From NCBI GenBank assembly GCA_963737265.1, contig CAVTRY010000011.1:1335271-1399270 (forward strand): 64,000 bases of DNA, written 5' to 3'. Every line of letters starts with the position of its first letter. The stretch's first letter is position 1. Below are positions 1-64,000 of this stretch, piece by piece. A program made the translations under genes and the position numbers. The notes beneath the pieces were generated by a model. The model did no database searches. It saw only the letters and a program-made list of their open reading frames with translations, and was not told the DNA's origin. The DNA comes from an uncultured delta proteobacterium (GTDB taxonomy: Bacteria > Myxococcota_A > Polyangia > Fen-1088).

Positions 1-2274
1 GGTCGGGGTTGGACAACAGAATAGAACCAAGTCATCCATGTCGTTGGCTAAATCGTTGTGAAAGTACTTGCTAAAGGTGATGGTGATACGGTGTCGAATC
101 TGGTTGATCTTCGCCCGTTCGAACGGTTCGACCTCAATCTTCTCGAAAACGTGCCTCTTCATCACGTGCATGTAGTCGACGGCCACGGCGAGCCTGGGCT
201 TGTCGCGCTGGGCGCTCGACGGCACCACCTCGATGTTGGTGACGTGGCCCTCGGCAGACACGCGGGCGATGGTTCCGGACGGACGGTCGCTGCCCCACTC
301 TGCGAACTCGTGGCTGAGATTCAGACGAGGGAGGGGGCCGGCGCAATCCGAGACGATGATGGGCGTGCGGCCTTTGATCTTGGACGCCGCGTCGGCGACC
401 ACGCCGCGGACGAGACGCAGGGCGTGGCCTTCGGTCGGGTACTGGTGGCCGGTGGGCTGCCCGACGAAATACAGGCCCTTGCGATGCGAGTGACCGGTGA
501 TGACCAGGGCCAGATCCTTGCCCGCCGCAACCTGGTCGTAGAGCTCTTTTCGCCCTTTTTCGAAAGTACCCAAGTCGTAGTCCGAGTAGGGCTGGCCCTT
601 GCGTATCAGGTGCTGACCAAGAAGGTCGGTCTCGCCGTTGTCGACTTTTCCAGCGACGGGTTCGTCGCCGCAGGCGATGGTGTCCTTGTAGCTGACCAGC
701 GTGAAATGGGTCATGAGCACGATCTTCTTGGCGCCGATCGACTTGAGCAGAGTGAGCTGCTGGCTGGTCACCGACTCGTTTGCGCGGCCGAGGTGACCCA
801 AACCCTGCCCTCCCGACCTGACGGACGGTAGCCAGTTGATCCGCTGCTCGTCCTCGCCCCAGCCCAGCCCCACCAGTCTCTGCTTGGGCAGCTCGAAGCT
901 AAAATCGGAGAAAGGTGTGAACGCGGCATAAAACCATTCGAACGCGCTTTTCTTCATCAGCGGCAGGCTGCTGGTGTCCGCGTAGGATTCTCCGAAGCTC
1001 AAGATAGACTCGTAGAAGGTCAGGTTATGGTCGGCGGGAATGCCTTCGTTTGCTGCCTTGAGCTGGAGCGCGCGCGGCGAGATGCCGTAGATATGTCTGC
1101 CGCCATAGGCGTCGTGATTGCCCGCAATCGCGAACGCGGGCTTGGCGGTGCAGAAGTCCCGGATCAGCGTGTAGAAGGCGATGAGGTCGACATTCGCTTG
1201 GTAGTTCTGGCGGTAGTTGTCATCGACGTTCACGCGTTTCCACACCGCGGCCGCGCTCTTGGCGAGCTTTTCCTCTGTTTGCTCATCGGTTGGCAGGGGG
1301 GAGGCATTGTCGATGTGCTCGATCAAATCGCCCCCCACGAGCAAGACGTCCAGGTCGTCCCCTTTGCCCTTCATCTTAGCGAGGATCGATACAAGCGAGG
1401 AATCGAAGCAGCTCACCAACGTGCCGATGGCAGGCGACTCCGTGGTTCCGGACGGCGCATCGATCACACGCGCGGGGCTTCTGGCCAAGAGCTTCTGGCG
1501 GGCGTTGATGTGGATGTCCGAGACGTGGCCGTAGCTGACCTCGGACAGGGTCCCCCGTGGATACACATAGAGCGGGTGATAGGCCACGATGCGCTGGTCG
1601 AGGTCGACCCGCGAGTAATCCACACCCTCGCCGTCGAGCTCGAATTCGTGCGTGCCGAAGCCGCCGCTGCCTTGCAGGGCCGGGCCGTTCAGGCGCTTAA
1701 AAACCTTGCGTATCTGGAGGTCCTGATATTCGGAATTCCCTGAACCGTCGTCCGCGCCAGGGCTGCCCGCTCCCTGCGAAGCTGCCGCCAGGCAAGACTC
1801 GTGTACCTGGATGGCGTAGAAACCGTCCAGCTCCTTGGGCAGCCAGTTGGAAACCGTGTCGTGCAGGACGCCACGGAAGATTCCCTTGGTCTTGAGCTGG
1901 CCGACTGCATCGCGCTCCACCGGCTCGACCGCGATCTTGCCCGTGGGATCGTCGAACAAATCGTCGTCCGTCACGCGTTTCTTGGCATCGAGGCCGGGCG
2001 CGAATTTGAGGTGGCGGTTTACGTCGTCGATGGCGAGAGCGGGCGACTTGGGCGCGGCCACCAGGAGCTCGATCATGCCCTTGTTCTCGCCGCGCACGTG
2101 CAGGTTGGGCGTCAGCAGCGAGGGAAACAGCACCACTGCCGGAATGTTCGGTCGCGTGTCGATGGTGTTGAGGTGCTCGGGGGCGACCTGGAATTTGCCC
2201 TGCGACGGATCGGGTCGCGACACGAACGAGAAGGCTCGCCACACCAGGTTGTAGATATCGGGTTTACTGGCCAT
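1..2274 (-). CDS. Large calcineurin-like metallophosphoesterase (3' end runs off the window)
   Basis: Not in the ORF track because it has no stop inside the window. Manual translation from ATG 2274 (MASKPDIYNLVWRAF...) shows the motifs HVSDIH, VGGDLIEH, IAGNHD, LMTHF and ITGHSH in the canonical order. Confidence 0.85.
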   Translation of the reverse strand, partial: MASKPDIYNLVWRAFSFVSRPDPSQGKFQVAPEHLNTIDTRPNIPAVVLFPSLLTPNLHVRGENKGMIELLVAAPKSPALAIDDVNRHLKFAPGLDAKKRVTDDDLFDDPTGKIAVEPVERDAVGQLKTKGIFRGVLHDTVSNWLPKELDGFYAIQVHESCLAAASQGAGSPGADDGSGNSEYQDLQIRKVFKRLNGPALQGSGGFGTHEFELDGEGVDYSRVDLDQRIVAYHPLYVYPRGTLSEVSYGHVSDIHINARQKLLARSPARVIDAPSGTTESPAIGTLVSCFDSSLVSILAKMKGKGDDLDVLLVGGDLIEHIDNASPLPTDEQTEEKLAKSAAAVWKRVNVDDNYRQNYQANVDLIAFYTLIRDFCTAKPAFAIAGNHDAYGGRHIYGISPRALQLKAANEGIPADHNLTFYESILSFGESYADTSSLPLMKKSAFEWFYAAFTPFSDFSFELPKQRLVGLGWGEDEQRINWLPSVRSGGQGLGHLGRANESVTSQQLTLLKSIGAKKIVLMTHFTLVSYKDTIACGDEPVAGKVDNGETDLLGQHLIRKGQPYSDYDLGTFEKGRKELYDQVAAGKDLALVITGHSHRKGLYFVGQPTGHQYPTEGHALRLVRGVVADAASKIKGRTPIIVSDCAGPLPRLNLSHEFAEWGSDRPSGTIARVSAEGHVTNIEVVPSSAQRDKPRLAVAVDYMHVMKRHVFEKIEVEPFERAKINQIRHRITITFSKYFHNDLANDMDDLVLFCCPTPT

Positions 2275-2283
2275 GTGTTTTTC

Positions 2284-2454
2284 CTAGCGGGTGGGGAAGC
2301 GGGCGCCCGGGCCATAGCTTAGCCCATCGGCTCGCACGACAAGGTCAGGGGCATAAGAAACTCGTCTGGCTTCGGCCAAGAAGACCGGGTCGATTAGCAG
2401 CCGCTGCTCTTCGTCGGTGAGGGGTGGTCGGGCGGAGGGATTAGGGGGCGCCAT
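2284..2454 (-). CDS. Small hypothetical protein (56 aa)
   Basis: MAPPNPSARPPLTDEEQRLLIDPVFLAEARR..., preceded by an AGGAG RBS; fills the gap between co-oriented genes. Confidence 0.5.
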   Translation of the reverse strand: MAPPNPSARPPLTDEEQRLLIDPVFLAEARRVSYAPDLVVRADGLSYGPGARFPTR

Positions 2455-2487
2455 GGGTTCTCCTGCGGGCGGTTCGGCCGTGCCGGG

Positions 2488-3219
2488 TTACCTGCCGTGG
2501 GCCGCGTGGAGTGCGGCGAGGAAGTCGTCATCGACCACGTCTTGGTCATCCAGCAGCTTGACCCAGCGGAAATGCGCGATGGCGGTGTGGGTGGCATCGT
2601 CGGCGTTTCCGTCGATCGGGCCCGTGTAGAAGCCGAGGTTCTGCAGGCGGGCTTGGATTCCCGAGGTGGTGTCGGACGGATCCAGTCCGCCCACGGCGAA
2701 ATCGTAGGCAGCAAAGGGCTGGTCGGCGGCGCTCCCCGCGCGCGAGAGCTCGACGTGGACCTTGCTGGTATCGGGTGGCAAGTCGATTTCCAGTTTTCCG
2801 GTCGAAGGTAGCGTGCCCTCCACGGCGCCACCGGTGTCAGGGGTTGCCTTGAAGGTGACCGGGTTCTCCTCGCTGCACTTGACTCCGGCGAAGCGCACGC
2901 GCAGCACCTCGGCCGCGCCCTGCACGACGTATTCAGCCGCGCCACCCGGGACCTCCGCCTCGCGCGCGAGCTTGCTCGGGATGGCGACCTTGTCGCCCGG
3001 CAAGAGGATGTGGGCGGTTCCGCGCAACTTGCGCAGGTCTTCGTTCTTCGCAAAATCCCAAATGGTCTGCCAACGAATGAAGCCATGCGCCCGAGCGATC
3101 GTGGGCAACCGGTCGCCTTGCTCGACCGTGTACTGCGACGCCTCGCTACGCTCGTCCTCGGCCAGATCGAGCGCGCCATCCCCGTCCCAGTCGGCGCCAT
3201 CGAGGTCGGGGAAGGTCAC
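2488..3219 (-). CDS. LysM and peptidoglycan-binding domain protein
   Basis: YTVEQGDRLPTIARAHGF...W (LysM-like); C-terminal GIQARLQNLGFYTGPIDG (PG_binding_1-like). Confidence 0.75.
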   Translation of the reverse strand: MTFPDLDGADWDGDGALDLAEDERSEASQYTVEQGDRLPTIARAHGFIRWQTIWDFAKNEDLRKLRGTAHILLPGDKVAIPSKLAREAEVPGGAAEYVVQGAAEVLRVRFAGVKCSEENPVTFKATPDTGGAVEGTLPSTGKLEIDLPPDTSKVHVELSRAGSAADQPFAAYDFAVGGLDPSDTTSGIQARLQNLGFYTGPIDGNADDATHTAIAHFRWVKLLDDQDVVDDDFLAALHAAHGR

Positions 3220-3386
3220 CGTGAAGACGCCCGGTGAAGAGCTCGTCGCCCGAACAGCGCGTGGAGGGGACTGAGAGCCTCGTATTCACCCTCGCGACAC
3301 AGCCGACTGGCATCGAGCCTACCGACCAAGATGACCTTGTTCTCGAGTTGCCAAAAAGGCGAGATGCCAAGCGAGGGGCCAAACAT
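3216..3386 (-). CDS. 56-aa ORF sharing its first 38 codons with the N-terminus of the OmpA-family gene (small gene or deletion remnant)
   Basis: MFGPSLGISPFWQLENKVILVGRLDASRLCREGEYEAL; AAAGGA RBS; its TGA overlaps the GTG of the LysM gene (GTGA). Confidence 0.5.
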   Translation of the reverse strand: MFGPSLGISPFWQLENKVILVGRLDASRLCREGEYEALSPLHALFGRRALHRASSR

Positions 3387-3931
3387 GTGTGTCCTTTCAC
3401 CTGCGCCGTCCGAGCTGGTGACCATAGTGAAGGTCGGCAACCGGCGAGAAGTCTACCACTGAACCACCCGCTGTCTGCCGAACGCCCCGAGGGCGTTCTT
3501 GCGCAAATCCTAGACCGCGGCGAGATGTCCGCTTGGCGGGAGCTGTACCGCCTTGCCGGTGCAGACCCGGATCTGCGTGCGCGAATCGCCCGGGTGGTGG
3601 CGAAAGTGCCATTGCTCATGCCGAGGTTTTGGTCTGCGGCCCTGAAGAGTCTTGGCGAGCCGGTCGACCTCGGCATGGATCTGCCGCGAGCCGATCTCGG
3701 GCTTTGATCTACTACCTCCGGGCCGTCGCCCCAAAAGGCCAGGGGGTTAGGGAAGAACTAGGCGCGGCCAGGCTGGACCAAAAAACAACTTCGTATAGCA
3801 TGGCGCCATGGATTTGATGTTTGGCCCCTCGCTTGGCATCTCGCCTTTTTGGCAGCTCGAAAACAAGGTCATCTTGGTTGGCAGGCTCGATGCCAGTCGG
3901 CTATGTCGCGACGGCGAATACGAGGCTCTCA
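3272..3931. repeat. 115-bp inverted repeat (3272-3386 and 3817-3931)
   Basis: Manual alignment gives 7 mismatches, all at third codon positions. Confidence 0.9.
3445..3707 (+). pseudogene. Remnant of a small helical protein gene
   Basis: Protein-like stretch VLAQILDRGEMSAWRELYRLA...PRFWSAALKSLGEPVD with no convincing start; lies between the inverted repeats. Confidence 0.35.
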
Positions 3932-6141
3932 ATCTCCTCCAGGCGCTGTGGGACTTTCGCCGCCTGTGGCCGAGGCCGCCCTGGCGCATGCGGCGCTTCG
4001 CCGCCGACGCCCGGCTGTCGAGATTCCCGCTGTCGTCGCTCGACGATCGCAAAGTGGACGAGCTGATTGAAAGCGCCATCCGGCTCGGCGATTTGGTCGC
4101 CATCAGGAAGGTCGACCCGGCCGTGCTTGCGGCGCGGCCCGTGGATCCAGCCGTGGCGAAGCTGCGCCTGATTCGCGAGATCGAAGCCAAGACCGGCGGG
4201 AAGATGACCGAGTCGGGCCGTCACTACCGGCTGCTGCGCGACATCGACTTCGAAAAGTTCCCCGAGCGCAACTACTACTATGTGGTCCGCCAGGACGAGG
4301 CCAAGCAAGTCCTGGACGCCCTGGCCAAAGGGACCGGCACGTCCGGCGAGCTGGCAGCACTTTTCGCCAAGGCGCGCGACCAAATCACCCGCGACTGGCG
4401 TCGGCCCTTTTCATCGCCCGACGGTCTCATCCTTCTTCGCCGCGCGCCGGTCGAGCGCGCGCCAGCGAAGGATACCGGACCCGCCATCACGCCGTCGCAG
4501 ATGAAGGCGCTGCTCGATGCCGAAAAGCCGGTCACGTTCTTTGCCCGTTTCGTCGACGAGCACGGCAAGGGGCTGTCCGGTTTTACCGGCACGCTGGCGC
4601 ACGGCTCGGATCCCGATAGCGACTTGGCGTTTCCCGGCAGCGGATTCGCCAAGGTCACCCTCAAGGGCAAAGCGCAGGCGTGGCTCACCCTGTCGGACGA
4701 TGCGACCCAGGACTTGGTCGATGCCTTGAAAGCCCGCTGGAAGGAAATTCGCGGCAAGGTGGACAAGGCGTGGAAAGCGAAGGAAGAAGCGCTGGTCGAA
4801 GTGTCGTTCGAGAAGGGCAAGCTGCCCGAACTGCAACTGGAAGCCGAGAAGAAGCACACCTTCATGCTCCGGCCCCCCGTGGCGTTGGCGCGCATGCACG
4901 GCATGTACTTCGATGCCAACAAATGCTTCCTGCTGCCCACGGCGATTGCCAGCCTTAAGCGTCTGGTCCAAATCTACGAGCTGCACCTCGATTCGGAGTT
5001 GCTGATCGTCGGCCACACCGACACGGCGGGCTCCGAGGCTTTCAACCTGGATTTGTCCGCCGATCGGGCCGAGGCGATGCGGGCATACCTGCGCGACGAC
5101 GCCGACACCTGGCTCGCCTGGTGGAACGAAGGCGTCAGGAAGAGCAAACGCTGGGGCGAGCACGAGGATCTCCAGATGATCGACGCCCTGGTGCCCGACG
5201 ACCGATTCGGCGACGGCAGTCACGTCAAAGCTTACCAGAACTGGCACAACGGCGAGGCGCCCGACGCGCGCCAAGAAGACCAGGCACGCGGCCAGCCCGA
5301 CGGATGGGAAGAGCTGAAAGTCGACGGTATCCTGGGACCGAAAACGCGCCGGCAACTGATCCTCGATTACATGAATCTGGCCGGCACGTCGCTGGAAGAC
5401 GACGTGCGCGTAGTCACCTACGGTTGCGGGGAATACTTTCCGCTTGAAAGCGAGGAAGGCGAGGTCGATCAAAAGGCCGAGGACAATGAAGAGGTGCAAT
5501 TCGACCGGCGCGTGGAAGTGTTCTTCTTCGCCAAACCGTTCGGCATCCTTCCGCCCGTGCCTGGGGTGGCCGACGGCGTGTCGTCGAAGACAGCGACCAA
5601 GGCAGCCAAGGGCGACAAGCTGTATCCCGAGTGGCGGCTGCGCGCATCCCGTTTCCATGCCGTCGAGACCGAGGCCGATGGTTTTCGGTTTCGCTTGTGC
5701 GACAGCGACCTTGCGCCCTATGCCAACCGACCGTTTGCCTTGTGCCTGGAAGACTATCCCGAGCTTCGCGGTACTACCGACGACGGCGGCTTCGTCATTG
5801 TCGACTCGCCGCCGGCGGGTGCGCAAGGCTACGTCGAGGTGTGGCCCGACGACGAGCTTCCCGAGGAAACCGTTCGCTGGGAGCTCGGCATCGACGCCAT
5901 GATTTCGCCCGCAACGCCGCTTGGCGCATCAACTCGACTGTTCAATCTGGACTACTTCGCCGGCGAGCCGAGCGACGAAATGACGGACGAGCTGCAGGAC
6001 GCCATCAGTTACTTCCAGGGCGACACCGCCGGGCTGGAAATTACGGGCGAGCTGGACGACGACACTTGCGCAGGGTTGCGCAACCTCCACGAGTGCGAGC
6101 CACTGGCCGCTTCCCCTGGCTCCGAGGAGCCGACCGGATGA
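3808..6141 (+). CDS. OmpA-family protein with peptidoglycan-binding domains
   Basis: LIVGHTDTAGSEAFNLDLSADRAEAMRAYL and DRRVEVFFF (OmpA C-like); LKVDGILGPKTR and RLFNLDYF...AISYFQ...LEITGELDDDT (PG-binding). Confidence 0.85.
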   Translation: MDLMFGPSLGISPFWQLENKVILVGRLDASRLCRDGEYEALNLLQALWDFRRLWPRPPWRMRRFAADARLSRFPLSSLDDRKVDELIESAIRLGDLVAIRKVDPAVLAARPVDPAVAKLRLIREIEAKTGGKMTESGRHYRLLRDIDFEKFPERNYYYVVRQDEAKQVLDALAKGTGTSGELAALFAKARDQITRDWRRPFSSPDGLILLRRAPVERAPAKDTGPAITPSQMKALLDAEKPVTFFARFVDEHGKGLSGFTGTLAHGSDPDSDLAFPGSGFAKVTLKGKAQAWLTLSDDATQDLVDALKARWKEIRGKVDKAWKAKEEALVEVSFEKGKLPELQLEAEKKHTFMLRPPVALARMHGMYFDANKCFLLPTAIASLKRLVQIYELHLDSELLIVGHTDTAGSEAFNLDLSADRAEAMRAYLRDDADTWLAWWNEGVRKSKRWGEHEDLQMIDALVPDDRFGDGSHVKAYQNWHNGEAPDARQEDQARGQPDGWEELKVDGILGPKTRRQLILDYMNLAGTSLEDDVRVVTYGCGEYFPLESEEGEVDQKAEDNEEVQFDRRVEVFFFAKPFGILPPVPGVADGVSSKTATKAAKGDKLYPEWRLRASRFHAVETEADGFRFRLCDSDLAPYANRPFALCLEDYPELRGTTDDGGFVIVDSPPAGAQGYVEVWPDDELPEETVRWELGIDAMISPATPLGASTRLFNLDYFAGEPSDEMTDELQDAISYFQGDTAGLEITGELDDDTCAGLRNLHECEPLAASPGSEEPTG

Positions 6142-7010
6142 CGAGGCGCCGCGGTATCTTCCTGGTTGCCTGGGTCGTTGGGGGATGGCTGGCGGCACTG
6201 GTCGCGGTGCCGCATCTGCGCTGGTGGATCGAGGAGCACAACCATCGCACGACAGGACCGTCGTACGGGCTGGCCAACGACGCGGCGGCGTCCCTCGCGG
6301 CGGCTCTCGATCAACCAGCGCGCGTTGCCGAGCTGGTGGCAGTTCCGGAATCCGAGCCCACGCCCGCGACCTCGTGCGAGCTCACCTGGACCGATCGAGA
6401 AAAGACCTATGTCTACGCGCAGCGGGCCTCGCGGGCAGCGCCCGAGACCGCGTGGCGGGCGGTCACGGTCGCCGGCAAGGCGATCCTCGGCCGCTATGTC
6501 GCGGACTTGTGGGCGGGCGACTGCAGGGAGAAGGGCTCCGACTACAAAAGGGACTGCACCGTGGTGGAGCGCGCGCGACTGGTCGAGCGGCGGGAGATCC
6601 CCGTGGCACCTTCACCCGACAGGGCGACACCGCTGCTGCCCGGTGAGTGCACGCTCGGAACCTTCGCGGGCAAGCCAGGCGTCGTCGGCCGGTACAAGGT
6701 GACCCTGCCCGCGGAGCGCGAGATCACGGTGCGCGCATTCGTGATCCCGGCCACCGCGTTCCTGGCGTACCGGCTGTCGCTGCGCGGACAGGATGCCCCA
6801 CACGTCGACAAGGAGAGCACCATGTTTCGCTCGCTCGGCCAGGGCGAATACGACCTGGAGGTCACCCTGCTACCCGCAGTCGGCGCCGCCGACCTGCCCG
6901 GCGAGTACAGCCTGCAAGTCCACTGGGGCCGCGCTGTCGGCCCTCGCTGTCCCATTCCGAGCTTCGACGAGAGCAACTGCTACGGCGTTCCGGGCGGGAA
7001 GCAGCCATGA
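6138..7010 (+). CDS. Membrane-anchored Cys-containing hypothetical protein A (candidate immunity protein)
   Basis: ATGA overlap with the upstream stop; N-terminal hydrophobic helix GIFLVAWVVGGWLAALVAV; paralogous to 7007-7888 and near-identical to 11155-12048. Confidence 0.75.
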   Translation: MTRRRGIFLVAWVVGGWLAALVAVPHLRWWIEEHNHRTTGPSYGLANDAAASLAAALDQPARVAELVAVPESEPTPATSCELTWTDREKTYVYAQRASRAAPETAWRAVTVAGKAILGRYVADLWAGDCREKGSDYKRDCTVVERARLVERREIPVAPSPDRATPLLPGECTLGTFAGKPGVVGRYKVTLPAEREITVRAFVIPATAFLAYRLSLRGQDAPHVDKESTMFRSLGQGEYDLEVTLLPAVGAADLPGEYSLQVHWGRAVGPRCPIPSFDESNCYGVPGGKQP

Positions 7011-7056
7011 AGGCTAACGGATCGCCCATCGAACACCTCGCGCGGGCTGTCGGAGC
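6161..7056 (+). repeat. ~0.9 kb direct repeat, copy 1 (copy 2 at 11196-12094)
   Basis: Near-identical sequence; differences seen are a V/I codon, a 3-bp insertion (PAV vs PAAV) and a synonymous change near the left edge. Confidence 0.95.
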
Positions 7057-7888
7057 CGTGGGCTGGGCGTGGGCGACGATCCTGCTCCTGGGGACGGTGC
7101 TGACCCTGGAACGCGACCGTGGGGCGCCGTATCCGGCGGGCCAGTTGGGAGAGGCGTTTGCGAGCACAAAGCCAGTGGACCGTGAGATTTTCGGTCCAGT
7201 AGCCGATCGCATTCACGGGCGAAGTGTCTGCGACAAGATGTGGTTCGATGAAGATGCGGTGCCGATTCGCGGCATCGGACCCATGAACGGCTCAACGGCA
7301 CCTGCATGGCTCACCCTGACTGTTGCCGGCCAGGTCTTTGTCGGCAGAGTCACCGTAGATCTGTGGAACGGAGTCGGGGCAGGAACCGGTGGCCTGGAAT
7401 CCTCGACCAATTTCATCGTCGCCACCAACCTTCGCTTCGTGGAGCGCGTGCCGCCACCTCGCCCAGGCCCGCCCGGTTGGCGGGTCATTCGGCCAGGCGA
7501 GTGCGCCCTCGGCAGCACGGAGCCTCAGGATGCTTCGGGTGTCGTCGGGCGGTTCTTAATCGACCTGCCGGCAGAACGATTCGTCAACATTGGATTCATG
7601 CCAGAAGCTGAAGGGGATTACACACCGATGGACTGGAAGCTCACTTTCGATGGGCAGGATGTCCGAACGGTCCAAGAGGACGAGTACAAAGAAGGCCGAT
7701 ATCGGCCGGAACGATCGGGACGATATGAGCTTACAGTCCGTCGAACCGACGGACCAGACGCCGGCCAGATACCCGGAAGGCCACGGCAACACTACAGTGT
7801 CCAGGTGGCATGGGGTGCGTCGATAACAGGATCGTGTTCTCCGCCTGATAGCTATGGCAACTGTTTCATGGAGGTCCATCGTGAGTGA
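7007..7888 (+). CDS. Membrane-anchored Cys-containing hypothetical protein B (paralog of A)
   Basis: ATGA overlap; hydrophobic AVGWAWATILLLGTVL; shares TVAG..GR..DLW, PGEC.LG, GVVGR..LPAER and YS.QV.WG..C..P..NC with protein A. Confidence 0.75.
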   Translation: MKANGSPIEHLARAVGAVGWAWATILLLGTVLTLERDRGAPYPAGQLGEAFASTKPVDREIFGPVADRIHGRSVCDKMWFDEDAVPIRGIGPMNGSTAPAWLTLTVAGQVFVGRVTVDLWNGVGAGTGGLESSTNFIVATNLRFVERVPPPRPGPPGWRVIRPGECALGSTEPQDASGVVGRFLIDLPAERFVNIGFMPEAEGDYTPMDWKLTFDGQDVRTVQEDEYKEGRYRPERSGRYELTVRRTDGPDAGQIPGRPRQHYSVQVAWGASITGSCSPPDSYGNCFMEVHRE

Positions 7889-8220
7889 TTCACCGGGAAG
7901 ATTTCGGCGCAAAGACGTGAAGGCGACAGGGGCCTACCAGAAAGCGGATACCAATGAGAAGCGTAATTACCCGCTGCCAAACTCGATCGAATACCAAGTT
8001 AGGCCCGAGATCGCCAAGACCCTGCGGGCCCCGTCCGTGCATAGCGTCGATCCTCATGGTACTTCGACGCTTGTTCAGAAAGAAGTGGCCACCCTCATCT
8101 ACATGGACGTCGGTCGCTGGAGCGGCAGTGCACCAACGGAGCATGATACACAGTCGCATTGGGGCAAGCATCGCGACTTCGGAATCGTCTGCGGTCGCCT
8201 GGCCACACTCTGCACCTATA
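7881..8220 (+). CDS. 5' part of a gene that runs into the low-complexity stretch (probably the N-terminus of the 9623-11086 phosphoesterase)
   Basis: GGAGG RBS at 7871 and GTG at 7881; open, normal-looking frame until the A/T runs begin. Confidence 0.55.
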
Positions 8221-9620
<1,400 letters not shown>

Positions 9621-9622
9621 GG

Positions 9623-11086
9623 ATGATCGTGAACGATGCCGTCGAGGAATCAATCAAGTCCTCTCCCGAATTCGAGAAGGTTCGTCCCCTTCTCAAGATC
9701 CTCTCCTCCAATCCCAAGCTTGGCTGGGTTCAGGTAACCAAGGCGGCGCTGGGCCGCAAGTTGAACAACGAGATCCCGAAGGAGGACAGGATCTACGTGA
9801 TTCTCGGGGATCTCCATGCCCCGGTCATGACCGACGGCAGGCGCACGTACTCGGACGAGCCCCAGCAGAAGTCGCTGGCCGACGCGATGGGCGTCCAATC
9901 AATTCCTGGCGGCTACGCCAGTGCCGCTCTTGCATCGGGGGTGCTCAAGCGCGGACCCCTGCACGGATGGCGCGGGCGCTACGATCCGGGCGTTCTGGCC
10001 AGCGAGGTCTTGCCTGACGTCGCCCGCGACTTGGGCGAGAGCGCGAAGGCGATCGTCGAGGCCAATCCCATCGCGCTCTATGCTGGGGAGACCCTGGCCG
10101 TGGCGGAGGCTCCGGGGACCGCGACGGCGCTCATTACCGTGGGCGGCGCCGCCTCGGCGGTTCTGATCGAGCTTGCCGCCAAGACCCGCCTGCGCGAATG
10201 GCCCGACACGGAGGGTGGCCATGCCGAGAACGTCCGCGATTGGTTCGCCCGATACCACGGCACCCACGACAAGAAAGGCGCCGACATCTTCGAGGACGCG
10301 GGGACCGACTTGTTGCTCTGGCTCGCGCTGCTCAAGGACTACAACCAGGCAAAAGAGGGAAACAACCTGCCGGTGCGGCTGATGCAACTCGGGGATCTCT
10401 TCGATTTCTGGATCGGGCTCAAGTGCCCTTTCAGCCTGACCCACGGGGCCAGGAGCTTCCCGAACAAGAAAGCGGCCTTGGAGTTCGTGCAGTACTGGAT
10501 GGACGAAACCCTGCGCTCTCCATCCATTAACTACCTGTGGAACTTCGACAAGCACGCGGCGACCAGGCCCGACCTCAAGACCGTGTTTCTGTACGGAAAC
10601 CACGACACGTACATGGGCAGCCTTCTTCCGGCAATCGTAAAAGAGCGTTTCGAAGACGATCCCGGTCTGGTCGCGCAGCACGGCCACCAGGAAGACACCT
10701 TCAACAAAGAGGAGAACGCGGCGAGGGGTTACCTGCTCACCCAGGCTGCCTTTTCCGACGACTACATTCGCGGCATCGAAGATCCCATGTCCGCCCTGGG
10801 TCCCACGCTCTTCGGCGGAAGCTGGACGCGCCTGGATCTGGCCGAGATGGCACTTCGGACCTGCGTCTTCGATAGGGTCAACCTAGGAAAGAAGCCGGCC
10901 ATGACCTTCGTCATGGGCCACACCCACGAGCCGGTGCTGCAGGTGATCCACGTCGTCGCAGTCCACCAGGACGAGTCCCGAGCGACATCGAAGCCCCCAG
11001 GCGCGCCCACACCCAAGTTGCAAGCCCCGTCCGCGGCCGAGTCCCAATCTCGAAATACGTCCACCAAGACTGGGTATAGGGGATAA
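9623..11086 (+). CDS. Calcineurin-like metallophosphoesterase (LpxH-like motif spacing); true start probably upstream
   Basis: VILGDLH, QLGDLFDFW, LYGNHD, AQHGH and VMGHTH motifs. Confidence 0.85.
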   Translation: MIVNDAVEESIKSSPEFEKVRPLLKILSSNPKLGWVQVTKAALGRKLNNEIPKEDRIYVILGDLHAPVMTDGRRTYSDEPQQKSLADAMGVQSIPGGYASAALASGVLKRGPLHGWRGRYDPGVLASEVLPDVARDLGESAKAIVEANPIALYAGETLAVAEAPGTATALITVGGAASAVLIELAAKTRLREWPDTEGGHAENVRDWFARYHGTHDKKGADIFEDAGTDLLLWLALLKDYNQAKEGNNLPVRLMQLGDLFDFWIGLKCPFSLTHGARSFPNKKAALEFVQYWMDETLRSPSINYLWNFDKHAATRPDLKTVFLYGNHDTYMGSLLPAIVKERFEDDPGLVAQHGHQEDTFNKEENAARGYLLTQAAFSDDYIRGIEDPMSALGPTLFGGSWTRLDLAEMALRTCVFDRVNLGKKPAMTFVMGHTHEPVLQVIHVVAVHQDESRATSKPPGAPTPKLQAPSAAESQSRNTSTKTGYRG

Positions 11087-11154
11087 TTCCGCCGTGTAGG
11101 CGGATGTAGTTTACATGGTCTCTGTTCATCGGCGTTTTTTTCGAGCGAGGGAAA

Positions 11155-12048
11155 ATGGCGCTTGAAATGACTATCCACAGGCGCCGGGGCCTCTCCCTGG
11201 TTGCTTGGGTCGTTGGGGGATGGCTGGCGGCACTGGTCGCGGTGCCGCATCTGCGCTGGTGGATCGAGGAGCACAACCATCGCACGACAGGACCGTCGTA
11301 CGGGCTGGCCAACGACGCGGCGGCGTCCCTCGCGGCGGCTCTCGATCAACCAGCGCGCGTTGCCGAGCTGGTGGCAGTTCCGGAATCCGAGCCCACGCCC
11401 GCGACCTCGTGCGAGCTCACCTGGACCGATCGAGAAAAGACCTATGTCTACGCGCAGCGGGCCTCGCGGGCAGCGCCCGAGACCGCGTGGCGGGCGGTCA
11501 CGGTCGCCGGCAAGGCGATCCTCGGCCGCTATGTCGCGGACTTGTGGGCGGGCGACTGCAGGGAGAAGGGCTCCGACTACAAAAGGGACTGCACCGTGGT
11601 GGAGCGCGCGCGACTGGTCGAGCGGCGGGAGATCCCCGTGGCACCTTCACCCGACAGGGCGACACCGCTGCTGCCCGGTGAGTGCACGCTCGGAACCTTC
11701 GCGGGCAAGCCAGGCATCGTCGGCCGGTACAAGGTGACCCTGCCCGCGGAGCGCGAGATCACGGTGCGCGCATTCGTGATCCCGGCCACCGCGTTCCTGG
11801 CGTACCGGCTGTCGCTGCGCGGACAGGATGCCCCACACGTCGACAAGGAGAGCACCATGTTTCGCTCGCTCGGCCAGGGCGAATACGACCTGGAGGTCAC
11901 CCTGCTACCCGCAGCAGTCGGCGCCGCCGACCTGCCCGGCGAGTACAGCCTGCAAGTCCACTGGGGCCGCGCTGTCGGCCCTCGCTGTCCCATTCCGAGC
12001 TTCGACGAGAGCAACTGCTACGGCGTTCCGGGCGGGAAGCAGCCATGA
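11155..12048 (+). CDS. Membrane-anchored hypothetical protein A' (second copy of A)
   Basis: Nearly identical to 6138-7010 apart from the first residues. Confidence 0.8.
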   Translation: MALEMTIHRRRGLSLVAWVVGGWLAALVAVPHLRWWIEEHNHRTTGPSYGLANDAAASLAAALDQPARVAELVAVPESEPTPATSCELTWTDREKTYVYAQRASRAAPETAWRAVTVAGKAILGRYVADLWAGDCREKGSDYKRDCTVVERARLVERREIPVAPSPDRATPLLPGECTLGTFAGKPGIVGRYKVTLPAEREITVRAFVIPATAFLAYRLSLRGQDAPHVDKESTMFRSLGQGEYDLEVTLLPAAVGAADLPGEYSLQVHWGRAVGPRCPIPSFDESNCYGVPGGKQP

Positions 12049-12094
12049 AGGCTAACGGATCGCCCATCGAACACCTCGCGCGGGCTGTCGGAGC
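12045..12094 (+). pseudogene. Truncated 5' stub of protein B'
   Basis: MKANGSPIEHLARAVGA, identical to the start of 7007-7888, then identity ends abruptly. Confidence 0.8.
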
Positions 12095-13353
12095 ACGCGT
12101 CGGCACCTATCAGCCTTACCGGCAATGGGGTCAAGGTAGCGCAAGTCGAACCAACCGCGCCATTGCCTGCTGCCAGCGTGGTACCGGAGATTTCGCCCTT
12201 CACCGAACCCCAACCGGGGACAGGCTGCCCGGATGACTACAGTCATATGGCAAGGGTTGCCAGTGTTATGGGATCGAATGAATATACATTTAAAGGCGTG
12301 GCTCCCAACATAGCCCGCTATATTGCCGGCATGTGCAAGTCCAGCTCGTCATATCTCGAGGCTCAGGCGACTGCCGGCAAGACATGGGGTGCGGTCGCGA
12401 TAAATAACAGTTGGGGAATAGATACAACAGCAGTCGGATCCAGGCCGACGAACGACGACAAGTTCTTCGACTCCCTGGTCTTTAGCAATCGGATAAACAT
12501 CGTGTTTTCTGCTGGCAATTCGACGGACCAGCAGCCTGACTGTTGGAAACAGTCCCCTGGCATGGTTTCAACTGGAATGGTCATGTCGCCGGGATTGGGA
12601 TTCAATGTGATAACAGTGGGCGGCGCCGACGGGCAGATCGGGTCGACCTATCCCGACATCTGGCCCTGTTCCGCGTGGAAGAACCCATTGTCAACCAACG
12701 GTGACAGAAACAAGCCCGAGGTCATCGCGCCCGCTGTGGGCCTCAACACGTTAGAAGTGTGCAGTGGTAAGACTACTTTCGACAGCGCCAACTGCAACCT
12801 GACGGGCGAAGTCGATGGGACGAGTCTGTCTGCGCCCTTTGTTACTGGTACGGCGGCTCTATTGCTTCAGTCAGCACCAGTCATGTGGCCCGAAACCGTG
12901 AAGGCTATCATGATGGCTGCGGCGCAGCCGCTGCCGACTTCAGACCGAGACCACTATGGCGCGGGGCTTGTCAACATCGGGGTTGCGGGCGATATCGTAA
13001 GGGGCGTCAACGGAAACTGGAGGGGAGATACGCCGCCGCAGTGCTCTGGCACGTGGCCGTACACCTGGCCGATGTATCTCATCGCTGGGAAACAGACGCG
13101 ATTGGCTATTGCATGGACGCAAGACCCCAACTACAGCCAATACGCCAATCAGCCCCAGGCAGATATGGATCTTATGATCAAGGATCCCCAGGGCAACGTG
13201 TATGTCCTATCTAATAGCTACGACAACAATTATGAATATGGTGATTTTGTGCCCTCTCAGACAGGTATGTACACGATTATGGCCACGAAGTGGCGTTGCG
13301 ATTCCACCTTTGCTTCCAATCGCATTGGTTTGGCCTGGCACCAGGCGCCGTGA
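12095..13353 (+). pseudogene. 5'-truncated S8 (subtilisin-like) serine peptidase
   Basis: In-frame LTGNGVKVAQVE upstream of the called start, SHMARVASVMG (His), VFSAGN, KPEVIAP, DGTSLSAPFVTG (Ser); no signal peptide or prodomain; begins at the duplication breakpoint. Confidence 0.75.
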
Positions 13354-13751
13354 TGTGTTTTCGCTGTCCCATTCTTCTTGCTCTGTTCGGGCTTGCTAGC
13401 TGCAGCAGCAAGCCCGTTGACTGCTACAACGTAGCGCCCACCGATTGTGGGAAGTACTCACAGTGCCGTTCTATTGTTGCCGGCTGGCTGGACGATCAGT
13501 GCGTAGAAGAGATCGACCCTGTTGCCTGTTGGCCTGCAGACGTCCCCGGCTGTCAGCTGACATTTGGTTTGAGAGATCCGGCCGGGCACTGTTGGGGGAT
13601 GGCGGACTGCTTCGTTCCGCAAGGGTGGCAGGACGACGATGGAACCTGCTACAAGTCTGGGGAAGCGAACTACAACGCGTGCTATCCGCAAGATGCTGGC
13701 ACCGTGGGCGACAGTGGAACGGGAAATGCGGGCGATACCGGAGGGGACTAA
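13353..13751 (+). CDS. Cys-rich lipoprotein
   Basis: TGATG overlap; signal peptide with lipobox LLALFGLAS-C; many Cys; Gly/Asp/Thr tail. Confidence 0.7.
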   Translation: MCFRCPILLALFGLASCSSKPVDCYNVAPTDCGKYSQCRSIVAGWLDDQCVEEIDPVACWPADVPGCQLTFGLRDPAGHCWGMADCFVPQGWQDDDGTCYKSGEANYNACYPQDAGTVGDSGTGNAGDTGGD

Positions 13752-13819
13752 GCGACAATAGTATCGTATCACGCGGACCCGAAGGAAATGCCTCCCGAGG
13801 GTCCGCGTTGTGTCGGTGC

Positions 13820-13912
13820 GTACGGGAACTTGGAAAATTCAGGTCATAAAATGCCGTTGCGACTCCACCCTCAGCTCCAATCGCATCGGTCTGGCATGGG
13901 CATTGGACGCGA
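13820..13912 (+). pseudogene. Relic C-terminus of a second S8 peptidase
   Basis: TGTWKIQVIKCRCDSTLSSNRIGLAW matches TGMYTIMATKWRCDSTFASNRIGLAW at the end of 12095-13353. Confidence 0.65.
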
Positions 13913-13963
13913 ATCCCTGTGTTCGCCGCCGATGGCTCGGCGAACGACTCCACCTGCCGGCAG

Positions 13964-14383
13964 CTAGTCAACCATGCGAAAACCGGCTGAAGCGAAGTGG
14001 TGGTCGAAGGCGAACGCCAGTCGGATCCTTTCGCGCGCCATGAGCACGAAGCTGGTGGCGTCCACGGCGGATAGCTTGTGGAGCTCGGGTTTGGCGAAGT
14101 AGACCCAAGCACGTTCGAGGTCGTGGCTCCCGCACTCCAGCAGACGAAATCGCGGCAGACTAGCCAAGGAGTTCTTCCAGGCGAGAGCAACGTCTTGGGT
14201 CGCGTTGCGATCGAGGAAGGTGAAGGTTTCTAGTACGACCGGAATCGAGGTCGCCAGTCGCGACCCCTTGTCGAGCAATCCCTCCCATGCGGCCCTGGCT
14301 CGATCGTGCAAGGGATCGCGGGTCAGCGCCAGCGCGATCCAGGCACCTGTATCCACGAAGACCAGATCGTTGCTTCGAGTCAC
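13964..14383 (-). CDS. vapC: PIN-domain toxin (VapC family)
   Basis: VFVDTGAWIAL, VVLETF, LSAVDATSF, AFAFDHHF; GTG start overlaps the antitoxin stop. Confidence 0.9.
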   Translation of the reverse strand: MTRSNDLVFVDTGAWIALALTRDPLHDRARAAWEGLLDKGSRLATSIPVVLETFTFLDRNATQDVALAWKNSLASLPRFRLLECGSHDLERAWVYFAKPELHKLSAVDATSFVLMARERIRLAFAFDHHFASAGFRMVD

Positions 14384-14598
14384 GGCTGGTCGTAAATGGC
14401 GTCGTGTTCGGCGGAGGTGGCGCGGGGCTGCCCGTCCCACAGACCGACCGGGCCCTTCGTCGACGGCCGAAGCCAGACCTTTCGGATCGCCTCGCGGATC
14501 AACCCGGCCACGGGCCGACTGGTCCGTTTTGCAATTTGGTGCAGGGCTGCCAAATCTTCATCCTGCAAATAGACCTGAGTCTTCGTCATGGGTGTCAT
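14380..14598 (-). CDS. Ribbon-helix-helix (CopG-like) antitoxin
   Basis: MTKTQVYL...VAGLIREAI; directly upstream of the PIN gene. Confidence 0.85.
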   Translation of the reverse strand: MTPMTKTQVYLQDEDLAALHQIAKRTSRPVAGLIREAIRKVWLRPSTKGPVGLWDGQPRATSAEHDAIYDQP

Positions 14599-14694
14599 AG
14601 TAGCATGTGTAGTGACACCCATCCAGTGTCCTCTTCTACCCGCCCAGAGCGCGGCCAACCTGATACACGCCGAAGCTCACCAGCCAGGCCAAGC

Positions 14695-15652
14695 TGGAGC
14701 TGCAAGTCGCGCGGATTTTGCCCCTCGTGTACGGGTAGAAGAATGGCACAGACCGCGACGAATTGGCTCGAACACGTGCTGCCAGCAACTCCCCTGCGAC
14801 AGTTCGTGGTGACATTTCCCTTCGAGCTTCGCCAGCGTCTGGCCTACGATGGCAAGACCCTGCGCGCGGTCGGCAGGATCTTCATGGACTCGGTTCTTGG
14901 ATGGTATCGACGCCGAATGCGCGACGAAGGCATTCGCGACGGCCGCAGCGGTGCGGTCATGGTCGCGCAGCGGAACAACGCCGACGTGAAGCTTAACCCG
15001 CACCTGCACGCCATTTTCGTCGATGGTGTCTTTGCGACCGTGCCCGACGGCAAGCCGGTCTTCCACGCCCTGCCACGCCTCTCGACCGAGGAGGTCGGCG
15101 ACCTCTTGCAGGTGGTGCGTACCCGCGTCCTCGCACACCTTGTCCGCCGTGGCATCATCGAGCCTGGCTCCGACCTGACCGTGCTCGACGACGGCTTCGC
15201 CGAGCGCGAGCCGGCCCTGGCCCAGTTGGCCGCTGCCGCCGTGTCTGGCCTGCCGCCTGCTGGCCCCGAGTTGCGCCGCCGCCCCGAACCCGTGATGCTG
15301 CGCGGCCACCCCGGCGTCGAAGTGACAGCGCCCCTTTCCGTCACCGAGTTCGGGTTCTCCCTGCATGCTGCCACCCGCGCTGGCGCCGAAGACGCTCGTG
15401 GCCGCGAAGCCCTGTGCAAGTACGTGCTTCGCCCGCCCCTGGCCCAAGAGCGCCTGAGCCTCCTGCCAGACGGTCTGGTCCGCATCACGCTCCGCAAGCC
15501 TTTCCGAGACGGCACCTACGCCGTCGACATGGATCCGCTCTCGTTGCTTTGCCGTCTTGCCACCACGATTCCTCCGCCAAGGTTGCATGGGGTGCGCTAC
15601 TCCGGTGTTCTCGCCCCCGCCGCTAAGCTCCGCCCTCTGATCGTGCCGCTAC
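14695..15652 (+). mobile_element. IS91-like (rolling-circle HUH/Y) transposase fragment, truncated at both ends
   Basis: SCKSRGFCPSC, NPHLHAIFVDG (HUH), LCKYVLRPPL; cut at 15652 by an IS21 element. Confidence 0.85.
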
Positions 15653-15688
15653 TGCTGGACGTCAACTACATTCACCCGGTGACGTCAA

Positions 15689-16537
15689 TTACATCGCCCC
15701 ATTGTTGTCGGGGGTAGTTGTCGTTGGTTGATCGGTAGTTGTCGTAGTTGTCGCTGGGGTGGTGACGCCTCTCTTTCGTGCTTCTTCGCTGCGGTAGCTG
15801 GGGCCGGTCATCTCAAGGATGACCGCGTGGTGGACCAGTCGGTCGATGGCGGCGGCGGTGGTCATGGGATCCTTGAAAATGCGGATCCAATCGCTGAAGA
15901 CCAGGTTGCTGGTGATGAGGACGCTCTTGCGTTCGTACCGCTCGGCCAGGAAGGTGAAAAGGACCTCCATTTCATCGCGGCTCTGCTGGACGTAGCCGAT
16001 GTCGTCGAGGATCACGGCGTGATAGATGTCGAGCGCGGCCAGTTCTCGTTCCAGGCGAAGGTCGCGCTTGGCGGCCAGCAGCCTCTGGACAAGCGCGAAG
16101 GTCGGCGTGAAGAGGACCCGGTAGCCGCGCCGGATGAGTTCGTGGCCGATGGCAGCCACAACGTGACTTTTGCCTCGGCCGGGCAGTCCGAAGACGAGCA
16201 GGTTCTCCCCACGTTCGACAAAGCCACCCTCACACAGGCTCGCCATCTGCTTCATCACCTTGGGTGACAGCCGACCACGTTCCAGGGTGGCCAGGGTTTT
16301 CTCCGTGGGAAGGTCCGAATCGCGAAGCGCGCGATCGATGCGACGGGTTCGGCGCTCTTCGATTTCCAGTTCGGCCAGGTGCTGGAGGTATTGGCTGAAG
16401 GTCCACCCCTCGCGGCTGGCCTTGATCGCGATCTCCTCGGCGTGCCGGGTGAAGGCAGGCAGCTTGAGCGCGCGCAGAAGCACCAGCAGAGCGTCGAGCG
16501 CGCTCGGCTTGACCGTGTCTACGGAGACGTTGGTCAT
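15689..16537 (-). CDS. istB: IS21 ATP-binding helper protein
   Basis: Walker A GLPGRGKS, Walker B VILDDIGY, ITSNL, AAIDRLVHH. Confidence 0.93.
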   Translation of the reverse strand: MTNVSVDTVKPSALDALLVLLRALKLPAFTRHAEEIAIKASREGWTFSQYLQHLAELEIEERRTRRIDRALRDSDLPTEKTLATLERGRLSPKVMKQMASLCEGGFVERGENLLVFGLPGRGKSHVVAAIGHELIRRGYRVLFTPTFALVQRLLAAKRDLRLERELAALDIYHAVILDDIGYVQQSRDEMEVLFTFLAERYERKSVLITSNLVFSDWIRIFKDPMTTAAAIDRLVHHAVILEMTGPSYRSEEARKRGVTTPATTTTTTDQPTTTTPDNNGAM

Positions 16538-18033
16538 GATGCCACCTGTTCGAGGAGCAGGTCGTAGGACGCGAGATCGACCAGCGGTGCTTCGAGCGCG
16601 GGGACGCTCGGTGGATAGGTACTGTCCGTCGCCTGTGTGCATCTCTTCTTGGTTGCATCCGCCGTCAAGATGGTCCCATCGGCAAGCAGAGTCGTGAGCG
16701 CTTGCTCGACATCGGCTTCCATCGTGCTGGCGGCCAGGTGAAGAATGCGCAGGTATTCAACGTCGCCTTTGATTCCAGGCTTGGTCGCCTGGATCGCGTC
16801 GTATGCCCGCCTGAAAGTCACGCTTGGAAACAGCTCTTCTCGGTAGACGTAGCGAGAAAACGCGCCCGGCTTGCGCACCAAAGACCAGATGACGTGCCGG
16901 TAGTCGATGCGCGCGGTCTTGCCTCGCAGCCTGTCGCAGGCCAATTCCAAGTTGTCGGCGTAGTACACCTCGATTCGGTGCTCGAACACGCGGACTCTCA
17001 CCCGTGCGCCGATCAGCCTCGACGGCACCGAGTAGGCGCACGACTTGACCCGGATGGTGCTCGTCGACGCCACAGGTGCCGTCATTTCTGCGTACTCCGG
17101 CAAACGCTCCACCACCAGCGGCCGCATGGCTTCGATCTCCTCGGCGACGCGCGGGCCTCGCGAAGCGTTGGCTTTGCGGACCACCTTGGCTACGAAGCGT
17201 TCGTAGTCGTCTTGGTCCGCGAAGTCGCGGCTGCCACGCACCAGCAGCGCTTGTTCAAGCCGACGCTTGAGCGCGCCGTTGCTGGCCTCCACATCGCCGT
17301 TTTGTTCCTTGGCCCCGACGGCTGTAGTTCGTGGCTCCATTCCGAGGTGCCGCATGACCGCCTTGTATTCATCGTTGAAAGTGCGATCTTCCGCATCGCG
17401 AGCGATCTGATGTGTCGCCGCCGTCGAGTGGTCGGTTTGGTGGTATCGCGGCACCCGCCCAAGCTGGAACAGCGCCGACTGGATCCCTCGCCGAAGCGCT
17501 GCCAGAGACTCCGACAGACACGCGGTCGCCCATTGCCAGTTCGAGTACGGCAGCACCGTCACGCACAAAAGGTGCACAAATAGCTGGCCCACGATCGTCA
17601 CACCAAGCTCCGCCGTCGACGTGAAGTCGGTTTGCGCGGCTTCACCGGGCCGATGCGCCTGCGTGAACCAAATCTCACGCGCAGGACCATGCTCGGCCCG
17701 CCAGCGACGGATTCGCCGCTGCATTGTCCGAAGATGGCTCTCGTTGTACCGCCCTGGCTGCTTCGCCTCCAGCAGCTCCAGCACCGTCTGAGCCTCCAGC
17801 CCAGGCGTTTCCTCCAGCAACTTGGCCACGGCTGGCCAGTCCTCGGCGAACGCGTCAGGGCGCGTCCGCCACCACCGCGGCTGCCGTAGCTCCGACGGTA
17901 GCTTGCCCGCGGCGATGTATCGCCGCCCTGTCTTCCGGTCCATGCCCGCCTTCATGGCGGCCTGGCCTACTTTTCCAATCTTGCTCATCTCTTCCATCAA
18001 ACGCCTCACTTGGGCGTCGGTGACCGGCTTCAA
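16534..18033 (-). CDS. istA: IS21 transposase
   Basis: PGEAAQTDFT, QTDHSTAA, NGDVEASN (DDE), YSVPSRLIG. Confidence 0.93.
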   Translation of the reverse strand: MKPVTDAQVRRLMEEMSKIGKVGQAAMKAGMDRKTGRRYIAAGKLPSELRQPRWWRTRPDAFAEDWPAVAKLLEETPGLEAQTVLELLEAKQPGRYNESHLRTMQRRIRRWRAEHGPAREIWFTQAHRPGEAAQTDFTSTAELGVTIVGQLFVHLLCVTVLPYSNWQWATACLSESLAALRRGIQSALFQLGRVPRYHQTDHSTAATHQIARDAEDRTFNDEYKAVMRHLGMEPRTTAVGAKEQNGDVEASNGALKRRLEQALLVRGSRDFADQDDYERFVAKVVRKANASRGPRVAEEIEAMRPLVVERLPEYAEMTAPVASTSTIRVKSCAYSVPSRLIGARVRVRVFEHRIEVYYADNLELACDRLRGKTARIDYRHVIWSLVRKPGAFSRYVYREELFPSVTFRRAYDAIQATKPGIKGDVEYLRILHLAASTMEADVEQALTTLLADGTILTADATKKRCTQATDSTYPPSVPALEAPLVDLASYDLLLEQVAS

Positions 18034-18145
18034 AGGTGCCTCCTGCCCGCTTGCGGGCTTGGAGGTCTACCTCACGGTCACCGTCGCGCCTCAAAGCGGG
18101 GCGACGTAGCTGTCGTCTTTGGGGAGATGTAATTGTCGCTCGGCA

Positions 18146-19000
18146 GCGAACCTCGGTTCGTCCGTGCCCAACATCGCGTGTCTCGTGAAAATCCACGTCC
18201 AATCCCGTCGGGTCGCGACGACAATGCGCGAAGATTGTCGTCACTTCAGCGCTGAGCGTGGGTTGGTTCTCCTTCACCGCGAGCAGGTAATCCGCGTCGG
18301 CGTCCTGGATATCTGCGGTGATCTGCTTCTGGCAGCCCATCGCATCGATAGTTACTAGACAGCCCTTGATCTTCAGGAGCTTGAGCAACCGCGGAATGGC
18401 AGTGATCTCGTTGGATTTCTCCTCTGTCTTGACCTGCCCAAGAACCACGTGGTTGTTGGTGGCCCAGGCACTAACCATGTGGACGAAAGCGTGGCTGCCG
18501 GCCTCTTGGAAGGATCGTCGCAGCGTCTTGCCGTCGATGGCCACGACCTCGCCTTTCGTGAGTCGCGCCACGCTCAAGATCCACTGCCGGAACCTCTCAG
18601 CCAGGGCATCTGGATTCAGGGCTGCAAACACCCTCCCGATGGTGTCGTGTGTGGGAATCCCGCCGCGCAGACCGATAGACGTTCGTAACCAGGCTTCTCT
18701 TGCCCGCCCATAGGTCTCGATAGCACAGAAGGAGTCAGCACCACAGACCACGGCACACAACGATAGCATCAGGATGTCCGTCAGCGCGTGGTGCCGCGTC
18801 CGCTCCACCCGCGGATCCGGCACCGACGCGAAGTACTCCAGGATCGATGCCGCCAGCTCTTCCTTTTCTCGTTCCGCCACGGTTGTTCGCTTCATGACTT
18901 ACGAACAAGCCACGATATCGCCCTTCAATCAAAAAACGTTCCTCTCTGGTGCGCCGGCTATACCACGAAGATCGTTCGGGATTTAGATGCGATGACCCTG
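18146..19000 (-). mobile_element. ISAs1-family element, 3'-truncated (transposase starts at 18895)
   Basis: VPDPRV, PTHDTIGRVF, VAIDGKTLR, KSNEITAIP, TIDAMGCQ, GHGRTEVR; the left end reads CAGGG on the minus strand at 19000. Confidence 0.9.
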
Positions 19001-19106
19001 GGCTCCCTCCCCGGGCTTCTTGGGCTCCCTCCCCGGGCTGGCAACCCCGTCCAGGCCCTTCTCACCCGGTTTTCGAACCCTGGCCCCCGCTTGTTTCCCT
19101 TACGCG
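19001..19106 (+). repeat. IS91-like 3' (putative oriIS) end, inverted copy of about 19874-19980
   Basis: Near-identical inverted copy ending ...GCTTGTTTCCCTTACGCGT; contains the tandem unit GGCTCCCTCCCCGGGCT. Confidence 0.8.
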
Positions 19107-19873
19107 TAGTATAGTCCGCCACACTTCCCCAGTTGACTTGGTTACCGTTCAGGCCGAAATTCGTCGGGAAATAGGTGTGCAGCGAGATCACGAGATTGGG
19201 GTCGTTGATAAAGCTCACCTTTTGCATCGATTGGATGCCCGACTGGATGGGGCTAGCGCCGATCGGTTGGATCATGACGATGCGGGTGGCATTGGCTCCG
19301 CCGGTGTCTCGAATCGCTTTGAAGCACGCCTCGAGGTACATGTTGAGATCGGTTTGCGCCTGCGGGGTGTTGCCGCCGCCGGCCTCGTTGGGCTCATTGA
19401 AGCACTCGAACATCAGGTGACTGTCGAAGGATTTGAAGGCCGTGGCGATCTGGCTCCAGACCGCAGTGACCTCGGTCGCCACGCCCTGTGCGGCTGAGGT
19501 CGAGGGAAAAGGAACCCACCCGCCATTCCCATCCGCTTCGTGGTGGGTATTGACGAAGACGTACATCCCGGCATCGACGGCCCATTGCGCTGTTCGCGTG
19601 ACCTTGGCCATCCACGCCGCATCGATGGTGTAGACCGGTCCGCCGCCGATATGCTTGGTCCAGGTCACCGGGAGCCTCAGTGTCTTGAACCCGGCTGAAT
19701 GGACGGCGTTGATCAGGGTTTGAGTTGGCGTGGGGTTACCCCAGCCGGTCTCGTTGGGGTCTGCATCGAAGGAGTTGCCCAGATTCCAGCCCGGGGCCAT
19801 CAGCTTGACGGCGTCCTGCGGAGTGAGTTGCCCCGTTGCACCGGAGCTGCCGCCGAATCCCGTCGTGCCGCCG
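19107..19873 (-). pseudogene. Internal fragment of a glycoside hydrolase family 5 (endoglucanase-like) gene
   Basis: PGWNLGNSFD, GFKTLRLPVTW, NTHHE, FECFNEP (acid/base Glu), SLHTY; lacks a start and the C-terminal nucleophile region. Confidence 0.88.
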
Positions 19874-20824
19874 ACGCGTAAGGGAAACAAGCGGGGACCA
19901 GGGTTCGAAAACCGGGTGAGAAGGGCCTGGACGGGGGTTGCCAGCCCGGGGAGGGAGCCCAAGAAGCCCGGGGAGGGAGCCCAAGAAGGAGGGGACGAGG
20001 ACAGGGTTTTGGTCACCTTGGGCGGCAGCATAGAGCGGCAATGGCGTCTTCGGGCAGACGGCGGCCCGGGCGGCGCGGTCTACGGGCTGCTTGGGCTAGG
20101 CGTGGAACATATCGGTCTGAGCATGGGGCTTGCGGCGCAGCTCGCGAACCTTCCAGTAGGGCGGCGCCCTCGCCGGGGCCAGGGGTGGTGGCTCGGTCGG
20201 CTCTCCCAGGTGGCGCAGGAACCTGGCGATGTTCTCGGGCTCCTGCACCAGCGATTTGAGCTTCATCTTGCCCCCGCACTTCGGGCAACGGTCGATGTCT
20301 TCCTTGAAGGTTTTCTTGGCGAGGATGGCCCACGGGATGTAGGCGCAGCGATGGGTAGGGGGGGTGCTTGCGGGTTTGGCGGCATCGCCCTGGGGCGGAG
20401 GCGGGGGTAGCGGCACGATCAGAGGGCGGAGCTTAGCGGCGGGGGCGAGAACACCGGAGTAGCGCACCCCATGCAACCTTGGCGGAGGAATCGTGGTGGC
20501 AAGACGGCAAAGCAACGAGAGCGGATCCATGTCGACGGCGTAGGTGCCGTCTCGGAAAGGCTTGCGGAGCGTGATGCGGACCAGACCGTCTGGCAGAAGG
20601 CTCAGGCGCTCTTGGGCCAGGGGCGGGCGAAGCACGTACTTGCACAGGGCTTCGCGGCCACGAGCGTCTTCGGCGCCAGCGCGGGTGGCAGCATGCAGGG
20701 AGAACCCGAACTCGGTGACGGAAAGGGGCGCTGTCACTTCGACGCCGGGGTGGCCGCGCAGCATCACGGGTTCGGGGCGGCGGCGCAACTCGGGGCCAGC
20801 AGGCGGCAGGCCAGACACGGCGGC
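19874..20824 (-). mobile_element. Second IS91-like copy: 3' half of the transposase (stop at 20096) plus its 3' end
   Basis: About 20410-20824 is a near-identical inverted copy of about 15235-15652; continues with CPKCGGKMK...RFLRHLG. Confidence 0.88.
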
Positions 20825-21052
20825 GGCAGATCGACCTTCCCGCGCTGGGGGATCCGCAGTGTGAGGAATTAACCCACGACCACGACCCGGCTCTTTCCGC
20901 AGCCCGCCGGTTCCACCCGCACCTGGCGATGGTGCCGATTTCTTGCCCGATGGCAGCGTGTTTTCGCAGCTCTGCCTGCCAACGCGGCCATTCCGCGGAA
21001 AGCTGGCCCTCGGCGACGTGGGTGGTGAGCCACTGCGCAACTGGTCGTGAAA

Positions 21053-21454
21053 TTAGTTTTCCCAATCCTCCCAGCGTAGCCCCGGGACCCGGCCGAATTC
21101 CTTCACGTTGTGGGTGACCAACACCAAGTCATTGGCCAGCGCCATGGCCGCGATGAGCAGATCATTCGGGCCAATCAATTTTCCCGCGCGATGAAGGTCC
21201 GCGCGGATTCGACCATAGTAGTTCGCGGCCCCGTCGTCGAACGCGACGCTGGTGAAAGGGAAAAGGAAGGTTTCGAGCAAACTCAGATTCGCTTCGATCC
21301 GGCTGGAATTGCGCGCGCCGAATTGCAGCTCTGCCCGGACGACGCTGCCAATGCGCACTTCGGTGGGCGTAAGTTGGCGCAGCTTCTCGATGGCCTTCGA
21401 ACTGCGCCCCGTGAGGATTCCGATACAGACATTCGTGTCGAGAAGGAACGGCAT
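21053..21454 (-). CDS. vapC: PIN-domain toxin (VapC family)
   Basis: FLLDTNVCI, RAELQFG, IGPNDLLIAAMA, LVTHNVKEF. Confidence 0.93.
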   Translation of the reverse strand: MPFLLDTNVCIGILTGRSSKAIEKLRQLTPTEVRIGSVVRAELQFGARNSSRIEANLSLLETFLFPFTSVAFDDGAANYYGRIRADLHRAGKLIGPNDLLIAAMALANDLVLVTHNVKEFGRVPGLRWEDWEN

Positions 21455-21455
21455 C

Positions 21456-21677
21456 TCAGAATCGTGCCCTTTTCTCGAGCCGGCCCTGTGTCGGTCGCTT
21501 GGGCGCCCCGCCCAGCCACTTGCCGACGACTGCCTCGAAGTAGCCCTCGGGCCAGCCGCCACCTACCTCCCGCTCGACCAGTTCGGCCAGGTACCGGGAC
21601 ACGGAAATCCCCCTCGCTTCGGCCCGTTTGCGGATCACATCCGCTGCGGCGTCTGGTACGTAACAGTGCATTTGCAT
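21456..21677 (-). CDS. Putative antitoxin (RHH-like)
   Basis: Short ORF immediately upstream of vapC; RAEARGISVSRYLAELV. Confidence 0.8.
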   Translation of the reverse strand: MQMHCYVPDAAADVIRKRAEARGISVSRYLAELVEREVGGGWPEGYFEAVVGKWLGGAPKRPTQGRLEKRARF

Positions 21678-21793
21678 GGAACATTCTCTAGCATATATGT
21701 GGCATATGTGCCAGCGCCGGTATCGCACCCGGTTGCGAAGGATTTTTCTGCCCGTTTGGGGTGCGACCCCTGCGATTGACCCCTAAAGAATGA

Positions 21794-22141
21794 TCAGAAT
21801 AGCCCCGCGACGACGGCTAGCAATCGATCGAGGACGACGGGTTTCTTGAGGACGGGAACTTGATTGGGCGCGCGCGAGGGATCGGAGGTCGAGATCAGCA
21901 CGGGGATATCGGCCAGTCCGGGGTCGACCTGCATCGCAAGGTAAACCTCGGTACCGCTCATCACGGGCATGATGATATCAAGAATGACCGCGCAGGGCCG
22001 CTCGAGCGTTCGTAAGAGCCGAAGCGCTTCTCTCCCATTGCTCGCGACCAAGATGCTGTATCCTTCCTCCGCAAGGGCGTCGCGAAGAGACTCGCGTATG
22101 TCGGCCTCGTCGTCGGCGATGAGCACTGTCTTCTGACTCAC
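21794..22141 (-). CDS. Single-domain response regulator
   Basis: VLIADDE, ILDIIMPVMSG, KKP. Confidence 0.9.
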   Translation of the reverse strand: MSQKTVLIADDEADIRESLRDALAEEGYSILVASNGREALRLLRTLERPCAVILDIIMPVMSGTEVYLAMQVDPGLADIPVLISTSDPSRAPNQVPVLKKPVVLDRLLAVVAGLF

Positions 22142-23397
22142 GAAACGCCTCGCGCGGAGTCTTGCCTCGTGAAACCAGGCGCCGCCAAGTCGCGCGGTAG
22201 ACGAACAATCAGATGTGTCCCGTCTTCTTCCGACGACGTGGCGTGGATGGTTCCGGAATGGGCGAACGCAATCTGCTGGCTGATGAAGAGCCCAAGGCCA
22301 AGACCGTTGGAGCGCTCTTGCTTTTCAGGCGTTCCACTTCTGAAGGGGTCGAACAAGACCGGAAGAAGGTCGGCAGGCACGGTACCGGTATTGTGGACAT
22401 CCAGTTGTACGGGGGACGGTAAGGTCCCATCACAGGAAATCGCCACTTGCAGCGCTGGATCGCCGTGCGTGAGGGCGTTTCCGAGCAGGTTCGAGACGAG
22501 CTGCACGATTCGATCGGCGTCCCACACCCCAGTGGTATCGCCGCTCGATACGAACGCGATCCTTCGCGTGGGGGCTGTGTTATCGAATTCGTCGATGGCG
22601 ATGCGACAGATCTCGGCCAAATCGGCACGCTGTGGTTTGATGGGAATGCCCCGTCCGAGGCGAATACGCGTGAAGTCGAGAACTTGGTCGATCATGCGGC
22701 CCATCCTTCCGGCGCTGTTCAGGATGCGGGATGAGGTCTTGATCACCTTCTCCGACTCGCCCCGACGCTGAAGAAGGCTTGCCCCGGTCATAATGGCCGA
22801 GAGCGGATTGCGCAAGTCGTGTCCTAGGATCCCAACGAACATTTCGCTGAATCGAACGGTACGCAGAAGATCCTCGTTCTGGCGGCGGAGATCCTCTTCT
22901 AGCTTCTTGCGGTCGCTGATGTCGCGGGTAAGACATCGTGAATGGACGAATTCTCCATCACGCATAAAGACGTTCGAGTGCAAGAGGACGTGTTTGATCG
23001 AGCCGTCCCTGGCACGCAGCCCCATCTCGTACGCGCGGATAGTCTCGTTGCGCTTGAGGCGGGCAAGGATATCGACGGCGACCTCCGAGTCTACGTGGAA
23101 TTCGGCGATATTGTGTCCCACGTATTCATCCTTGGTATAGCCTAGCAACTCAAGCTCTGCCTGATTGGCGGCGAGAATGACACCGTCCGCCGCGACCCAG
23201 CGTAAGCCGTCGGCGGAGCTTTCGATGAAGTCGGCGAGTTCTTGCTGACTCTCCTGCATGGCTTTTTCCGCGCGCACGCGCTCGACGCGTGCCTGGCGTA
23301 GAGCCGCTTCAAGTCGCTCTCTTTGCTCGACCTCATTCTGCAAGGCGGCGGTGCGGCGGCGCAAACCGCCCGCACCAGTATTGAGCAGGCGATTCAT
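22138..23397 (-). CDS. PAS-domain sensor histidine kinase
   Basis: PAS region, GHDLRNPL H-box, NLLGNA N-box, GLGLGL G-box. Confidence 0.92.
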   Translation of the reverse strand: MNRLLNTGAGGLRRRTAALQNEVEQRERLEAALRQARVERVRAEKAMQESQQELADFIESSADGLRWVAADGVILAANQAELELLGYTKDEYVGHNIAEFHVDSEVAVDILARLKRNETIRAYEMGLRARDGSIKHVLLHSNVFMRDGEFVHSRCLTRDISDRKKLEEDLRRQNEDLLRTVRFSEMFVGILGHDLRNPLSAIMTGASLLQRRGESEKVIKTSSRILNSAGRMGRMIDQVLDFTRIRLGRGIPIKPQRADLAEICRIAIDEFDNTAPTRRIAFVSSGDTTGVWDADRIVQLVSNLLGNALTHGDPALQVAISCDGTLPSPVQLDVHNTGTVPADLLPVLFDPFRSGTPEKQERSNGLGLGLFISQQIAFAHSGTIHATSSEEDGTHLIVRLPRDLAAPGFTRQDSARGVS

Positions 23398-24803
23398 GCT
23401 GTGTCGCTCTCGTCGGGCAAAATCGTCGACGTCTCGGACTTGGGGTCGCTGTGCCGCAGTTTTTCCCAGAGTGTCTTGCGTGAAATGCCCAACAGCTCTG
23501 CCGCGCGACTACGCTTGCCCTCTGCGGCGTCGAGAGCGCGCAGGAGATACTGGTGTTCGAAGTCTCGCAGTGCGAGATGGAGCGGACGCACCGATTGTGG
23601 CTGCGTGGTTTCGAACGGGGTCTTTGCGGGCCCTGGGCCGCAAGCAATGGTGGGCGGCAGGTGCGCGATATCAATGTCCCGCCCATCCGCCAAGAGCGTC
23701 GCATGCTCGACGGCGTGCGACAGCTCGCGCACATTGCCAGGAAAAGGATAGCGAGCCAAGGCTCCCCACGCGGCGGGCGAGATCCCGGGAAGATACTCTT
23801 GGGGCCCGGCAAATCGCTTGATGAAGTGTCGAAGCAGGATGGGCAGGTCTCCTGGGCGCTCGCGAAGGGGCGGCAGCGGAATCTCGATGACGTTGATGCG
23901 ATAGTAGAGATCCTCTCGAAATGAGCCCGTCTTGACCCGATGGGCCAGGTTGCGATTCGTGGCGGAGACGATCCGGACGTTGACCCGAACTGGAACATTG
24001 CTGCCCACAGGTTCGAAAGACCCTTCCTGTAGAACCCGTAGTAACTTCGCTTGAGCGGCGAGGGGCAGTTCCGCGAGTTCGTCGAGCAGCAGCGTGCCAC
24101 CATCCGCTGCCTTGAAGCGGCCGTCCCGCCTCTTCACCGCATCGGTAAATGCCCCTCGCTCGTGGCCGAATAGTTCGGCCTCGACGAGATTTTCGGCCAG
24201 CGCGCCGCAGTTCACGGCGACGAATGGTTGGTCCCGGCGAGCACTTTGCTGGTGGATTAGCCTTGCGACAACTTCCTTTCCCGTGCCGCTCTCACCCGTT
24301 ACCAGGACCGGAGCCTCACTTTGGGCAACCATCGCAACCAGGTCTTGTACACGGCGGATGGCGGAGGATTGTCCAAGCAAGGCCATGTTGGGATTGCCCG
24401 TGGATAGCTCGTGACGGACGTCGTTCAGCTCACGCCGCAAGACTTGGTTTTCTTCGATACGCTGAACCTGCAGCAAGAGCTCGTCCACGTCGAACGGCTT
24501 ACGTAGGTAGTCGTAGGCGCCCTCCTTGAGGGCCGACACAGCCTGCGCCACATCCGAGCTCGCGGTCATCATGATGACCGCGGTGGCAGGAGCCTCTTTA
24601 CGGATGCGCCGAAGAAGGGTTAGCCCGTCGACGCGGGGCAGGCGAACGTCACAGATCACGACGTCGTAGGCTCCATGGTCGAGCAGGCGTGCGCCCGCCT
24701 CGCCATCGGCTGCCGTTTGTACCCGATGACGGGTTTCGCCAAGCTGGTCCTGCAGCAACGCAAGTAGGTCAGGCTCATCATCCAGCAAAAGTATGTCCAG
24801 CAC
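23394..24803 (-). CDS. Sigma-54-dependent response regulator (NtrC family)
   Basis: Receiver domain, GESGTGKE, GAFTDA, FPGNVREL, Fis-type HTH. Confidence 0.93.
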   Translation of the reverse strand: MLDILLLDDEPDLLALLQDQLGETRHRVQTAADGEAGARLLDHGAYDVVICDVRLPRVDGLTLLRRIRKEAPATAVIMMTASSDVAQAVSALKEGAYDYLRKPFDVDELLLQVQRIEENQVLRRELNDVRHELSTGNPNMALLGQSSAIRRVQDLVAMVAQSEAPVLVTGESGTGKEVVARLIHQQSARRDQPFVAVNCGALAENLVEAELFGHERGAFTDAVKRRDGRFKAADGGTLLLDELAELPLAAQAKLLRVLQEGSFEPVGSNVPVRVNVRIVSATNRNLAHRVKTGSFREDLYYRINVIEIPLPPLRERPGDLPILLRHFIKRFAGPQEYLPGISPAAWGALARYPFPGNVRELSHAVEHATLLADGRDIDIAHLPPTIACGPGPAKTPFETTQPQSVRPLHLALRDFEHQYLLRALDAAEGKRSRAAELLGISRKTLWEKLRHSDPKSETSTILPDESDTA

Positions 24804-25040
24804 GGTTCTGCCTCTTTGTTACTGTTTTGAAACCAGCGGTGTCGATTGGTTACTGGTTCGAAGCGTGATTCTGAGCGCTTTGCACTCCCAGGGCGTTTGG
24901 CGTCGCCTTCAGGTGCTTTCTGGCTTTCGGTCTACAAGTTTCATGCCGCCGGGGCTTCTTGGCATGGTTCATGTAGTGCATGGAGTCGCCAGATATGGAT
25001 GGACCCCGCGTACACAAACCGTTACCAAGTAGGAGTGGAA

Positions 25041-25619
25041 ATGCCCAAGGAGACAGAGTCCAATCATCCCTTCCTGACAGACATCAAGGAACTGAGACGC
25101 CGCGCTCAACAACACATCGAGAAGGGCGCAGTCACCGAAGGTTACCGCGGGGACCGAGCGGTCGTGCTTCGTCTTCTCAATGAAGCACTGGCAACCGAGA
25201 TCGTCTGCGTTCTTCGTTACAGGCGCCACTATTATATGGCCACTGGACTCAGCGCCGAGGCCGTTGCTGCGGAGTTTCTGCAGCATTCAATAGAGGAACA
25301 AGGACACGTGGACCAAATTGCGGCGCGGATTACCCAACTTTGTGGCGAACCCGACTTCAATCCCGAGGGTTTGGCGATGCGCAGCCATTCCGAATATGTT
25401 CCGGGGGACGGTCTCCTCAGCATGATTAAGGAAGATCTCGTGGCCGAACGGATTGCAATCGACTCGTACAGCGACATGATTCGTTACATCGGCGACAACG
25501 ATCCGACAACTCGCCGGATGCTGGAAGCCATTCTCGCCGTCGAGGAAGAACATGCCGAGGACATGAAGACGCTGATTGAATCCATCGGGCGAGAGGGTCT
25601 CGTAGGCGCTCAGTCATGA
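25041..25619 (+). CDS. Ferritin-like (bacterioferritin/Dps-type) protein
   Basis: AGGAG RBS before ATG 25041; LNEALATE, EEQGH, EDLVAERIA, EEEHAED di-iron ligand pattern. Confidence 0.88.
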   Translation: MPKETESNHPFLTDIKELRRRAQQHIEKGAVTEGYRGDRAVVLRLLNEALATEIVCVLRYRRHYYMATGLSAEAVAAEFLQHSIEEQGHVDQIAARITQLCGEPDFNPEGLAMRSHSEYVPGDGLLSMIKEDLVAERIAIDSYSDMIRYIGDNDPTTRRMLEAILAVEEEHAEDMKTLIESIGREGLVGAQS

Positions 25620-27083
25620 GGTAGGCGGCCCGCGGAGTCATCCGCGGGCCGGCCTGGACTGCCCCCGGCGCCAAGGTCATTCCCCTGCACTGCGGCGTCC
25701 TCGGCCGATTCGTTCGTCTCCGCCGCAGTCAGGCCCGCGTCGCGCAGCTTCTCCCATAGGGTTTTGCGCGAAATGCCGAGGAGCGCTGCCGCTTTGGTTC
25801 GCTTACCGTTGGCCACCTTCAAGGCCCGTTGCAAGTACTCTTGTTCAAACTCGCGAAGAGCTACCTGCAGCGGACGCACACGATTCGCGTTGCCGGGCGC
25901 TCCGGATTCGACAGACGTTCGATCGTTCACCATCGCCGGTGGAAGATGCTGGAGGTCGATCTCCTTTCCTCCGGAAAGTACCATCGCGTGCTCAACAGCA
26001 TGGGAAAGCTCGCGAACGTTTCCGGGAAACGGATACTGCATCAGCGCCGCCCAAGCCGCTGGCGTGATAGTGGGAGGAGGCGCCCCCTTCGCGGTAAGAC
26101 GCTCGAACGAAGTGGCGCAGGAGAAGGGGCAAATCGCCGGAGCGCTCTCGCAGTGGCGACACTAGAATTTCGATGACGTTTACCCGATAGAAAAGGTCTT
26201 CGCGAAAAAGGCCGGCTTTGACTCGCTCGGCGAGATTGCGGTGGGTTGCCGAGATGATGCGGGCGTCAACACGCACCGGCGTATTGGTTCCAAGCGGTTC
26301 GAAGGTTCCTTCTTGCAGGACGCGCAACAGCTTGGCTTGAGCGGCAGCGGACAACTCGGCGATCTCGTCAAGAAACAGCACGCCGCCATCAGCAGCCTTG
26401 AAGCGCCCATCACGTCGCTTGACCGCTCCGGTGAAGGCGCCGCGCTCATGACCAAAGAGCTCGGCTTCGACCAAGTTCTCGGCCAAGGCCCCGCAGTTGA
26501 CCGCCACGAAGGGCTTTTTCCGGCGGGCGCTGTTGTCGTGGAGCAGCCGGGCAACCACCTCCTTGCCGGTTCCGCTCTCGCCCCTGATCAGCACGGGCGC
26601 ATCACTGTGGGAGACCATTGAGGTCAGCTCGAGAATCCGCCTGATGGCAGGGGATTCGCCAATGAGAGGGGCCTTGCGGTCCGTCAGCTCGCCGCGCGCT
26701 TTCTCGAGTTCGCGACGCAGCGCCTTGTTTTCGGCAATGCGGCGGATTTGCACCAAGAGCTCGTCGACATCGAAGGGTTTGGCGAGGTAGTCATAGGCAC
26801 CCTCCTTGAGTGCGGACACCGCCTGTGCGACATGGGCATAGGCGGTCATCAAAATGACCTCAGTCGAAGGGGTTTCTTTGCGAATATGTCGCAGCAACTT
26901 CAGGCCATCGAGCCGCGGCAAGCGCACGTCGCAAATCACCACGTCGAAGGTGCGCCGCATAAGGTGGTCCATCCCTTCTTCACCGTCGGCGGCTTTCTGC
27001 ACGCGGCACCCGACCTCGCGAAGCTGCTCGTCCAAAAGCTCGCGCAGATCAGGCTCGTCGTCGATAAGAAGAATATCCAGCAC
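25610..27083 (-). pseudogene. Second NtrC-family sigma-54 response regulator with a +1 frameshift near 26105 (possibly a sequencing error)
   Basis: Receiver, GESGTGKE and GAFTGA in one frame; YPFPGNVREL and the HTH in another. Removing one base restores HFVERLTAKG. Confidence 0.88.
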
Positions 27084-27204
27084 TTGGCCCCAGAGCTGAC
27101 GAAAGGTGAGTTTGCCCAGCTCGGCAGCTGGGCGTCGGATGGGGTCTAGCAGAGAACGACGATGATTCCATGGGGAGTTGTGGCACTCCCGATCAGGCGT
27201 GGCT

Positions 27205-27578
27205 CTATGCGCGGTGGTCGAGGGACAAAGGACCTGCAAGCTGCGATTGCACTGCGCGACGTACCGCCTCAACCCATTGAGGACGCAGGTGGGTGGCTCT
27301 GGCCAGGCTCGCCAGGAGGCGCTCTGGGGTGCCGCAGTCGACCCAGCCGGAGTCCTTCATCTTCACGACGGCCATGCCTTTGGCATTCTGCAATAGGGCC
27401 CGACTGAAATCGGCAGCTGGGATGGACTGATAAATCAGGTCGAGAAGCGTCCTGTTCTGTTCGGCGCTCACGCTCCGTCGCGCGAGAAGCTCGATGTAGG
27501 GCGTGAACAACATGGTTTGATGGGGCATGTGTCTCTGGGCTTGCATCCAGAAGCTTTCGACGGACCCCGCGACAATCC
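27205..27578 (-). pseudogene. C-terminal fragment of a sugar-phosphate nucleotidyltransferase (mannose-1-phosphate guanylyltransferase-like)
   Basis: ADFSRALLQ and SGWVDCGTPERLL resemble the DFS...GWSDxG motifs; 5' part replaced by ISL3 DNA. Confidence 0.6.
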
Positions 27579-28150
27579 GCCCATCACGCTTTCGGGTGAG
27601 CTTCCGTCGAGGGTCAGTGGCAGCATGAGAAATACAGGATCTGCATGAGGTTGTCGGGGTTGCGGTAGCCGTGGCCACGCTGGCTGATGCCGCGAACACG
27701 TGAATTGTTGCCTTCGAGGGCTGCGTTGGAAAGACCGTGCTTGGCCCAGGCAATAACGCCCGACCAATGGCGCTTAATCATGTTCCAGAATCGCTTCAAC
27801 GAGCCAAGTCGTTGCCAGCGTAATAGGCGACGCCAGTGGTCGAGTGCTGCAGCCATACCGACCTCAGTGTGATAGCCCCATACGACGTCGAACTGCTCCT
27901 TGAGCAGGTACGCTACCTGGAGACGTCGGTTGAGGCGGAATAGCTCGTCAAGCTCGCGACGGCGACGCCAGTGAAGACGACGACGCTTCTTGAGCAGGAG
28001 GAACTTCTTGCCTCGGATGGCCTCGCGATACAGGCCACCCTTGCGCCAAAATTCCGCCTTGCGGACCTGGTCGACGGCGTCGGTGAGGTGGTGCTCGATG
28101 TGGAATCGGTCGAAGACGAGGTCAGCCTGTGGGGCATGTTAGCTCGTACA
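27579..28150 (-). mobile_element. ISL3-family transposase 3' fragment with right end
   Basis: LVFDRFHIEHH, AYLLKEQF, SNAALEGNNSRVRGISQRGHGYRN; end sequence CACCCGAAAGCGTGATGGGC. Confidence 0.82.
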
Positions 28151-28367
28151 CGATGGGCGGCTATATTCACATCCTCTTGGTTCTTGCCATTGTGGCGGTA
28201 CTTGTGCGTCTCATTACGGGCCGAAGGATTCTTCAGTAGTTACGCAAGCCGCCCACGCTGGCCGCTTGCCGAACACTCTCACGCTACCGCTCGCGGGGCG
28301 CGCGAACCGTCTCCCTCCGTGTCCCCAACGTCGTGCCATGACTGCTGTTTCAACCCGGAAGGTAGCT

Positions 28368-30293
28368 CTAGATCATCGGCATCGGCTTCAACAACACCGC
28401 CGCAAATCCAGGAATGTGCCAGCCGCTATCCGCGGACTCGGGTTCACTACATCCGTAGCCGCCATAGCGAGGATCTTCGCTGGACCAAAGGATCCGCCAG
28501 CAGCCGTGACTGGGGCTTTGGGGGGGGGCCAGCAACGGCTCGCTGGGAGTCGGGATATCGAGACCTGCGCCAAGGTTGACGATCAGCAGGCGGTCCTGGG
28601 TGCGTGAATAGGATGCCGCGCCGTCGGCGAAATAGCGCAGAAGCCCGCAATTGGAGCTGAGCTCGGCGACCTCCAACGCGACCGCAGACGAAGCCTGGGA
28701 ACGGATTGTTGGATCATCGCGGCGAATTGCCAAAAGATCCTGGTGGAGCTGGAGGACACGGCGATGTTGGGGCGTGGCGCGCTCTTCCCAGCGCAGTTTG
28801 CTCGACGCGTAGGTGTCGTCGGAGGCGGGATCCAGCATGAGGTCTCGACCGCCCTCGGACGCGCATCCTGGGAACTGCGACAGGAACTCCATCCTTCCCG
28901 CCCGTACTAGCTTGGCCAATTCGGGGTGGTGGTCGGCGAAGTAGTGAAAGGGTGTCGTTGCATTCCATTCTTGGCCCTGGAACAAGAGTGGTGTCCATGG
29001 ACCCAACAGCAAGAGGGCGGTCATCGCGCGCTGGCAGCCGGCACTGCTCTGCTTCCACAGTCGCTCGCTCCACATCGAGTTCGAGAGCTGATCGTGATTT
29101 TCGAGAAAGGCCACGAATGCAGCGGCGGGAAGGCCACGCGCAGAATGGCCGCGCGACTGCTTTTGCCAGGCGGAGCGTTGACCCTGGAAAAGAAGGCCGT
29201 GTCGTGCGGCGGCCAGCCATTCATTGGCAGTTCCGAAATAGTCGCTGTAATAGGCTTGCCGGCGACCCGTGAGGGCCACCGCGGCGCTGTGGTGAAAGTC
29301 GTCGTTCCACATCGCATCCAGGCCCATGCCGCCGAGATCGGTCGCATGCAGCAGTCGACTCTCCTGGCGCTCGTCTTCTGCAATGAGCAGCAGCCGGCGT
29401 CCGCCGGCGGCGGTTCTGGCCTCTCTGCCAAGGACTGCCAGGATGTGTTCCGCAGAATCGTCGAGGATATGTTGTGTAGCGTCCAGACGGAGCCCGTCGA
29501 GGTGATACTCGTCAATCCAATGCACGGCATTGTCGACCACGAACTGACGAACGGCGGTAGACTGCTCGCCATCGTAGTTGAGGCTTCGGCCCCATTCGTT
29601 ATGGCGGTCGCTGAGGTAGTGAGGGGAAAACCGGTGGAGATAGTTTCCATCCGGTCCGAGGTGGTTATAGACCACGTCCAGAATCACGCCGAGCCCCAAG
29701 CGGTGGGCCTGGTCGATGAAGCGGCGAAGGTCGTCCGGGGTTCCGTAAAGATGGGACGGGGCGAACCAAGCCACCCCGTCGTAGCCCCAGCCGAAACGGC
29801 CAGGAAATTCAGCGACCGGCATCATTTCGATCACGGTGATACCGAGTTCCTTGAGCGCCGGAAGTTTGCTACTGGCGGCTGACCATGTCCCCTCCGCCGT
29901 AAAGGTACCCACGTGCATCTCATAGATGACTTCGTTCTTCAGCGACAGTCCGGTCCAAGCAAGGTCGTCCCAGGTGAAATCGCGCGGATCGACCACCTCG
30001 GAAACGCCATGAGGCCCATCGGGTTGCGATCGGGATGCGGGATCGGGGAGGCTTTGGCTATCGTCGTCGTCCAATCGATACTGGTATCTCGTTCCGCTGC
30101 CGATACCCGGCACCATGACGGACCAGTAGCCATGCTGCTCCGGAACTAGGGAGTGAATGTCGCCTGTGCTCTGAATGGCAACTCGAACCTTGCGCAACTG
30201 CGGGGCCCAGACGCGAAAGTGAACGCCGCCGTCGACCATTTCGGCGCCTTGGGCGAGGCGGCGAGATACCGACATCTTTGCTGGGGCGCTCAT
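28368..30293 (-). CDS. treZ: Malto-oligosyltrehalose trehalohydrolase
   Basis: FRVWAP, YEMHVGTFT, WGYDGV, DVVYNHLGPDGNY, DGLRLDAT, ENHDQ; start at 30293 overlaps the treY stop. Confidence 0.93.
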   Translation of the reverse strand: MSAPAKMSVSRRLAQGAEMVDGGVHFRVWAPQLRKVRVAIQSTGDIHSLVPEQHGYWSVMVPGIGSGTRYQYRLDDDDSQSLPDPASRSQPDGPHGVSEVVDPRDFTWDDLAWTGLSLKNEVIYEMHVGTFTAEGTWSAASSKLPALKELGITVIEMMPVAEFPGRFGWGYDGVAWFAPSHLYGTPDDLRRFIDQAHRLGLGVILDVVYNHLGPDGNYLHRFSPHYLSDRHNEWGRSLNYDGEQSTAVRQFVVDNAVHWIDEYHLDGLRLDATQHILDDSAEHILAVLGREARTAAGGRRLLLIAEDERQESRLLHATDLGGMGLDAMWNDDFHHSAAVALTGRRQAYYSDYFGTANEWLAAARHGLLFQGQRSAWQKQSRGHSARGLPAAAFVAFLENHDQLSNSMWSERLWKQSSAGCQRAMTALLLLGPWTPLLFQGQEWNATTPFHYFADHHPELAKLVRAGRMEFLSQFPGCASEGGRDLMLDPASDDTYASSKLRWEERATPQHRRVLQLHQDLLAIRRDDPTIRSQASSAVALEVAELSSNCGLLRYFADGAASYSRTQDRLLIVNLGAGLDIPTPSEPLLAPPQSPSHGCWRILWSSEDPRYGGYGCSEPESADSGWHIPGFAAVLLKPMPMI

Positions 30294-33178
30294 AGCGCAG
30301 TCTCCAGCAAGGCCACTGGAAGGTGGGCGAAAACGGTATCGAGAAACAACGTCGTGTCCTCGGGTGCGAACGTCCGCCCGGTCAGGGCATCCCGCCAATG
30401 CCGCCCGCGCAGCCCGTCGGGCAGTTCTAGAAGGGTCTTGCCCCAGATGGTTCCTGTCGGCCGTGCAGCGCCCAAGGTTGCAAAAAATCGTCCGACGACG
30501 GCAATGACACAGGTATCCCCATCGACCCGGGCGAAGGCGAAGGCATGGGCGGCTAGGGCTCCGCGCAGAGCAAGCGGCTGGTACCCGCCCCGCGTGAACA
30601 ATTGAGCACGCGAGCGCCGGAGGCGTAGGGCAGCGGTGGTCGTCCACATCTTGATGCGCCCATCGTTGGGGCGTTCGAACCAGGTGTCGACGGCAGCGAG
30701 CCCTCGCGTCTCGAAGTCGGAGGCAATGGCTTCGAGTTCGGCTCGTCTCTGGTCGAAGTCCACCGGTCGGCGATTGTCGGGATCGACAAGGGAAAAGTCC
30801 CACAGCTCGTTTCCCTGGTAGAAGTCGGGAATTCCCGGGGCAGCCACCTTTAGGACGACCTGCGCCAGGCTGTTCCACAGTCCTGGCCGTACAATACCTT
30901 CCACGAAGTCGTCGAGGCTGCGCAAGAACTTCCCCGCGCGCGCGGGATCGAGGATCGCCTGCACAAATCGGTCGGCAGCTTCGGCGTAGGCGGCGTTCGG
31001 ATTGATCCAGCTAGTGTAAAGCTTGGCTTCGTTCCGTGCCTTGGCCATGTAAGCACGAATTCGGTCGGCGAAGTTCGGATCGCTATCCCGTCCGCCCACT
31101 GGCCAGGCCCCGACCAAAGTTTGGTAGAGGAAATACTCCTCACTCGCCGCGGGCGCATCCATGTCGTCGAGCTTGGTCTTGTGTCGCGCGTTCAGGGTAG
31201 CCCAACCGACCGTTGCGGCCGCCCAATCCTCCGCCCGCTCGGACAGGACGTAGAGGCGGGCACGGGTGTCTTCGCCCCGTTTGGTGTCGTGGGTTGCGGT
31301 CGCTGAAAGGGCATGGGGCGATGTCTCTGCGCGGGTGTGCAGAACGCGATGAACATCTTCGACGGCAGCTCCCATATGTGCGGGCTCCCCGCCGACTTCG
31401 TTGAGCGCGATGAGAGGCATGTGGCGATAGAAGGCGGTGTCTTCCACACCCTTGGCGACGACAGGACCCGTCAGCTGCTGAAAGCGGGTTGTCAGGGTGC
31501 GCCGCTCCTCCAATTGCGCTTCAGTCAAGCCGGGTGGATCCCGTCGCAGCAAAACCGACGCAATGAAATCGAAAAGAGAGGCATTGAGGAGGGGGTTGCG
31601 CCTGCGCGCCTCGGCGACGGCCTTTTCGATGATGACCGCGTCTCGTTCGTTCACGGTGGCATCGTCGCGCCGGAGGTAGGTGCGGTAGACGGGAAAACAG
31701 GCGACGACTTCCCCCAGGGCCGTCTGCAGATGATTCAAAGTAAAATCACGCGTATAGCGATGTTGCTCGGAAATGCGGTCGAGGTGTCGCGCCAAGACCG
31801 TCAGCTCCGCGGCGAGGGTCGTCTGCAAGACCAAGCGCTTGCTCTCGTAGGCGATGTCGCAAAACGATGCCAACGGTCCACAGAAAAAAGCGGCTGCAGC
31901 CCGCAGCCCGGCGGACCCTTCCGGATGGCTAAAGAGATCTGCCGCTATTGGGATGAAGTCATAGCCCGTGGTCCCCTGCACCAACCAACCCGACGGCAAA
32001 GACTCTTGCGGCCCGAGTATCTTCTCGACTAGGACAATGGGGGCGCGGCGACCCTGGTCGGCATTCAATTCCTGCCAGCCGCGAATCAGGGCCTCGAGGT
32101 ACCCCTCGGGATCGGAAAGGCCGTCCACGTGGTCGATACGAAAGCCCCTGAAGGCAGGATGTGTGGCCATGGAAAAGGGCAGGGCGTGCACGTCTGCGAA
32201 GACTTGTGGATGCTCGACTCGCACGGCCGCCAGCTCATTGACGTCGAAGAAGCGACGGTAATTGATTTCGTGCGCGGCGACCCGCCAGTTCGCGAGACGG
32301 TAGAACTGCTCCGCCATCAGCAGTTCAAGACGGTCAAAGCTGGTGGGCACGCCAGGCGTCCCATTCATGAGGCCTAGCGCGTAGGCGATGGCGCTGCGGG
32401 CCGGGGCGCTGCCTGCGAACCAGGCCGCCAGACGTTGACGAATGGCTTCCTTCTCGTGACGGTACTCCACCATGCCCTCGTCGCCACCAGCGCGCAACCC
32501 TGGCAGTGTTTGCGAAAGGGCTCGCAGAATGCTCCCTAGCTCGATCACGCTTGTGTCCTCGGGCGATACCTCGGCGCCGAGGCTCTCGAACGCCGGTTGC
32601 AGGATGTGGCGCCAAGTCATGGGGTTGAGAGGAAGCCGCTGCTTGTCCCAACTCACGAAAAAGTACCCATTCTCGAAGCCGACCGCGAGCTGCCCCTCGA
32701 GGACGCGGCCATACTGTTCGCCTAGAAAGGGCAGCAAGACCTTGCCGACCAGCTCGGGCTTGGGCGGGTCCCAGTCGATGTCGAAATGCGCGGCGCTGGC
32801 CGAGCTGCGTCCGTCTTCGAGCACGACCAGCCAGCGGAGATTCTGATCGCTTGCGATGCACATGTGGTTGGGCACAATGTCCAGGATGACCGCAAGGCCG
32901 CCGGCCAACGCGTCGTCGAACAATTGGCGCAACGACGAAGCGTCTCCCAACTCGGGATTGAGCCGGCCGTAGTCGACGACATCGTAGCCGTGGCTACTCC
33001 CTGGCCGGGCAGTATAGATGGGGGATAAGTAGAGGTCGGAAAGACCAAGCCGATGCAAGTAGGGGATCAGGGCCGAAACACTCCGCAAAGGCAATTCGCG
33101 GTGCAACTGCAGACGGTACGTGGAGGTCGGGATCGAGGTGGGACTTTCCATGGGTGCTTCTCGGGCCGGCTCGGCCAA
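30290..33178 (-). CDS. treY: Malto-oligosyltrehalose synthase
   Basis: STYRLQ, GSSHGYDVVD, DIVPNHM, RIDHVDGL, VEKIL, ATHDTKRGED. Confidence 0.95.
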   Translation of the reverse strand: MAEPAREAPMESPTSIPTSTYRLQLHRELPLRSVSALIPYLHRLGLSDLYLSPIYTARPGSSHGYDVVDYGRLNPELGDASSLRQLFDDALAGGLAVILDIVPNHMCIASDQNLRWLVVLEDGRSSASAAHFDIDWDPPKPELVGKVLLPFLGEQYGRVLEGQLAVGFENGYFFVSWDKQRLPLNPMTWRHILQPAFESLGAEVSPEDTSVIELGSILRALSQTLPGLRAGGDEGMVEYRHEKEAIRQRLAAWFAGSAPARSAIAYALGLMNGTPGVPTSFDRLELLMAEQFYRLANWRVAAHEINYRRFFDVNELAAVRVEHPQVFADVHALPFSMATHPAFRGFRIDHVDGLSDPEGYLEALIRGWQELNADQGRRAPIVLVEKILGPQESLPSGWLVQGTTGYDFIPIAADLFSHPEGSAGLRAAAAFFCGPLASFCDIAYESKRLVLQTTLAAELTVLARHLDRISEQHRYTRDFTLNHLQTALGEVVACFPVYRTYLRRDDATVNERDAVIIEKAVAEARRRNPLLNASLFDFIASVLLRRDPPGLTEAQLEERRTLTTRFQQLTGPVVAKGVEDTAFYRHMPLIALNEVGGEPAHMGAAVEDVHRVLHTRAETSPHALSATATHDTKRGEDTRARLYVLSERAEDWAAATVGWATLNARHKTKLDDMDAPAASEEYFLYQTLVGAWPVGGRDSDPNFADRIRAYMAKARNEAKLYTSWINPNAAYAEAADRFVQAILDPARAGKFLRSLDDFVEGIVRPGLWNSLAQVVLKVAAPGIPDFYQGNELWDFSLVDPDNRRPVDFDQRRAELEAIASDFETRGLAAVDTWFERPNDGRIKMWTTTAALRLRRSRAQLFTRGGYQPLALRGALAAHAFAFARVDGDTCVIAVVGRFFATLGAARPTGTIWGKTLLELPDGLRGRHWRDALTGRTFAPEDTTLFLDTVFAHLPVALLETAL

Positions 33179-33180
33179 CG

Positions 33181-35373
33181 TTACGCCTTATCCGATGGTG
33201 AGGGCATCCGACGCAGAACCATCATCGAACGCTCGGTGACGCGGATCTGGGCGTCGCATCCCAACTTGGCCGGGCTCGGAGGTGTGGCACGTGACGTATC
33301 CACCACGACCTCCCACTCGGGTCCCCACGTCACGCGCGGGAGCGTGAAGTCGATGGCTTCGTGGTGCGCGTTCAGCAGCATCAGCAAAGTACTACCGACG
33401 GGACGACGACCGGCCTTATCAGGTACCACCAGGTTTTCGCCCCCGAGGAGGTAGGCGAACGAACGAACGTGGGGCGCCTGCCAATCCTCGGCCGGCATCT
33501 CGGTGCCGTCGGGGCGAAAGAAGGCCAGGTCCTTGAGGCGAGAATCCCAGATGCGGTCGCCGCGAAAGAAGTAGTCTTCACGGACCACGCCCTCCTCGTG
33601 GCGCAATTGCGACAGACGTGTCACGAAATCGCATAGCGCCCGCCGTCTCTCGTCCATGTTCCAGTCCACCCACGAGATTTCGTTGTCCTGGCAATAAGCG
33701 TTGTTGTTGCCTCTCTGGGTGCGCCCCATCTCGTCGCCTGCCGTCAACATGGGAACCCCACGGGAGACGAAAAGCGCGGTCAAGATGTTGCGCTTGGTAC
33801 GGTCGCGAAGGTCGGCAATGCCCGGGTCGTCGGTTTCGCCTTCCGTCCCGTGGTTCCACGAATAATTCTCGTCCAGCCCGTCGCGATTGTCTTCCTGGTT
33901 GGCTTCATTGTGCTTTTGGTCGTAAGTAACAAGGTCGTGCAAGGTGAAGCCGTCGTGGCTGGTTACAAAATTGATGCTGGCATGGGGACGCCGGCCTCCC
34001 GGCTGGAAGATGTCAGCCGATCCGGTCAGGCGATAGCCGAGCGTGCCGGCTTTGTTCTCATCGCCCTTCCAGAAGGAGCGGACAGTGTCCCGGTAGGAGG
34101 CGTTCCATTCCGACCATAGGACGGGGAAGGAGCCCAACTGCTGCCCTCCCTCGCCAGTGTCCCAGGGCTCTGCGATCAATTTTAGCTGGGAGAGGAGTGG
34201 ATCCTGGTGCATAGCTTGAAAGAAGGCCGCGTTGCGATCGAAGGCGAAGGTGGGCCACATGCGGCCTAGCGTTGTTGCCTCGTCGAAGCGAAAGCCATCG
34301 ACACGCATGACGTCGGCCCAATAGCGGAGGCTGTCGAGCACGGTCTTCATGATGTAAATAGCGCCCAGATTCAGGCTGTTGCCACAGCCCGTAAAGTCCA
34401 TGTTGAAGCGCGCGTCTTTGGGGCTGTGGTGGTAGAAGGCGAGGTTATCGATTCCGCGAAAGGAGAATGTCGGACCGTTTTGGTTTCCCTCTCCGGTGTG
34501 GTTGTAGACGACATCCAGGATCACTTCGATGCCCGCTGCATGCAGGTTCTTGACCATGGATTTGAATTCCGCGACCTGCGACCCCGGCAGTCCATTGGCT
34601 CGGGCGTACCTCTCTTCGGGCGCAAAATAGCCCATGGTGCTATAGCCCCAGTAATTGGTGAGGCCGCGTTCGACCATGTATCCATCCACCAGCTTGGCGT
34701 GCACCGGCAGAAGCTCGAGGGCGGTGATTCCCAGTTGCTTGAGGTGCCAGATGATGGCGGGGTGGGTAATTGCCTCATAGGTACCCCGCAGATTCTCGGG
34801 TACGTCCGGGTGGCGCATGGTCAAACCTCGTAGATGTGCCTCGTAGATAATGGTGTCGTTCCAGGGAATCCGTGGCCTCCGGTCATCGCCCCAATCAAAA
34901 TCGTCACCGAGAACCACCGACCTAGGCTTGGCCCAAGCGTCGTCCTCGTTCGAAAAGGCCAAGTCGCCCTCTGGCGCTCCCTGGGGATAGCCATAGACCG
35001 GACCCTTGAAGTCCAGGTCGCCGTGGAGTGCGTGTGCGTAGGGGTCGATGAGAAGCTTGTTGACATTAAAGCGGTGTCCCTCCGAAGGCGCATAGGGCCC
35101 ATCCACTCGGAATCCGTACAATGCCCCAACTCCTACATCAGGGAGCATGCCGTGGAAGACATGAGCGGTCTTTTCGAAAAGCTCGTAACGAGCAATCTCC
35201 CTTCCGGGATCCTTTTCATCGAACAGGCAAACGTAGACGTGCTGCGCGTGCTCGGAGAAAAGCGCGAAGTTGGTGCCTCCTTCCACCAGGGTCGCGCCGA
35301 GCGGGAACGGGGTACCAGGCAAGACGGCAAATCTAGGATCGGGTCGGGGGTCGATGCGGGCTGCCTTAGGCAT
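33181..35373 (-). CDS. glgX: Glycogen debranching enzyme (isoamylase)
   Basis: NYWGY, DVVYNHTGEG, DGFRFD, IAEPWD, SHDGFTL, GNNNAYCQDNEISW. Confidence 0.95.
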   Translation of the reverse strand: MPKAARIDPRPDPRFAVLPGTPFPLGATLVEGGTNFALFSEHAQHVYVCLFDEKDPGREIARYELFEKTAHVFHGMLPDVGVGALYGFRVDGPYAPSEGHRFNVNKLLIDPYAHALHGDLDFKGPVYGYPQGAPEGDLAFSNEDDAWAKPRSVVLGDDFDWGDDRRPRIPWNDTIIYEAHLRGLTMRHPDVPENLRGTYEAITHPAIIWHLKQLGITALELLPVHAKLVDGYMVERGLTNYWGYSTMGYFAPEERYARANGLPGSQVAEFKSMVKNLHAAGIEVILDVVYNHTGEGNQNGPTFSFRGIDNLAFYHHSPKDARFNMDFTGCGNSLNLGAIYIMKTVLDSLRYWADVMRVDGFRFDEATTLGRMWPTFAFDRNAAFFQAMHQDPLLSQLKLIAEPWDTGEGGQQLGSFPVLWSEWNASYRDTVRSFWKGDENKAGTLGYRLTGSADIFQPGGRRPHASINFVTSHDGFTLHDLVTYDQKHNEANQEDNRDGLDENYSWNHGTEGETDDPGIADLRDRTKRNILTALFVSRGVPMLTAGDEMGRTQRGNNNAYCQDNEISWVDWNMDERRRALCDFVTRLSQLRHEEGVVREDYFFRGDRIWDSRLKDLAFFRPDGTEMPAEDWQAPHVRSFAYLLGGENLVVPDKAGRRPVGSTLLMLLNAHHEAIDFTLPRVTWGPEWEVVVDTSRATPPSPAKLGCDAQIRVTERSMMVLRRMPSPSDKA

Positions 35374-35376
35374 GGG

Positions 35377-37455
35377 CTACGGTGCTCCTGCGGCGTTAGG
35401 TGAGTGGGCCGTCAAACGCCAAGCACGCAATAGCTCGGCTACGCCCCAGGCCTGCGCGATGCAACCCCTGGGACTGAATGGCGCCTTGGCGTCGAAAATC
35501 TCGCTGACCGATCCCACGCACGCCTGGCCAAGATGAGCCACGAGGCCGTGGAGCAACCCGCGAGCGCGTTGCTGCTCACCCGGGTGAACCTTGAGCCAGG
35601 CATCGATGAAGGGGCCGATGAGCCAACTCCACACCGTGCCTTGATGGTAGGCAGCATCGCGCGTGCGTAGGTCGCCGTGGTAGGTAGGCTTAAAATCGGG
35701 ATGCTCGGGCGCCAACGAGCGGAGACCGAGCGGGGTAAGCAAAGTCTCGGCCACGACATCCACGACCTGTCGCCATCGAGCGGGGTCGAGAACGGGGTTG
35801 GGCAGGGAAATCGCGAGAATTTGATTCGGTCGCAAGGACGCGTCGGGTGGATCGCCCTTCTCGCCAACCGCATCGTATAAATGTGACTTCGCTTCGTTCC
35901 AGAACCGTTGGTTGAAGGATTCCTTGGCTTTTGCGGCCATGGCTTCGTAGCGAGCGGCTGCCTCGGGTCCACGTTCCTGCTTGATCCACTGCGCCAGTAC
36001 GGTGAGCGCGTTGAACCAAAGGGCGTTGATTTCGACTGCCTTGCCGCGCCGAGGGGTAACCACCCACCCTTCGCACAGGGCGTCCATCCACGTCAGCGCG
36101 AACCCATCCTGTCCCTGCCGAAGCAGCCCATCGGAAGCATCGACACCGATACCGAAGCGGGTTCCTTGAACATGGGCATCGACGACTCCTTCCAGGGTAG
36201 GCAAGAGCAGTCGGAGGGTTTCGCGATCCGATGTGTAGCCGAGATACCTATCGAGGGCGTGAAAGAACCAAAGGGTTGCGTCCGCAGTATGGTAAAGGCC
36301 CTCATGCGAGCCCTCGGGAAAGAGGTTGGGGATGAGCCCATCGCGTACGTACCGAGCGAAGGTGTGCAAGATGAAGTGCGCGGTGCGGTGGCGGCCGGTG
36401 CACAGCGTGAGCCCTTCGAGGCTGACCATGGTGTCTCGTCCCCAATCCGTGAACCAGTGGTAACCGGCGATGACCGATTGAAGCTCCTCGCCCTGCGCGC
36501 GTGCGCGTGCGGCGTCTTCGGCCCGGCCCGCGGGCGTGATGAGGAACTGGTCGGCTGCGAGAGCCAGCTCGGCGGTCGTGGGATCTGTGAGCGCATCTGG
36601 CGTAGCGTGGAGCAGGCGAATGCGCCGTTCGTTTTCGTATCGCCAGGCTTCCTCGGGTCCGACTGCCTGCATAGTCTCCCAAGTCTCCGTCGATGCCACC
36701 AGGGTGGCAGCCGCCGCTTCGGTTAGTCGCACCTTGAACTGTCCAGGACTCCACAGCGTTCCCCGCGCGGCATAGCCTCGGGCCGCCTCCCACCGGTAGT
36801 TCACCGCTTCTTGCTGTTCAGGATAGAATTCGAAAGCAGGCTCATCTCCTTCCACTTGGATCTTGAGCGACGGCAGCGACGGTCCTGTGGATGCCTCGAA
36901 GCGAGCGCCCGTCAGGCATAGCGTATAGGAGTCGAGGGTTGGCGAGACCGGCGCGTCGTGCGGCCGGAAGTGCATCGCTGGCCGCAGCGATAGCCAGACG
37001 GCAGCGGCAAATTGATCCTCAGGAGCACCGATCAGGCGGTAGCGAATGTGGACGGTGTTCTGCAGGTGTGGCATGACGATGCGCTTTTCGATGACGAAGG
37101 ATCCGGCGCGGTAAACCCAGACGGGCAATCCCATTTCCAGCCGAAATTGTTCCAAAAGTTGCGTGCCATGCGAAGCGTGTTCGCTCGCCGCTTCGGTCAT
37201 TTGGCCGGATAGCTGATGAACGCTGCGATCGGGAAGATGAAGTTGCTCTTCTAAGTGGTCGAACATCATGATGCGACCGAGCGGGTTGGGCAGCGCCGCG
37301 ACAAGCAGCCCATGATAACGGCGCGTTGCAACCCCCGCGATTGTTCCGGAGGCGTAGCCGCCGAGACCATTCGTCACGAGCCACTCGCGATCAACCAGCT
37401 GGTCGGTTTCGTTTCCTTCCTCATGTTGCCAACCCACGCGCGTAACGGGACACAT
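35377..37455 (-). CDS. Amylo-alpha-1,6-glucosidase (glycogen debranching enzyme family)
   Basis: EWLVTNGLGGYAS, AGYHWFTDWGRD, TWMDA, AYHQGTVW, QAWGVAE. Confidence 0.93.
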   Translation of the reverse strand: MCPVTRVGWQHEEGNETDQLVDREWLVTNGLGGYASGTIAGVATRRYHGLLVAALPNPLGRIMMFDHLEEQLHLPDRSVHQLSGQMTEAASEHASHGTQLLEQFRLEMGLPVWVYRAGSFVIEKRIVMPHLQNTVHIRYRLIGAPEDQFAAAVWLSLRPAMHFRPHDAPVSPTLDSYTLCLTGARFEASTGPSLPSLKIQVEGDEPAFEFYPEQQEAVNYRWEAARGYAARGTLWSPGQFKVRLTEAAAATLVASTETWETMQAVGPEEAWRYENERRIRLLHATPDALTDPTTAELALAADQFLITPAGRAEDAARARAQGEELQSVIAGYHWFTDWGRDTMVSLEGLTLCTGRHRTAHFILHTFARYVRDGLIPNLFPEGSHEGLYHTADATLWFFHALDRYLGYTSDRETLRLLLPTLEGVVDAHVQGTRFGIGVDASDGLLRQGQDGFALTWMDALCEGWVVTPRRGKAVEINALWFNALTVLAQWIKQERGPEAAARYEAMAAKAKESFNQRFWNEAKSHLYDAVGEKGDPPDASLRPNQILAISLPNPVLDPARWRQVVDVVAETLLTPLGLRSLAPEHPDFKPTYHGDLRTRDAAYHQGTVWSWLIGPFIDAWLKVHPGEQQRARGLLHGLVAHLGQACVGSVSEIFDAKAPFSPRGCIAQAWGVAELLRAWRLTAHSPNAAGAP

Positions 37456-37467
37456 GCGTCAGCATCT

Positions 37468-37483
37468 ATCAAGGGACGTGCCA
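37468..37483 (-). promoter_or_regulatory. Possible sigma-54 promoter for the glycogen/trehalose operon
   Basis: TGGCACG-TCCC-TTGAT; the -12 element is GA instead of GC and the site lies very close to the called start. Confidence 0.35.
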
Positions 37484-37628
37484 CTGTGCCACTGTGCAAC
37501 CTTCGGAAAGAAAGGCAAAGGCGTCGACTGACCGCGCCTGGCAAGTGCGCGCGTTACTGTTGCGAAACCTCTGGGTGACTGTCGTAACGTACCCCTTCGC
37601 TGGCCCCGTTCGTCTGAAGGGATCACCC

Positions 37629-38012
37629 TCAACCGGCGATGCTGGCGCTCTCGCCCCGAAGCAGCGCGAAAAGTTGCTCCGGAAGGATGGGCTTGACGAC
37701 GAACTCGTCGAAACCGGCCTCCCGTGCCGCATCACGCGAGGCCACGTCCGAGAATCCGGTGAGCGCAATGAGACGCTGCGCGGGAACTTTGCGGCAAGCG
37801 TGCAAACGACGACCCACCTCGCAACCGTCATCGCCGACAAGATGAAGATCGATGATGGCAACATCCCAGTTACTCGCGTTGGCATGATCGAGCGCCTGCC
37901 GGAGGTCAGCGGCCTCGAGCACGCGGTGCCCCATCGAAACCAAGAACTCGCCCAACATGGCGCGAAAATCATCGTCGTCATCGACAATCAGCACACAAAC
38001 GCCCATATCCAT
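37629..38012 (-). CDS. Single-domain response regulator
   Basis: VLIVDDD, IIDLHL, IALTG, GFDEFVVKP. Confidence 0.85.
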   Translation of the reverse strand: MDMGVCVLIVDDDDDFRAMLGEFLVSMGHRVLEAADLRQALDHANASNWDVAIIDLHLVGDDGCEVGRRLHACRKVPAQRLIALTGFSDVASRDAAREAGFDEFVVKPILPEQLFALLRGESASIAG

Positions 38013-38172
38013 CGAGTCTCCCAATCTAGAGGAACTCCTTTGGTCGGACAGTCTACACGGAATCGCTTGCGACAAGGCTCTTCTCTGCCGAAAACACAAA
38101 GTGTTACGAGCCTGAAAGATTGGGTGGCCTCGCCACCTCGAAGGTGACAGCGTTGGTTGATTGTTCGACTCG

Positions 38173-41100
38173 ATGTCTCCTTCCGAAAAGAGGACTAAGG
38201 TACTCCTGTGGGGCGCCACGCTTGGGCTCACGGTAGCGATCTGCCTTAGCGCCGCTTCCACGAGCGCCTACTTTTCGGCGGACGACTGGGTCAATCATAC
38301 GCTCGAGGTCCAGCGCGAACTCGACCAATGGATGGTGGCACTGCTGGACGCGCAGGCGAGGGCACGGGATTTTCTTGTCTCGGGAGAAAGCAGCGACTTT
38401 GCCGCCTACAACACCGCTCTTGATAGCGAACGGAGATCCGCTCTTCGCGTACGTCAAATCGTCAGGGACAATCCAAGTCAACTGATGAGAGTCGACGCGA
38501 CGGATGGCAGCGCGCGCGCGGTCGTTGAAACGCTTCGCGCCCTCGTCGCTCCCGGAAGCGCTGAGCATCGCCAGGAGAGCATCCGGCTGAGTGCCTTGCC
38601 GCTAAGCCATCGGCCGATGACTGCCTTTCGGGCGGACTGGCAGACAGTGCGGGACGACGAAGAGAGTCTGCTTGCACAACGCCGTGCGATGGCCCGGGGA
38701 AGAGCGCAGGCTGTCTTTCTGTGCACGCTTCTTCTTTGGATCGCTTCGTGCGGTTTTCTCGCTGTCGCTTGGACGCTTCAGCGCTCGCGGACCTTCGTGC
38801 TCAAACGGTTGGAGCTCGACGCTCGCGAGCGGCTTAGAGCGCTCTCCGACATGGCGTCCGCGCTGTCGCAGGCTCGCACGCGCACACAGGTCGTGGACAT
38901 GGTGGTCGATCAATGCATGCGCATTGCAGCGGCCGACACTTGCACGCTTTATGCGCTGGACGAATCCAGGACCACCCTCGAATTGTTAGGTGAACGCGGC
39001 GTCGCGCCTGAGATCATGCAGGCGATTCGTCGCGTTCCGCTCAGCTTGGGCCATCCACTGGCGAACGTGCTGTCGGGAGCCCCCATCTGGGCGGAGAACG
39101 AAGAAACCTACCACGCGCTCTTTCCCACCGTGGCCAGCATGAAGGTCGAAGGTCCGAGGGCCAAGGCGTTCTGGAGCGTGCCGCTTTTCGTCGAGGGCCG
39201 GCCGTTTGGTGTTCTTGCCATGGGATTCTTCTCGGCTCGGAAGTTTTCCGCGGACGACAAGCAGTTTGTCGCGACACTCTCGAAACAGTGCGCTCAGGCG
39301 CTGTCGCGGGCAACCCGCATGGAGCGGGAGGACGAGGCACGCCGCCGGTTGCATACAACACTGCGCAGTATTGGGGACGCCGTCATCACAACAGACGCCG
39401 AAGGAAGGGTGACCTTCATGAACCCAGTCGCCGAGAGCCTTACGGGCTTCAAGGAAGACGAGGCGCGGGGCCAGGCTCTCGAGCAGGTCTTTCGTATCGT
39501 CTCCGAGGAGACGCGCGCAATCGTGGAGAGCCCGGTCGTGAAGGTTCTGCGGGAAGGCGTCGTCGTTGGTTTGGCCAACCACACCGTCCTCTGCAAAAGA
39601 GGTGGCCCCGAGCTGCCAATCGACGACAGTGGGGCGCCGATTCGAAACGAGGAAGGCGAGATCTCGGGCGTGGTCCTCGTCTTCCGCGATGTGAGCCATG
39701 ACAAGCGCGAGCAAATTCGTCGCGAGTTCTTGACCAAAGCCACCGCAGCGTTGGTTTCATCTCTCGACTACCAAACCACGCTCGCGGCCGTCGTACGCCT
39801 GGCCGTTCCGACGATAGCCGACTGGTGCGCCGTCGACCTTCTCGACCCGGTCCTCGGGACGCCTTCCCAGGCGGCGGTTGCCCATGTGGACCCCGCTAAA
39901 CTCGAATTCGCGCGACGCCTTGGCAAGATGTATCCACCTGATCCCTCGGCAACCACCGGGGCGCCACAGGTCATCCGCAGCGGGAAGGCCGAGCTGTACC
40001 GAGAAATCTCCGAGAAAATGCTCGAATTAGCCGCGAAGGACGCCGAGCATCTCCGACTAATTCATGAGCTCAGGCTTGCCTCGGCGATGGTCGTACCGCT
40101 CAAGGGCCGCACCGGGATATTGGGTGCCATCACTTTTGTCCACGCGGAGTCGGGGCGACGCTTCTCGGCGAACGACCTGGCGTTTGCGGAAGACTTCGCG
40201 CGGCGCGCGGCCATGTCGATAGAAAATGCCCAGGCGTTGAAAGAAGCTGAGGTTGCCAGGGAGCAGGAGCGCAAGCTTCGCGGTCATGCGGAGAGCGCGA
40301 GTTGAGCGAAGGACGAGTTTCTAGCCATGGTTTCGCACGAGCTTCGAACGCCGCTCAACGCGATTCTCGGTTGGAGCGTCTTGTTGCGCAGCCGCAACCC
40401 TTTGCCAGAAGTGGAACGCGGACTTTCCGTGATTGAGAGAAACGCACGCGCGCAGGCAAAGCTCGTCGAGGACGTCCTCGATATTTCGCGCATCATCAGT
40501 GGCAAGCTGGCGCTGAGTCTTGCTTCGACCAACGTGGGCGAGGTCATCGCAGCGTCGGTCGAGACAGTGACGCCGGCCGCGCAGGCCAAGGGTATCAAGA
40601 TCTCGACGGTTGTCGCGGACGCGTCGCTTGCCATACTGGCCGATGCTGACCGCGTCCAACAGGTCATATGGAACCTGCTTTCCAACGCCGTGAAGTTCAC
40701 GCCCAAGGGGGGAACGATCTCGGTTGATGTACACCGCGATGGCTCCGACGTATCCATCGCCGTGGTGGACTCCGGGGAAGGCATCGCATCTGCGGCTCTA
40801 CCCTTTGTCTTCGATCTCTTTCAGCAGGCGGATGCCTCGACGACGAGACGCCACGGTGGACTCGGGCTTGGTCTCGCTATTGTAAAGCGCCTGGTTTCGG
40901 CGCATGGCGGAACCGTAACAGTCCGCAGCGATGGGGAAGGCAAGGGGACGACCTTTGTGGTTCGCCTTCCAGCGAAGTCTGCCGTGCCAGCAATCCGCAG
41001 TAGCCGCGTGCCGAGGGCCTTCGAGGCTTTGCCGGGGGCTCACAAGGAAGGGCCCCGCTTGGATGGGCTGAAGGTGCTGGTGGTCGATGACGAGGCGGAC

Positions 41101-41457
41101 GCCCGGATGATCGTCGGCGAAGTCCTGCGCGAGCACGGCGCCGAGGTGTATTCGGCCGTCTCTGCTCCGGACGGGTTGGAGCAACTTCCATCCCTTCGTC
41201 CTGACGTCATCTTGAGCGACATCGGAATGCCTGCGATGGATGGGTTCGAGTTGATTCGGAGGATTCGCTCGCTGCCGGCTGAGCTAGGAGGACGGACCCC
41301 AGCCGTGGCTCTGACTGCCTATGCGCGATCCGAAGATGCGCAACGGGCTTTGGCGGCTGGCTATCAGATGCATGTCGCAAAACCGGTCGAACCAACCTTC
41401 TTGGCGACGGTTGTTGCGAACCTCGGCGGTCGTGACGGGCGTGGACCTTCCCAGTAG
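38173..41457 (+). pseudogene. Hybrid sensor kinase (CHASE3-GAF-PAS-GAF-HisKA-HATPase-REC) split by an in-frame TGA at 40303-40305
   Basis: Both ORFs are in the same frame: ...ESAS*AKDEFLAMVSHELRTPL; WVNHTLEV (CHASE3), SIGDAVITTD (PAS), C-terminal receiver. Confidence 0.88.
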
Positions 41458-41802
41458 TTCCATGCAGCAACGCTCCCTCCTCGAGTCCTCATGGTGTACT
41501 GCTGCGGTCCGACAACGACGTTACAGGCCAGTAACGTCGGTCCGAAGACCGTGACCTAGCGTGAGTTTACCGGAAGAGCCCAGTTTCAGTCGCTAGGCCA
41601 GGTCGCCGGGACCACTGCTTTCCGTCGGTGACCACGGTAGTCGCCCGTGTGCGCACATCGTATATACTAACTTAATATGCACGAGGGTCACCGACAGGCC
41701 AGCCGTCGGCCCAGCCGTCGGCCATATTCCAGCGTAAATGCGATACTTGATGACATGAAAAATTGCTTGTCCCGGTCTATTCCCATGGTGTATATACTAA
41801 CT

Positions 41803-43518
41803 ATGGCCAGCCTTCAGCGAGTCCACGTTCGCGGCTACACCTACTGGCGCATCGTCGAATCCCGCCGTGTGAATGGCAAGCCACGCCTTTCCGTGGTTGC
41901 CCACCTCGGCAAGGCCGATGATTTGCTGGTTCGTCTTCGGGCCGCCGACTCCCTTCGCCTCAAGTCCCTATCCCATGGCGCCGTGGCGGCTATCCTCACC
42001 GTCGCCCGCGAGCTCGACGTTGCCGGCACCATTGATCGTCACCTGACCGGCAGCGGCCGCCGAGACCGACATGCCTCTCGCCATCTGCCTGACCCACGTC
42101 GCCGCCCCGAACGCCACGATGGTCTCAGCGCTGGTCAGACCTTCGAGTTAGGCTGTGTCGGCAGGGCTTGCCATGCCACGAGCAAGCGCGCTTTTGCCGA
42201 GTGGGCACGTTCGACGACTCTGGGCGAACTCGCCAACATAAATGTCGACCTGCTTTCCAGTCAGCACTTCTGGGATCAGATGGACCAAGTGCCAGTTGAG
42301 ATTCTTGCATCGATAGAGAGCGAAATCGTCAGCCGCGCTTTGGAGCGCTTCGATCTCAAGCTCGACACAGTCCTCTACGACGCCACCAATTTCTTCACCT
42401 TCATCGATTCCACGAATACCCGCCCCAAGCTTCCCGCGCGAGGCCACAACAAACAGAAGCGACATGACTTGCGCCAGCTTGGCGTCGCACTCCTGTGCAC
42501 TCGCGATGAGGGGGTGCCGCTTTTGCACCGGACTTACGGAGGTGACGTCCACGATGCGCGATCATTTGCCGACCTCCTCCCGACGATTCGAGAGCGCCTC
42601 GTCGAGATCGGCCGAGACCTGCAGTCCCTAACCATGGTGTACGACAAGGGCAATGTCTCTCGCGCAAACCAGGAGCGCGTGGATGCATCGGCGATTCACT
42701 ACGTCGCATCTCTCGCTGTCTCGAATCAACGCTCGCTCATCGCAGAAGCGAATTCGCACCTTGAGGCCATCAAGCTCAACGAGGAGGAATCCGTCCAGGC
42801 CTACCGCACCCGACGAAAGATATGGGGAGCTGAACGCACGGTGGTTGTCGTGGTATCCGAATCGTTTCGTGCTGGGCAGATGCGCGGTGTCCTCCAGCAC
42901 ATAGCATCCGCGCAGAAGTGGCTCGACCATCTCGCCGACACGCTGGCGCGGGGCAAGCAACGACGCTCGCGCGAGGCCATTGAGCGCGACATCCAGACCC
43001 GACTGATGGGACGCCAGCACCTGCAACAGGTCATCCGATGGGAGCTCACGGGAGACAAGCAGCTCTCGCTCAAGCACGAGGTCGCTGCCCAAGCGATTGA
43101 CGATCTGTCACGCGACGTGCTCGGTCGGCTCGTTCTCATGACCGATAGAGACACCTGGTCCACCGAGAACGTCATCCGCGCCTACTGCGGTCAGGCCCAC
43201 GTCGAGGCGGTCTTCGCTCATCTCAAAGATCCCATGCACGTGATGCTTCGGCCTCAGTACCACTGGACCGACCAGAAGCTCCAGGTTCACGTCTTCATGT
43301 GCATCGTCGCCTATCTGCTCACCCGACTTCTCCATCTCCGCGCTCAGCGCGCAGGCTACCGTCACTGCCAAGAGGCCTTGCTCGACGGGCTTGCACAGAT
43401 TAGGAAGGCAACCGTCATCCGTACTACTTCCAAGAAGGCACTGCGCACCACCACGCAACTCGAGGACATTGCCCCAGAGCTCAAGGACCTCGTAGACCGA
43501 CTCGGTGTCTCCCTCTGA
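41803..43518 (+). CDS. IS1634-family transposase
   Basis: YWRIVESRRVNGKPR, LYDATN, GHNKQKRHDLRQ, VYDKG, Y..Q..VE..F..LK, RPQYHW. Confidence 0.9.
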   Translation: MASLQRVHVRGYTYWRIVESRRVNGKPRLSVVAHLGKADDLLVRLRAADSLRLKSLSHGAVAAILTVARELDVAGTIDRHLTGSGRRDRHASRHLPDPRRRPERHDGLSAGQTFELGCVGRACHATSKRAFAEWARSTTLGELANINVDLLSSQHFWDQMDQVPVEILASIESEIVSRALERFDLKLDTVLYDATNFFTFIDSTNTRPKLPARGHNKQKRHDLRQLGVALLCTRDEGVPLLHRTYGGDVHDARSFADLLPTIRERLVEIGRDLQSLTMVYDKGNVSRANQERVDASAIHYVASLAVSNQRSLIAEANSHLEAIKLNEEESVQAYRTRRKIWGAERTVVVVVSESFRAGQMRGVLQHIASAQKWLDHLADTLARGKQRRSREAIERDIQTRLMGRQHLQQVIRWELTGDKQLSLKHEVAAQAIDDLSRDVLGRLVLMTDRDTWSTENVIRAYCGQAHVEAVFAHLKDPMHVMLRPQYHWTDQKLQVHVFMCIVAYLLTRLLHLRAQRAGYRHCQEALLDGLAQIRKATVIRTTSKKALRTTTQLEDIAPELKDLVDRLGVSL

Positions 43519-43532
43519 AAATTAGTATATAC

Positions 43533-43574
43533 GTCCAACTACATAGAATTGTCTGCAATTCTATGTAGTTGGAC
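43533..43574. terminator. Perfect 19-bp-stem hairpin downstream of the transposase
   Basis: GTCCAACTACATAGAATTG-tctg-CAATTCTATGTAGTTGGAC; no clear U-tract. Confidence 0.55.
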
Positions 43575-43894
43575 CTCGCTTCTCTCCTCGTCTGGTAAAC
43601 TCACGCTAGCCAATTCGAGCAGTCCAACGGCTTTGGTGGGGAGCTGGCCAATGCTGCTTGCCGACGGCCGTATGTGGTATGAGACCATCGGAGCCATGCA
43701 GCGAAATGGAATTGGCATTTGAGCAATGCGCGTCAGCAGTCTATTGATGTCGTTCTGGAAGGCGACATCAGAGCGAATGTCCCCAGGCACCGTGAGGGCC
43801 TGGCGAACCTGGCAAGCTGCAACGATCCCGCCATTCGAAGACATCGTTCCCTACCTTTGGCAATTAACGTGCCGGGGACCACTTCGGCGGCACT

Positions 43895-44494
43895 TCAGTC
43901 GCCAGGAAGCGCGGGCTCGATTCGTACCAATGCGTTGGCCGTCGTGGACCAAACGTATCCATGCAGAGGGTGGGAACGAGATTTGCGAATGGGTTCGGAA
44001 TGCCTCGGGCGCCGTGGAGTCACCGCCCTTGTACCGAGGAATGGTTCGACCTGAGGGTGCGAGGACGGTGCCTGAAGCGCGTGATCGGGAGCCATCTCGA
44101 CGGCAGTCTTGATGGCCGTCTTATCGATGAGGGACGTGCCGGCGGATACCGCATTATCTAGAGCGGTATTCGCAGGCTCGATGGCGGCCGTCTCGTTTGC
44201 ATGTTCTGTCGGCGACGTCGCGGCAATCCGCTCGATGAGTGCCGTGACGCTCGGCCAGAAGGCGGCCATCACAGCCAGCACAACACCTCCAATGAAAACG
44301 AGAAGCGGTAACCTGCTGCGCCGTGGACTTGTGTCGAGGGTGTCGAGTTCTTCCCTGGAGAGGGTGTTCTGGCGGCTCCGCGCGCGAACCTCCTGGAGCA
44401 TCGAGCCTAGCCGCAAGGTCGGTGTCTTTGTGGGAACGGGCAGTGGCGTGCTGGTTCTTGGAATTCGTCGGACAATTCGTAGTTGTGCAGACAT
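43895..44494 (-). CDS. Hypothetical single-pass membrane protein
   Basis: Hydrophobic LPLLVFIGGVVLAVMAAFW; purine-rich RBS before ATG 44494. Confidence 0.6.
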   Translation of the reverse strand: MSAQLRIVRRIPRTSTPLPVPTKTPTLRLGSMLQEVRARSRQNTLSREELDTLDTSPRRSRLPLLVFIGGVVLAVMAAFWPSVTALIERIAATSPTEHANETAAIEPANTALDNAVSAGTSLIDKTAIKTAVEMAPDHALQAPSSHPQVEPFLGTRAVTPRRPRHSEPIRKSRSHPLHGYVWSTTANALVRIEPALPGD

Positions 44495-44564
44495 TCGACT
44501 TCTCCCATCTATCTTTGGTCGCTGCGACAAGTAGCCAAGGCCGTTCCAAGGTTGGGTCCACTGT

Positions 44565-45398
44565 CTACAGCTCGAACGGGTCGATGCTAGAGGGCACTAT
44601 CGGCGCAGGATGCTCCGGGGGCGCAGACAGCCGCCGGGGCGGCTCGATGTGTGCCGGATTCTTCAAGGGCGACGGTTCGACCACCCCGGCGCTGGTGGCG
44701 GGATTGGCCTCTTGCTTGAGATCATCCTCCGAAGTGGTGGTTTTGCTTCGTTCGCGCTTCCCAAGCAATTCTTGGTATTTTCGCGGCGTTTGCCCAAGCG
44801 ACTTCGTGATGCGTTTGGCTCTTGTGTCGTTCGGTCCTCTGTCGCCCGTCTCGCGAACGGCATCGCCACCGGCGGCGTTCTCGACCGTGCCGCGTGACGC
44901 CGGCTTACCGGAATTGGGCTTCGCAACCCACACGTCTGGCAGCACAGGTGGGGAGGTTGGTACCGAGGCCGCGATACCGGTGGCCCCAAGTTCGGCAGGT
45001 GTTCCGGACGTGGCAGGGGCAGAGCTGCGCGAGAATGCGGCGGAAGAGGCGTCAACCTTCCACCCTGTCTTAGCCAAGGCCCTGATTCCCAGCCCTACGC
45101 CTGTTATGAGACATGCGCTGAGGACCGCGAGTACGAGCATCGCGCTCTTTTGCCTGGGAATCTTGTCGAATGATCGGATAGAGACGTGCCTGTCCGTGTC
45201 GTCGTCGTTCGGCAAGACAGTGTCTTGCCAGCCCACGGCCTCGTGGCTTTCGCCTTCTTGTTCTTCTTCTTCGAAAAATTGAGGGGTGGTCCGTCCAACG
45301 GGGAGCGACCCGGCGGACGTGCGCACACCACGACCGACGTCTCCTCCAAACTGGCCGGGAGCTACCCGGGTCAATGTTGGCTTGGAATTCGCTGACAT
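44565..45398 (-). CDS. Hypothetical single-pass membrane protein, Pro/Ala-rich
   Basis: GGAGG RBS; hydrophobic MLVLAVLSACLITGVGLGI. Confidence 0.6.
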   Translation of the reverse strand: MSANSKPTLTRVAPGQFGGDVGRGVRTSAGSLPVGRTTPQFFEEEEQEGESHEAVGWQDTVLPNDDDTDRHVSIRSFDKIPRQKSAMLVLAVLSACLITGVGLGIRALAKTGWKVDASSAAFSRSSAPATSGTPAELGATGIAASVPTSPPVLPDVWVAKPNSGKPASRGTVENAAGGDAVRETGDRGPNDTRAKRITKSLGQTPRKYQELLGKRERSKTTTSEDDLKQEANPATSAGVVEPSPLKNPAHIEPPRRLSAPPEHPAPIVPSSIDPFEL

Positions 45399-45471
45399 GT
45401 ATTTGGCCTCCTGTGCTCAACTGTTCCAGGGCAAGCCGAAAACCGGGTGTGCCGGCTTGCTCGTCCGCTGG

Positions 45472-46056
45472 TCAACCTGGAAACTCCTTCAGGTCGTTCA
45501 CGCCGCCACGAGCGACCGACTCAGCTTCAGTCCGCGCCGGATTCTCAGCGGGGGCGTGGATTGTCCGGCCGTCTTGGCCCATCCCTTCTGAATCTGAGAT
45601 AGCTGCTTTCACATCACTACTGGCAAGTGGACCAGAGGGATGCCAAGCAAAAATACCCCGAATCGTCTCCAGCGCACACACTTCCGGCGCGTAGTGGAAG
45701 AGATCATTCAGTCCGACGATGCCCTCAAGGCGCCCGCCGGCACCGAGAACCAATAAATGCGAGACACCCTCTTTACTCATGAGCTCGGCTGCGCGCTCCA
45801 CTGGACAGTCCGGAGGGACGAATGTCGCTGGACTTGTCATCACGTCCTTTACCCTCGTCAGCTCGGGGACTTGACCGCTGGCAATCACGCGCACTACGAC
45901 ATCCCGGTCGGTAATAACTCCGAGCGAATGAGCATCCACGCCACAGACCGGAAGGAGTTCCACGCGATGCGTAGCCATCACGCTGGCCGCTCGCGCGACG
46001 GAACACCCATCGGTAACCCACGGAATATCCCTCTTCATGATTTCATTGCACTGCAT
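45472..46056 (-). CDS. CBS domain protein
   Basis: LPVC...GVITDRDVVVR, VKDVMT, LEGIV; GGGAGG RBS. Confidence 0.85.
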   Translation of the reverse strand: MQCNEIMKRDIPWVTDGCSVARAASVMATHRVELLPVCGVDAHSLGVITDRDVVVRVIASGQVPELTRVKDVMTSPATFVPPDCPVERAAELMSKEGVSHLLVLGAGGRLEGIVGLNDLFHYAPEVCALETIRGIFAWHPSGPLASSDVKAAISDSEGMGQDGRTIHAPAENPARTEAESVARGGVNDLKEFPG

Positions 46057-46204
46057 GGTTTGCCTCCCGTCAGACGGTTGGCGATGCAGCAAGAACTGTT
46101 CCGAGCAGCGATGCCTGAGTGGGAGAGGCGGGAAACGTCGACCAATAGAGCAGCTATCCTATCGTGGCAGTTACTCGTCTGTTACGTCGGGTACGTCACG
46201 GTTA

Positions 46205-46248
46205 CTTGGTCGGATTCTTGGTCGGATTCTTGGTCGGATTCTTGGTCG
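46205..46248. repeat. 12-bp tandem repeat (CTTGGTCGGATT x3 plus a partial unit)
   Basis: Directly visible in the divergent intergenic region. Confidence 0.9.
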
Positions 46249-46341
46249 ATGAACGCCGGCATCTCATCACCGCTGATGAAGGTCGCAACCTTGGCCCGAC
46301 CTCTGCATGGGAGTCGGACGGAAGCTCAAAGGAGGAGACGC

Positions 46342-46560
46342 ATGGCAATTCAACGACAAACGCAATCATTGGATGATGGGCGCATTACCTTCGTAGATTC
46401 AAACGTGTCTTCGACTACGGATCCGGTTTGCAAGATGGGCGTGGACCCGAAAGGCAGGGATACGAAGAGAGTCGACCGAGGGGGAAAATCCTACTTCTTC
46501 TGCTCAGAGGAGTGCAGGAAGAATTTTCAGGCTGATCCAAGCAGGTTCAGCGGGGGCTAG
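46342..46560 (+). CDS. YHS domain protein
   Basis: AGGAGG RBS; DPVCKM...GKSYFFCSEECRKNFQADP. Confidence 0.85.
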   Translation: MAIQRQTQSLDDGRITFVDSNVSSTTDPVCKMGVDPKGRDTKRVDRGGKSYFFCSEECRKNFQADPSRFSGG

Positions 46561-46592
46561 TAAGCGGCTGAAAGTCCTGCGAAAGGAATGGT

Positions 46593-47531
46593 ATGGCCGA
46601 AATTGTTGAGCGGTCGCCACGGAGCATCGTTGGAACTATCCGTGGACCTCTCGCCGTACTGGTTGGCCTGACCGCACTGGCGGTCGTTGAGCCTGTGTTG
46701 CTCTTGTCTCCTGTCGCGGCAAGGATGCTCGACAAGGGATTGAACATTGCCCTAACGGTCTGTGTGGCGTGGGCCTTGGTGCGTGTGGCACTACTTTGCG
46801 AAATCGTATTGGCTGACCACATCGCGCACTCGGCGGAAGACAATTTGGCGGTGCGCAAGGGGCGGACGCAAATCGCTTTTCTCCGCAAGTTGCTGGTCGC
46901 CGCTATCGTTTGCATTGCAATTATCACCGTGTTGATGGGCTTTCCACCTGTTCGTCGTTTGGGGACGAGCCTGCTCGCATCGGCGGGACTTGCTGGACTT
47001 ATTCTAGGCATTGCAGCACAGCGCTCGATGGGAAATCTCTTTGCAGGAATGCAGGTCGCCTTCACACAACCGGTTCGAATCGGGGACTCGATCGTTGTCG
47101 AGGGCGAGTGGGGCACAGTAGACGAAATCACGCTAACTTATGTCGTTGTGAAGCTATGGGACCTCCGTTGTCTCGTTCTGCCTATCAACTACTTTATCGA
47201 AAAGCCCTTTCAGAATTGGACTCGCAATTCGGCAAACCTGCTTGGCGCGATCTATCTCTTCGTCGACTTTCAAGCCCCGCTGTCGGCGATGCGCGAGCAT
47301 TTACGCAAGGTCGTGGAAACTTCGCCTCTTTGGGACGGTAGTGTAGCCACCTTGCAGGTGACCGATTGCACTGAAAATGCCTTGCAAATTCGCGCTTTGG
47401 TTAGCAGCCGGAATGCAGGTGACCTGTGGGATTTGCGTTGTCTGGTGCGAGAGCGTCTGGTCGATTTTCTGCGCGACGGTCACGGGGCTGCCTTGCCTCG
47501 CCACCGTGCGGCGCTCTCGAAGCTGGCGTAA
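46593..47531 (+). CDS. MscS-family mechanosensitive channel
   Basis: LLASAGLAGLILGIAAQ, PVRIGDSIVVEGEWGTVDEI. Confidence 0.9.
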   Translation: MAEIVERSPRSIVGTIRGPLAVLVGLTALAVVEPVLLLSPVAARMLDKGLNIALTVCVAWALVRVALLCEIVLADHIAHSAEDNLAVRKGRTQIAFLRKLLVAAIVCIAIITVLMGFPPVRRLGTSLLASAGLAGLILGIAAQRSMGNLFAGMQVAFTQPVRIGDSIVVEGEWGTVDEITLTYVVVKLWDLRCLVLPINYFIEKPFQNWTRNSANLLGAIYLFVDFQAPLSAMREHLRKVVETSPLWDGSVATLQVTDCTENALQIRALVSSRNAGDLWDLRCLVRERLVDFLRDGHGAALPRHRAALSKLA

Positions 47532-47542
47532 CCGCTGTCAGA

Positions 47543-47558
47543 TGGCACGGCGATTGCA
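47543..47558 (+). promoter_or_regulatory. Sigma-54 (-24/-12) promoter
   Basis: TGGCACG-GCGA-TTGCA matches the consensus TGGCACG-N4-TTGCW; intergenic. Confidence 0.7.
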
Positions 47559-47597
47559 GCGAGTTTACGTGAAGGAAGGGAAAGACGTTAAATTGTC

Positions 47598-49034
47598 TGA
47601 AGTGGACCCCTTTGGTAGGACCAGAAATGGCCCGAGCTAAGAGAGAGTCCGCGTGGGTTTGTTTGTAGATCCGGGTGAGCCTCGCCGGCAAGGAAATTGT
47701 TGAGAGCGGAGGCATGCTGATGGCTGCTGTCCACGGATGCAATGCGCGCACGGCCCCACAGAAGCAGGTGAACGCGTTGCAGTTGTGGGCAGCGTGCCAT
47801 CAGCATGATGCAGCGGCGATTTAGGCGGCCTCTTTCATCGCCGACTTCTTTAGTTCGAATTCGTAAAACGCTACGGGTGTCTGAAATCCAAGGGTTTGGT
47901 GAGGCCGCCTGTGGTTGTACTTGTCCAGGTAGATCGCGATGCCACTGCGGGCGTCGGCCACGTCTCGGTAGTCGTTCAAGTAGACCTCCTCGCATTTGAC
48001 AGACCGCCATAGACGCTCGAACGAAGATGTTGTCCATGAATCGGCCGCGACCGTCCATGCTGACCTTTACGCCCTTGTCCAGCAAAACCGATGTGAAGTT
48101 GTCGTCGGTAAACTGCGACCCCTGGTCGGTGTTGAAGATCTCCGGCAAGCCGAAGTTCGCAAGAGCTTCTTCCACGACCTCGATGCAAAAACGGCTGTCC
48201 ATCGTGTTTGAAATGCGCCAGGACAGAACCCGGCGCGTGTACCAATCCATCACGGCGACCAGGTAGCAATGCCCCTGTCTCGTCGGGATGTACGTGATAT
48301 CCGAGGCCCACACCTGATTGGGCCGAATGATCGCGAGATGGCGCAGCAAGTACGGGAATTTCGTATGTTCCGGCGCGGGCACGGTCGTCCGTGGTTTGGG
48401 CGCCAGCGCTTCGATGCCCATGATTCGCATCAGTCTCTGCACCCGTTTGCGATTCACCGTCTGCCCCTGTGCCTTTAGCAACCGTGACAGCTTCCGGCTG
48501 CCGAATGCTGGCAATTCAAGATGCAGCTTGTCCAGCTCCTTGCAGATGGCCAGATCTTCCTCTGCCATCGGCATCGGCTCCCAGTAGATGCCCGATCTCG
48601 CAAGATTCAGCAGCTCGCACTGCCGACGGACAGATAGGTCGTTGTGGGACTCGATCATGGCGCGCTTCTCCGTCAGCGAATGCGCGCGAGCCCGCGTGCT
48701 AAAAAATCATTCTCCAGCGTCAGCTGCCCCACCTTGCGCAGCAATTCCGATTCGCGTTCGGCGTTCGCCGATTCCTCTGCATTTGCATGGCCTGGTTCGA
48801 AAACCATGGCCAGCCGTGTGACGGCTTCCTTCTTCCACTTGTGAACCAGGTTCGGGTTGATCTTGTATCGGCGCCCGATCTCCACAACCGTTGCCTGCTC
48901 CCGCATGGCTTCGAGAGCTACCTGCGCCTTGAAGAGTGCTGTGTGCTTTTGGCGGTTCGTTTTCATCGTGTCCTGCCTCGTTGTTGAGGCGGACTACACC
49001 TTAGCTCCTGGTCCCATTTTTGGGGTCCACTTCA
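47598..49034 (-). mobile_element. IS3-family element, copy 1 (orfA 48673-48966; orfB frameshifted near 48020)
   Basis: TG...CA ends with IR TGAAGTGGACCCC; 3-bp target duplication GTC; WASDITY and FNTDQGSQF integrase core. Confidence 0.95.
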
Positions 49035-49054
49035 GTCGCACACCTAGGTGGCAC

Positions 49055-49306
49055 ATGGCCTTCTCAATTTTGAAGAGACTCAAGGGTGGACGTTTTCGCC
49101 GGACGAGCGGGGCTGATTCGACTGTCCGGAGTGGTCCGCCGATACAGAATCACCAGAAGAACGTCGAACATGCGGGGGAGGGATCGGTAGCCGAAGGCGC
49201 TATTAGCGGCGCCGTGGCGGAATCGAATCCCGTTGTTCTTGGCCCTTTTGTGATCGCCGCGCTCAACGAACTGTTCGAGAGATCAGACATTGGCCGTGAT
49301 TTGTGA
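49055..49306 (+). CDS. Small hypothetical protein (83 aa)
   Basis: AGGTGG RBS; would lie just downstream of the sigma-54 promoter if IS3 were removed. Confidence 0.45.
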   Translation: MAFSILKRLKGGRFRRTSGADSTVRSGPPIQNHQKNVEHAGEGSVAEGAISGAVAESNPVVLGPFVIAALNELFERSDIGRDL

Positions 49307-49409
49307 TGAGGTTTGATCGATGCCCGATGCAACCACAATCAAGAGAGCGGAGCGCGATCTAGCGCCGCTGCGGGTGAAACGACAGCGAGCGACGAGACCA
49401 AGAAAAGCG

Positions 49410-49969
49410 CCGGTCCCCCCATCGTAAGTCCACGCGCGACCGCCGAAGAGGGATAACCAGTTGTTGGGCGGGAGAGTCGTGTCCTTTCCATCTCGCCAGA
49501 TATACCAGTTCCGATGGGTAGCCTGGCGCGAGGACCTAGAGTCCGAGAACCAGGGGTGATGGTCGGAGGTATGGTTTAGAACCAAGTCGAGAACGACACT
49601 GATGTCGGCGTCCCTTGCCTGGGCAACCAGGTGGTCAAGGTCGGCAAGGGTGCCGTACACTGGGTCGACGTTGAGGTAGTCCGAAACGTCGTAGCCAAAG
49701 TCTACTTGTGGCGATGGGAAACACGGCGTAATCCAGATTGCGTCGATGCCTAGGTCACGCAAGTAAGGAATCTTGCCAGCAATACCGGGGAGATCGCCTA
49801 TTCCGTCGTTGTTACTGTCGGCGAAGCTACGTGGGTAAACTTCGTAAAAGACCGCATGTTTCCACCAGTCACTGGCTTTGACGTTGGGCCGCGCTTCTGC
49901 GCCGGGGCGAGCGAAGAGTGGCTCCCCCAGGACGACGAGAAGGGCAAGAAGACGCAATCGACAGGGCAT
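49410..49969 (-). pseudogene. 3'-truncated GH13 alpha-glucosidase/oligo-1,6-glucosidase
   Basis: WWKHAVFYEVYPRSFADSNNDGIGDL, DFGYDVSDY, DLVLNHTSD, PPNNWLSLFGG; similarity stops before the catalytic Asp/Glu. Confidence 0.88.
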
Positions 49970-50175
49970 CAGACCGCATACCTTCCCGGCTCCGCTTCGA
50001 AGAGCCAGCGGCACTTAAGCGAGCAAAACCAGTATATGCGTCCATCGAGGTCGAGCTGCTCCGCGCCTTCCTCGACAAGTTTCATTTCGAGCCCGCAAAC
50101 GGGATCGACGCGCACGCTGGAATCATCGCCTTGATTGACCGTCACCGTTCCTTCATCTGCTGGCGAATCGGGCAC
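49969..50175 (-). CDS. YHS domain protein
   Basis: DPVCGLEM...YWFCSLKCRWLFEAEP; GGGAGG RBS. Confidence 0.8.
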   Translation of the reverse strand: MPDSPADEGTVTVNQGDDSSVRVDPVCGLEMKLVEEGAEQLDLDGRIYWFCSLKCRWLFEAEPGRYAV

Positions 50176-50412
50176 CTCTCACCTCCCTGTCGGAGCACAG
50201 CGGGGCGGCGTTCTTGATGTTCTCCATTGGGGGACGTCCGAGCAAACCACGTGCCAGTCGCCAAATCCCCGGGGGGCACGACCTGGGCAGCCAGACGGCG
50301 CGTGCGCACAGAGGCACTAGCACGAGCGTTGCCACCGCGGTCGAGTTACGAATGCGTGACTTTGGCTTGAAACTGTTACGAACAGGGCTGCTGAGTCGGA
50401 TTCTCGTCCAAG

Positions 50413-51879
50413 ATGGGCACCAGAAAGTTGGGTTGGTATGTCCTTTGCTCAGTGAAGTCCGCGAGGTATTCAGCCGTGAATTCCCGAAGATTACGAACCT
50501 ATCAGGATGCTGTTCAGACCTTTCAGCGGGTCATCGACATCGTCCTTATCGTGCTCGCCCACGCAGCCACATGCTTGGTCTACCACCAACCTTGGCGCCG
50601 CGAAATGGGCTACATTACTGTTGTCGCCATCACCGCTTACAGTCTGACCGCTCAATCGCTCGGAGCCTATAGGAGGAGACGAGAACAGCACCTCTTTATT
50701 GAGCTGAGGTCGGTACTTACGGCTTGGGCCATGACCACGTCGGCCATCGCTCTTTTCTTGTTCGCCACAAAAACGTCGGCCCAGGTGTCGCGCGTCGTTT
50801 CGTTCGGTTGGATTGTGGCCGCTCCTGCGGCGCTCTGTGGATCCCGGGCCATCTGGCGTACCGTCCTGCGCACACGATGGGCAAAAGGTAGGTGCCTTCG
50901 CGCGGCCGCCGTTTTGGGCGTTACTCCGGGCGCCGAGCGATTGTGTGAACAAATCGCGCAAAGACCCTGGCTGGGATTAAGGATAGTGGGAATCTACGAC
51001 GACCGAAGTGCAGAACGTCACCATTCTTTTGCGAAGCATCCGTGCGACCATCTTGGGGGGACCCAGGCGCTCGTTGACGCCTGTCGGACCGGACGCATCG
51101 ACATCGTCTATGTCGCCTTGCCCCTTCGCGCCGAAGAACGGGTAGGCGATGTGCTGCGCGCGTTGGCGAATAGCACCGCCACCGTCTACTTGGTTGCTGA
51201 TATCCCTTCTTACGACCTGCTGTCCGCACGCTGGACTGCCGTGGGCGACACGCCTCTTATCAGCGTCCACGACACCCCCTTTCGCGGCGGGTCGGGATGG
51301 ATGAAGCGGCTCGAAGACATCGTGTTGGGTTTAACGATTCTGGTTATGATCTGCGTCCTCTTGCTCGTTATCGCGCTTCTGGTGAAGGCAACCTCTCCCG
51401 GCCCCGTCCTTTTTCGGCAGCGCCGCTATGGGCTCAATGGTCGAGCAATCCGGGTTCTAAAATTCCGGACCATGACGGTTTGTGAGGACGGTTCGAATAT
51501 CGCTCAAGCACGGCGAAATGATACTCGGGTAACGCCGCTGGGAAGGTTCTTGCGGCGCACATCGCTGGACGAATTGCCACAGTTTTTTCAAGTGTTGACC
51601 GGGGAGATGTCCATCGTCGGTCCACGCCCACACGCCGTCGCTCACAATGAGCAATATCGCTCGCTCATCCCTGGTTACATGCTTCGCCACAAGGTCAAGC
51701 CGGGAATCACCGGATGGGCACAGGTGAACGGCTGGCGTGGAGAGACTCCTACCGTAGATTTGATGGAGAAAAGAGTGGCGCATGACCTCGAGTACATCAA
51801 CAACTGGAGCTTTCTACTCGACTTGAAGATCATTTTCCTGACGATTGTGGGTCGGAAGAAGGCCCACAATGCCTGGTAG
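50413..51879 (+). CDS. wcaJ: Undecaprenyl-phosphate glucose phosphotransferase (priming glycosyltransferase)
   Basis: N-terminal TM helices, KFRTM, SLDELPQFF, MSIVGPRPHA, VKPGITGWAQVNGWRGET. Confidence 0.9.
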   Translation: MGTRKLGWYVLCSVKSARYSAVNSRRLRTYQDAVQTFQRVIDIVLIVLAHAATCLVYHQPWRREMGYITVVAITAYSLTAQSLGAYRRRREQHLFIELRSVLTAWAMTTSAIALFLFATKTSAQVSRVVSFGWIVAAPAALCGSRAIWRTVLRTRWAKGRCLRAAAVLGVTPGAERLCEQIAQRPWLGLRIVGIYDDRSAERHHSFAKHPCDHLGGTQALVDACRTGRIDIVYVALPLRAEERVGDVLRALANSTATVYLVADIPSYDLLSARWTAVGDTPLISVHDTPFRGGSGWMKRLEDIVLGLTILVMICVLLLVIALLVKATSPGPVLFRQRRYGLNGRAIRVLKFRTMTVCEDGSNIAQARRNDTRVTPLGRFLRRTSLDELPQFFQVLTGEMSIVGPRPHAVAHNEQYRSLIPGYMLRHKVKPGITGWAQVNGWRGETPTVDLMEKRVAHDLEYINNWSFLLDLKIIFLTIVGRKKAHNAW

Positions 51880-51977
51880 CCGGACCGTCTTGGCTTCCAT
51901 CTCCTCGGCGGGCTTTTGGCTCGGAACATGCAGTCCGCTGGGGATACTGTGAAAGTCTTTCGTGGTAAGGAGCGAGC

Positions 51978-53033
51978 ATGGCAAGTAGCAATAGTTCGTT
52001 GAAGCAATCTATGGATGACGTCGGCCATTACGACGCTGCGACCCTCGGCGGTGACGGCATAGAAATTGTCGCTCAAAGTCCAGCTATGCGGCGGGTGGTG
52101 GACCAGGCAACACGTGTAGCCAAATTCGACTGCACAGTTCTCATTACTGGCGAAAGTGGCACCGGCAAAGAGAGAATCGCCCGGCTTCTTCACGCGGCGT
52201 CGGTTCGGGCAGAACGACCCTTTATCGCCGTCAACTGCGGGGCGATTTCCGAAACGCTCATCGACAGCGAACTCTTCGGACACGCCCGGGGGTCATTCAC
52301 TGGCGCGAATTCGCCGCGGGCAGGCCTGTTCGAAGCGGCGGACGGGGGGACGCTCCTGCTAGACGAGGTCGCCGAGCTTCCGCCTAGCTTTCAAGTCAAG
52401 CTTCTGCGCGTTCTCCAGGAGCGCGAGGTCCGACGCGTTGGGGAGAACAGCGGTCGACGGGTCGATGTTCGCATAGTAGCCGCAACTAACCGAGACCTAG
52501 CGAATGGGACCGTCGTCGGCGCGCTCCGACAGGACCTGTACTACCGTCTCAAGGTCGTCAGTCTCCATGTCCCCCCGTTGCGCGAGCGCACAACTGACAT
52601 CCTCGCGCTGGCTCAGGTACTTCTCACGGCAGCCGGAGCGCGCATGAAGCGCAAGCTGTTGGGCGTGGCTCCATGCGCCGCCCAGCAGATCTTGCGCTAC
52701 AGCTGGCCTGGAAACGTACGAGAGTTGGAGAACGCGATGGAACGCGCCGTCGCGCTCTCGCGCGGAGGGTGGGTCGAAGCCGGCGATTTGCCAGAAGAGA
52801 TTTCTTCTTGTTCTTCCAATTCCGTGGACAAAAGTCAGCCACCTCGTCCACTCGACGAAATCGAGAAGGAACATATCTTGGCAGTGCTGAAGCTCAACGA
52901 TGGCAACCGAACACACACCGCTGCGCAACTCCGGATCGGATCGGCGACGCTGTACAGGAAGCTCAAGCGTTACGGCCTCGTCGTCCAACGGCGGTTACGT
53001 CCGATGTCATTCCAGACCTCCGCCCCTTCATAG
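51978..53033 (+). CDS. Sigma-54 enhancer-binding protein without an N-terminal sensor domain
   Basis: GESGTGKE within the first ~65 residues, GSFTGA, WPGNVREL, Fis-type HTH. Confidence 0.9.
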   Translation: MASSNSSLKQSMDDVGHYDAATLGGDGIEIVAQSPAMRRVVDQATRVAKFDCTVLITGESGTGKERIARLLHAASVRAERPFIAVNCGAISETLIDSELFGHARGSFTGANSPRAGLFEAADGGTLLLDEVAELPPSFQVKLLRVLQEREVRRVGENSGRRVDVRIVAATNRDLANGTVVGALRQDLYYRLKVVSLHVPPLRERTTDILALAQVLLTAAGARMKRKLLGVAPCAAQQILRYSWPGNVRELENAMERAVALSRGGWVEAGDLPEEISSCSSNSVDKSQPPRPLDEIEKEHILAVLKLNDGNRTHTAAQLRIGSATLYRKLKRYGLVVQRRLRPMSFQTSAPS

Positions 53034-53145
53034 CGAGGGGGCCATGCGTAATCACAGTTCCGTCAAGGTAACCAGGTTGGCCCAGGTGTTACGGATTTCA
53101 CCACGACACAGAGTGGCTCTATTTAGAAGGCGAAACGATGGCGGA

Positions 53146-53161
53146 TGGCACGGCAATTGCT
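53146..53161 (+). promoter_or_regulatory. Sigma-54 (-24/-12) promoter
   Basis: TGGCACG-GCAA-TTGCT matches the consensus, about 70 bp upstream of GAGGT-ATG 53230. Confidence 0.75.
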
Positions 53162-53229
53162 GCCAGTTTGGTGTGCCCAAATCCAATCCCACCGCGTGGA
53201 CGACAAAGTGCATTTCGCCCGAGGTATCG

Positions 53230-56200
53230 ATGGAAGCCGTCGCCGTTCGGACTGAAGAGACCCCGGTCGTCGCTCCCAAGGTTCTCGTGGCGGCGACCTT
53301 TGCGGCCGACCCTCTTCTCGGGCCACTTGGACATGTGCTGGGCGAAATCGGACTGGGATTGGAGGTTGAAATCGGGCCCTACGGCCAGATATTTCAGCAG
53401 CTGCTCGATCCGGCAAGTCAGTTCGCGACCAACCCGGAGGGAATCAACGTGGTCATGGTTCGGTTCGAGGATTGGCTGCGCGGCGCGGACGGTGAGCTTG
53501 AACTAGAGGGGCCGGCGCGCGATTCGCTCGAACGTAACGTGATGGACCTCGGCAAGGCCTTGCGCGAGGCGGCCTCGAAGATGCCGACCCCCATCGTTCT
53601 ATGCGTGTGTCCGGCGTCGCCCGCCGTCACTGCCAACCACGAGTTGAGGCAAGCGGTGCGCGCGCTGGAGGACAGGCTGTGCGCGGACGCCGCGGAGCTC
53701 GCCACCATTCGTGTGTTGCCGTCGGCCAGCCTACTAGGCCTGGGTGTTTCCGACGTTTACGACCCGATTGGCGACCGCCTGGGTAACGTGCCCTACACGC
53801 CGCGCTTCTTCTGCACCATCGGCCTGCGGCTGTCGCGCTTGATTCATGCCTTGCGGTCCCCGTCCGCCAAGGTACTGGTGCTCGATTGCGACAACACTCT
53901 TTGGAAGGGCGAGGTCGGCGCGGATGGCGTCGCGGGCATACAGATTACGGATGCGTACCGGGGCATTCAGGAATTCGCGCTCGAGAAGAAGCGGGCCGGC
54001 ATGGTGCTTTGCCTTGCCAGCAAGAACACCGAATTCGACGTGGTCGAGGTGTTCGAAAAACGCCGGGATATGGTCCTGCGCGCCGACGACATCGTTGCGA
54101 TGAGGGTTAACTGGCGCCCCAAGTCGGAAAACATTCGGAGCCTGGCCGAGGAGCTCAATCTCGGACTCGACAGCTTCGTCTTCGTCGACGACAACCCACT
54201 TGAGTGCGCCGAGGTCGAGGCGTCCTGCCCCGGCGTCTTGGTTCTTCGTTTGCCAGTGGATGAGGATCCGGTCGCTTTTCTGCGCAACGTCTGGCCGCTC
54301 AACCTCCTCGACGTCACCGAGGAGGACGGGCGGCGCAGCGACATGTACCGGGAGAATCTGGCGCGCAACCGCTTCGGACGCTCGGCGGGCACCTTGGCGA
54401 ATTTCCTCGCTGGCCTGGATCTGCAGATCGACATTGCACCTCCAACCGAGGCTCAGCTTGCGCGCGTGGCGCAGCTGACCCAGCGGACGAATCAATTCAA
54501 TTTCACGAACCGACGCCGAAGCGTGGCCGAGATTGCTTTGGCACTCCGCCGGGGCACCGAGTGTCGCGCGGTGGAGGTGCGGGATCGTTTCGGGAACTAC
54601 GGGTTGGTCGGCGTCGTGTTGTTCGAGCCGGACAGCGACGCGCTCGTCATCGACACGTTCCTGCTCAGCTGCCGCGTCCTGGGTCGCGGCGTGGAGCACG
54701 CCGTGCTGCGGGAAATCGGCAACATCGCGCGCGGGCGTGGGCTTGCCCGGGTCGAGGCACTGCTGATTCCCACCAAGAGGAATCTGCCTGCCCGCGCTTT
54801 CCTCGAAAGCCTGGACGCGGACCTGCGGCTGACCGTTCCGGAAGGTACGCGCATCGTGTTTTCGGTCGAGCGCGCCTGCGGGGTAGGTTACACGCCGGGT
54901 GACGCGTCGATTGAGATCGTGGATGAGCACAAGTCGTCCGATCGGATGCCCCAGCTGACCAACGATTCGCGCTCGGACCGCTGGAATCGCCTGGCTCGCA
55001 CACTCCGCAGTCCCGACATAGTCATGCAAACGCTGCTGGGGCACTCGCCAGATTGCCGTCGAACCAGCGTGAAACCCACCGCCCCCCCGCGCACGCCGAC
55101 CGAGCAGCGGCTTTGCGCCATTTGGGCCGAGGCCCTGAACCTTCCCGAGGTGGGCATCGAGGATGACTACCACGCCGACTTGGGTGGCACCTCGCTCATC
55201 GCGGTTACCATTTTCGCGCGCATCGAACGCGAGCTGGGCGCCCGCCTGCCGCTCGCCACCCTGGTCGAGGCTCCCACCGTTTCGGCCCTCGCGGGGCGTA
55301 TCGACCGGCCCGTCGAGCAGCAGTCGCTGATGCTGCTTCACGCTGGCGGCCCAGGTGTCCCGCTCTTCCTCGCGCACGACGCCGACGGCGAGATTTTGCT
55401 TTACCGCAATCTTGCCCGCCGCCTTGGCGATCGCCCTATTTATGGGCTTCGGCCGCGTGGCTGTCCCGAGGTGCCCATCCTCCACACCCGCATCCAGGAC
55501 ATGGCTGCGCACTACGTTGCCGAGATTCGCAAGGTGCGCCCGCACGGACCCTATCTTCTAGGCGGTTTGTGCGCGGGTGGCATCGTGGCCTACGAGATGG
55601 CCGTGCAGCTGGAAGACGCAGGGGAAACCGCGCGACTGGTGGCGGTCTTCGATGCCGCCGACGTGGAGGCCCGACGTAAGCCTCACCTTGAAAACCGTCG
55701 CCGCATGGATCGCATCCGACAAACCATGGGAGGCGCCGGTTCGCCGGCCAGCGCGCTGCGTGCCCTGGCCACCAAGGTTCGTAGATACGCCGTCTACCAG
55801 GTCGCGAGTCGCACGAAAGCAATCATAAACAAGACGGCGGTGGCGACCTTGCGGTTCTTCTTGGATCGCGGCCTTTCTTTGCCGTCGTGGGCACGCAAGG
55901 TGGATGTCAGGACCGTCTACACCGCGGCCGAAGCCGAGTACCGCCCGCGCCGGGCTCTCAAAAACGAAATCGTTCTTTTTCGCGCCACTGCGGGCGATGG
56001 TCCCGAGGAGCCGTACCTCAATATCTACTCCGATCCCCTTCTTGGTTGGGGAAAGCGCAGCTTGGTCGGAATGCGGGCGTTCGACGTGCCGGGCGGCCAC
56101 GGCAGCATGTTGCAGGAACCCTACGTGGCGGCCATATCCGAGATCCTGCGCAACTACCTCGGCTTCACCGACGCGGCTGGCTCGGACGATGCGACCGCGG

Positions 56201-56232
56201 AAACCACCGTTGCGGGAGGTGCGCGCGCGTGA
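53230..56232 (+). CDS. FkbH-like HAD-IIIC phosphatase/glyceryl transferase fused to a carrier-protein domain and a thioesterase domain
   Basis: VLDCDNTLWKG, ASKN, FVDDNP, QRTNQFN, LLSCRVLGRGVE (FkbH); LGGTSL (phosphopantetheine site); GPYLLGGLCAGG and PGGHGSM (TE). Confidence 0.88.
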   Translation: MEAVAVRTEETPVVAPKVLVAATFAADPLLGPLGHVLGEIGLGLEVEIGPYGQIFQQLLDPASQFATNPEGINVVMVRFEDWLRGADGELELEGPARDSLERNVMDLGKALREAASKMPTPIVLCVCPASPAVTANHELRQAVRALEDRLCADAAELATIRVLPSASLLGLGVSDVYDPIGDRLGNVPYTPRFFCTIGLRLSRLIHALRSPSAKVLVLDCDNTLWKGEVGADGVAGIQITDAYRGIQEFALEKKRAGMVLCLASKNTEFDVVEVFEKRRDMVLRADDIVAMRVNWRPKSENIRSLAEELNLGLDSFVFVDDNPLECAEVEASCPGVLVLRLPVDEDPVAFLRNVWPLNLLDVTEEDGRRSDMYRENLARNRFGRSAGTLANFLAGLDLQIDIAPPTEAQLARVAQLTQRTNQFNFTNRRRSVAEIALALRRGTECRAVEVRDRFGNYGLVGVVLFEPDSDALVIDTFLLSCRVLGRGVEHAVLREIGNIARGRGLARVEALLIPTKRNLPARAFLESLDADLRLTVPEGTRIVFSVERACGVGYTPGDASIEIVDEHKSSDRMPQLTNDSRSDRWNRLARTLRSPDIVMQTLLGHSPDCRRTSVKPTAPPRTPTEQRLCAIWAEALNLPEVGIEDDYHADLGGTSLIAVTIFARIERELGARLPLATLVEAPTVSALAGRIDRPVEQQSLMLLHAGGPGVPLFLAHDADGEILLYRNLARRLGDRPIYGLRPRGCPEVPILHTRIQDMAAHYVAEIRKVRPHGPYLLGGLCAGGIVAYEMAVQLEDAGETARLVAVFDAADVEARRKPHLENRRRMDRIRQTMGGAGSPASALRALATKVRRYAVYQVASRTKAIINKTAVATLRFFLDRGLSLPSWARKVDVRTVYTAAEAEYRPRRALKNEIVLFRATAGDGPEEPYLNIYSDPLLGWGKRSLVGMRAFDVPGGHGSMLQEPYVAAISEILRNYLGFTDAAGSDDATAETTVAGGARA

Positions 56233-56800
56233 CTGAAACGGGCGGCGCGCCGCGCGGGTGCGAGCACGGCGATTGCGGTTTCGTTCTGCTGCTGCGTTGT
56301 GATGGCAGTATGATGCTCATTCATCGGCTCCCTATCTTGGGTCTTGCTGCCGGAGAGCTGTCGCGGCGTCGCCGACCGCGCTGGCCGTCAAAGGCGTCTG
56401 AGAATAACGGTTCATCGCGCGTTCGGGTGATTGCGAAGGCAACGGCGTAGCCGCCGCTCCGGGGGCCGTCAAGGCGCTTCGCGCCTCCTCCGCTTCGCTC
56501 CGGCCCTACGGGTGACGGCCTCCTCGCTGGCGGCTCAGGTGCTGCTATGCGACGACGAGGATCTCGTCGCCGCGCGCGACGGTGCGCGAAATGAAAAGTG
56601 GACGTCCGTCGGTGATCCTTCGGGTTTATGCAAATCACGAGGAACTCCCAACGAACGTCCGTCCCTGGTATTTTGGCATTGCAGCTGGCCATTGCAAACC
56701 TGAGGCGCTTTTGAGGAAGAGTCCGGGTCTGCCTGCAGAAGTAGTCCACCCTCGACCTGATCGGTGGTGGCAGCGGAGGTGGCGAGGCGGGCGGGTTCCG

Positions 56801-57247
56801 GTGAGCGTGGCCGCGATGTGCACGCGGCTCAAGAAACGGCCATGCCGGATTTGTGGGAAGTGGTTCTGGCCTGACCCACGGGTCGGGCAGCGACAGCGGA
56901 CGTGCACGGCGAAGGAATGCCAGTGCAAGCGCCGGGCGTGGACGCAGGCAGCGTGGCGTGGTGCGAACCCGGAGTACGCCATCGCGTACCGGCTGCAAAA
57001 GCGGGCAGCGGCGCCGGAAAGGGAGCGCTCGGAAGCGCGTCATCCACCGCCCTTGGATCGACTGCCCTGGGACCTGGCGAAAGACGAGTTCAAGGCGCAA
57101 GGCCGCGATTTTCTTGAGGTATTGGCGCGAGTCCTCCTGGCTGGCATGAAAGACGAGATGCGAGCCCAAGTAGCCGTAATCACGCATGAATTCCGAGGAC
57201 ACCCCCCTTTGGTACCGAAAGACCAGACCGGGACTGCGGCAGTGTAG
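56801..57247 (+). CDS. Small Cys-cluster (putative Zn-binding) protein
   Basis: RPCRICGKWFWPDPRVGQRQRTCTAKEC; 7 bp upstream of the ParB-like gene. Confidence 0.65.
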   Translation: MSVAAMCTRLKKRPCRICGKWFWPDPRVGQRQRTCTAKECQCKRRAWTQAAWRGANPEYAIAYRLQKRAAAPERERSEARHPPPLDRLPWDLAKDEFKAQGRDFLEVLARVLLAGMKDEMRAQVAVITHEFRGHPPLVPKDQTGTAAV

Positions 57248-57254
57248 CCGGGCG

Positions 57255-58172
57255 ATGGAGGTTGAATTTCAACATCTGGATTTGCGCTACGAGCGGCTGC
57301 GCAAGCACCACCCTGCGCGCGAGCGGCAGTTGCTCGGATCGCTGGCCGACCACGGGCAGCAGGTGCCTATCGTGGTGGTGCGTGGCCCGGGCGAGATGCG
57401 TGTGGTGATCGATGGGTACAAGCGGGTGCGGGCGCTACAGCGGCTGGCGCGGGACACGGTGTGCGCGACGGAATGGTCGGTGTCGGAGCCAGAGGCGCTG
57501 ATCGTGGAGCGGGTGATGCGTGCCACGAGCGGCGAGGACGCGCTGGAGCAAGGCTGGCTTCTGCGCGAACTGGTCGATCGATTTGGGCTCGGCCAGGAGG
57601 AGTTGAGCCGGCGCTTCGACAAGAGCAAGAGCTGGGTGAGCCGGCGGCTAGCGCTGGTCGCGGCTTTACCGACGGCGATCCAGGACACCGTACGCCAGGG
57701 GAAACTGGCGGCACACGCTGCGATGAAGTACTTCGTGCCGTTGGCGCGCGCCAACGAAGAAGTGGCGGTGTCTCTGGCGGCAAAAGCGGCGACGCTGCGA
57801 CTGAGCACGCGGCAGGTGGGCGCCTTGTACGTGGGCTATGTCTCTGGAAGCGCGCGAACACGCGAGCTGGTGTTGCAAGACCCGCGGATCTTTCTGCGCG
57901 TGCAACAGGAGGCACAGCAGAAGAAGGACGCGCCCCAGGGGCCGGTCAAGGAGATTGAAGGCGAATTGGGTGCGCTGGGCGGGATTGCCCGCCGACTGCA
58001 CCGGAAGCTGCAACAGGGGCTGTGGCGCAATCTGGATCCCTGCGAGCACGAGGAAATCAGGTCGCATGTGCAGCGGGCGCGTGCGGATGTGCAGACGTGC
58101 CTGGCGAATTTCGACGAGGAGCAAAGTGATGCTGGACCAGAACACGCGAACGTCGATTCTCAAGCTTCGTGA
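57255..58172 (+). CDS. ParB/RepB/Spo0J-like protein
   Basis: SLADHGQQVPIVV, VIDGYKRVRAL, HTH QEELSRRFDKSKSWVSRRLAL. Confidence 0.85.
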   Translation: MEVEFQHLDLRYERLRKHHPARERQLLGSLADHGQQVPIVVVRGPGEMRVVIDGYKRVRALQRLARDTVCATEWSVSEPEALIVERVMRATSGEDALEQGWLLRELVDRFGLGQEELSRRFDKSKSWVSRRLALVAALPTAIQDTVRQGKLAAHAAMKYFVPLARANEEVAVSLAAKAATLRLSTRQVGALYVGYVSGSARTRELVLQDPRIFLRVQQEAQQKKDAPQGPVKEIEGELGALGGIARRLHRKLQQGLWRNLDPCEHEEIRSHVQRARADVQTCLANFDEEQSDAGPEHANVDSQAS

Positions 58173-59559
58173 AAAGGGGCACGGCACGCGCAAGATCGCC
58201 CGTGCGCTCGGGGTCTCGCGAAAAGCGGTGTGCCGGGTGATCGAAAGTGGAGACGCGGCCGTGCCCATGATCGAGCGACGAGAGCTGGCCGAGCCCTACC
58301 GGGAGCAAATTCTAGAACTGCACGCCGCATGCAAAGGACATCTGGGGCGGGTCCACGAGGAGCTGGTGAAACAGGGCGCGACCTTATCGTACCAGGCCCT
58401 GACGGGATTCTGCCGTCGCCACGGGATTGGGTACGAGGCGCCGTTGCCGGCTGGGCGCTACGAATTCGCACCTGGGGAAGAAATGCAGCACGACACTTCA
58501 CCCCACCGGGCGAAGATGAAAGGCGTGCTGGTCGAAGTAGAGACGGCATCGCTGGTGCTGTGCTACTCGCGCATGCTGTATTTCCAGATGTATCCGCGCT
58601 TTCGGCGCTTCGAGTGCAAGGTCTTTCTGACCGACGCGCTCGGGTATTTTGGCGGCGCCGCCGGCCGGTGCATGATCGACAATACGCATGTGGTGGTGCT
58701 CAAGGGGACGGGCAAGACCATGGTGCCGGTGCCGGAGATGGTGGCTTTGGGCCAGCGCTTTGGCTTTGTCTTCGCGGCCCACGAGGTGGGTGATGCCAAT
58801 CGCTCGGCCCGTGTCGAGGGGCCGTTCAACTGGATCGAAAACAATTTTCTCAACAACCACGACTTCAACGACTGGGAGCACCTGAACCGGGAAGCCACCG
58901 CCTGGTGTGACAAGGCCAACGCCACCCACAGCAGCAAGCTGCACGGAACCCGGCGCGAGCTCTTCGCGGTGGAGCAGCCTCGACTGCGACCGCTGCCCAT
59001 CTTCGTCCCCGAGGTGTACCAGTTGCAGCACCGCTTTGTGGATGTGGAGGGCTACGTGCGCATCAACCGCATTCGCTACTCCGCCCCGTACCAGCTCATT
59101 GGCCGGCTTCTGGAAGTGCGCGAATTGAAAGATCGGGTCGATGTCTACGATGGCCCTCGGTTAGTGGCCACGCACCGTCGGGTCCACGGTCCCCTGGATA
59201 TCCGCGTGACCGATCCGGCGCACCGGCCGGAACGAGGCAGGCTAAAACCCGCCGCGGGACCGCCACCCGAAGAAACCGCGATCCTTTCACGCGAGCCAAG
59301 GCTCTCCGCCTACGTGGCCGCATGCAAGCAACACGTCGGCGGCCGTGGTGTCCTGGTGTTGCGACGGCTGCTAGGCATGCTGCGCGAGTACCCGCGCGAG
59401 CCCTTGCTCGCGGCTGTCGAACGCGCCCAGCAGTACGGCCTCTATGACCTGGGCCGGCTCGAACGCCTGGTGCTCGAACAGATCCGGCGTGACTACTTCG
59501 TGATGGACGGCCTGTTGCCCGGTGAGAACGACGACGAGGAGAACGACGATGACCGATGA
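58129..59559 (+). CDS. istA: IS21 transposase
   Basis: N-terminal HTH, PGEEMQHDTS, CMIDN, SARVEGPF, YSAPYQLIG. Confidence 0.88.
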   Translation: MLDQNTRTSILKLREKGHGTRKIARALGVSRKAVCRVIESGDAAVPMIERRELAEPYREQILELHAACKGHLGRVHEELVKQGATLSYQALTGFCRRHGIGYEAPLPAGRYEFAPGEEMQHDTSPHRAKMKGVLVEVETASLVLCYSRMLYFQMYPRFRRFECKVFLTDALGYFGGAAGRCMIDNTHVVVLKGTGKTMVPVPEMVALGQRFGFVFAAHEVGDANRSARVEGPFNWIENNFLNNHDFNDWEHLNREATAWCDKANATHSSKLHGTRRELFAVEQPRLRPLPIFVPEVYQLQHRFVDVEGYVRINRIRYSAPYQLIGRLLEVRELKDRVDVYDGPRLVATHRRVHGPLDIRVTDPAHRPERGRLKPAAGPPPEETAILSREPRLSAYVAACKQHVGGRGVLVLRRLLGMLREYPREPLLAAVERAQQYGLYDLGRLERLVLEQIRRDYFVMDGLLPGENDDEENDDDR

Positions 59560-60277
59560 CCTCGACCAACTGCTCAAGCTGCTGCGCCTCAAGGGGATGT
59601 CCGAGATCCTCGACGAGGAAATGCGCAAGGCCGACAAAGAAAGCATGCCCTTTCGCAAGCTGCTGGCGCGTCTGCTGCGCGCCGAGTGGCAGCACCGGCA
59701 AGAGAGCGCGCTGGCCTGGAGGATCAAACACGCGGCCATGCCCGAGAAGTGGAGCATCGAGTCCTTCCCCTGGAAGAGCCAGCCTGGCGTCAACCAGCGG
59801 CAGATCCGCACCTTCGCTGACCTGGACTTCATCCCCAAGGCTGAAAACATCGTGCTCATTGGTCCGACCGGCGTGGGTAAGACCGGGCTGGCGTGTGGTC
59901 TTCTGCTCAAGGCTCTGCACAATGGCCATCGCGGCGTCTTCGTGCGCGCGCAAGATCTCTTCGACGAGATGTACGCATCCCTGGCCGACCGCTCGACGCG
60001 CAAGCTGCTCAAGTACCTGGCGCGCATTGATGTATTGCTGATTGATGAAATGGGCTATTTGAACGTGAAGCCCGAGCAAGCCAACATCTTCTTCAAGTTG
60101 ATGGAAGAACGGTACCGTCGCTTTCCAACCATCATCACCACCAATCTTGATTACGACGATTGGTACAGCTTCCTGGGCAATAAGCCCCTGGTCGAAGCAC
60201 TGCTCAGCCGCTTGCGCCACCAGTGCCACACGGTGAAGATCGACGGCCCCTCCCTGCGCACGCCGGCCGCCCCCTGA
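59549..60277 (+). CDS. istB: IS21 ATP-binding helper protein
   Basis: GPTGVGKT, LLIDEMGY, ITTNL. Confidence 0.92.
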   Translation: MTDDLDQLLKLLRLKGMSEILDEEMRKADKESMPFRKLLARLLRAEWQHRQESALAWRIKHAAMPEKWSIESFPWKSQPGVNQRQIRTFADLDFIPKAENIVLIGPTGVGKTGLACGLLLKALHNGHRGVFVRAQDLFDEMYASLADRSTRKLLKYLARIDVLLIDEMGYLNVKPEQANIFFKLMEERYRRFPTIITTNLDYDDWYSFLGNKPLVEALLSRLRHQCHTVKIDGPSLRTPAAP

Positions 60278-60302
60278 CCTCGATCCCGAGAGCACCGCAG
60301 CC

Positions 60303-61954
60303 ATGAGCCCCAGAACACTGCCGCACATCGTCTCCTTCGCCATCCCCGCCATCGAGCCACGCCAGGCCGAGGCACTCATGGACCTGCTCGGACAACTACA
60401 GGCCGCACTGTGGGATGCATACGGTGAAGCCATCTGAAGTGGACCCCTTTGGTAGGACCAGAAATGGCCCGAGCTAAGAGAGAGTCCGCGTGGGTTTGTT
60501 TGTAGATCCGGGTGAGCCTCGCCGGCAAGGAAATTGTTGAGAGCGGAGGCATGCTGATGGCTGCTGTCCACGGATGCAATGCGCGCACGGCCCCACAGAA
60601 GCAGGTGAACGCGTTGCAGTTGTGGGCAGCGTGCCATCAGCATGATGCAGCGGCGATTTAGGCGGCCTCTTTCATCGCCGACTTCTTTAGTTCGAATTCG
60701 TAAAACGCTACGGGTGTCTGAAATCCAAGGGTTTGGTGAGGCCGCCTGTGGTTGTACTTGTCCAGGTAGATCGCGATGCCACTGCGGGCGTCGGCCACGT
60801 CTCGGTAGTCGTTCAAGTAGACCTCCTCGCATTTGACAGACCGCCATAGACGCTCAACGAAGATGTTGTCCATGAATCGGCCGCGACCGTCCATGCTGAC
60901 CTTTACGCCCTTGTCCAGCAAAACCGATGTGAAGTTGTCGTCGGTAAACTGCGACCCCTGGTCGGTGTTGAAGATCTCCGGCAAGCCGAAGTTCGCAAGA
61001 GCTTCTTCCACGACCTCGATGCAAAAACGGCTGTCCATCGTGTTTGAAATGCGCCAGGACAGAACCCGGCGCGTGTACCAATCCATCACGGCGACCAGGT
61101 AGCAATGCCCCTGTCTCGTCGGGATGTACGTGATATCCGAGGCCCACACCTGATTGGGCCGAATGATCGCGAGATGGCGCAGCAAGTACGGGAATTTCGT
61201 ATGTTCCGGCGCGGGGACGGTCGTCCGTGGTTTGGGCGCCAGCGCTTCGATGCCCATGATTCGCATCAGTCTCTGCACCCGTTTGCGATTCACCGTCTGC
61301 CCCTGTGCCTTTAGCAACCGTGACAGCTTCCGGCTGCCGAATGCTGGCAATTCGAGATGCAGCTTGTCCAGCTCCTTGCAGATGGCCAGATCTTCCTCTG
61401 CCATCGGCATCGGCTCCCAGTAGATGCCCGATCTCGCAAGATTCAGCAGCTCGCACTGCCGACGGACAGATAGGTCGTTGTGGGGCTCGATCATGGCGCG
61501 CTTCTCCGTCAGCGAATGCGCGCGAGCCCGCGTGCTAAAAAATCATTCTCCAGCGTCAGCTGCCCCACCTTGCGCAGCAATTCCGATTCGCGTTCGGCGT
61601 TCGCCGATTCCTCTGCATTTGCATGGCCTGGTTCGAAAACCATGGCCAGCCGTGTGACGGCTTCCTTCTTCCACTTGTGAACCAGGTTCGGGTTGATCTT
61701 GTATCGGCGCCCGATCTCCACAACCGTTGCCTGCTCCCGCATGGCTTCGAGAGCTACCTGCGCCTTGAAGAGTGCTGTGTGCTTTTGGCGGTTCGTTTTC
61801 ATCGTGTCCTGCCTCGTTGTTGAGGCGGACTACACCTTAGCTCCTGGTCCCATTTTTGGGGTCCACTTCAATCCTCGCAACCGCGGACGACCCTCTCCAA
61901 GACATCGACCAAGACGAGCCCACGTCAGATCCCGGCGACGCCTCGCCTTTCTGA
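60303..61954 (+). pseudogene. 70-aa ORF split by IS3 copy 2
   Basis: Removing 60435-61873 restores MSPRTLPH...LWDAYGEAI/LATADDPL...ASPF* in frame. Confidence 0.65.
60435..61870 (-). mobile_element. IS3-family element, copy 2 (orfA 61509-61802, orfB 60658-61494)
   Basis: Same IRs as copy 1; 3-bp target duplication ATC; intact DDE core. Confidence 0.96.
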
Positions 61955-62062
61955 CCCGCCCTTGTCCCGCCATCGCTTGGCTGGGTGACAACCGCTGGCC
62001 TCGCCACGCGCCGTCGCTGCGTCCGTCTTTCACGTCCACGTGTCCATTCCCGGCCGCGATCG

Positions 62063-62440
62063 CAGTACCGATCTCTGTTTCGCCCAGGGCCTCTTTCTGC
62101 GGAACGAGACTGGCCTCCTCCTGCGGAGCGGCTCAGTCGCGTTTGAGGTGCGCCCGAGGTGCGTTTTGAGCCAGGAACGCGAAGGCAGAGCGAATGTCTG
62201 GCAGGAGCTGCGCGGCGGATTCGAGGATGGACGCCAGGATCGCGTCGAGAAAATACTTGGCAGAGCAGGCTGCGCGCTGGGTGGATAGCGGACTACCGCA
62301 TGCGCGTTCCGCAGCGTGGGTGATGGCGCGCTTGATGGTCGCGGCGAGCAGGCTTGCCCAGATCAGCCCTCGGCGATGGGTGACTTGGCCGTGTCGAATT
62401 TGTGGAGATTTGCGTAGGATTTCCATTCCTTGAAGATTTG
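62063..62440 (-). mobile_element. IS4-family transposase C-terminal remnant
   Basis: FKEWKSYANLHKFDT...AEG/LIWASLLAA across a 1-bp frameshift in a G run; CAGTACCGATCT end-like sequence. Confidence 0.6.
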
Positions 62441-62568
62441 GGGGCGAATGGGTGTTCGCTTTCCTTGTCAGGGGCCAGCGTAATGGCGACAGGATTGTCC
62501 TTCAAGACGCTCATGGTTACGTGGAGTCCACGGCCGCTGGTGTCACCTTCGTGAAGCGGCCAGGCCAC

Positions 62569-64000
62569 TGAAGTGGACCCCAAAAATGGGACCAGGAGCT
62601 AAGGTGTAGTCCGCCTCAACAACGAGGCAGGACACGATGAAAACGAACCGCCAAAAGCACACAGCACTCTTCAAGGCGCAGGTAGCTCTCGAAGCCATGC
62701 GGGAGCAGGCAACGGTTGTGGAGATCGGGCGCCGATACAAGATCAACCCGAACCTGGTTCACAAGTGGAAGAAGGAAGCCGTCACACGGCTGGCCATGGT
62801 TTTCGAACCAGGCCATGCAAATGCAGAGGAATCGGCGAACGCCGAACGCGAATCGGAATTGCTGCGCAAGGTGGGGCAGCTGACGCTGGAGAATGATTTT
62901 TTAGCACGCGGGCTCGCGCGCATTCGCTGACGGAGAAGCGCGCCATGATCGAGTCCCACAACGACCTATCTGTCCGTCGGCAGTGCGAGCTGCTGAATCT
63001 TGCGAGATCGGGCATCTACTGGGAGCCGATGCCGATGGCAGAGGAAGATCTGGCCATCTGCAAGGAGCTGGACAAGCTGCATCTTGAATTGCCAGCATTC
63101 GGCAGCCGGAAGCTGTCACGGTTGCTAAAGGCACAGGGGCAGACGGTGAATCGCAAACGGGTGCAGAGACTGATGCGAATCATGGGCATCGAAGCGCTGG
63201 CGCCCAAACCACGGACGACCGTGCCCGCGCCGGAACATACGAAATTCCCGTACTTGCTGCGCCATCTCGCGATCATTCGGCCCAATCAGGTGTGGGCCTC
63301 GGATATCACGTACATCCCGACGAGACAGGGGCATTGCTACCTGGTCGCCGTGATGGATTGGTACACGCGCCGGGTTCTGTCCTGGCGCATTTCAAACACG
63401 ATGGACAGCCGTTTTTGCATCGAGGTCGTGGAAGAAGCTCTTGCGAACTTCGGCTTGCCGGAGATCTTCAACACCGACCAGGGGTCGCAGTTTACCGACG
63501 ACAACTTCACATCGGTTTTGCTGGACAAGGGCGTAAAGGTCAGCATGGACGGTCGCGGCCGATTCATGGACAACATCTTCGTCGAGCGTCTATGGCGGTC
63601 TGTCAAATGCGAGGAGGTCTACTTGAACGACTACCGAGACGTGGCCGACGCCCGCAGTGGCATCGCGATCTACCTGGACAAGTACAACCACAGGCGGCCT
63701 CACCAAACCCTTGGATTTCAGACACCCGTAGCGTTTTACGAATTCGAACTAAAGAAGTCGGCGATGAAAGAGGCCGCCTAAATCGCCGCTGCATCATGCT
63801 GATGGCACGCTGCCCACAACTGCAACGCGTTCACCTGCTTCTGTGGGGCCGTGCGCGCATTGCATCCGTGGACAGCAGCCATCAGCATGCCTCCGCTCTC
63901 AACAATTTCCTTGCCGGCGAGGCTCACCCGGATCTACAAACAAACCCACGCGGACTCTCTCTTAGCTCGGGCCATTTCTGGTCCTACCAAAGGGGTCCAC
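62569..64000 (+). mobile_element. IS3-family element, copy 3 (orfA 62637-62930, orfB 62945-63781; last bases of the right IR lie beyond the window)
   Basis: Near-identical to copies 1 and 2; GATTTTTTAG near the orfA end is a candidate -1 frameshift site. Confidence 0.95.

Follow-up and report, generated by a model that had tools for sequence, protein, structure and literature searches.

What kind of system is encoded where two divergent gene arms begin with the same codons and each leads to a large putative phosphoesterase? The locus occupies positions 1 to 12,094 of the window, the 64,000-nt stretch of DNA analysed here (C-numbers below denote contigs, and G000 this genome), and a sequence-only reading had taken it for an antagonism or delivery module with phosphoesterase effectors. 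That proposal is partly supported, by gene neighbourhoods that link both enzyme families to T6SS genes, though not by experiment. We consider it likely that the locus is an orphan island without its own vgrG, in which two T6SS cargo-effector operons stand head to head and have been partly degraded by deletions, the insertion of an insertion sequence (IS) and a rearrangement. Orphan islands away from the main T6SS cluster are usual for such cargo effectors. Each operon type would comprise a carrier, one or two partner genes and a large metallophosphoesterase as candidate toxin. The left operon would have run in the order carrier, pentapeptide-repeat accessory, 895-aa enzyme and a signal-peptide protein of ~405 aa, and the right operon in the order carrier, A, B and an enzyme of ~710 aa.

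An inverted repeat (3254–3949) marks where the two arms of the locus meet; its own arms (3254–3386 and 3817–3949) are 133 nt long, 92% complementary and 430 nt apart, and further copies of them lie in C11, C12, C22 and C23. The repeat consists of the 5′ ends of two paralogous genes, placed head to head, for the N-terminal module described below and codes for 37 of 38 identical residues, in agreement with the shared 38-codon start first noticed. A functional meaning of the mirror image itself is not supported, as the arms are separate operon types that lie apart in relatives and are separated by 7 kb on C12. Nor is the locus intact, since deletions, an IS insertion, a frameshift and a rearrangement were found.

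Both arms open with an N-terminal module of ~235 aa (the N-module; residues 1 to ~240, or 3808–4527 in the right carrier). The right carrier (3808–6141, forward strand) matches its earlier description as an OmpA/peptidoglycan-binding protein: Pfam places an OmpA-like domain (35.7 bits, cut-off 27.2) and a C-terminal PG_binding_1 domain (27.9 bits, cut-off 23) behind the N-module of this 777-aa protein. The corresponding left gene, on the reverse strand, is broken into a C-terminal part with PG_binding_1/2 (2488–3285) and, in another frame, a 5′ stub holding the first ~44 N-module residues (3216–3386), with a 688-bp frameshifting deletion relative to its paralog on C23; the intact paralog encodes 531 aa, again N-module plus peptidoglycan-binding part (C23:255360-256955). 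The left gene had been read as LysM/peptidoglycan-binding, of which the second half stands (PG_binding_1, E 1.6e-5, 25.4 bits) and the first does not, Pfam giving no LysM (PF01476) match in this protein at E≤0.01. The carriers have no signal peptide in translation.

A profile of the N-module gathered 434 cluster representatives. Of the 150 representatives listed, 146 have the module starting no later than residue 25; the proteins range from 175 to 1037 aa, and among 54 long members OmpA and/or PG_binding domains occur in 28. The module is present in 12/12 congeneric genomes, whereas a search of 16 genomes belonging to other families of the class found it in none. No Pfam family was found on the N-module of the window protein, its paralogs or its relatives, the PDB gave no sequence match, Foldseek gave no match at E≤1e-3, and the best VIA-align Z was 5.1; in these searches neither sequence nor fold linked the module to the known T6SS adaptors DUF4123, DUF1795/DcrB and DUF2169. 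The 12 congeneric genomes hold 51 matches to the module, of which 4, from three genomes (G010:C29, G002:C43, G006:C33 and G006:C42), have a Phage_GPD (VgrG) match within 3.1 kb, the other 47 not being beside vgrG; Pfam confirmed an adjoining VgrG in L035 and L045. This genome has 11 N-module matches, and for none of them is a VgrG match recorded nearby. Downstream of other N-module genes lie Amidase_2, YkuD or HExxH proteins, or an unknown protein together with Imm72/Imm71. VgrGs with a C-terminal peptidoglycan-binding extension are known, for example Vibrio cholerae VgrG-3, and similar tails occur here as PG_binding_1 at the C-terminus of 3/9 VgrGs beside relatives of the right enzyme and on a VgrG in G009:C91, whose tail shares 41% identity with the left protein of the window. 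In the loci described here, by contrast, peptidoglycan binding is mostly the task of a protein distinct from VgrG, where it follows the N-module, and the enzyme has a gene of its own.

The left enzyme, PE-left, is a calcineurin-like metallophosphoesterase by profile, motif and predicted alpha/beta sandwich fold. The window holds residues 1–758 (1–2274, reverse strand) and the gene extends past the window start to G000:C11:1334857, giving 895 aa in full, consistent with the phosphoesterase of more than 750 aa called from the open reading frame. It matches Pfam Metallophos (PF00149) at 25.7 bits (cut-off 21.5; E 1.8e-5), as do paralogs and relatives, of which 189 were collected. The metal-binding motifs DxH, GDxxD/H, GNHD, H and GHxH are conserved, with D253, H255, D314, N386, H387, H525, H592 and H594 invariant in 41 sequences. 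An AF2 model of the 888-aa paralog on C12 (pLDDT 85.9, pTM 0.90) gave as best Foldseek matches SMPDL3A/B, acid sphingomyelinase, Lmo2642 and Rv0805 (E 2e-6 to 1e-3), and also matched purple acid phosphatases and GpdQ; the solved folds nearest to this predicted model act on lipid or nucleotide phosphodiesters.

In polymorphic toxins of the Rhs and CDI type, an identical N-terminal part is joined to divergent C-terminal parts, each variant having its own neighbour gene. The three PE-left copies in this genome show 100% identity in their N-terminal ~200 aa, after which the window's copy drops to 30–68% identity with those on C12 and C23; the latter two differ from each other only near the C-terminus. 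A signal-peptide paralog of 402–405 aa follows every PE-left copy, as it does every one of the orphan C-terminal cassettes on C23, and these paralogs are 42–45% identical to the ~405-aa protein of the window arm, which sits just outside the window and is the left arm's immunity candidate. The same family follows PE-left in 4 other myxobacterial loci. In one chimera, P0054, a deaminase domain replaces the C-terminal half of the enzyme. The left enzyme, and only the left, shows the polymorphic-toxin pattern, with a constant N-terminus, variable C-terminus, linked variable gene and 5′-truncated downstream cassettes that each have their own neighbour gene. It departs from the Rhs and CDI loci with orphan toxin/immunity cassettes that are among the systems treated by Zhang et al. 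(2012; PMC3482391) in that what varies takes in the catalytic domain of a single enzyme family rather than unrelated toxin folds, the deaminase chimera excepted, and in that the locus has no Rhs, PAAR or filamentous repeat region.

Between PE-left and the broken carrier, the small open reading frame noted earlier (2284–2454, reverse strand) exists, but only as a 56-aa stump of a pentapeptide-repeat gene. Break points from blastn show an in-frame 936-bp deletion relative to an intact 368-aa paralog (C23:254220-255326; Pentapeptide_4, E 9e-16); the repeats are absent from the stump and present in the intact paralog and relatives. Of 58 PE-left loci spread over many phyla, 38 have a pentapeptide gene no more than 300 bp away and 19 a VgrG-profile match within 9 kb. 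Gene orders checked with Pfam include VgrG, DUF4123, PE-left relative, pentapeptide protein in Collimonas; VgrG, DcrB and PAAR followed further on by PE-left relative and pentapeptide protein; enzyme, pentapeptide protein, TssE, TssF; and enzyme, pentapeptide protein, ClpV. PE-left relatives share the order of VgrG-linked cargo modules with an adaptor (DUF4123/DUF1795/DUF2169), or follow DcrB and PAAR; those modules differ in that the enzymes here are metallophosphoesterases and the carrier module matched no known adaptor family. The ~360–430-aa pentapeptide-repeat protein, often near VgrG, also recalls the Tvp/TagAB accessory proteins of T6SS, TvpB among them, as treated in PMC13373197 and PMC8747328. 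Class III Tvp complexes as presented in the former also hold DUF2169, DUF3540 and DUF4150/PAAR proteins, whereas Pfam reported none of these in the genes scanned around PE-left relatives, and the window gene is a stump without repeats.

The right enzyme, PE-right, is split. Its N-terminal ~125–130 aa (XN; 7854–8255, forward strand, ending at c. 8255) are separated by a garbled IS4-like (DDE_Tnp_1) element (8222–9620) from a 487-aa catalytic part (9623–11086, forward strand); in the congeneric genome G001 the two are fused into one 705–723-aa protein. None of the three copies of the gene in this genome is whole: an IS, a garbled IS or a frameshift divides each of them. What had been called a second phosphoesterase is therefore the larger, C-terminal piece of a split gene; the motifs GDLHAP, GDLFD, GNHD, HGH and GHTHE are present in its translation, without a Pfam Metallophos match. 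Family-wide invariant columns are GD..D, GNHD, HGH and GH.HE, PF00149 matched 0/9 members even at E≤1, and 0/52 relatives had a precomputed Pfam domain. An hhalign comparison with the PE-left family aligned the motifs at a probability of only 22% (E 1e-3), and the best NCBIfam LpxH matches had E 0.025 (3/9 members) and 0.032 (2/9). We regard PE-right as a candidate phosphoesterase on the strength of its motifs and these weak profile and LpxH matches, the binuclear-metal motifs being common to both enzymes and to LpxH or sphingomyelinase-like phosphodiesterases. Assignment as LpxH itself was rejected: although source databases name five relatives LpxH (and one "predicted phosphodiesterase"), matches to TIGR01854 and NF003743 were far below any cut-off, and a genome-wide scan gave no match.

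Neighbourhoods again point to T6SS. Among 54 metagenome loci with PE-right, 17 have an A/B-like gene directly upstream of the enzyme, 19 a peptidoglycan-binding gene and 11 a VgrG; the order VgrG, A/B-like, enzyme recurs in L129, L130, L137, L139, L143 and L146, and in G009 a VgrG lies within 3 kb on both sides. The distribution is patchy: when 3 other congeneric genomes were sampled, the PE-right query matched 2. The genome itself carries a T6SS (VipB/TssC, 450 bits; 2 PAAR matches), with Phage_GPD (VgrG) matches in 5 places, although a single split gene accounts for two of these. No vgrG, hcp or PAAR gene lies in the annotated stretches of the window, as had been noted, and neither there nor elsewhere in this genome did such a gene or a T6SS adaptor turn up beside the candidate effector genes; relatives of both enzymes and of the N-module adjoin vgrG, PAAR, T6SS adaptors or core T6SS genes. 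Taken with the resident T6SS and the polymorphic pattern, these neighbours make T6SS the most likely delivery route, and enzymes encoded beside the spike gene look like weapon cargo with protective partner genes. Anti-phage defence was set aside, since no PADLOC defence-system model matched; PADLOC gave only weak MotB/ZorB-type matches on the OmpA domain, while the enzymes, A, B and the stump drew no match.

The same neighbourhoods could mean that these proteins are accessory or structural parts of the T6SS, attached to the spike and helping the machine to cross or anchor in the envelope of the producer cell itself. A/B and the pentapeptide protein would then serve in assembly. Peptidoglycan-binding domains fused to VgrG, the known assembly role of pentapeptide proteins and the placement of A/B between VgrG and enzyme are all compatible with such a role. 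However, the many divergent copies per genome, with identical N-termini and divergent C-termini, the paired divergent signal-peptide proteins, the orphan cassettes, the deaminase chimera P0054 and the patchiness of PE-right fit toxins and not core parts, which leaves this explanation unlikely.

A (6138–7010, forward strand; 290 aa) has an N-terminal membrane anchor and belongs to no known family, and B (7007–7888, forward strand; 293 aa) overlaps the start of the next gene; the two are about 30% identical, as expected of the paralogs first proposed. Proteins of the A/B type begin with a hydrophobic anchor or a lipobox and share invariant cysteines, features that point to the periplasmic side. 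No PDB match was found for A/B, PPC (PF04151) matched weakly in 1/9 family members (E 0.2), and Atlas feature matches to PPC clusters (0.87) serve as leads only. A role as envelope-located immunity proteins is plausible in view of the anchors or lipoboxes, the cysteines and the place directly upstream of the enzyme in 17 of the 54 metagenome loci. Both remain intact beside the broken enzyme gene, as would be expected of retained immunity genes. A partnership with the left enzyme, as the sequence-only reading implied, is unsupported. The slot between VgrG and enzyme is the usual chaperone position, and A and B might instead be chaperones or adaptors for the right enzyme, the true immunity gene lying elsewhere or being absent. 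Their position upstream of the enzyme and directly 3′ of VgrG in the 6 metagenome loci would suit this, as would the conservation, in G000 and G001, of two paralogs for each enzyme. Against it, T6SS chaperones as our sources describe them are cytoplasmic, whereas A/B-like proteins have anchors or lipoboxes and cysteines, and A and B persist where the enzyme is broken; we find the chaperone explanation quite improbable.

A second A/B unit follows in tandem, as had been seen: the repeat of 6144–7056 at 11179–12094 (98–100% identical) yields A′ (11155–12048, forward strand; 98% identical to A) and a B′ stub of ~17 codons (12045–12094, forward strand), cut by a rearrangement at the junction to 5′-truncated subtilase (S8) sequence. 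The interrupting block at 8222–9620 contains poly-T runs of 452, 198 and 143 nt and C-free or AT-only stretches that are not genes, and a block like it occurs nowhere else in the 6.55-Mb assembly. After C>T/G>A reduction it is colinear with the IS4-like element at the same site of the C12 paralog (intact at C12:270266-271726; 10 copies in the genome); the block is most likely a corrupted assembly stretch. The near-identical C11 and C12 copies may represent two strains rather than two loci. With the right enzyme split and the left carrier and pentapeptide genes lost, the window copy may be non-functional. That the proteins are housekeeping or stress envelope phosphatases with peptidoglycan-binding partners and no secretion role, the duplications being assembly artefacts, draws on the corrupted block, a bin contamination of 7.6% and the absence of secretion genes from the annotated stretches of the window, but is disfavoured and very improbable given enzymes and carriers without signal peptides in translation (housekeeping phosphatases with signal peptides had been named as the refuting case), recurrent synteny with VgrG, PAAR, DUF4123, DcrB and core T6SS genes in unrelated phyla, the presence of the N-module in all 12 congeneric genomes but in none of the 16 searched from other families, and an independent contig from sequencing run X1 that spans 10829–12486 without mismatch and bridges the 12094 junction.

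Under the cargo-effector explanation, which we prefer, the N-module would dock onto the VgrG spike, which would bring carrier and enzyme into a neighbour's periplasm, where the peptidoglycan-binding C-terminus could keep both at the wall. Some component of the envelope, perhaps the head group of a phospholipid or a wall precursor linked to a lipid, may then lose a phosphodiester or pyrophosphate bond to the enzyme's hydrolysis; the exported immunity candidates suggest a periplasmic target, and such partners would shield sister cells. Colicin M is a lipid II-cleaving toxin, as is TelC, according to the account in PMC12419801; their folds differ from those of the enzymes here. In our literature search metallophosphoesterases figured as T6SS effectors only in a one-sentence prediction (PMC12046857), and no paper characterising such effectors was found. 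It is possible, rather than probable, that the N-module is a new T6SS loading domain, the phosphoesterase families a new class of periplasm-acting T6SS toxins and the partners dedicated, all at once. If so, the VgrG spike would bear a peptidoglycan-binding carrier attached through the N-module, the toxins would attack lipid-linked cell-wall precursors or membrane lipids at their pyrophosphate or phosphodiester bonds, and the pentapeptide-repeat, ~405-aa exported and A/B proteins would be their dedicated accessory and immunity partners. Separately, LysM (PF01476) is fused to the enzyme in some distant PE-left relatives.

The two arms quite probably form a genuine but decayed orphan T6SS effector island, in which two uncharacterized enzyme families occur together with their partner families and a new N-terminal module. 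The source bin (6.55 Mb in 25 contigs; completeness, 99.5%; contamination, 7.6%), in which the window is the final 64 kb of contig C11, encodes a T6SS: the TssC gene lies at C11:975 kb, and several VgrGs as well as PAAR proteins are present. No VgrG, PAAR, or TssC gene of the bin lies near the window, and PADLOC matched no defense system at the locus. VgrG genes do stand beside relatives of both enzymes, with PAAR or T6SS adaptor genes near some relatives of the left one. The sequence-only reading had described the genes in a way that is borne out in part, and had proposed a delivery module without a known route; this is partly supported, with T6SS as the most likely route.

The left arm, on the minus strand, was compared with contig C23 of the same bin, where its genes are intact; their products are a PG-binding protein with the N-module (531 aa), a pentapeptide-repeat protein (368 aa; Pentapeptide_4, E 9e-16), and the enzyme (876 aa). 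A 688-bp deletion in the window's carrier gene shifts the frame, so that the 38 codons shared with the right arm sit in a separate stub (3216-3386), the 5' part of the broken gene; the PG_binding_1/2 ORF (2488-3285) was thought to contain LysM, but Pfam reports none. An in-frame deletion of 936 bp inside the pentapeptide-repeat gene left the short ORF at 2284-2487, a 56-aa remnant. The left-arm enzyme gene (PE-left) runs off the window start, with 758 aa of a complete 895 aa inside. The PG-binding protein, small ORF, and phosphoesterase described earlier are all present, but the carrier is broken and the small ORF is a gene remnant. The 38 identical codons proved to be the first part of a ~235-aa module (N-module), and the reported inverted repeat is present (133 nt, 92% complementary). 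Relatives do not keep the mirror-image, head-to-head layout: their two operon types lie apart, and on contig C12 of the bin these stand 7 kb from each other. No promoter-like or terminator-like sites were found at 3300-3900.

The right arm, on the plus strand, runs from a 777-aa OmpA and PG_binding_1 protein (3808-6141; Pfam) through the paralogs A (6138-7010) and B (7007-7888), a 123-aa open frame (XN, from 7854), a garbled block (8222-9620), and the 487-aa ORF of the right-arm enzyme (PE-right; 9623-11086) to a second A (11155-12048) and 17 codons of a second B, ending at 12094. The duplication of A with a stub of B is borne out as a direct repeat (6144-7056 = 11179-12094, 98-100%). In the congeneric genome G001, the XN frame and the 487-aa ORF form a single protein of 705-723 aa; the ORF taken for a second phosphoesterase exists, with its motifs, as part of a split gene. 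All three copies of this gene in the bin are split, one on C12 (C12a) by an IS, the window copy by a garbled IS, and the other on C12 (C12b) by a frameshift.

The garbled block, the sole one of its kind in the whole assembly, contains three poly-T runs (452, 198, and 143 nt), a C-free stretch of 200 nt, and an A/T-only stretch. The C12 copy of the right arm, 97-99% identical, carries at exactly the same place a 1461-bp IS4-like element (DDE_Tnp_1; 10 copies in the bin genome). After C->T and G->A reduction, what survives of the block can be aligned with this element island by island, colinear and in matching orientation; for the C-free stretch, the alignment covers 197 nt. A natural AT-rich insert was dropped as an explanation because the block is unique in the genome and colinear with the C12 IS only after base reduction, and we read it instead as a corrupted rendering of the IS4-like element. 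Corruption precedes the poly-T: within 8222-8255, a 14-A run stands in place of the paralogous copy's CACA, so the final ~10 codons of the window XN frame are unreliable.

At 12094, the second B abuts a 5'-truncated subtilase sequence (12101-14231; Peptidase_S8, E 6e-26) that is 99.95% identical to contig C13 (C13:572129-574258, in reverse). The effector array ends at this piece, the product of a recent duplication or rearrangement. A contig from sequencing run X1 covers 10829-12486 with zero mismatches, so the junction exists in DNA, with X1 possibly being the bin's own source and hence no independent confirmation. In the same comparison, over 9170-14500, positions 9170-9703 received no coverage.

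PE-left belongs to Pfam Metallophos, and every metal-binding residue is invariant across 41 sequences. The nearest folds to an AF2 model of its C12 paralog (pLDDT 85.9, pTM 0.90) are sphingomyelinase-like phosphodiesterases, Lmo2642, Rv0805, purple acid phosphatases, and GpdQ; a PDB profile search with PE-left gave no match. The family has 189 relatives, with 62 loci in species genomes from many phyla. Among the 58 loci with an ORF of at least 450 aa, a pentapeptide-repeat gene lies within 300 bp of the enzyme gene in 38 (29 downstream, 7 upstream, 2 abutting), and a VgrG-profile match falls inside the 9-kb flanks in 19. Pfam-checked gene orders include VgrG, DUF4123, PE-left relative, pentapeptide protein in Collimonas; VgrG ... 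Tle1-like, enzyme, pentapeptide protein, TssE, TssF in Azonexus; and, elsewhere, VgrG, DcrB, PAAR ... enzyme, pentapeptide protein; enzyme, pentapeptide protein, ClpV; and VgrG, PG_binding_1 protein, enzyme. At one gammaproteobacterial locus (L078, 12705-13616), a PAP2-family membrane phosphatase follows the enzyme and pentapeptide protein, a possible hint at a lipid-phosphate substrate.

As judged from sequence comparison, variation in PE-left follows the pattern of a polymorphic toxin paired with a putative periplasmic immunity protein, given its constant N termini, variable C termini, paired signal-peptide genes, truncated cassettes, and a deaminase chimera. The three full copies in the bin are 100% identical across the first ~200 residues; beyond these, the window copy is only 30-68% identical to those on C12 and C23, and divergence between the latter two is confined to near the C terminus. 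Each copy is followed within ~20 bp by a gene for a 402- to 405-aa signal-peptide protein, 42-45% identical to that of the window copy, whose gene (C11:1333627-1334844) lies 427 bp beyond the window start. Downstream on C23 are 5'-truncated PE-left cassettes, every one with its own gene of this family, and the family also occurs 3' of PE-left in four other myxobacterial loci. In the metagenome protein P0054, a deaminase domain takes the place of the C-terminal half; the protein joins the first three PE-left motifs to a C-terminal cytidine-deaminase/MafB19-like domain, with the switch point near the residue where the C23 orphan cassettes start. Alternatively, the pentapeptide protein could be the immunity protein, as a DNA mimic against a nuclease. 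This was dropped because a separate, divergent signal-peptide gene adjoins every enzyme variant and an accessory role is already known: the accessible part of PMC13373197 treats pentapeptide-repeat proteins as established T6SS accessories (TvpB).

PE-right was recognized by neither Pfam nor PDB profile searches. Its assignment as a putative phosphoesterase comes from five metallophosphoesterase motifs invariant within the family, a weak profile-profile match to the PE-left family, weak matches to LpxH models, and the source names of relatives. The operon order in G001 is carrier, A, B, enzyme. Across 54 metagenome loci, an A/B-like gene was found in 17, a PG-binding gene in 19, and VgrG in 11, and co-occurrence of A/B homologs with the enzyme and secretion genes is seen in the order VgrG, A/B-like, enzyme at six (L129, L130, L137, L139, L143, and L146). 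Nine VgrG candidates near PE-right relatives were scanned with Pfam and all were confirmed, three with a C-terminal PG_binding_1, and in the genome G009 one VgrG is flanked by two PE-right family members. At the N terminus, A/B-like proteins bear a hydrophobic anchor or a lipobox, and they share invariant cysteines. A and B matched no known family and nothing in the PDB profile search, and protein-atlas leads for A all fell below 0.9; the idea, from sequence pattern, that they are PPC domains yielded weak leads at most. Either chaperones or exported immunity proteins might occupy this place; the anchors or lipoboxes and the invariant cysteines favor the latter as the more likely role of A/B.

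The N-module ends in an invariant DW..PDGL.LLR...P.TPS stretch. It has 11 matches at a minimum of eight loci in the bin, matches in 12/12 congeneric genomes (1-10 each), a weak match in 1/12 genomes from other genera of the family, and none in 16 genomes from other families of the class. A HMMER search returned 434 cluster representatives, in proteins of 175-1037 aa, and of the 150 representatives listed, 146 have the module start at residue 25 or earlier. Among 54 members of at least 420 aa, OmpA and/or PG_binding domains occur in 28, and 25 lack any Pfam match; a few N-module proteins contain an HExxH motif. The AF2 model (pLDDT 83.7) resembled no solved fold at E<=1e-3 in Foldseek (best VIA-align Z, 5.1), a PDB profile search gave no match, and a protein-atlas search gave no usable one. 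Four of 51 matches in congeneric genomes have a VgrG match no more than 3.1 kb away, and at L035 and L045 VgrG directly adjoins the N-module gene (Pfam). Other N-module genes are followed by genes for Amidase_2, YkuD, or HExxH proteins or for an unknown protein plus an Imm72/Imm71 protein. In G009, a PG-binding part 41% identical to the window's left protein is fused to the C terminus of a VgrG. The N-module may dock the PG-binding carrier onto VgrG.

Further gene sets contain the module. In the genome G008 (L030 10066-13399 and L031 7666-11002), an N-module protein, an unknown 470- to 498-aa protein, and an Imm72/Imm71-family protein are encoded in turn, the middle one being a toxin candidate. 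On C12 (14976-19609), a distant N-module protein (365 aa) is followed by a 123-aa protein, a 514-aa HExxH protein with a glycine-zipper tail, a DcrB/DUF1795 protein, and a 356-aa protein, which looks like a further T6SS effector set.

T6SS effectors are a major source of new antibacterial activities and targets. If our reading is correct, PE-left would be a widespread, uncharacterized effector class (189 relatives in many phyla, pentapeptide pairing at 38/58 loci), PE-right would be another class, rarer and accompanied by an exported partner family of its own, the N-module (434 cluster representatives) would seem to stand in for a covalent fusion of PG-binding domain and VgrG, and pentapeptide-repeat proteins would gain a defined cargo. 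No characterized metallophosphoesterase T6SS effector was found in the literature searched, mostly outside subscription journals and as partial text, which mentions the class only once, in a one-sentence prediction for Neisseria (accessible part of PMC12046857). The window copy, a decaying island from a soil metagenome bin, is of lower value, and intact relatives are better suited for study.

IS elements abound in the bin, and window positions 14695-19107 form a dense block of multicopy mobile elements: one at 14695-15652 (at least 5 copies), a ~2.5-kb element at 15653-18146 (~20 near-identical copies across contigs), and one at 18146-19000 (at least 10 copies). Upstream of this block, a 158-aa ORF (13964-14440, minus strand) resembles, by eye, a PIN-domain (VapC-type) toxin.
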